Source: Candidatus Caldarchaeum sp. (GTDB lineage Archaea; Thermoproteota; Nitrososphaeria_A; Caldarchaeales; Caldarchaeaceae). From it: a stretch of 24,000 bases of DNA. The position numbers and the translations under genes were made by a program. Positions 1-24,000 of the stretch are shown here, one piece after another (positions within the stretch are counted from its first letter, which is position 1; every line of letters starts with the position of its first letter). The stretch lies in NCBI GenBank assembly GCA_038740895.1, contig JAVYLK010000020.1, forward strand, positions 2,581 to 26,580. The letters are read 5' to 3'. The notes under the pieces were generated by a model that was not told the DNA's origin, did not search any database, and was given only the letters and a program-made list of their open reading frames with translations.

Positions 1-637
1 GGGGATGGACCCAGAGATTTGGCCTCCGCTGCTGAGACAGATACTCGTCCCTAATCAGAAGCCCGAGCAGAGGCTTGACAACGCTCTGAAGAGGCTGGGA
101 GTCAAGCCCGAGGACATAGACATAGTCATCAACACCCACCTGCATGCAGACCACTGCAGTTTCAACAGAATATTCAAGAACGCGACATGGCTAGTCCAGC
201 GTGAAGAGCTGAAACAGGCCTACGTTCCTGAGGTGCATGAAATCACATACTACAGAGGATGTTTTGACGTCGGGCTTGAGACCCAGCTGCTCGACGGAGA
301 TTACGAAGTAGTCAAGGGCGTGAGCATACTGGACACAAAAGGACACACCGCCGGCCATCAGTCCATCGCAATAGAAACCGAGAGGTCTGGAGTCTTCCTC
401 ATAACCGGGGACGCCAGCATGACGAGGGAGAACTTCCACGGCTCCGAGAGGACGAGCCCCCACGGATGGCCATGCGCGCCCGTGATCGACGCAAGGCAGT
501 ACATGCGTTCTCTTGAGAAGATGAAGAGATTTGTGCGGGAGACAGAGGCTAGGACTCTAAAAACATGCAGCATAATTTACGGCCATGACCACGCCGAGTT
601 TCAGAAGCTTAAGCTTGCGCCGAATCACTACGAGTAA
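1..637 (+). CDS. MBL-fold metallo-hydrolase (lactonase/glyoxalase II-like), probably 5'-truncated by the window edge
   Basis: ORF 5..637. The zinc motif HxHxDH appears as 'HLHADH' only ~45 aa into the ORF, followed by 'GHTAGH', 'ITGDA' and 'GHD' in the usual MBL order. The frame is open back to base 2, so the true N-terminus probably lies upstream of the window. Confidence 0.8.
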   Translation, partial: GMDPEIWPPLLRQILVPNQKPEQRLDNALKRLGVKPEDIDIVINTHLHADHCSFNRIFKNATWLVQREELKQAYVPEVHEITYYRGCFDVGLETQLLDGDYEVVKGVSILDTKGHTAGHQSIAIETERSGVFLITGDASMTRENFHGSERTSPHGWPCAPVIDARQYMRSLEKMKRFVRETEARTLKTCSIIYGHDHAEFQKLKLAPNHYE

Positions 638-721
638 ACCTCCGGACACCGGTACTCGAAAGCTCGGTTCACACCTCCCCATGCTCATGCGGATTAAGCA
701 AAAAGCATAAAACTGGTAAAA

Positions 722-729
722 CATATATC
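722..729 (+). promoter_or_regulatory. TATA-box-like element for the monooxygenase gene
   Basis: 'CATATATC' is centred ~26 nt upstream of ATG 751. The same spacing recurs at most genes in this window. Confidence 0.45.
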
Positions 730-750
730 AAAGGGAGAGCCCGCCTCCCC

Positions 751-1911
751 ATGCCCAAAACCATCGTGATCTGCGGTGGAGGAATAGCAGGGGCTTCGAT
801 GGCCGCTGCGTTGGCTAACACGAGCTATTCGGTCATCCTGTTGGAGAAAGAGGATGAAGAATATCTCGGCAGGTCGAGCGGTGGCGAGACGCTTAGGGCG
901 GAGACGTGCAGGTCGTTTGACCAGATCGGTGTTTTGAGCGACATACTGCAGTTCAGCCACTCGATAAGAAAAGGAGACAGGAGAGAGCTCCACCATATCG
1001 CCACGGGGATGCTCGGCTACTTCAGATACGATGCCTTCGCACCCGAATACCCCGTTGTCCACACACACCACAACTACATCGTCAACGGAATCCACAAATA
1101 CATTGAAAGAATAGGCGCCTCCAACATAGACATCAGGTACAGCAAGGAGGTCGTGGGAGTTGGAGATTTTAAGGACGGCAGGCGTAAGGTACATTTCATC
1201 GACAGGAAGACGAGAAGCCAAGACAGCCTTGAGGGCGACCTGATTATTGGTGCTGACGGAGGCAACTCAACGGTTAGAAGGAGTCTGGGCATTCAGGCTA
1301 ACGAAACTGACCTCGGAATATCGTATCTGATGTTCTACATTGAGAGGCTCGAAGGCTTTGAGTACGGCAGGTTTACTGTCGGGCCTCACGGGTTTATCGG
1401 AATATTTCCATCATCCGAGAACACTCTACGGCTGGCGGTTGAGGTCAAGCTGTCTGAGTTGAACAACTGGCTGAAGACAGAAAGCTCAAAGATTATTGAG
1501 AGGGTGGCCTTGAGAGACACTGCGCTGAATGGGGCGAGACTCGTCAAGCGTGGATTGCCTTTCCACATAATCATGAGGCTCAGCCCCTCCTACGTCCGCG
1601 AAGGAGCATGCATCATAGGCGATGCGGCACACGTCCCGCCGCCGATACTGGGCATGGGCATATCCCTAGCCTTGAACGATGTTCTGGCTTTAAGGAAAGT
1701 TCTGCTAGAAAACGAGGGGCGCCAGCTCAGTTTAGAAATCCTCAAAAGGTTTGAGGAAACCGCCTCGCCGTACGACGTCAAATGGGTTCAAACAAACTAC
1801 AGACTATACAGGTGGCTGAACGACATGTGTGCCGACCCACGCAACTTCGGCACCGTACCGTTGGAGGAACTTCGGGATATGGGCTTCCAGCCTCAGTCGG
1901 CAGGTGCCTGA
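751..1911 (+). CDS. FAD-dependent (class A flavoprotein) monooxygenase, UbiH/PHBH-like
   Basis: 386-aa ORF with N-terminal Rossmann 'VICGGGIAGASMAAALA' (GxGxxG), 'IIGADGGNSTVRRSLG' (DG motif) and 'IIGDAAHVPPPILGMGISLALNDV' (GD motif). Confidence 0.85.
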   Translation: MPKTIVICGGGIAGASMAAALANTSYSVILLEKEDEEYLGRSSGGETLRAETCRSFDQIGVLSDILQFSHSIRKGDRRELHHIATGMLGYFRYDAFAPEYPVVHTHHNYIVNGIHKYIERIGASNIDIRYSKEVVGVGDFKDGRRKVHFIDRKTRSQDSLEGDLIIGADGGNSTVRRSLGIQANETDLGISYLMFYIERLEGFEYGRFTVGPHGFIGIFPSSENTLRLAVEVKLSELNNWLKTESSKIIERVALRDTALNGARLVKRGLPFHIIMRLSPSYVREGACIIGDAAHVPPPILGMGISLALNDVLALRKVLLENEGRQLSLEILKRFEETASPYDVKWVQTNYRLYRWLNDMCADPRNFGTVPLEELRDMGFQPQSAGA

Positions 1912-1915
1912 TGCG

Positions 1916-2812
1916 GTGTCTGTGGGGGTCATAGGCGTCGGCTCGATGGGTGGAGCCATAGTGGAGAGGCTCCTCGCCCTCGGATACCGAGTCTCTGTCT
2001 GGGACGTTGTCAGCGATAGGATAGCCGAGTCTGTCGCCCGAGGAGCCTCACCCACAGGCTCGGCGGCCGAGCTTGTGTCCAGCCACGAATTTATCATAGC
2101 TAGCCTGCCCAGCCCGCAGGCCGTCGAGAATACATTCACCGACCCCCGTCTGGTAGAGTCGCTCCGCCCCGGCTCTATAACCATAGACATGTCGACAGTG
2201 GGCCCGAACACATCTAGGAAGGTTTACCGAGTCTTCAGCAGAAAGGGCGCCCACTATCTTGACGCGCCTGTGAGCGGGGGGCCGCGTAGGGCCGCAGCGG
2301 GGAAGCTCACGATATCCGTTGGAGGCGATTATGATGCTTTCTTAAAGGGCGAGCCCTTGCTCAAAGCTCTTGGCGAGAAGGTGTTTTATGTAGGCGGGCC
2401 GGGCAGCGGCAGCACGATGAAGCTCATCAACCAGCTTCTGGTCTTCGCCCATTCCTACGCGGCCATGGAGGCGTTAGTCCTGTGCAAGGCGTTGAACGTC
2501 GACCCCGCCAAGATGTACGAAGTCGTGACGGCGGGCTCGGGCAACTCGTTCATGTTCCAGGAGATGGTTAAGCTGGCTCTGGGGGGACAGCTGTGGGGCG
2601 GGCGAACGGAGCTCCTGATAAAAGACATCCGACTGACAAGCCGCATGGCGGTCGAGTCGGGTCTGAGCCTAAGCCTCTGCAGGTTCCTGAGCGACATCGC
2701 CGAAAAAATGGACTACGCCGGGCTAGGCGGAGAGGACGCCGTCAAGGGTTTTCTAGAGTATGTCTCCGGAGCCTCCCAGAACAAAGAACAAGAATCAAAA
2801 TCAACGCGTTAA
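1916..2812 (+). CDS. NAD(P)-dependent beta-hydroxyacid dehydrogenase (3-hydroxyisobutyrate / 6-phosphogluconate dehydrogenase family)
   Basis: The track ORF 1829..2812 would overlap the upstream gene by 83 nt. An in-frame GTG at 1916 (or 1922) lies 4 nt after the upstream TGA and directly precedes the dinucleotide fingerprint 'VGVIGVGSMGGAIVERLLALGYRVSVWD'. Later motifs 'DAPVSGG' and 'GSGSTMKLINQ' fit the family. Confidence 0.8.
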   Translation: MSVGVIGVGSMGGAIVERLLALGYRVSVWDVVSDRIAESVARGASPTGSAAELVSSHEFIIASLPSPQAVENTFTDPRLVESLRPGSITIDMSTVGPNTSRKVYRVFSRKGAHYLDAPVSGGPRRAAAGKLTISVGGDYDAFLKGEPLLKALGEKVFYVGGPGSGSTMKLINQLLVFAHSYAAMEALVLCKALNVDPAKMYEVVTAGSGNSFMFQEMVKLALGGQLWGGRTELLIKDIRLTSRMAVESGLSLSLCRFLSDIAEKMDYAGLGGEDAVKGFLEYVSGASQNKEQESKSTR

Positions 2813-2916
2813 GGCTGATGAGATCCCGAGACGCTCGGCCGCCAGGTCTCTAAACAGCACCCGGTTCGGCGCAAAACACCGCTCATCGATTTTTGGGTTC
2901 CTCGTAAGCCGCAAGG

Positions 2917-4041
2917 CTACACGACGTGTTTTAGTACTTTCGTCAGTGTTTCAAGCGCCTCGTCCACGTCTGCCTTGCTGTTGAAGAAGTGGTGGGCAAA
3001 CCTCAAGCCCGGCCCACGTGCTGAAGTAATCACCTTGTTTCGTCTCATGGCAAGCTCAACGTCGTGGGACTTCGGGCCGACATGCATGGATATCGTCGGG
3101 CCCAGCGGCTTCTCAACGGGGCTGAAGGACTCAAGCCCTGCTGCGAGGGCCTCATCCCTGAAGTAATCCCGGAGCTTGGAGACGCGCCCCCATATCCTGT
3201 CGACGCCCAGCTCGTGTATGATTGACATGCCTGCGGCGGCTGCGTACATGCTCACCACGCTCCACGTTCCCATCTCGAAACGCTTGGCGTCAGGCCGGTA
3301 GTCCATCTGCTCCCTGCCGAAGAGGAAAGGGTCTTTCTGGGAAAACCAGCTAACAGCCGAGGGCTTCAGGTCGTCTACCAGGTCTTTTCTGACGTAGAGG
3401 AAGGCGGCTCCAGGTATCCCGAGGAGAAACTTTGTCGTTCCCGCCACGAGGAAGTCGACGCCGTCCTTGGAAACATCGAGGGGCACAGCTCCCAGCCCTT
3501 GATACGCATCCGCCAGCAGGTAGGAGCCGTTGCCATGGCATATCTCGGACAGGGACCTTAGGTCTTGCCGGAAGCCGTTGAGGGCGCTGACCTGGAAGGT
3601 GGCTACCATGAGGGTGCGGTCGTCCATGGCCTTCTCAAACTCCTCCAAACCAATTATCCCGTCCCGGCTTCTCAGAGTTTCGACCCTAAACCCATAGGAT
3701 CTGAAGCCCTGAAGCGTCACGCCTAGAGTAGGGTAATCCAGATCCGTGGTGATAATCTTGTCTCGTTTGCCGGGTTTGAAGGCGCTGAGTAAGGAGATGA
3801 GAGCACTGCTGGCAGAGTAGTGGGGACATACTTCATCACGAGCAGCCCCTACGAGGTCGGCGAAAAGGTCTGACGCACGGTAAACTTCCGCCATCCACTC
3901 CTCCCACGGGTTTCCATGCTTCACAATACTCATCTCATAACGTTTTATGGCCTTCATCACGTCTAGGCTCATCGGCCCCTGACTGCAGCTTGCGAAGTAT
4001 GCTTTCCCACGGATGGATGGAAGCCGTCTGCTCCAGCTCAT
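2917..4041 (-). CDS. class V (fold type I) PLP-dependent aminotransferase / desulfurase-like enzyme
   Basis: The track ORF is 2917..4191. I prefer ATG 4041 ('MSWSRRLPSIRGKAYFASCSQGP') because the 4191 start overlaps the UbiD gene by 70 nt and a TATA-like box sits at 4063-4072. The core 'LLADAYQGLGAVPLDVSKDGVDFLVAGTTKFLLGIPGAAFLYVRKD' matches the class V D-x-x-Q...K(PLP) pattern. Confidence 0.8.
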   Translation of the reverse strand: MSWSRRLPSIRGKAYFASCSQGPMSLDVMKAIKRYEMSIVKHGNPWEEWMAEVYRASDLFADLVGAARDEVCPHYSASSALISLLSAFKPGKRDKIITTDLDYPTLGVTLQGFRSYGFRVETLRSRDGIIGLEEFEKAMDDRTLMVATFQVSALNGFRQDLRSLSEICHGNGSYLLADAYQGLGAVPLDVSKDGVDFLVAGTTKFLLGIPGAAFLYVRKDLVDDLKPSAVSWFSQKDPFLFGREQMDYRPDAKRFEMGTWSVVSMYAAAAGMSIIHELGVDRIWGRVSKLRDYFRDEALAAGLESFSPVEKPLGPTISMHVGPKSHDVELAMRRNKVITSARGPGLRFAHHFFNSKADVDEALETLTKVLKHVV

Positions 4042-4062
4042 CCCGAGGGTACTCGAGACGGC

Positions 4063-4072
4063 TTTATCTAAA
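4063..4072 (-). promoter_or_regulatory. TATA-box-like element for the class V aminotransferase
   Basis: The minus strand reads 'TTTAGATAAA', centred ~26 nt upstream of ATG 4041, in the 80-nt gap after the UbiD stop (4122). Confidence 0.4.
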
Positions 4073-4121
4073 TGTTCGCATGCGGAGCCTAGCTTAATGC
4101 TTGATGTTCTCAGGAGCGGGG

Positions 4122-5648
4122 TTAGGATTTTCTGACGTATCGGCCCAGCTGGTCTCTCGTGATAAGCTCTTTCTCCCTCAGCAAGGTCCATGCCTTCAGA
4201 AATTCCCGGTAGGTTTTTCCGTCGTATTTCAACGCCAGCTCGCCGAAGTACCGGGGCTGCCGGAGAAACTCCAGAACTTGCTCCAAGCTAACCTGTTCCT
4301 GACGCCCGTCTCGCATAGGCTTGGTCGGCAAGCATCGTTTGAACCTTTCTCGGTTTCTGTCCACGGGGATTGTGGCGTCGAAGCCCATCTTGGACGTGCT
4401 GACAGGCGGCATGTCTGAAGGCAGGGACGGGTCGAGCGGTATCGCCCTGAGGTCCTGAAGTATGATTACGTCCTCCGAGGGCTGGGCCCTGAAGGTCATA
4501 GCCCATATGACGGCCTCGTCGTCGTAGATGTCTATGTCCTCGTCCACCACCACGGCGTATTTGGGGAAAGACTGCCTGGACGAGGTCAGAAGCAGGTAGA
4601 GAGCGGTTTTAGCATCGCCCTTAGCCCTCGGCTTGATGCTGGCTACTGCCCACATACCGCATCCACCCGGATGAAGCCGCACACCTCTTACTTCTATGCC
4701 CGCTTGCTTCAGCGACCGCTGCAGTTCCATCTCGATGATTGGGAAGAGTAGGTGGAGGTCGGTCCATCCCGGCCTCGTGCCCCCATGCGTTGCTGACAGG
4801 AATATTGGGTTCCGCCTGTGGGTTATCGCCTTGACCTTCATGACGGGGTTCATTTTCATGCCGCCGTAGGTGCCCGTGAACTCGCCGTAGGGGCCCTCGT
4901 CTCTTGTCCAGCCAACGGGAGGCATCTCGCACTCAAGAACTATCTCGCTGTTTGCAGGCACGTAGAGGTCCATCGTCTCGCACTTCACTAGCTCAACAGG
5001 CTCTCCACGAACCCCTCCCAAAACCTCGTACTCGTCCACGTCGAAAGACGACATCACAGACCCGAGGAGGTCAATAGTCGGCAGGCCAATCACAACAGCG
5101 CATTCAAGCGATTTACCCATCTCCAGAGCCTTCTGATAATACGCTCTAAGCTTGTGGGGAGCCGTGACGTCTACACCCGTCTCGTTTCTGGTTCTAAGCA
5201 TCATCCGGTATATCCCCATGTTGTAAACCAGCCGCTCGGGGTCTTTCGCAACCGCTACTGAGGCCGTTATGTAGGGCGCCGCGTCCAGCTCATGCTGCAG
5301 ATGCAGCGGGAAGACAGTGAGGTCCACCTCCTCCCCCGTCTTCACAACTTCCTTGCACGGGGAGTCGGAGACCTTTACTGGCGGGATCCTTCTCTGGCTT
5401 CTCCGCTCAAGCTCTTCAACGACGTTCCTTTCGTCGACACCCAGCGCCAGCGCTATCATCCTCCTGTTGGACGCCGTGTTCGCAGCAAGGGGAATGTCAT
5501 ATCCGTTGATCCGCTCGATGAGAGTTGCTTTGGTGTAGTTGGCGGATACTATTTCAGCGACTTCATGTATAGATACCTCGCGGCTGACTCGATGCAACAA
5601 TCCGTTGGCCTCTAACGTCTTGAGCCATTCGCCGAGACTGATTGACAC
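4122..5648 (-). CDS. UbiD-family (prenyl-FMN-dependent) decarboxylase
   Basis: 508-aa ORF with a GTG start. It has N-terminal 'LKTLEANGLLHRVSREVS' and central 'DEGPYGEFTGTYG', which matches the UbiD E-G-P-[FY]-G-E-x-T-G signature. Confidence 0.9.
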   Translation of the reverse strand: MSISLGEWLKTLEANGLLHRVSREVSIHEVAEIVSANYTKATLIERINGYDIPLAANTASNRRMIALALGVDERNVVEELERRSQRRIPPVKVSDSPCKEVVKTGEEVDLTVFPLHLQHELDAAPYITASVAVAKDPERLVYNMGIYRMMLRTRNETGVDVTAPHKLRAYYQKALEMGKSLECAVVIGLPTIDLLGSVMSSFDVDEYEVLGGVRGEPVELVKCETMDLYVPANSEIVLECEMPPVGWTRDEGPYGEFTGTYGGMKMNPVMKVKAITHRRNPIFLSATHGGTRPGWTDLHLLFPIIEMELQRSLKQAGIEVRGVRLHPGGCGMWAVASIKPRAKGDAKTALYLLLTSSRQSFPKYAVVVDEDIDIYDDEAVIWAMTFRAQPSEDVIILQDLRAIPLDPSLPSDMPPVSTSKMGFDATIPVDRNRERFKRCLPTKPMRDGRQEQVSLEQVLEFLRQPRYFGELALKYDGKTYREFLKAWTLLREKELITRDQLGRYVRKS

Positions 5649-5672
5649 GTCGCGTTATCGGCTCAACCCTGC

Positions 5673-5680
5673 TTATATAA
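5673..5680 (-). promoter_or_regulatory. TATA box for the UbiD-family gene
   Basis: 'TTATATAA' is centred 28 nt upstream of GTG 5648. Confidence 0.5.
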
Positions 5681-5763
5681 CGTTTACACACTTCGCCCTG
5701 CAAATCCTCGAAGGATTGACCGTGCCGGCGAAAGCAAGCCGAGCCATGTCCGGACAAGCTCCA

Positions 5764-5773
5764 TTTTTATATA
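5764..5773 (+). promoter_or_regulatory. TATA box for the class III aminotransferase
   Basis: 'TTTTTATATA' is centred ~27 nt upstream of ATG 5796. Confidence 0.5.
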
Positions 5774-5795
5774 GCCGACGACCCGTGCCGCATAC

Positions 5796-7151
5796 ATGGC
5801 TAGCTTAAGAAAGTCCGGCGATCACTTCAAAGCTGTAAGCAGAATCATGCCGGGAGGCGTCAGCTCAAACCTCCGGTTTTACCACCCCCATCCCATCTAC
5901 TTCAAGCGTGCAGAAGGCCCCTACATCTGGGACTTGGACGAAAACAGGTACGTGGACTGTGTGATAGGCCACAGCGGCGTAATCCTCGGACACAAATATC
6001 CGAAGGTGTTGGAAGCGGTTTTCTCGGCGGTCGAGACCGGCCTCACCACCTCCTACGAGACGGAGCTAGCTTACAGGGTGGCTAAGCTAATCCACGAGAC
6101 CGTCCCCTCGGCCGAGATGGTCAGGTTCGCGTGCACGGGCAGCGAGGCTGTCGCCAAAGCCGTGGTCATGGCTAAGGGCTATACGGGCCGGGACTGGCTG
6201 GTCAAGTGCGAGGGAGAGTATCATGGATGGTACGACCCAGTCCACGTCAGCCTCTTCCCCAGCCTTGATAAAGCCGGGCCAGACCACAGCCCAACACCGG
6301 TGGTTGAGACAAAAGGGATGATGGCCGGCGTCGAGAAAACGCTCGTTGTGCCCTACAACGACGCCGAAGCGCTTGAGAGGGTCTTAAGGGATAGACATTC
6401 GGAGATAGCCTGCGTCGTGATGGAGCCGGTTGCCCACGGGATGGGGGTTGTTCCGCCCAAACACGACTACCTGAAGCAGGTGAGGGAGACGACTGAGAAA
6501 TATGATGTCTTGCTTGTGTTCGACGAGATAATTTCAGGCTTCCGTTCTGCGGCTGGCGGTGCTCAGCAGTACTATGGGGTTAAGCCGGACTTGACTACGC
6601 TGGGTAAGGCCATGTCCAACGGCTTCCCGCTGAGCGCAGTCGCAGGCGTTGAAGATGTTATGATGGTGTCGGCGCCTAACACAGGCAAGGTCTCCTACTC
6701 GGGAACCTTCAACGGCTACCAGCTGGCCCTAGCCGCGGCAGAAGCCACCATCAACGAGATAAGAACTGCAGACGTGCCGCAGTACCTCCACAAGGCGACC
6801 AACATGCTCGTGGAGTCGTTCAACAGGCTTGCATCGGACCTCGGCGTTGCGGCACGGGCCCAAGGACTCGCCGGCCAGTTTCAGAACTATTTCACGGCTA
6901 AGCCCGTTTACAACTACAGGGACGCCGTCATGTCAGACGACCAAATGTACAGATTTTTCAGAGAGAGCTTGCTGGAGGACGGCGTGTTTTACCTGCCTTA
7001 CAAGGTCTTCCATCACGGCCTCACCTACAGCCACCGCGACGCCGAGCTCAAGCACATTCTCGAGGCCTACGCAAATGCGTTGGATAAACTCGTTGAGCTA
7101 CAGAGGGCTGGGAAGACGAGTGGTATGAACGCCTACGGGCCTTCTCTCTGA
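5796..7151 (+). CDS. class III aminotransferase (glutamate-1-semialdehyde aminomutase-like / omega-aminotransferase)
   Basis: 451-aa ORF with 'MPGGVSSNLRFY', 'DEIISGFRSAAGG' and 'TLGKAMSNGFPLSAV' (candidate PLP lysine), in the order typical of the GSA-AT/class III family. Confidence 0.85.
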   Translation: MASLRKSGDHFKAVSRIMPGGVSSNLRFYHPHPIYFKRAEGPYIWDLDENRYVDCVIGHSGVILGHKYPKVLEAVFSAVETGLTTSYETELAYRVAKLIHETVPSAEMVRFACTGSEAVAKAVVMAKGYTGRDWLVKCEGEYHGWYDPVHVSLFPSLDKAGPDHSPTPVVETKGMMAGVEKTLVVPYNDAEALERVLRDRHSEIACVVMEPVAHGMGVVPPKHDYLKQVRETTEKYDVLLVFDEIISGFRSAAGGAQQYYGVKPDLTTLGKAMSNGFPLSAVAGVEDVMMVSAPNTGKVSYSGTFNGYQLALAAAEATINEIRTADVPQYLHKATNMLVESFNRLASDLGVAARAQGLAGQFQNYFTAKPVYNYRDAVMSDDQMYRFFRESLLEDGVFYLPYKVFHHGLTYSHRDAELKHILEAYANALDKLVELQRAGKTSGMNAYGPSL

Positions 7152-7873
7152 GCCCCGCGTCCAGTCTTCAGGCCGAGAAAGACCTGCTGCAAATCGAGGG
7201 TCATTAGTTCTTTCGGCGAGCCCTCGTAGGTCTTGACACCGGAGACAAGCACGCACACTCTGTCGGCGAGTTTGAGTGCGAAGCTTACGTTCTGCTCAAC
7301 GATGATGACGGGTATGCCGGCTGCTTTAATCGCTCTAACCTTCTCGGCGACGGCTGATGAGGCTTTAGGCGACAGGTTTGCCGTCGGCTCATCCAGCATC
7401 ATCAAACGTGGGGTGGCCATCATAGCCCTAGCTATGGCCAGCATCTGCCTCTCACCACCGCTCATCAGCCCCGCCCTCTTTTTCATGAAGGGCTGGATTT
7501 CATGGAAGACTTGATTGACCTCAGCCATCTTTCTGGCGAGAAGCTCTTTGTCGTTGATGCTGTAGCCTCCAAGCTCGAGGTTCTCCTCGACTGTTAGGCC
7601 CGTGAAAACGTTATCCACCTGAGGCGTGAACGCTATGCCTGCTCTCGCCACGTCCTCTGTTTTCATCCCCACCAGCTCCAGCCCGTCGAGCTTAATGCTT
7701 CCGCCGAAGACGTTGGTGAGACCCACCACGCTCTTCAGAAGTGTTGACTTGCCGCTGCCGTTGGGGCCGATTATGGCTACGACCTCGCCCTCCCGAACCT
7801 CCAAGTCTATGCCGTGAATTATCTCCACAGGGCCGTAGCCAGCTCTCAAACCTTTGACCTCAAGCCTAGTCAA
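7133..7873 (-). CDS. livF: ABC transporter ATP-binding protein, LivF-like (system 1)
   Basis: Walker A 'GPNGSGKST', signature 'MSGGERQML', Walker B 'LMMLDEPT', and N-terminal 'LEVKGLRAGYG'. It has a TTG start that overlaps the upstream gene by 8 nt, and its 3' end overlaps the convergent aminotransferase by 19 nt. Confidence 0.9.
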   Translation of the reverse strand: MTRLEVKGLRAGYGPVEIIHGIDLEVREGEVVAIIGPNGSGKSTLLKSVVGLTNVFGGSIKLDGLELVGMKTEDVARAGIAFTPQVDNVFTGLTVEENLELGGYSINDKELLARKMAEVNQVFHEIQPFMKKRAGLMSGGERQMLAIARAMMATPRLMMLDEPTANLSPKASSAVAEKVRAIKAAGIPVIIVEQNVSFALKLADRVCVLVSGVKTYEGSPKELMTLDLQQVFLGLKTGRGAQREGP

Positions 7874-8615
7874 CAGCCCTCTCCTCAGCCACGTAGATGG
7901 ACATTAGTTTCTTGTCCATGAGCACTTCCGCCGGCCTTCCGCTCAAGTACACCCTCCCCCGATGCATCACATAAACCCAGTCGGTGAACTCCTCCACTAC
8001 GTTGAGCCTGTGCTCTATCAAGAAAACCGTCAGGCCTTCGACATCTCGGTAATGCTTGATTACCTCGAATATCTTGGCTACGAGGACAGGGCTAACACCC
8101 GCCGCAGGCTCGTCCAGCAGCAGAAGCTTTGGGTTGCTCATCAAAGCACGTCCCAGCTCCAGGAGCTTTAGCTGCCCGCCTGACAACTCGCTGGGCATCC
8201 TCTCTGAGTAGCCGGCTAGGCCCAAATTGTCCAAAATCCCCAGAGCCCTCTCGATGAACTCTCGTTCCTGTCTCTGAAATCTTCGCCTCATGAAAACGGC
8301 TGCAGCGGGGTTGTCGCCCAGCTGGCTCCTAGCAGCGAAGACTAGGTTGTCCAGCACGGTCATCTTGAAGAAAACCCGCGGGAACTGGAAGCTCCTGCCG
8401 ACTCCAAGCCGGAATATTTGATGCGGTTTGAGGCCAGTTATGTTCCTGCCCTCGAAGAATATCGCGCCTGAGTCGGGGCGGTATACGCCTGTTATCAGGT
8501 TGAAGAGCGACGTCTTGCCGCTGCCGTTCGGCCCTATAAGCCCAAATATCTTGGAGCACTCTACTCGGAGGCTAACATCGTCCACCGCCCGAAGTCCGCC
8601 GAAGCTGAGGCTCAC
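7866..8615 (-). CDS. livG: ABC transporter ATP-binding protein, LivG-like (system 1)
   Basis: 'FGGLRAV', Walker A 'GPNGSGKTS', signature 'LSGGQLKLLEL' and Walker B 'LLLLDEPAAG'. GTG 8615 is the first canonical start, but family-like sequence continues upstream (see findings). Confidence 0.85.
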   Translation of the reverse strand: MSLSFGGLRAVDDVSLRVECSKIFGLIGPNGSGKTSLFNLITGVYRPDSGAIFFEGRNITGLKPHQIFRLGVGRSFQFPRVFFKMTVLDNLVFAARSQLGDNPAAAVFMRRRFQRQEREFIERALGILDNLGLAGYSERMPSELSGGQLKLLELGRALMSNPKLLLLDEPAAGVSPVLVAKIFEVIKHYRDVEGLTVFLIEHRLNVVEEFTDWVYVMHRGRVYLSGRPAEVLMDKKLMSIYVAEERAVD

Positions 8616-8637
8616 ATTCCTAGTCTCTAGAATAGAG

Positions 8638-9543
8638 TTATCGTTTGACAGTTTTCACCCTCCCCTCCCGGAGTATTCCCGTAGGCCTGAATGTGACGAC
8701 GAGTACAAGCAGCGCGCCGGTGAGTATGAACATCATGTTGTTGGCGTCAACAGGTAGGTTCAGAAAATCCTTGAGTATTCTAGTTCCCCTGCTGATTGTT
8801 GTGACAACCGCTGCGCCGACAAAACTCCCCAAGATCGTAGCCGGGCCGCCTAGTATGCTCATAATCCATATCTGGAGCGTGATGGCTAAGATGAACAAGT
8901 CGGGGGAAACGTATCCGACGTACTGAGAGTAGAAGCTGCCAGAGGCCCCAGCCATGGCCGAAGCTAGGCCGAACACGACAGCCTTGACAGCGGTGTTGTT
9001 CTTTCCATACATGCTGGAGGCGAGCTCGTCCTCGCGTATAGCTCTCAGTATCCGGCCGAAAGGCGAGTTGGTCAGCAGCCACCCCACCGCTGCGAAGACG
9101 GCGAAAAGAAGTAAGACGAAAACGGCCTGCCCGAAGAGGTGTGCTTCGTACGAGATGCTCCTAAAGTCTATCATGGGCGGTATGCCGCGGATGCCCAGCA
9201 CGCCGCCGGCCAGCCAACCCTCGTTCTTCAGAACCACACGTATCGTTTCAGCGAACACCAACGTGATAATGGCTAGATAGTCTCCCCTCACTCTGATAGC
9301 TGGGATTGAGATGGCGAGACCTCCAACGCCTGACAATAACATCGCCGAGGCAACCGCAGCAACAGCGGGAAAACCGTTGATGCTTAGGATGGCTGAAGTG
9401 TATGCTCCCAGCGCGAAGAAGGCGGCCTTGCCGAAGTCTATCAGCCCTGAGTAGCCGTACTCTATGTTTAGGCTGAGCGCCAGTATGCCGAAGTATCCCA
9501 CAGTGATTAAACTGTCCAGCAGGAAAAGGTCGATGTTAGTCAC
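8638..9543 (-). CDS. livM: ABC transporter permease, LivM-like (system 1)
   Basis: 301-aa polytopic hydrophobic ORF with 'NIEYGYSGLIDFGKAAFFALGAYTSA', typical of the LivM family. GTG start with an 8-nt overlap on the upstream permease. Confidence 0.85.
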   Translation of the reverse strand: MTNIDLFLLDSLITVGYFGILALSLNIEYGYSGLIDFGKAAFFALGAYTSAILSINGFPAVAAVASAMLLSGVGGLAISIPAIRVRGDYLAIITLVFAETIRVVLKNEGWLAGGVLGIRGIPPMIDFRSISYEAHLFGQAVFVLLLFAVFAAVGWLLTNSPFGRILRAIREDELASSMYGKNNTAVKAVVFGLASAMAGASGSFYSQYVGYVSPDLFILAITLQIWIMSILGGPATILGSFVGAAVVTTISRGTRILKDFLNLPVDANNMMFILTGALLVLVVTFRPTGILREGRVKTVKR

Positions 9544-10453
9544 GTCTTACCCTCTCCTTGGATAGGGTTGCGCCGAGGCCTGTGGGAAGAACTATGATAG
9601 TCGCTACCAGGATTGCGAAGGCTATCAGGGATTTGTACTCGGTTGAGAGGCCCAGCTGGACTAGGGCCACGACTCCGAAGCTCTCTGCAACTCCTAAAAC
9701 GTAGGAGGCTGTGAAGGCCCCGCTCACGCTTCCGATGCCGCCTAGTATTGAGACAGCGAACATGGGGATGAGGACATCGGCCCCAAGCTCGGGTATCACC
9801 CTGGTGTCCGCAGCCCTCAAGGTCCCGCCTAGAGAGGCCAGCATGCCCGACAGCATCCAAACCAGCACAATCACCGTGCCCGACCTAATTCCCGACAGCC
9901 TCGCCAGCACAGGGTTGCTCGCAAGACCCCTCAACGCCTTACCCAGCTTAGTCAGTCTCAGGAACAAAATCAAGGCTGCAGCAGTTGCCGCTGCAGCAAG
10001 CATCATCGACAGCCATAGAGTTGTAAGCCGGACGGGGCCGACGTCGAAAGGGGTGAAGGATTGAGTAAAAAAGTATGATTTCCTACCGGATATCTCCCAC
10101 ATCAGATACCTGAGCATTATCCCCAGACCAGCAGAAGCTATTATCAAGTGTAGAATTGAGGCTCCTCTTCTGATGAGCATTCTGAAAACCGTTAGGTACA
10201 ATCCCGAAGCGATGCCGCCCGTAATCACCATGCTCAAGCCCAGCCCGGCCCAGAAACCCAGTCCCACAACATCTGCGAAAAAGTACGTGACGAAGGCGCC
10301 TATTGCGAAAAACTCGGCGTGAGAAAGGTTTGGAAACTTCATGAGCTGATACTGGAAAGTCAGACCAACGGCTGCGAGGAAATAAATGCTGCCGGTGACC
10401 ACCCCGTTGATGAACGTCTGTAGGAGCTGAGTCTCTAGAGCCAAGCCTAGCAC
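9536..10453 (-). CDS. livH: ABC transporter permease, LivH-like (system 1)
   Basis: 305-aa polytopic ORF with N-terminal 'FINGVVTGSIYFLAAVGLTFQY', typical of LivH. GTG start. Confidence 0.85.
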   Translation of the reverse strand: MLGLALETQLLQTFINGVVTGSIYFLAAVGLTFQYQLMKFPNLSHAEFFAIGAFVTYFFADVVGLGFWAGLGLSMVITGGIASGLYLTVFRMLIRRGASILHLIIASAGLGIMLRYLMWEISGRKSYFFTQSFTPFDVGPVRLTTLWLSMMLAAAATAAALILFLRLTKLGKALRGLASNPVLARLSGIRSGTVIVLVWMLSGMLASLGGTLRAADTRVIPELGADVLIPMFAVSILGGIGSVSGAFTASYVLGVAESFGVVALVQLGLSTEYKSLIAFAILVATIIVLPTGLGATLSKERVRRD

Positions 10454-10470
10454 CGAGAGATCGGGGGATG

Positions 10471-10484
10471 ATAAAAATATTTGA
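10471..10484 (-). promoter_or_regulatory. possible internal TATA-like element between the binding-protein gene and livH-like gene
   Basis: The minus strand reads 'TCAAATATTTTTAT' in the 43-nt gap, centred ~24 nt upstream of GTG 10453. The spacing is slightly short. Confidence 0.3.
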
Positions 10485-10496
10485 TAGGAGTGTTGT

Positions 10497-11810
10497 CTAT
10501 CGGAGTTTTAGCCCCGCCACAGTGTCCCAGCTGCCTATGCTCTCAATCGTGTACTGTGCGGCTGGCTTGGCAACCCGCCATATGTCATAGTTTGCTAGTA
10601 CGGAGTCGCCGGACTGGTCCATCATCTTGTGGCCGCTGGGCCCTAGGTAGTGGTATGCAGCGGCCTTGACCTGGCTGGCTATCTTTGCGCCGTCGTAGGC
10701 TCCGGCCCTTGCAATCGCCTGCAACGCCACCATCGTGGCGTCGTATGTTGCGTCGCCGAAAAGCCCCGGATTCTCGTTGAACTCCCGCTTGTAGTCGTCG
10801 AGGAACTGTTTAGACGCCAGAGTCTCGGAAGGCGCGCTTGGGCTTGTGCCAGTCATCCTAGTCTGCAGGAGATACTCAGCGGCCTTGGCGTCGGCGAAGA
10901 ACGCCGTATCCCTCATAGCCTCCGAGCCAAAGCTCCGAATGTCGGTTAGACCAAGGTCTGAAGCCTGCTTCAAAGCCACTATCCCGCTCTCAACCCATGT
11001 AGCCCACAGAATAGCATCCACGTTGGCATTCTTTATCCTGCTCAGCTCCTCCCTGTAATCGCCCTTCTTGGGGTCGTATCTTATGCTGATGACCACGGAG
11101 TCGCCCAAGTTGGCTTTGATTCCCTCCTCGATACCGATGCCGTAGTCGTTGGAGACGACGAAAGTCGCCAGCCTCCTGACTCCCTGCGACCGTATGAGGT
11201 CGGCTAGTGCCTTGGTCTGGATTGCGTCGCTCGGAACAACTCTGAAGATGTACTGCCCTCCTACCTTCGAGATCGCGGCCGCTGTGGCCGACATGCTTAT
11301 CAACGGCACCTTCCTCTGGATAAGATAGTCTGCGATGGTCAAGACCTCGACGCTTGTGGCTGGGCCAACTATTACTTGAACGCCATTCACCTCAACCAGC
11401 TTCTTAACGGTCTCAAGAGCTTTATCGGGCAAGGCCAGACTGTCCTCAGCCATGATAGTTATTTTCGAGCCGGCAACGCCACCCCACTGGTTAACGAGTT
11501 TCTCAGCCAGCTTAGCGCCGTTAAGCATCTTTTGTCCTATCGGGCCCAGCTCGCCGCTCAAAGGCAGCATAACACCCACCTTAATCTCCTGAGGCAGCTG
11601 AGAAGTAGCCACTGTCCGCGTAACTGTCTGACCCCCAACGGTCACCGTTTCCCTCTGAATCACAGTCTGTGCTCCCGCTGCACCAGACCCAGCCAGATAC
11701 CCGCCCAAGCCAGCCACTACTCCGACTCCCACGACCGCTCCAGCTGCTGCCGCCGTGCTGATAGCTTTCCTCCGGCTGATCTTGGTTCTGGATGTTTCTT
11801 CTCTGGTCAT
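10497..11810 (-). CDS. ABC transporter substrate-binding protein, branched-chain amino acid (type I PBP, LivJ/K-like) family, Tat-like signal anchor
   Basis: The track ORF is 10497..11912. I prefer ATG 11810 because a TATA box (11832-11839) lies inside the longer ORF. The N-terminus 'MTREETSRTKISRRKAISTAAAAGAVVGVG' has a twin-arginine-like motif plus a hydrophobic anchor. The linker 'ETVTVGGQTVTRTVATS' is followed by 'IKVGVMLPLSGELGPIG'. Confidence 0.85.
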   Translation of the reverse strand: MTREETSRTKISRRKAISTAAAAGAVVGVGVVAGLGGYLAGSGAAGAQTVIQRETVTVGGQTVTRTVATSQLPQEIKVGVMLPLSGELGPIGQKMLNGAKLAEKLVNQWGGVAGSKITIMAEDSLALPDKALETVKKLVEVNGVQVIVGPATSVEVLTIADYLIQRKVPLISMSATAAAISKVGGQYIFRVVPSDAIQTKALADLIRSQGVRRLATFVVSNDYGIGIEEGIKANLGDSVVISIRYDPKKGDYREELSRIKNANVDAILWATWVESGIVALKQASDLGLTDIRSFGSEAMRDTAFFADAKAAEYLLQTRMTGTSPSAPSETLASKQFLDDYKREFNENPGLFGDATYDATMVALQAIARAGAYDGAKIASQVKAAAYHYLGPSGHKMMDQSGDSVLANYDIWRVAKPAAQYTIESIGSWDTVAGLKLR

Positions 11811-11831
11811 GCTGGTCTTAGCTTTTTTAGG

Positions 11832-11839
11832 AAATATAA
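11832..11839 (-). promoter_or_regulatory. TATA box for Liv-like operon 1
   Basis: The minus strand reads 'TTATATTT', centred ~26 nt upstream of ATG 11810. Confidence 0.5.
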
Positions 11840-12023
11840 GGCTTATGCTTGGTCGACAAAATTCAGCAGGCCACTGTCGGATAACCTGGTTTGGCGCACG
11901 CGCCGAGAGCACCAGGAGCTAGATCCTTAATGCCCCCGCATCGGCTCATACACAACCGGTAGACAGCGTTGCTTGTTATTCCACTAGCTCCCTGCAGCAA
12001 GCACGCCACCCATTTGTGAAAAC

Positions 12024-12032
12024 ATATTTATA
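12024..12032 (+). promoter_or_regulatory. TATA box for Liv-like operon 2
   Basis: 'ATATTTATA' is centred 28 nt upstream of ATG 12056. Confidence 0.5.
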
Positions 12033-12055
12033 CCTGCACGCAAAATTAGTCGAAC

Positions 12056-13384
12056 ATGGTCAGGCAGGCGGCTGTTTCAAACACTGTCGCCGCAGTTTTG
12101 ATGGTAGTTCTACTCGCTGCAGGGTTTGCTGGCGGATACTTTACCGCTGCGTTTACGGGGACGGGCCAGACGGAAATAGCGACAAAAACGGAATACGTGA
12201 CCGTTGGAGGAACAGTGACCCAGAGAATAACGATAACAGCCACAACGACTGTTGGACAAACTTCAGGCCCACCTCTAAAGATCGGTATGACAATCTCCAA
12301 GGACGGGTTGTTCGCGCCTCTGACGAGCGGGTATGAGAGCTTCAACAGGGAGTGGCTCAACTGGGTCAACAACGTGAGGAAAGGCGTCTATGTCAGAGAT
12401 CTTGGTGTGAGGGTTCCGGTTGAAATCATCATGTACGATGACAGGAGCCAGCCAGACCTAGCTATCCAACTCTACACAAAGCTCGCCACAGAGGACAATG
12501 TGCACATACTGGTGAGTCCCTACAGCGCCGACATAGGGATACAGCTAATCCCAACCGTCGCTGAGAAATACCGAGTGCCGATGATAATGGCGGAAGCAAG
12601 CACCAAGGACATGTGGAACAAGGGCTACAAGTACGTCGTCACCTCGATGGTTCCGTACTGGGAGGACAACCAGAACGGATGGTCAGCATCATACTTCGAC
12701 CTGCAGGCAAATACAAAATGGGCTAAAACAATAGCGTTCGTCGGCTGGGACATAACATGGGCAATCGACACCTACAACAGCGGAAAATCCCTCGCGAGGA
12801 AAGCCGGTCTCGAAATAGTTTACGACCAGCTGCTCACCCCCGGGACCACAGACTTCTCGGGAGTCATACGTGAGCTGAGGAGGATAAACCCCGACATCGT
12901 GTACCTTGCGATGTTCGGGCCGGTCAACGCTCTGTTCATAAGGCAGGCTGCGGAGGCAGGCTATTCGCCGAAAGAATACCACGTCATCGAATACGGCGCC
13001 GGGTTCGTCAAAAGCCTCGGACAGCTGTCCGAAAGAGTAACTAGCGAGATCTTTTGGACCCCGTCGTTCAAGTACTATCAGTCAGACCTCCTCGTAGACC
13101 TTATGAACAAAGCTGGACTCAGCTGGGTTGACTGGCAGTGGACGGAGCTGAGGATGATCATATTCCAGATGATTATCTCAGCTGTTGAGGAGGCTGGAAA
13201 GCTGGACCGGGAGGCGATAAACACCGCTCTACACAACCTGCAAATAATGACGGTTAGCGGCCCGCTGATAATAGGTCCTCAAGGCTACGGCAACATCGGA
13301 CTGGTCGCCATCCAGATACAGAACGGCAGGATACAGACAGTGTGGCCGAGAGACCTAGCGAACGCCACCTACCTCCACCCCTAA
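12056..13384 (+). CDS. ABC transporter substrate-binding protein, branched-chain amino acid (type I PBP) family, N-terminal membrane anchor
   Basis: 442-aa ORF with anchor 'AAVLMVVLLAAGFAGGYF', Thr-rich linker 'TEYVTVGGTVTQRITITATTTVGQTS', then 'LKIGMTISKDGLFAPL' and a PBP-like body. Confidence 0.85.
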   Translation: MVRQAAVSNTVAAVLMVVLLAAGFAGGYFTAAFTGTGQTEIATKTEYVTVGGTVTQRITITATTTVGQTSGPPLKIGMTISKDGLFAPLTSGYESFNREWLNWVNNVRKGVYVRDLGVRVPVEIIMYDDRSQPDLAIQLYTKLATEDNVHILVSPYSADIGIQLIPTVAEKYRVPMIMAEASTKDMWNKGYKYVVTSMVPYWEDNQNGWSASYFDLQANTKWAKTIAFVGWDITWAIDTYNSGKSLARKAGLEIVYDQLLTPGTTDFSGVIRELRRINPDIVYLAMFGPVNALFIRQAAEAGYSPKEYHVIEYGAGFVKSLGQLSERVTSEIFWTPSFKYYQSDLLVDLMNKAGLSWVDWQWTELRMIIFQMIISAVEEAGKLDREAINTALHNLQIMTVSGPLIIGPQGYGNIGLVAIQIQNGRIQTVWPRDLANATYLHP

Positions 13385-13389
13385 ATCTC

Positions 13390-14274
13390 ATGTTTTCCCT
13401 CCTTCTTTTTCTAGAATCGTTAATAGACGGTCTAGTCCTCGGCGGTATTTACGCTGTAATAGCTTTAGGACTGTCCCTAATCTACAGCGTTGCAGGCGTG
13501 CTCAACATATCGCACGGAGACTGGGTAATGCTAAGCGGGATGACGGCGTTCGTGCTGTTTTCATCGCTAGGCTCACAGCCCCTAGGATACCTCCAGTCAT
13601 ACTTGGCTGTTGTCCCCCTGTTCTTCGCCACGGGCCTGCTTTTTTACCTCGGCCTGATAAAGCCTGTCTCAAAAAGGCCCAAGCAGGAACTGCTGATAAG
13701 CTGCATCCTCATCACCTTAGGAGTATCATTCATCTTACAGGACGTAGCAGCCACCTCATTCGGCACCTTGCCTAAGAGCATCTATCTCGGCCTCAACCCC
13801 ATCACCTTCATCGGCATATCAATACCGTTCTTTAGGTTCGCAACCTTCATCCTCGTGGTCGCAGCAACGTTATCAATATGGCTTTTCCTGCGGAGAACGA
13901 TGACCGGCCGAGCCATGCGCGCCATCACGTACAACGTCGAAGTCGCGTCGTTCCTCGGAATACCCATCACCAGAGTTGCTGCCATAACCTTTGGGCTGGG
14001 AACCATGTTGGCCGCAGTGGGCGGGCTGATTTATCTCGGTAACGGTTTCCCGATAACTCCCTTCATAGGTATCTCCATCACAGTCAAGGCTCTGACCGTC
14101 CTCGTTGTGGGTGGGGCGGGGAAGCTGATCGGCTCCCTCGTCGGAGGCTTGGTACTCGGATTATCCGAAACACTCACAGGCGTGTTCATCTCATACTACT
14201 GGTCCCCAGCCATAGCAATCGTTCTCCTGCTAGTGGTTCTGATGGTGAGGCCGACCGGCCTCGTGAGTGAGTAG
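13390..14274 (+). CDS. livH: ABC transporter permease, LivH-like (system 2)
   Basis: The track ORF starts at 13342 inside the upstream gene. ATG 13390 lies 5 nt after the upstream TAA and gives 'MFSLLLFLESLIDGLVLGGIYAVIALGLSLIY', a typical LivH N-terminus. Confidence 0.85.
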   Translation: MFSLLLFLESLIDGLVLGGIYAVIALGLSLIYSVAGVLNISHGDWVMLSGMTAFVLFSSLGSQPLGYLQSYLAVVPLFFATGLLFYLGLIKPVSKRPKQELLISCILITLGVSFILQDVAATSFGTLPKSIYLGLNPITFIGISIPFFRFATFILVVAATLSIWLFLRRTMTGRAMRAITYNVEVASFLGIPITRVAAITFGLGTMLAAVGGLIYLGNGFPITPFIGISITVKALTVLVVGGAGKLIGSLVGGLVLGLSETLTGVFISYYWSPAIAIVLLLVVLMVRPTGLVSE

Positions 14275-15238
14275 AGTGGATAAACGTCTAGCCTTTCTCT
14301 GGGGAATAGTGTTATGGTCAGCGGTCCTACTGGGATTTTTTTCTCCACCCTACTATCAGAGCTTGTTGATTTTTCTGTTCATCTACGGAACACTTGCACT
14401 CAGTTACGACATAATGGGCGGACTTCTAGGATACATGAACCTAGGCATCATAATATTCTACGGAGTCGGGGCCTACGTTTTCGCTCTAACCATAAACTAC
14501 CTCCACAGCTTTCTCAGCGAGCTAGCCGTACTTTTTATCGCAGCAGCCTCATCTTCGGTAGCAGTGTGTGCACTGGTCTCGTTAACGTTGAGCTATCCTC
14601 TGTTCAGAGTGAAGGGGTTTTATTTTGCAGTCATAACTTTAGGGCTGATTGGGTTTGTCAACCTACTGGTAAGTTCCCCAGAGCTATCGCCGCTGACAGG
14701 TGGGTTTTCCGGAATTTCAATCAAGAGTCAAGTCACTCAGTATGGCAGCCAATTGGTCTCATACTTCCTAGCCCTCGCCGTCATCACCATCGGGGCAGTC
14801 GTATACGTCTTGGTGAAAAACAGCTCCTTGGGGCTTTTCTTCAGCTGTATCAAAGAAGACGAGGAGGCTTCTGAATGTACTGGAATAAACCTCTTCCGCG
14901 TCAAGCAGACTGCGTTTATCATCAGCAGTGTTTTAGCGGGATTGGCTGGAGTTGTGTACATGTGGTCTCAAACCTACACAAACCCCCGCTTCGTGTTCTC
15001 GATTGACTTCGCCTTTTTACCCATAACGATGGCTTTGTTAGGCGGGTCGGGGACTTTGGTCGGCTCATTCATAGGCGCGGCAATATTCACCGTCGTGTAT
15101 CAGCTCTTGATCATTAACATGCCCTCGCTCACCAAGTCGGTGATAGGCCTTGTTTTGATAGGGGTTGGGCTGGGGGCTTCGCATGGCTTAATCGGTTTAA
15201 GCAGGAAGGTCTTTAGCCGCCTACAAAATATTTCTTGA
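14267..15238 (+). CDS. livM: ABC transporter permease, LivM-like (system 2)
   Basis: 323-aa polytopic ORF with a GTG start overlapping the upstream gene by 8 nt. It carries 'LSYDIMGGLLGYMNLGIIIFYGVGAYVFAL', a LivM-type motif. Confidence 0.8.
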   Translation: MSRVDKRLAFLWGIVLWSAVLLGFFSPPYYQSLLIFLFIYGTLALSYDIMGGLLGYMNLGIIIFYGVGAYVFALTINYLHSFLSELAVLFIAAASSSVAVCALVSLTLSYPLFRVKGFYFAVITLGLIGFVNLLVSSPELSPLTGGFSGISIKSQVTQYGSQLVSYFLALAVITIGAVVYVLVKNSSLGLFFSCIKEDEEASECTGINLFRVKQTAFIISSVLAGLAGVVYMWSQTYTNPRFVFSIDFAFLPITMALLGGSGTLVGSFIGAAIFTVVYQLLIINMPSLTKSVIGLVLIGVGLGASHGLIGLSRKVFSRLQNIS

Positions 15239-15929
15239 CTACCTCACTCATCCGCAACTCGTTGACAGGCCCCTCCATCCTGACTTTTCCAGCCTCCAGA
15301 AGATAAGCTCTGCTCGCCAGCCGGAACGCCCTGCTGACATCCTGCTCAACCAACACAACGCTCAGATTAGTTGAGCTAACTAGTTTCTCCAACATAGCGT
15401 AGAGGTTTTGGACAGCTATGGGCGACAGTCCAGTGGAGGGCTCGTCGAGCAGAATGACCTTCGGCTCAGCCATCAGAGCTCTACCCAAAACAAGCATCTG
15501 TTTCTCGCCGCCGCTCAAAGTAGCTGCCGGCTGCCGGCTTTTCTCTCCGAGGACTGGGAAAAAATCGTAAACTCTCTCAAGACGCTTCCTAAGATCCGAC
15601 CGATGCCAGTATGCTCCGACTGAAAGATTCTCGAGAACTGTCAAGTTCCCGAAAACCCCGCTTCCGTCGGGCACGTACACTAATCCCTTTCGCACGAGTT
15701 TGTGTGGCGCTATGCCGTTTATGACCTGGTTTTGGTATATCACGTGTCCGGCGAACGGTTTTATGATTCCGGCGATTGTTTTGAGCAAAGTGGTTTTGCC
15801 GGCGCCGTTTGGTCCTATCACCGCCACAATCTCGTTGGCCTCTAGCCTCATGCTTATGTTCCAAAGAACCTGAAGCTTTCCGTATCCCGAGTTAAGACCA
15901 GAGACTTCAAGCAGAGCCAAACTGGCCAC
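15213..15929 (-). CDS. livF: ABC transporter ATP-binding protein, LivF-like (system 2)
   Basis: 'LLEVSGLNSGYG', Walker A 'GPNGAGKTT', signature 'LSGGEKQML', Walker B 'VILLDEPSTG' and C-terminal 'KKYFVGG'. GTG start. Confidence 0.9.
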   Translation of the reverse strand: MASLALLEVSGLNSGYGKLQVLWNISMRLEANEIVAVIGPNGAGKTTLLKTIAGIIKPFAGHVIYQNQVINGIAPHKLVRKGLVYVPDGSGVFGNLTVLENLSVGAYWHRSDLRKRLERVYDFFPVLGEKSRQPAATLSGGEKQMLVLGRALMAEPKVILLDEPSTGLSPIAVQNLYAMLEKLVSSTNLSVVLVEQDVSRAFRLASRAYLLEAGKVRMEGPVNELRMSEVVKKYFVGG

Positions 15930-16638
15930 CTAGGTAGACCTGCAGAACATCGGTATTCTTCACTATTTCATGAGGCGTCCCCTCAGCCAGTTTAGTGCCT
16001 AGATGCAGGACGAAGACCCTGTTGGCGAGCTTCATCAAAGCTGAAACGACGTGCTCGACGATCACAAACGCGACACCCTCCTCTCTCAGAAGTTTTATGT
16101 CTTCGGCAAGATCGTTAATCTCTTCTTCAACGAGGCCTGCGAAGGGTTCGTCCAGTAAAACAAGTTTAGCGCCCCCGACGACGGCCTTACCAAGCTCCGT
16201 TTTCTTCCGTACGATGAGGCTGCATTCTGAAACTGCCTCGTCGGCGTATGGCTTCAGCCCAAGTAATTCGATGATTCGCATCACCTCTGCCGATACTTTT
16301 CTGCTTTCGACTCTAAGGCGGGCAGCGACCCTGATGTTTTTCTCCACAGTCAGGCTGTGGAAAGGCCTGACGTTTTGAAAGGTTCTACCCACGCCCATCC
16401 TGAAGCGTGCGTGGGGCTTTGTGCGTGATATATCCAGCCCCCCTAGATAAATCTGACCCCGGTCCTGAGCTAGGTTCCCTGTCAAAATGTTCAACAGAGT
16501 TGTCTTCCCAGCTCCGTTGGGGCCTATCATCCCCAGTATATCATTCCTAAAAACCTCCATGTCTACGTCTCGCAGCACAACTTTCTTGCCAAAGCTTTTC
16601 TGAATGTTCTTGGCGACCAGCAGCTTCAAGTTGTTCAT
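15907..16638 (-). CDS. livG: ABC transporter ATP-binding protein, LivG-like (system 2), degenerate signature motif
   Basis: Walker A 'GPNGAGKTT', Walker B 'LVLLDEPFAGL', H-loop 'VIVEH' and C-terminal 'VLQVYLGG'. The position of LSGGQ reads 'CSLIV' (16210-16224). Confidence 0.9.
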   Translation of the reverse strand: MNNLKLLVAKNIQKSFGKKVVLRDVDMEVFRNDILGMIGPNGAGKTTLLNILTGNLAQDRGQIYLGGLDISRTKPHARFRMGVGRTFQNVRPFHSLTVEKNIRVAARLRVESRKVSAEVMRIIELLGLKPYADEAVSECSLIVRKKTELGKAVVGGAKLVLLDEPFAGLVEEEINDLAEDIKLLREEGVAFVIVEHVVSALMKLANRVFVLHLGTKLAEGTPHEIVKNTDVLQVYLGGQFGSA

Positions 16639-16832
16639 GTGTTGCTATGCTGATTATTTAAACGCTTTTTGGAAAACATTAGGACAGTAGTCTCCGATAA
16701 CCTCATGACGGATTAAACACGCTCCTACAACCCCAGACCAAGCTGCTCCACCTGTAGGAAACAACTGGGTCTCTGGGCCTTTCAATTACGTCCTTCATCC
16801 AACAGTGTTCAGAATAAGCAGCTCCGCGAGTG

Positions 16833-16947
16833 TGCGGGGGGTGGGATTTGAACCCACGAACCCCTACGGGACAGGGGCCTGAACCCTGCGCCGCAAGCCT
16901 CGCCCAGCTTAAGCCGAGCCTATTTGACCAGGCTTGGCGACCCCCGC
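16833..16947 (-). tRNA. tRNA-Leu(CAG) with a ~29-nt non-canonical intron in the D-arm region
   Basis: The reverse complement folds as follows: acceptor GCGGGGG/CCCCCGC; D-arm GCC..GGC with an AGCCTGGTCAAA loop; anticodon arm CAGGG-TTCAGGC-CCCTG (anticodon at 16879-16881); long variable arm TCCCGTAGGGGTTC; T-arm GTGGG-TTCAAAT-CCCAC; discriminator A. An extra ~29 nt (about 16893-16921) lies between the D-loop and the 3' D-stem. CCA is not encoded. Confidence 0.85.
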
Positions 16948-16971
16948 CTCCACCCGTCAACCCCACGGTTG

Positions 16972-16981
16972 AAATTAATAG
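16972..16981 (-). promoter_or_regulatory. TATA-like box for tRNA-Leu
   Basis: The minus strand reads 'CTATTAATTT', centred ~30 nt upstream of the tRNA 5' end (16947). Confidence 0.4.
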
Positions 16982-17007
16982 TTTTTCCAGCCCAGCCCAC
17001 GCATAAG

Positions 17008-17015
17008 CTTTTTAC
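17008..17015 (+). promoter_or_regulatory. TATA-like box for the tRNA 5' fragment
   Basis: 'CTTTTTAC' is centred ~26 nt upstream of 17038. Confidence 0.4.
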
Positions 17016-17037
17016 CGGCAAGACCCAGACAACAACA

Positions 17038-17071
17038 GGGCCGGTAGATCAGCCTGGAAGATCGTCCGCCT
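17038..17071 (+). tRNA. tRNA 5' portion only (positions 1-33): truncated, split, or att-site remnant
   Basis: The sequence reads GGGCCGG-TA-GATC-AGCCTGGAA-GATC-G-TCCGC-CT: the acceptor 5' strand, a perfect 4-bp D-stem and the 5' anticodon stem. AT-rich non-tRNA sequence follows. I could not find a matching GCGGA / T-arm / CCGGCCC 3' part anywhere in the window by eye. Confidence 0.6.
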
Positions 17072-17121
17072 AATCATAATATTAGATGGTTGGTTTGTAT
17101 CTCTTTCTTCTTGGTTTTTCC

Positions 17122-17619
17122 CTAATATTCTGTTGCAGTTAGGGCAATTATCCCTGTTTTTAAATGTTTGACAGCATTTACTTCAATACCATTCCCCCCA
17201 TGATAGTTCGGCTGACTGCCTGAAGGAACAAACGGAGGCTCCCCATGCTCTTCATAGCTGAAACATGGTGTTCCGTCCTCAACCCAATAGGGATATTCTA
17301 ACCTCTCTCCCGTCTTTAGCCTCTAAATAAAACAGCGGTTTATACATGTTTGGTATTCTAAACCTCCATCCCGCCGTCACGTCATACCTTCCCCCTAAAC
17401 CTCTCTCCCCTAACAACATAGTCTCCTTTATCGGGTATGTTTAAAGACTGCTGGCAAGGCTTACGGAGATGTGGTTGAAACCCCAGTGGTCTAGGACTGT
17501 TATGCTGAAGGTTCTGAGCTCCCCTGACCATGACGTAGTCTAGGTTTGTGAAGAGGGTTAGAGGCCCTATCCTGCCTCCGTCATCGCCTTTGAAGACTGC
17601 TTTTATTCTAAGCTCGGCC
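17122..17619 (-). pseudogene. frameshifted gene remnant, possibly the C-terminal third of a TnpB/OrfB-like (IS200/IS605-family) protein
   Basis: The track has no ORF in 17077-17619. On the minus strand, three overlapping open segments in successive frames (17382-17619, 17279-17419, 17122-17322) read like protein. The pieces 'AGWRFRIPNMYKPLFYLEAKDGREVR', 'YWVEDGTPCFSYEEHG' and 'GIEVNAVKHLKTG' loosely follow the TnpB pattern W.F....L.YKA...G..V..V.P.YTS..C..CG...D.NAA.NI, with most Zn-finger Cys lost. Confidence 0.3.
17294..17410. repeat. three degenerate direct copies of TCTAA(A)CCTCnnTCCC
   Basis: 17294-17314 'tattctaacctctctcccgtc', 17354-17375 'tattctaaacctccatcccgcc', 17395-17410 'ctaaacctctctcccc'. 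Confidence 0.5.
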
Positions 17620-18207
17620 TTAAGCCTTACGACCGGAGAGTCTTGAGGAGGTTTGATTGTTAGGTTGAAGTATGTGTCGAGGAGCTTGGGTAGAATCTCC
17701 TCTATCAGATGTCCAAAAACCTACAGGCCTGTCATATCCTGAAACCATAAGCTCTATGCTTGTTATGTTGAACACTCCTGGCTCGAAGTTCTTCAGCCTC
17801 ACCAATCCCCATCCAGCTCCGCCGGCATGTATGACTCCCTGCCAGCTGAGCAGGTCTGAAACAACCCTCCAAAACCCTCCCGTCTCCCTGAACAGGCATG
17901 TCGTGAAGACCTCTCCTATCGCGAACCTTCTCTCACCTTGGGTAAACCTGTAGCCGCCGGCGGTAATGTAGTAGGTGTAGAACCATGCGTAGCCCTGCAT
18001 CTCGGCGTAGCCTGTGGTGTTTGTGACGGAGGAGACCCTGTGGCCGGGGTTGTCAAGATTGACTGAGGCTCCGGCTATAGGCTGCTGGCTGGAGCAGTCA
18101 ACAACCCTGACGTAGAATTTGCCGAAAGGCGTTCCAGAAGGAGGAGGCTCAAGCCCGTAAACCGCAGGCAGAAAAAGCAGTATGATTAGAAACAGCCAGC
18201 ACCTCAT
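17620..18207 (-). CDS. secreted hypothetical protein with carboxypeptidase-regulatory-like (prealbumin-type) beta-sandwich signature
   Basis: Signal-like N-terminus 'MRCWLFLIILLFLPAVYG' followed by 'YVRVVDCSSQQPIAGASVNL'. ATG 18207 has a TATA box 28 nt upstream. Confidence 0.6.
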   Translation of the reverse strand: MRCWLFLIILLFLPAVYGLEPPPSGTPFGKFYVRVVDCSSQQPIAGASVNLDNPGHRVSSVTNTTGYAEMQGYAWFYTYYITAGGYRFTQGERRFAIGEVFTTCLFRETGGFWRVVSDLLSWQGVIHAGGAGWGLVRLKNFEPGVFNITSIELMVSGYDRPVGFWTSDRGDSTQAPRHILQPNNQTSSRLSGRKA

Positions 18208-18232
18208 CGAAGCTGTCGTTCTGGAAAGACGG

Positions 18233-18238
18233 TTATAA
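18233..18238 (-). promoter_or_regulatory. TATA box for the secreted-protein gene
   Basis: 'TTATAA' is centred 28 nt upstream of ATG 18207. Confidence 0.45.
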
Positions 18239-18282
18239 GCGGATAGCCGTCAAACAACTGTTAAGAGCCAAAGACAGTTACG

Positions 18283-18290
18283 CTTTTATC
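18283..18290 (+). promoter_or_regulatory. TATA-like box for the exonuclease/Cas4-like operon
   Basis: 'CTTTTATC' predicts a transcription start near 18313. That favours in-frame TTG 18316 over TTG 18298 as the start codon. Confidence 0.4.
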
Positions 18291-18297
18291 CAATAGG

Positions 18298-18942
18298 TTG
18301 TATAGCGATTGTGATTTGCTGTCAGATGTTATCAATAAGAATTCGATTGCCTATAAGCGTTACCAACCTTTAAAAAATTTTCTCTTAGAGAGAACAAACA
18401 GAACCATCTTGATCGATTTGGAAACGGACACTAGGAAGCTCAGGTTTTTAAACAATGAGAGAATCTTGGCGATTGGCCTACTGGAATATTCTTCTTCCGA
18501 CTGTCGCTCGTTGGTTCTCGCAAAAAATAATAACGAATCCGAGAAGAGACTGCTTAGTAGCTTCGACGAGTATTTGGATAATATAGAGCCGGATGTGGTC
18601 GTGGGTTATGGTATACGCTACTATGATATCCCTCTTCTTTCACAGAAGTACACTCTATACCGTAAGGGGCTTAAACTATACGGTCTGAGCGATATGATTG
18701 ACACATCCCTGATAGTTGACCTAGCACCATTCTATGGTTATCGGAAATTAAGCAATATAATCCTTAATCTAGACGGGTTTGATGCACACTGCAAGAGGTT
18801 GGAGCGAGAGTCAGAATCGTCTCAAAAAGCTAGATGGGTTTATGATAAGTGGAGGAAGAGCAGGCGGGGATTCAAAAAATATCTTGAGTGCGACCTGAAA
18901 GCCTGCCGTGAACTCTATGAACAGCTCTTGGGAGAGCTTTGA
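18298..18942 (+). CDS. stand-alone PolB-type DEDDy 3'-5' exonuclease (RNase H fold, COG3359/YprB-like)
   Basis: ExoI 'LIDLETD' (D40/E42, nt 18415-18423), ExoII 'GYGIRYYDIPLL' (D110) and ExoIII 'YLECDLKACRELY' (Y195/D199) occur in canonical order. There is no in-frame ATG near the 5' end; the start is TTG 18298 or, more likely, TTG 18316. Confidence 0.7.
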   Translation: MYSDCDLLSDVINKNSIAYKRYQPLKNFLLERTNRTILIDLETDTRKLRFLNNERILAIGLLEYSSSDCRSLVLAKNNNESEKRLLSSFDEYLDNIEPDVVVGYGIRYYDIPLLSQKYTLYRKGLKLYGLSDMIDTSLIVDLAPFYGYRKLSNIILNLDGFDAHCKRLERESESSQKARWVYDKWRKSRRGFKKYLECDLKACRELYEQLLGEL

Positions 18943-18943
18943 A

Positions 18944-20389
18944 ATGGGTTCTTTCACCGTTACGTGGGAGGATGTGTACGATTTTCTCAGGTGTCCGAAA
19001 ATCCTAGCCTTTAAGACGATGGGTCTGAGGGTACGCAGGCTGGAAAGACGGAAAACACCGCGTGTTCAGCCGAGTGTCGTAGGAAAGCTTGGTGAAATGC
19101 TGGCGGAGAAGGTAATTCCGTCAGTTACCCGTTCGGCGAAAGCAATGGACATCGGATCCTCTCTGAAAGAGACGTCGCCGAGTTTGTTCAGAGAGGTTGC
19201 AGAACGCCTACCATATCTGAAAAAACGGGTAAAGCTTGTGTCCGAGCAGGTGCTGGGAAGGCCTCTACACCATTCGAGTAATTTGGTTAAGAACATTGTG
19301 AAAAGAGATGTCGTCGGCCTAGTTAAGATTGCGTCTATACTAGGGGAAGAGTACGGGAGACTGAAGGTGGTTGGTAGGTGTGATGTGAAATGGCCCGCCC
19401 TACCATCCCATGCCGTACCTGACCTAATCTTCAAGTCGGAGAGGTCAGGGAGTTATTTGGTTGCGGAGGTAAAGAATGTGGAGAGAGGAGCATCGTCGTT
19501 AGATTCTTATCAGGCAGGGTTCTACAACACTTTAAGCAGGATGGGAGGGCTTGTTTTGGGTAGGAGAAGGGAGGGAGAAGCATTCATTCCCCGGCCGGAA
19601 ACCCTCCCTGCCGAAAAGATATCCACAGTACTGCTTTATCCACGCCATGGATTGGTTGAAGAAGTTGAGAAAGTATTCCGGCTGAAGAGCATACTGAAGG
19701 ATATTTGGGAATCTAAACAGCTAGGGCTTATGGGTTTCCAGCCGGAGTCGCCGAAAAAGGACTACTGCACAAAATGCCAGTGGAGAAAGTTTTGCAGCAA
19801 CTGGTCCAACCAAGGACCTAAAACGAGAACCTTGAGCGAAGTCGCCACGCCGTTACCGCTGATTTACGTAAAGGGTGCGCTGGAGAATGGACTCGATGTC
19901 GATACATACGTTTTCAGAGACTATGTATACGACATCATAGTGGAAATGAAAGTGGAGGTGCGCGACCAGATAATGAAGAGGCTGGACAGAGTTTACAGTC
20001 TAGAGTGGCAGCTACGCTTGCTTCAAAGTGACGGCGCCGAGGCTGAAATTAAGAAACTTGAAAAAGTCGCAGAACAATTGGAAATGAGAGAAAAGGCGGA
20101 AGCTACGCGTCTGATAGCTGATGAACTTGGGTTGTCAGTTAAACAGGCGTCGAAACTATACGAATTTACTTACTTGCGTTACCTTGGTTATGAGAAACCA
20201 ATAATAAGTAAAATAAACCGTGATATGGCCTCTGAGTTAGAGCCTTGGAAGAAAATAGTCAGAAAAACTCGGGTGAAGGCTTGGAAGGTTAGATTTTCTC
20301 AACCTCCGTTCCACTCGTTTTTGACCACGTTAGGATTTCCTCAAAAAAGCGAATATTTAATCAACAAAGCTTGGAACACTTGGGATTAA
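18944..20389 (+). CDS. Cas4-like PD-(D/E)xK nuclease with four-Cys Fe-S motif, fused to a ~190-aa helical C-terminal extension
   Basis: ATG 18944 lies 1 nt after the upstream TGA. Numbering from this ATG: 'YDFLRCPK' (C17), 'VPDLIF' (D160), 'VAEVKN' (E175/K177), 'YQAGFY' (QxxxY) and 'CTKCQWRKFC' (C275/C278/C284). The C-terminal part has charged coiled-coil-like 'EAEIKKLEKVAEQLEMREKAEA' and HTH-like 'LIADELGLSVKQASKLYEF'. Confidence 0.8.
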   Translation: MGSFTVTWEDVYDFLRCPKILAFKTMGLRVRRLERRKTPRVQPSVVGKLGEMLAEKVIPSVTRSAKAMDIGSSLKETSPSLFREVAERLPYLKKRVKLVSEQVLGRPLHHSSNLVKNIVKRDVVGLVKIASILGEEYGRLKVVGRCDVKWPALPSHAVPDLIFKSERSGSYLVAEVKNVERGASSLDSYQAGFYNTLSRMGGLVLGRRREGEAFIPRPETLPAEKISTVLLYPRHGLVEEVEKVFRLKSILKDIWESKQLGLMGFQPESPKKDYCTKCQWRKFCSNWSNQGPKTRTLSEVATPLPLIYVKGALENGLDVDTYVFRDYVYDIIVEMKVEVRDQIMKRLDRVYSLEWQLRLLQSDGAEAEIKKLEKVAEQLEMREKAEATRLIADELGLSVKQASKLYEFTYLRYLGYEKPIISKINRDMASELEPWKKIVRKTRVKAWKVRFSQPPFHSFLTTLGFPQKSEYLINKAWNTWD

Positions 20390-20689
20390 CACATCATTCG
20401 AGAACAGACATCCCTAGCAAAGCACGAAATACATGGGAAATACTGGTTAAACAATCGGCCGCAGGCATGTTCATACGGCGCGACCCTAGCATAGTGTTTC
20501 AATCAATTGACAGGCGGGCATCAGACCTAATAGTCTTCCGCTTGAAGGCTGTTAATCGTTTAAAGGCGTGGATTTGAGGTTGTAAGCCTCCCATACTCCC
20601 GCATGTTTGGAACGGAATGTTTTAGCCCAGTCCCAGCAGTCGTCGGAATGTGGGGAGAAATCTATTCACCTAACGTTTTTCTGCAAACG

Positions 20690-20696
20690 TTTAAAT
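20690..20696 (+). promoter_or_regulatory. TATA box for the DUF262/DUF1524 gene
   Basis: 'TTTAAAT' is centred 29 nt upstream of ATG 20722. Confidence 0.45.
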
Positions 20697-20721
20697 CATT
20701 TAAGGCCGCCGTTGAAAAGGC

Positions 20722-22335
20722 ATGGTCGAGCTCAGCAAGCTCTACGAAGACCTTGAAATGGGTTATTACGTGGTGCCGGAGATTCAAAGACCATTTGTTT
20801 GGAGAAACCAGCAAGTGGTGGCGTTAGCTAACTCGATTTTCAACAAGCTGCCCATTGGGGCTATTTTCATATGCGAAATACCTAACGACCTGTTAGAAAA
20901 CTACGAAAATCTGTTCAAACCTTTGACAGACGACCTAAAGCTAGCCAACGGTAGATACATGGTTATAGACGGTAGACAACGGCTCACTTCGCTGCTGTTG
21001 TTGAAATATGGCAGAATTCAAATAGGCGGTAAACAAAGACACGTACAGATTTACTTTAATCCTCTGGAGAATGATTTCATTCTAGCCCGTGGAAAACGCA
21101 AGCCCGGCGAGTACTATTTCCCAGTACCGGACATTCTTACCAAAGATACAGTATGGGAACTCTTAGAATCGGTAGAGGCAGAAGTCTCCACTAAAAACAC
21201 TCTCCAAAAACGTTTAGAAAGACTGCGTCAAATTTTCAACACTTACCAGATGCCAATCGTGTCCGTAGAAATGGACTGGAAAAATAGCGACCTCTTACAG
21301 GCATTTGATAGAGTATCGCACATGTTCGTCAACCTCAACGATAGAGGGACAAAGGTGAAGCTCCCCGACTTAGTATTAGCGCTTCTAACGGGCAAGACTG
21401 TGAAAGAAAGTGGAGGAGTCTTCAGGCAGCGGTTCCAGAAGTTCTTGGATGAGCTGGCGAAAAATGATTACGACGTTAATTCGCCGCCTCTCATCAGGAC
21501 GTACATGGCAATATCTACCGGGGAAACTAGGTTCAGGGAAGCCAAAGAGAAGTTAGAGCGTTTTGCAGCCAGTCAGCTCATGAAATATCTCGACGATACC
21601 AAAACAGCTGTAATGGCAACCGTTAAAATGCTCCGCGAATACGGCGTGAGACACAAGTATCTCAAATCTAGCTATTCACTTGTAATACCCTCCTTTTTCA
21701 TCCACAGACACATGCAGTCGAAAACTTATGCAAGTGAAGAGTTCAAAAAAGCGCTTGTCAGGTGGATTATCCTGGCTTCTTTTAACTGGCGTTATACGGG
21801 TAGACTGGAAGGGGACCTTAAAGAAGATATTGAAATGGCGAAGAAAACCCTTAATCCCGCTGAACTTATCACAAACCTCAGGATTAAAGATTTGTCTGAA
21901 GACGAGTTGTCAGGCGAGTATGACGAAAATCACATCAACCTTTTGTCGGTTATTTACGCAGTTAATGGCGCAAGAGACTGGGACATACAGAGGACACAGG
22001 GTGATATGTTGAAGGACCTGAATGATGAGGAAATATCAATTCACCACATCTTCCCAGTTGAACATTTAGAGCAGAAGGGTGTTAAAGAGGAAGTGCTTAA
22101 AAATGATGTGGCAAACATAACCATAATTTCTAAAAAAGCAAACCAAGCGATAGGAGACAAAACGCCGGAGAGTTATCTAAGTGAGCTCCGTAAGAAAGAC
22201 CCTACCCTTCTGGAACGACATTTAATACCGTCTGCCGAGAAATTATTAAAAGCAGAACACTACGAAGACTTTTTGAAGGAGAGGAGACGGCTGATAATTA
22301 ATGAATTCCATAAACACTTCAAGAGCCAAGCCTAA
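20722..22335 (+). CDS. GmrSD-like DUF262 (ParB-like NTPase) / DUF1524 (His-Me finger nuclease) protein, putative type IV restriction enzyme
   Basis: N-terminal 'YVVPEIQRPFVWRNQQV' and 'VIDGRQRLTSLLLL' (DGQQR-type motif). C-terminal 'ISIHHIFPVEHL' and 'NITIISKKANQAIGDKTPESYL' match the DUF1524 H...N...N pattern. Confidence 0.85.
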   Translation: MVELSKLYEDLEMGYYVVPEIQRPFVWRNQQVVALANSIFNKLPIGAIFICEIPNDLLENYENLFKPLTDDLKLANGRYMVIDGRQRLTSLLLLKYGRIQIGGKQRHVQIYFNPLENDFILARGKRKPGEYYFPVPDILTKDTVWELLESVEAEVSTKNTLQKRLERLRQIFNTYQMPIVSVEMDWKNSDLLQAFDRVSHMFVNLNDRGTKVKLPDLVLALLTGKTVKESGGVFRQRFQKFLDELAKNDYDVNSPPLIRTYMAISTGETRFREAKEKLERFAASQLMKYLDDTKTAVMATVKMLREYGVRHKYLKSSYSLVIPSFFIHRHMQSKTYASEEFKKALVRWIILASFNWRYTGRLEGDLKEDIEMAKKTLNPAELITNLRIKDLSEDELSGEYDENHINLLSVIYAVNGARDWDIQRTQGDMLKDLNDEEISIHHIFPVEHLEQKGVKEEVLKNDVANITIISKKANQAIGDKTPESYLSELRKKDPTLLERHLIPSAEKLLKAEHYEDFLKERRRLIINEFHKHFKSQA

Positions 22336-22348
22336 CTCTCTATTGAAG

Positions 22349-22356
22349 AAATTTAT
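22349..22356 (+). promoter_or_regulatory. TATA box for the Thr-rich protein gene
   Basis: 'AAATTTAT' is centred ~26 nt upstream of ATG 22379. Confidence 0.45.
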
Positions 22357-22378
22357 GTCAGCATCGTAGTATTGGTTC

Positions 22379-23008
22379 ATGAGTTCCCGGGTCATTATGT
22401 TGGCCGCTCTTCTTGCGGCTGGTCTTGTTGCAGGGTTTGGGGCCGGAGCTTTCATCAGACCAGTTACCCATACGGAGACTCTCCGATTAACACTGACCGA
22501 GAGCGTTGTCTCCACCACTACTGTTCCAACCACACTTACAACATCCACGACAGCAACGCTTACCAAACCCACTACAATGACAGCATATATAACACAGACC
22601 ACGAGCAAATTTATTACGACAACTGTCAGGTCAACCATAAGGACGACAACCACAAACACCGCCACCACATATGTGGTCTTTGTCACCACCGTCTACCCAG
22701 CTGAAAGGGGAACGGTGCTGGTTAGCGATAGAGGTAGTGGAGACAAGGAGACAAGACCCTTCACGCTAGACTCAACATCAGACCTCAGGCTGAAGCTAAG
22801 GATAACAGCTAGAGCAGACCTACGGTATGTCGGCCTAAGCTGGTATCTCTACCAAGTTGGTGCCACACGATACTTTAAGTCAGGCAGTATTGATGAAGAG
22901 CAGGGAGTGTTTGAGTTTTACCTAGCGGCTATACCTGCTGGAAACTGGTATGTCAAAATACTGGCTGCCAACTGCAACTGGGAGCTCATAGTCGAGAAGG
23001 TGACGTAG
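22379..23008 (+). CDS. membrane-anchored surface protein with Thr-rich stalk and C-terminal beta-rich domain (hypothetical)
   Basis: Anchor 'VIMLAALLAAGLVAGFGAGAFI', a ~70-aa Thr-rich stretch ('TTTVPTTLTTSTTATLTKPTT...TTTTNTATT') and a C-terminal domain ending 'NWYVKILAANCNWELIVEKVT'. Confidence 0.6.
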   Translation: MSSRVIMLAALLAAGLVAGFGAGAFIRPVTHTETLRLTLTESVVSTTTVPTTLTTSTTATLTKPTTMTAYITQTTSKFITTTVRSTIRTTTTNTATTYVVFVTTVYPAERGTVLVSDRGSGDKETRPFTLDSTSDLRLKLRITARADLRYVGLSWYLYQVGATRYFKSGSIDEEQGVFEFYLAAIPAGNWYVKILAANCNWELIVEKVT

Positions 23009-23061
23009 AGGTTCTGACATATCACCTGAGAAGTGTTCCCATTTTCACCCTACTCTCCCAT

Positions 23062-23069
23062 CTTATATT
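23062..23069 (+). promoter_or_regulatory. TATA-like box upstream of small helical-protein ORF
   Basis: 'CTTATATT' is centred ~32 nt upstream of ATG 23098. Confidence 0.3.
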
Positions 23070-23097
23070 GCCGCAGTTGATGGTATTTTTTATTACA

Positions 23098-23355
23098 ATG
23101 GATTGCCGTCGTAGGCTTGGGGAGGAGCTTGGCAGATGGTCTGGTTTCAGAGACGCTCTTCTACAGAATGAGAGAGAGGTGTTTGACAGGCTTGTGGATA
23201 ATTCTCTCAAGTATGCACGTGGTGCTCAGGCGTATTCTGAGAGGGGTGTTTTCGACCTTTTCGTCATGTCCTCGCTCCTGTCTCATGAGGAAAGACTCCG
23301 CATGCTTGAGAAGATGCTCAACGTAGGAATGAGGGTTGATGGAAGGCTTTTGTAG
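23098..23355 (+). CDS. small helical hypothetical protein (85 aa)
   Basis: The track ORF 23068..23355 begins at TTG. Internal ATG 23098 ('MDCRRRLGEELGRWSGFRDALLQNEREVFDRL') fits the upstream TATA better. I do not recognise a family. Confidence 0.45.
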   Translation: MDCRRRLGEELGRWSGFRDALLQNEREVFDRLVDNSLKYARGAQAYSERGVFDLFVMSSLLSHEERLRMLEKMLNVGMRVDGRLL

Positions 23356-23369
23356 CGTATGGTATTTGG

Positions 23370-23489
23370 ATGCGCAGGCTGCCCCAGCTCATGATAACTA
23401 CAGTCATTCTATTAACGGGTTTAATCATAGTTTTAGCCACGCTCGCCATGGTCACTAGGAATGCTTCGGGCTTCACGCATGGTGGTTGA
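23370..23489 (+). CDS. possible 39-aa single-pass membrane peptide
   Basis: Hand translation gives MRRLPQLMITTVILLTGLIIVLATLAMVTRNASGFTHGG. It starts 14 nt after the preceding stop. It is below the ORF-track cutoff, so support is weak. Confidence 0.3.
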   Translation: MRRLPQLMITTVILLTGLIIVLATLAMVTRNASGFTHGG

Positions 23490-23524
23490 CGTGAACGGCT
23501 TAACCAACAGGTCTTTCAAGCCTG

Positions 23525-23650
23525 ATGGGCAGGCCTGTGTTGATAGAGTGGTGCCCGCACTGCAGCAATAGAGCTGTACCAAGCCTATGTTGGCATGGTT
23601 GTGTTCATAATAGTGGCCGGGGGTATACAGGTGGTGTGAAGGCTAGTTAA
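23525..23650 (+). CDS. possible 41-aa zinc-ribbon-like peptide
   Basis: Hand translation gives MGRPVLIEWCPHCSNRAVPSLCWHGCVHNSGRGYTGGVKAS, with CxxC-x8-CxxxC spacing. It is below the ORF-track cutoff, so support is weak. Confidence 0.3.
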   Translation: MGRPVLIEWCPHCSNRAVPSLCWHGCVHNSGRGYTGGVKAS

Positions 23651-23696
23651 AGCGGCTCAGGAGGCTGACAAACATGATGGTGTCAATCATTTGACA

Positions 23697-23704
23697 TTTA
23701 TATA
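23697..23704 (+). promoter_or_regulatory. strong orphan TATA box with no obvious downstream ORF
   Basis: 'TTTATATA' sits in an AT-rich stretch. No start codon occurs at the usual ~25-30 nt spacing, and no ORF of 62 aa or more lies downstream within the window. Confidence 0.35.
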
Positions 23705-23785
23705 GTTTTAGACAACTGTTGTAATACTGCTCCATATTTTTAGATAGCTGTCGAGGCAAAAAATTGTCATCAACACCACAACAAC

Positions 23786-23942
23786 CTACGGTGTTTCCTA
23801 CGTGTTATAACAGCCTACTGTGTTATTATGGGTTCTGCTGCTTTGGGCAAATTGGTGTTCGACGGCTGTCGTTGGTCTGAAACAACGCCTGATTCACGTA
23901 AGCTTCGGCTTTCTACACAGTGTTTTCTCCATGTGTTATGGT
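23786..23942. repeat. iteron-like direct repeats, core CTAC-n-GTGTT(T/A)T
   Basis: 23786-23811 'ctacggtgtttcctacgtgttataac', 23814-23831 'cctactgtgttattatgg', 23913-23942 'ctacacagtgttttctccatgtgttatggt'. Confidence 0.45.
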
Positions 23943-24000
23943 AGTACGTTTCGGAGAATTTTTGACGCCTTGAAACCCTGCCTAAATCCCTGAAGTTTCG

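What the first reader, a model, noticed from the sequence alone, without database searches (positions are those of the whole stretch)
18298..20389. Translationally coupled DEDDy 3'-5' exonuclease + Cas4-like Fe-S nuclease pair with no CRISPR-Cas context: candidate undescribed two-nuclease module
Seen: ORF A carries all three PolB-type exonuclease motifs in order (LIDLETD, GYGIRYYDIPLL, YLECD). ORF B begins 1 nt after ORF A's TGA. It carries the full Cas4/RecB-nuclease signature: an N-terminal Cys in FLRCPK, PDLIF, AEVK, YQAGFY, and CTKCQWRKFC (CX2CX5C). Established: Cas4-family proteins are PD-(D/E)xK nucleases with a 4Fe-4S cluster, and DEDD enzymes trim 3' ends. Both activities are used for prespacer trimming in CRISPR adaptation (Cas4; DEDDh domains fused to Cas2). 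Here there is no cas1, cas2 or repeat array anywhere in the 24 kb. Inference: two nucleases of opposite polarity are made from one transcript in an A+T-richer block, next to a type IV restriction-like gene and a tRNA-linked accessory region. That suggests a defence module or a mobile-element DNA-end-processing module. I do not recognise the pairing as any named defence system.
Basis: partly seen in the sequence, partly recalled or inferred. Interest (0 to 1): 0.8.

Follow-up and report, generated by a model that had tools for sequence, protein, structure and literature searches.

The report
Coupled archaeal two-nuclease gene pair
Two back-to-back genes in an uncultured hot-spring archaeon encode a 3'-5' DNA-trimming enzyme and an iron-sulfur nuclease of a rare, unnamed family, a pairing that recurs in other archaea next to restriction enzymes and integrases and probably chews DNA ends, though its biological role is untested.

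Summary
ORF A (18298-18942) is a stand-alone PolB-type DEDDy exonuclease. ORF B (18944-20389) starts 1 nt after A's stop. B has a RecB/AddB/Cas4-like PD-(D/E)xK core with four cluster cysteines, plus a family-specific helical C-terminal domain. There are no cas genes or repeat arrays in the 24 kb.

B is not a Cas4 by curated thresholds. It belongs to a rare, unannotated archaeal family (126 representatives among 1.84 billion).

In 93 loci carrying a B homolog (20 clusters at 60% identity), 8 clusters have an adjacent RNase H-fold exonuclease. These exonucleases fall into four sequence groups, occur in both gene orders, and usually abut or overlap B. That supports a real two-nuclease module.

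The other 12 clusters lack an exonuclease. Some sit beside PrimPol and integrase genes in mobile elements. Others occupy a fixed chromosomal site.

In the window the pair lies in a low-GC, tRNA-flanked island. The slot just downstream holds GmrSD here and a type II R-M system in a sister genome. Other genomes carry decayed copies.

Most likely this is a dual-polarity DNA-end-processing nuclease carried as island cargo. Whether it serves defence, mobile-element maintenance or repair is unresolved. I rate it a new variant of a known kind, of moderate interest.

The parts
18298..18942 (+). ORF A: stand-alone PolB-type DEDDy 3'-5' exonuclease, 214 aa. ExoI D40/E42 at 18415-18423, ExoII D110 at 18625, ExoIII Y195/D199 at 18880-18894. 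The start may instead be the TTG at 18316.
   Evidence: ORF list. Pfam PF03104 at E 5.4e-8, above cutoff. PHROG 'DNA polymerase exonuclease subunit' at 5.8e-5. Weak PDB hits to Pol delta / Pol II exonuclease domains. Motif residues invariant in 4 homologs. dN/dS 0.36-0.46.
18944..20389 (+). ORF B: 481-aa nuclease of an unannotated archaeal family. Residues 1 to ~300 form a RecB/AddB/Cas4-like PD-(D/E)xK core: C17, D160, E175, K177, Q190, Y194, C275, C278, C284. It includes a ~120-aa helical insertion.
   Evidence: coordinates. (weak PDDEXK_1/Cas4 hits). (conserved residues). (model pLDDT 87.7). (fold matches to AdnA, AddB, Cas4, MGME1 and phage Cas4-family exonucleases). dN/dS 0.25.
19841..20386 (+). 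C-terminal all-helical domain of B (residues ~300-481). It is specific to this family, with conserved PLPL, EPW and LPxxS...W..W motifs. Function unknown; it may be a docking or DNA-binding domain.
   Evidence: Conserved across the 30-sequence alignment. Helical in the model. Not covered by any Pfam, NCBIfam, PHROG or PDB match.
18203..18260 (+). Conserved upstream block with an archaeal BRE/TATA-like element (GAAAGACGGTTATAAGC). Likely the promoter of the A-B transcript.
   Evidence: Sequence. Conserved in L015 and L006, and 91% identical upstream of an unrelated HNH gene in L001. The promoter role is inferred.
20510..23126 (.). Variable cassette slot directly downstream of B. In the window it holds GmrSD (20722-22335, +) and a 209-aa Thr-rich protein (22379-23008, +). 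In L015 it holds an MjaV-type REase plus an N6/N4 methyltransferase. This is context, not part of the pair.
   Evidence: Window-L015 homology at 97.6% ends sharply at ~20507 and resumes at 23126. Pfam and PADLOC assignments.
16833..16947 (-). tRNA gene (Leu-type, long variable arm, 38-nt insertion in the D region) at the left edge of the low-GC block.
   Evidence: Rfam tRNA at 40.5 bits, E 1.2e-6 in E-value mode. Missed by ARAGORN and by gathering mode.
17040..17075 (+). Truncated tRNA 5' half (acceptor stem, D arm and 5' anticodon stem) that breaks off at the anticodon loop. Possibly an island junction.
   Evidence: Sequence. No 3' half in the window. GC drops from this point. Interpretation is inferred.

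Best explanation
A and B form a two-gene, translationally coupled DNA-end-processing nuclease module, carried as cargo in a horizontally acquired island of a Ca. Caldarchaeum genome.

Shown:
- The genes are 1 nt apart and share one upstream BRE/TATA-like block.
- A has an intact DEDDy active site.
- B has an intact D-E-K/QxxxY active site, four clustered cysteines, and a confident RecB/AddB/Cas4-like fold.
- Across archaea, B-family genes repeatedly abut RNase H-fold exonuclease genes.

Inferred:
- A removes nucleotides 3'-5'.
- B, with a [4Fe-4S] 'iron staple', threads and cuts 5' single-stranded ends.
- B's C-terminal helical domain docks the exonuclease or DNA.
- Together they degrade or trim both strands at a free DNA end without a dedicated motor. 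Some relatives have a Hel308-like helicase next door.

The pair sits beside an exchangeable restriction cassette. My preferred role is therefore destruction or processing of linear foreign DNA, including restriction fragments, in host-versus-mobile-element conflict, rather than CRISPR adaptation.
For: - Coupling and motifs.
- Family assignments.
- Pair conserved intact in L006-L010 and L015, with dN/dS of 0.25 (B) and 0.36-0.46 (A).
- 26 of 93 B loci, in 8 of 20 B clusters, carry an exonuclease nearby. The exonucleases fall into four groups that jackhmmer does not link: A-type (PF03104-like), PF10108-type, L024-type, and PF13482 YprB-like DEDDh. Both gene orders occur, with small gaps or overlaps in most; in the L031-L033 loci the gap is about 400 nt, and in cluster 7 the single hit (L023) lies 1.9 kb away on the opposite strand..
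- Hel308-like helicase divergent from exo-to-B in L029, L057 and L089.
- Island context: low GC, tRNA edge, GmrSD versus type II R-M swap.
- L001 neighbours are a MORC-like ATPase, an HNH nuclease and a NOV_C helicase.
- L020 has integrase, B, exonuclease and BglII.
Against: - There is no biochemical or phenotypic evidence.
- 12 of 20 B clusters lack an adjacent exonuclease, so B can work alone.
- The largest B cluster sits by PrimPol, integrase and an ATPase in integrated elements.
- Two clusters have a fixed site between a ferredoxin gene and rpL3, which suggests a cellular role.
- Copies in four or more Caldarchaeum MAGs are frameshifted, and L001 has lost A.
- PADLOC has no such system.
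- Proximity to restriction genes is weak evidence of cooperation.
- Physical A:B interaction was not modelled.
Confidence: 0.45

Rival explanations
1. The pair is a mobile-element function. It processes ends for replication, recombination or integration of an integrated plasmid or virus. Alternatively it is an anti-defence device, or the leftover of a viral replication module in which a split PolB proofreading exonuclease and a Cas4-like nuclease travel together.
For: - B's N-terminal 300 residues best match phage and archaeal-virus 'Cas4 family / RecB family exonucleases' (E down to 5.5e-5).
- The largest B cluster is convergent with a Prim-Pol gene and near tyrosine integrases.
- Integrases lie near B in L018, L020 and L031.
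- Distribution is patchy and rare.
- One assembly holds two copies, one of them decayed.
- The island sits next to a tRNA and a broken tRNA half.
- A Bathyarchaeia virus encodes a separate DEDDy exonuclease, an MCM and a Cas4-like nuclease side by side (PMC10848311).
Against: - No polymerase, primase, integrase or capsid gene lies in window 17000-24000, or near the pair in L015.
- There are no relatives in IMG/VR or GenBank phages.
- PHROGs has no hit for B.
- The PrimPol-linked B genes lack an exonuclease partner.
Confidence: 0.3
2. The pair is a cellular DNA-repair module. B acts as a solo-Cas4-type nuclease working with a 3'-5' exonuclease, and in some lineages a Hel308-like helicase, by analogy to the bacterial MrfA/MrfB helicase-exonuclease repair pair.
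For: - Solo-Cas4 genes are common in archaea and mostly inherited vertically (PMC5704561).
- B clusters 5 and 6 keep the same ferredoxin-B-rpL3 arrangement despite less than 60% identity.
- A Hel308-like helicase plus a YprB-like exonuclease sit beside B in L029, L057 and L089.
- The YprA/MrfB repair branch is described in bioRxiv 10.1101/2025.09.15.676423.
- Purifying selection acts on both genes.
Against: - In the window lineage the pair is in a low-GC accessory block, is replaced or decayed in sister genomes, and is very rare.
- A true repair gene would be expected to be broadly conserved in the clade.
Confidence: 0.18
3. The pair is non-functional, decaying horizontally acquired DNA, and the adjacency has no functional meaning.
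For: Frameshifted A and B occur in L011-L014, and a frameshifted B with a deleted A occurs in L001.
Against: - The window, L006 and L015 copies are intact, with all catalytic residues and dN/dS of 0.25-0.46.
- Adjacency recurs with unrelated exonuclease groups.
Confidence: 0.05

Closest known systems
Cas4 / solo-Cas4 / MGE-Cas4 (COG1468, PF01930, TIGR00372)
   Same: PD-(D/E)xK D-E-K triad, QxxxY motif, and one N-terminal plus three C-terminal cysteines (CX2CX5C). It is encoded outside CRISPR loci, as solo- and MGE-Cas4 are. The fold match includes SSO0001.
   Different: Scores fall below every curated Cas4 cutoff. B is 481 aa rather than about 180-200 aa. It has a ~120-aa helical insertion and a ~180-aa conserved C-terminal domain. 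Many family members replace CX2CX5C with CX3CPHH. There is no cas1, cas2 or array.
Fe-S nuclease domains of AddB / AdnA (AddAB, AdnAB helicase-nucleases) and MGME1
   Same: These are the best solved-structure matches (9np6_A at E 8.6e-3, prob 1.0; 3u4q_B). They share the iron-staple RecB-like nuclease architecture and a predicted role at DNA ends.
   Different: B has no helicase or motor domain. TM-scores are low. The partner is a separate DEDDy exonuclease rather than a second RecB-type nuclease.
Phage and archaeal-virus 'Cas4 family / RecB family exonucleases' (PDDEXK_1, DUF2800)
   Same: These are the best predicted-structure matches (BFVD, E 5.5e-5 to 4e-3), including Haloarcula virus HCTV-1 and Thermus phage P23-45 proteins. 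B-family members also occur on mobile elements.
   Different: Sequence identity is about 10-14%. The viral proteins are 250-310 aa and lack the C-terminal domain. They are usually paired with annealing proteins or polymerases, not with a stand-alone DEDD exonuclease.
Stand-alone PolB-exonuclease-like proteins (PF03104 domain; PF10108 DNA_pol_B_exo2)
   Same: A has the ExoI, ExoII and ExoIII DEDDy motifs and scores above the PF03104 cutoff. Partners of B in other lineages score above the PF10108 cutoff.
   Different: A has no polymerase domain and no polymerase gene nearby. A itself is below the PF10108 cutoff.
MrfA/MrfB (YprA helicase + YprB DEDDh exonuclease) repair pair
   Same: A helicase next to an RNase_H_2 (YprB-like) exonuclease is seen beside B in L029, L057 and L089.
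   Different: The window has no helicase. A is DEDDy, not DEDDh. The helicase in those loci scores as Hel308-like, with no DUF1998 hit. MrfAB has no Cas4-like partner.
Fused Cas4-like + RNase H-like 'RecB family nuclease, TM0106 family' (TIGR03491; recalled from memory)
   Same: If my recollection is right, this family combines the same two nuclease superfamilies in one uncharacterised bacterial protein.
   Different: This is a lead only. NCBIfam scans of A, B and the partner exonucleases gave no hit to that model.

Membership tests
Cas4 (PF01930 / TIGR00372 / COG1468) | Match to the curated profile at or above its cutoff | tested here: not met
   PF01930 scores 14.6 bits vs 22.7. TIGR00372 scores 21.1 bits vs 65. 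The best PADLOC Cas4 hit is E 1.9e-5. Distant homologs score the same.
Cas4 (PF01930 / TIGR00372 / COG1468) | PD-(D/E)xK triad plus QxxxY motif | tested here: met
   D160, E175, K177 and Y194 are invariant and Q190 is near-invariant in 30 homologs.
Cas4 (PF01930 / TIGR00372 / COG1468) | Four cysteines for a [4Fe-4S] cluster (1 N-terminal + CX2CX5C) | tested here: inconclusive
   C17, C275, C278 and C284 are present in the window and its subgroup. Other family members have CX3CPHH instead. Cluster binding was not testable.
Cas4 (PF01930 / TIGR00372 / COG1468) | Single-domain protein of about 160-220 aa | tested here: not met
   B is 481 aa, with an insertion and an extra conserved C-terminal domain.
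CRISPR adaptation module | Neighbouring cas1/cas2 genes or a repeat array | tested here: not met
   The window has no arrays and no cas domains. None is seen in related loci.
RecB/AddB/AdnA-type iron-staple nuclease fold | Structural similarity of the nuclease core | tested here: met
   Foldseek top hits are 9np6_A, 3u4q_B, 4ic1_G and 5zyv_A. E-values are modest and TM-scores low because of size differences. Viral RecB/Cas4-family exonucleases reach E 5.5e-5.
PolB exonuclease domain (PF03104), DEDDy | Profile match above cutoff and ExoI/II/III acidic residues plus Tyr | tested here: met
   33 bits vs 23, though only the ExoII region is aligned. D40, E42, D110, Y195 and D199 were read directly and are invariant in close homologs.
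PF10108 (DNA_pol_B_exo2) | Profile match above cutoff | tested here: not met
   A scores 17.3 bits vs 24. The exonuclease next to B in L019/L079 does pass, at 29.1 vs 24.
Any named anti-phage defence system (PADLOC-DB 2.0) | Both proteins match models of one system | tested here: not met
   A has no hits. B has only weak Cas4 hits.
MrfAB / YprAB | YprA-type helicase adjacent to a DEDDh YprB exonuclease | tested here: not met
   The window has no helicase and A is DEDDy. Some distant loci partly resemble it.
Two-subunit nuclease complex (A:B) | Physical interaction of A and B | not testable with these tools
Only genetic coupling is shown.

The most novel reading that the evidence does not exclude
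The B-family nuclease plus an RNase H-fold 3'-5' exonuclease is an undescribed archaeal anti-mobile-element system. It would be a motor-less functional analogue of RecBCD/AddAB end degradation. It would destroy linear invader DNA or restriction fragments, and would be exchanged between defence islands and integrative elements as a two-gene cassette.
Probability: 0.25. Interest if true: 0.75.

Novelty: new variant of a known kind. Interest (0 to 1): 0.55.

Why it matters
Archaea lack RecBCD/AddAB, and the roles of their many non-CRISPR Cas4-like nucleases are an open question (PMC5704561).

This analysis defines a distinct, unannotated Cas4/RecB-like family with its own C-terminal domain. It also shows that the family has repeatedly recruited different 3'-5' exonucleases, and sometimes a Hel308-like helicase, as neighbours. 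That gives a concrete, testable hypothesis for a dual-polarity end-processing machine, and a small two-gene cassette to express and assay.

If the module is defensive, it adds an archaeal system missing from current catalogues. If it belongs to mobile elements, it identifies a recurring module of thaumarchaeal and aigarchaeal integrated elements.

Tried and rejected
- Word-indexed protein searches found only 5 homologs for B, 3 for A and 7 for the 30-sequence B alignment A5, so they could not widen the family.
- IMG/VR scans with both families and a tblastn search of GenBank phages found nothing.
- The first structure model, from a 6-sequence alignment, was unusable at pLDDT 53. It was replaced by the 30-sequence model.
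- A PDB profile search gave only a marginal hit to the BpuSI nuclease motif.
- I searched for att-type direct repeats and for the 3' half of the broken tRNA in the window and found none.
- I considered the GmrSD gene as part of the module and rejected it. Homology with L015 breaks sharply about 120 bp after B, and a different restriction system occupies the slot there.
- I considered CRISPR adaptation and rejected it, since no cas genes or arrays are present.
- An NCBIfam test of the remembered TM0106 fusion family gave no hit.
- The protein upstream of B in L021 looked NurA-like by eye but could not be confirmed.
- hhalign between exonuclease groups lined up the motifs but had no statistical weight, with Neff about 1.
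Full report
**Observation**

The window carries two + strand ORFs exactly as described. A runs 18298-18942 (TTG start, 214 aa). B starts with an ATG at 18944, 1 nt after A's TGA, and ends at 20389 (481 aa). Every quoted motif is present:
- A has ILIDLETD, GYGIRYYDIPLL and YLECD.
- B has FLRCPK (C17), PDLIF (D160), AEVK (E175, K177), YQAGFY (Q190, Y194) and CTKCQWRKFC (C275, C278, C284).

B has only five cysteines in all.

Profile searches agree at superfamily level. A matches Pfam DNA_pol_B_exo1 above its cutoff (E 5.4e-8, 33 vs 23 bits). It also weakly matches a PHROG 'DNA polymerase exonuclease subunit' and the exonuclease domains of Pol delta and Pol II in the PDB. B gives only sub-threshold matches to PDDEXK_1 and Cas4 models. 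The window has no repeat array and no cas gene.

**What B is**

B is not an ordinary Cas4. An exhaustive profile search of 1.84 billion cluster representatives found 126 relatives at E<=1e-3 and 49 at E<=1e-30. Most are 400-500 aa and align end to end. None has a precomputed Pfam domain or a name.

In a 30-sequence alignment at 18-42% identity to B:
- D160, E175, K177 and Y194 are invariant.
- C17, Q190 and C275 are nearly invariant.
- A C-terminal region of about 180 residues carries its own conserved motifs (PLPL, EPW, LPxxS...W..W).

The cysteine cluster varies. The window subgroup has CX2CX5C, while many thaumarchaeal-type members have CX3CPHH.

With this alignment AlphaFold gives a confident model (pLDDT 87.7, pTM 0.85). 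The best solved-structure matches are the Fe-S nuclease domains of AdnA and AddB, then Cas4 SSO0001 and MGME1. The best viral matches are phage and archaeal-virus 'Cas4 family / RecB family' exonucleases (E 5.5e-5 to 4e-3). All of these cover only the N-terminal ~300 residues. The helical C-terminal domain matches nothing.

So B is a new, rare family within the RecB/AddB/Cas4 iron-staple nuclease superfamily.

**Is the pairing real?**

Close relatives keep it. L006-L010 (metagenomes) carry an intact A of 234 aa followed 1 nt later by an intact B of 473 aa. L015, from a Ca. Caldarchaeum MAG, carries the pair at 89-98% nucleotide identity. dN/dS is 0.25 for B and 0.36-0.46 for A, so both are under purifying selection.

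To test more distant relatives I fetched 4 genome loci and 75 metagenome loci with a B alignment. I called ORFs, clustered the neighbours and searched for exonucleases.

The 93 B loci fall into 20 clusters at 60% identity. In 8 clusters (26 loci) an RNase H-fold exonuclease gene lies nearby. These exonucleases form four groups that iterative searches do not connect:
- the A type;
- a PF10108 type (29 bits vs a cutoff of 24);
- an L024 type, with readable ExoI and ExoII motifs;
- a PF13482 YprB-like DEDDh type.

Both gene orders occur. Gaps are typically a few nucleotides or the genes overlap; the L031-L033 loci have a gap of about 400 nt, and in one cluster the only hit (L023) lies 1.9 kb away on the opposite strand. 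In the three YprB-type loci with enough flank (L029, L057, L089), a Hel308-like SF2 helicase is divergently transcribed from the exonuclease-B operon. Recurrent adjacency to non-orthologous exonucleases is good evidence for a functional two-nuclease module.

The pairing is not universal. Twelve clusters have no exonuclease:
- The largest (21 soil loci) sits convergent to a Prim-Pol gene, with two conserved unknowns, a P-loop protein and tyrosine integrases. That is an integrated mobile element.
- Two clusters keep a fixed position between a ferredoxin/DUF2283 gene and rpL3, which looks chromosomal and vertically inherited.
- The closest non-Caldarchaeum homolog (L005) lies between TrkA-like and Mtd-like genes.

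**Context in the window**

Positions 1-16638 encode core metabolism and branched-chain amino-acid ABC transporters. A tRNA with a 38-nt insertion lies at 16833-16947 on the - strand. A tRNA 5' half that stops at the anticodon loop lies at 17040-17075. From there to 24000, GC falls to 0.44-0.49.

Upstream of A is a divergent CarboxypepD_reg-like gene and a conserved BRE/TATA-like block. Downstream, homology with L015 ends sharply about 120 bp after B's stop and resumes at 23126. In between, the window has GmrSD (PF03235+PF07510; PADLOC HEC-05 at 2e-41) plus a 209-aa Thr-rich protein. L015 has an MjaV-type restriction enzyme and a methyltransferase there. The pair therefore borders an exchangeable restriction cassette, as in a defence island.

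Other observations in related loci:
- In L001, a frameshifted B that has lost A sits among a MORC-like ATPase, an HNH nuclease and a NOV_C helicase fragment.
- L020 has integrase, a wHTH protein, B, an exonuclease and BglII.
- Four or more Caldarchaeum MAGs carry a second copy beside hisG in which both genes are frameshifted. One of these MAGs also holds the intact L015 copy.

This is the behaviour of accessory, horizontally moving cargo.

**Mechanism**

Shown: the genetic coupling, the intact catalytic residues, the fold of B, and the recurrent exonuclease partnership.

Inferred from the families involved:
- A is a two-metal 3'-5' exonuclease.
- B is a metal-dependent nuclease stabilised by a [4Fe-4S] cluster and acting on 5' single-stranded ends, as Cas4, AddB and MGME1 do.
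- Together they can trim or degrade both strands at a DNA end.
- B's C-terminal domain is the most likely place for partner or DNA binding.

The biological role is not settled. I favour host-versus-mobile-element conflict, specifically degradation of linear invader DNA or restriction fragments, because of the island and restriction-cassette context. A mobile-element replication or recombination role is nearly as likely. The evidence for it is the PrimPol/integrase contexts, the viral structural neighbours, and a Bathyarchaeia virus with a separate DEDDy exonuclease, an MCM and a Cas4-like nuclease side by side (PMC10848311). A cellular repair role also stays open. That rests on the fixed chromosomal contexts, the resemblance of the helicase + YprB arrangement to MrfAB, and the largely vertical inheritance of solo-Cas4 (PMC5704561).

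**Comparison with known systems**

The module works like a motor-less pairing of an AddB/Cas4-type nuclease with a proofreading-type exonuclease. It is not a member of Cas4 by curated thresholds, size or context. It is not any PADLOC system, and it is not MrfAB. Literature searches found no description of a Cas4-like + DEDD exonuclease operon. Solo-Cas4 and MGE-Cas4 are known as classes with unknown function. From memory only, a bacterial fusion of a Cas4-like domain and an RNase H-like domain (the TM0106 family) may be the nearest precedent, but NCBIfam scans did not connect it.

**Verdict**

This is a new variant of a known kind: a distinct RecB/Cas4-like family that repeatedly partners with 3'-5' exonucleases and rides in defence-type islands and integrative elements. 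Interest is moderate (0.55). The family and the pairing appear undescribed and are testable, but the enzymology is conventional and the role is unproven.

Noticed in passing
window 17040-17075 (+): A tRNA 5' half (acceptor stem, D arm and 5' anticodon stem) breaks off at the anticodon loop, exactly where GC content drops. No 3' half is present in the window and no copy occurs in the fetched loci. It may be an island or integration junction whose other end lies beyond 24000.
   Followed up: partly
window 16833-16947 (-): A Leu-type tRNA gene carries a 38-nt insertion in the D region. ARAGORN and the Rfam gathering-mode scan missed it. Rfam found it at 40.5 bits in E-value mode. A 91%-identical copy lies between hisB and a SIS gene in L011-L014.
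   Followed up: partly
window 18203-18260; L001 6046-6103: A 58-bp BRE/TATA-like block upstream of A is 91% identical to the region upstream of an unrelated 560-aa HNH gene in another MAG. It may be a shared promoter or a recombination hotspot for cassette exchange.
   Followed up: partly
window 18741-18795 vs L015: There is a recombination mosaic. B is nearly identical between the window and L015 (dS 0.014), while most of A is divergent (dS 0.34) and resembles the L006 allele. The breakpoint lies in the 3' part of A, near an 18-codon indel.
   Followed up: partly
window 17444-17521 (-): A short remnant (about 29 aa, 66% identical) of the gene at L015 1-370 is truncated by a stop in the window. 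It looks like a pseudogene fragment at the left side of the island.
   Followed up: no
window 20510-23126: A cassette swap: GmrSD plus a 209-aa Thr-rich, probably membrane or secreted protein in the window, against an MjaV-type REase plus a methyltransferase in L015. The break is sharp at ~20507.
   Followed up: yes
L029 1-735, L057 2594-5377, L089 3-1550: A 928-aa Hel308-like SF2 helicase with an N-terminal wHTH-like region is divergently transcribed from the YprB-like exonuclease-B operon. This may be a three-gene helicase/exonuclease/nuclease module.
   Followed up: partly
L035-L062, L078 and others (B cluster 0): Soil archaeal integrated elements carry B, then a convergent Prim-Pol, two conserved unknown genes (~174 and ~179 aa), a 587-aa P-loop protein and tyrosine integrases. 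The unknowns have no Pfam or PHROG hits.
   Followed up: partly
L017 5068-6891 and 9835-10329; L001 3578-5113: A GHKL/HATPase protein with a C-terminal HExxH zincin motif occurs near B in both a Nitrosopumilus chromosome and the L001 MAG. L017 also has a stand-alone GmrSD_C fragment and an IS630-like transposase nearby.
   Followed up: no
B family alignment A5 (window residues 275-284): The C-terminal metal-ligand motif varies. The window subgroup has CX2CX5C, while many others have CX3C-P-H-H, which suggests a different cluster ligation or a zinc site in part of the family.
   Followed up: no
L021 2225-3541: A 439-aa protein ends 11 nt upstream of a B homolog. It has a DGS-containing motif that looked NurA-like by eye, but the PDB sequence search gave no support.
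   Followed up: partly
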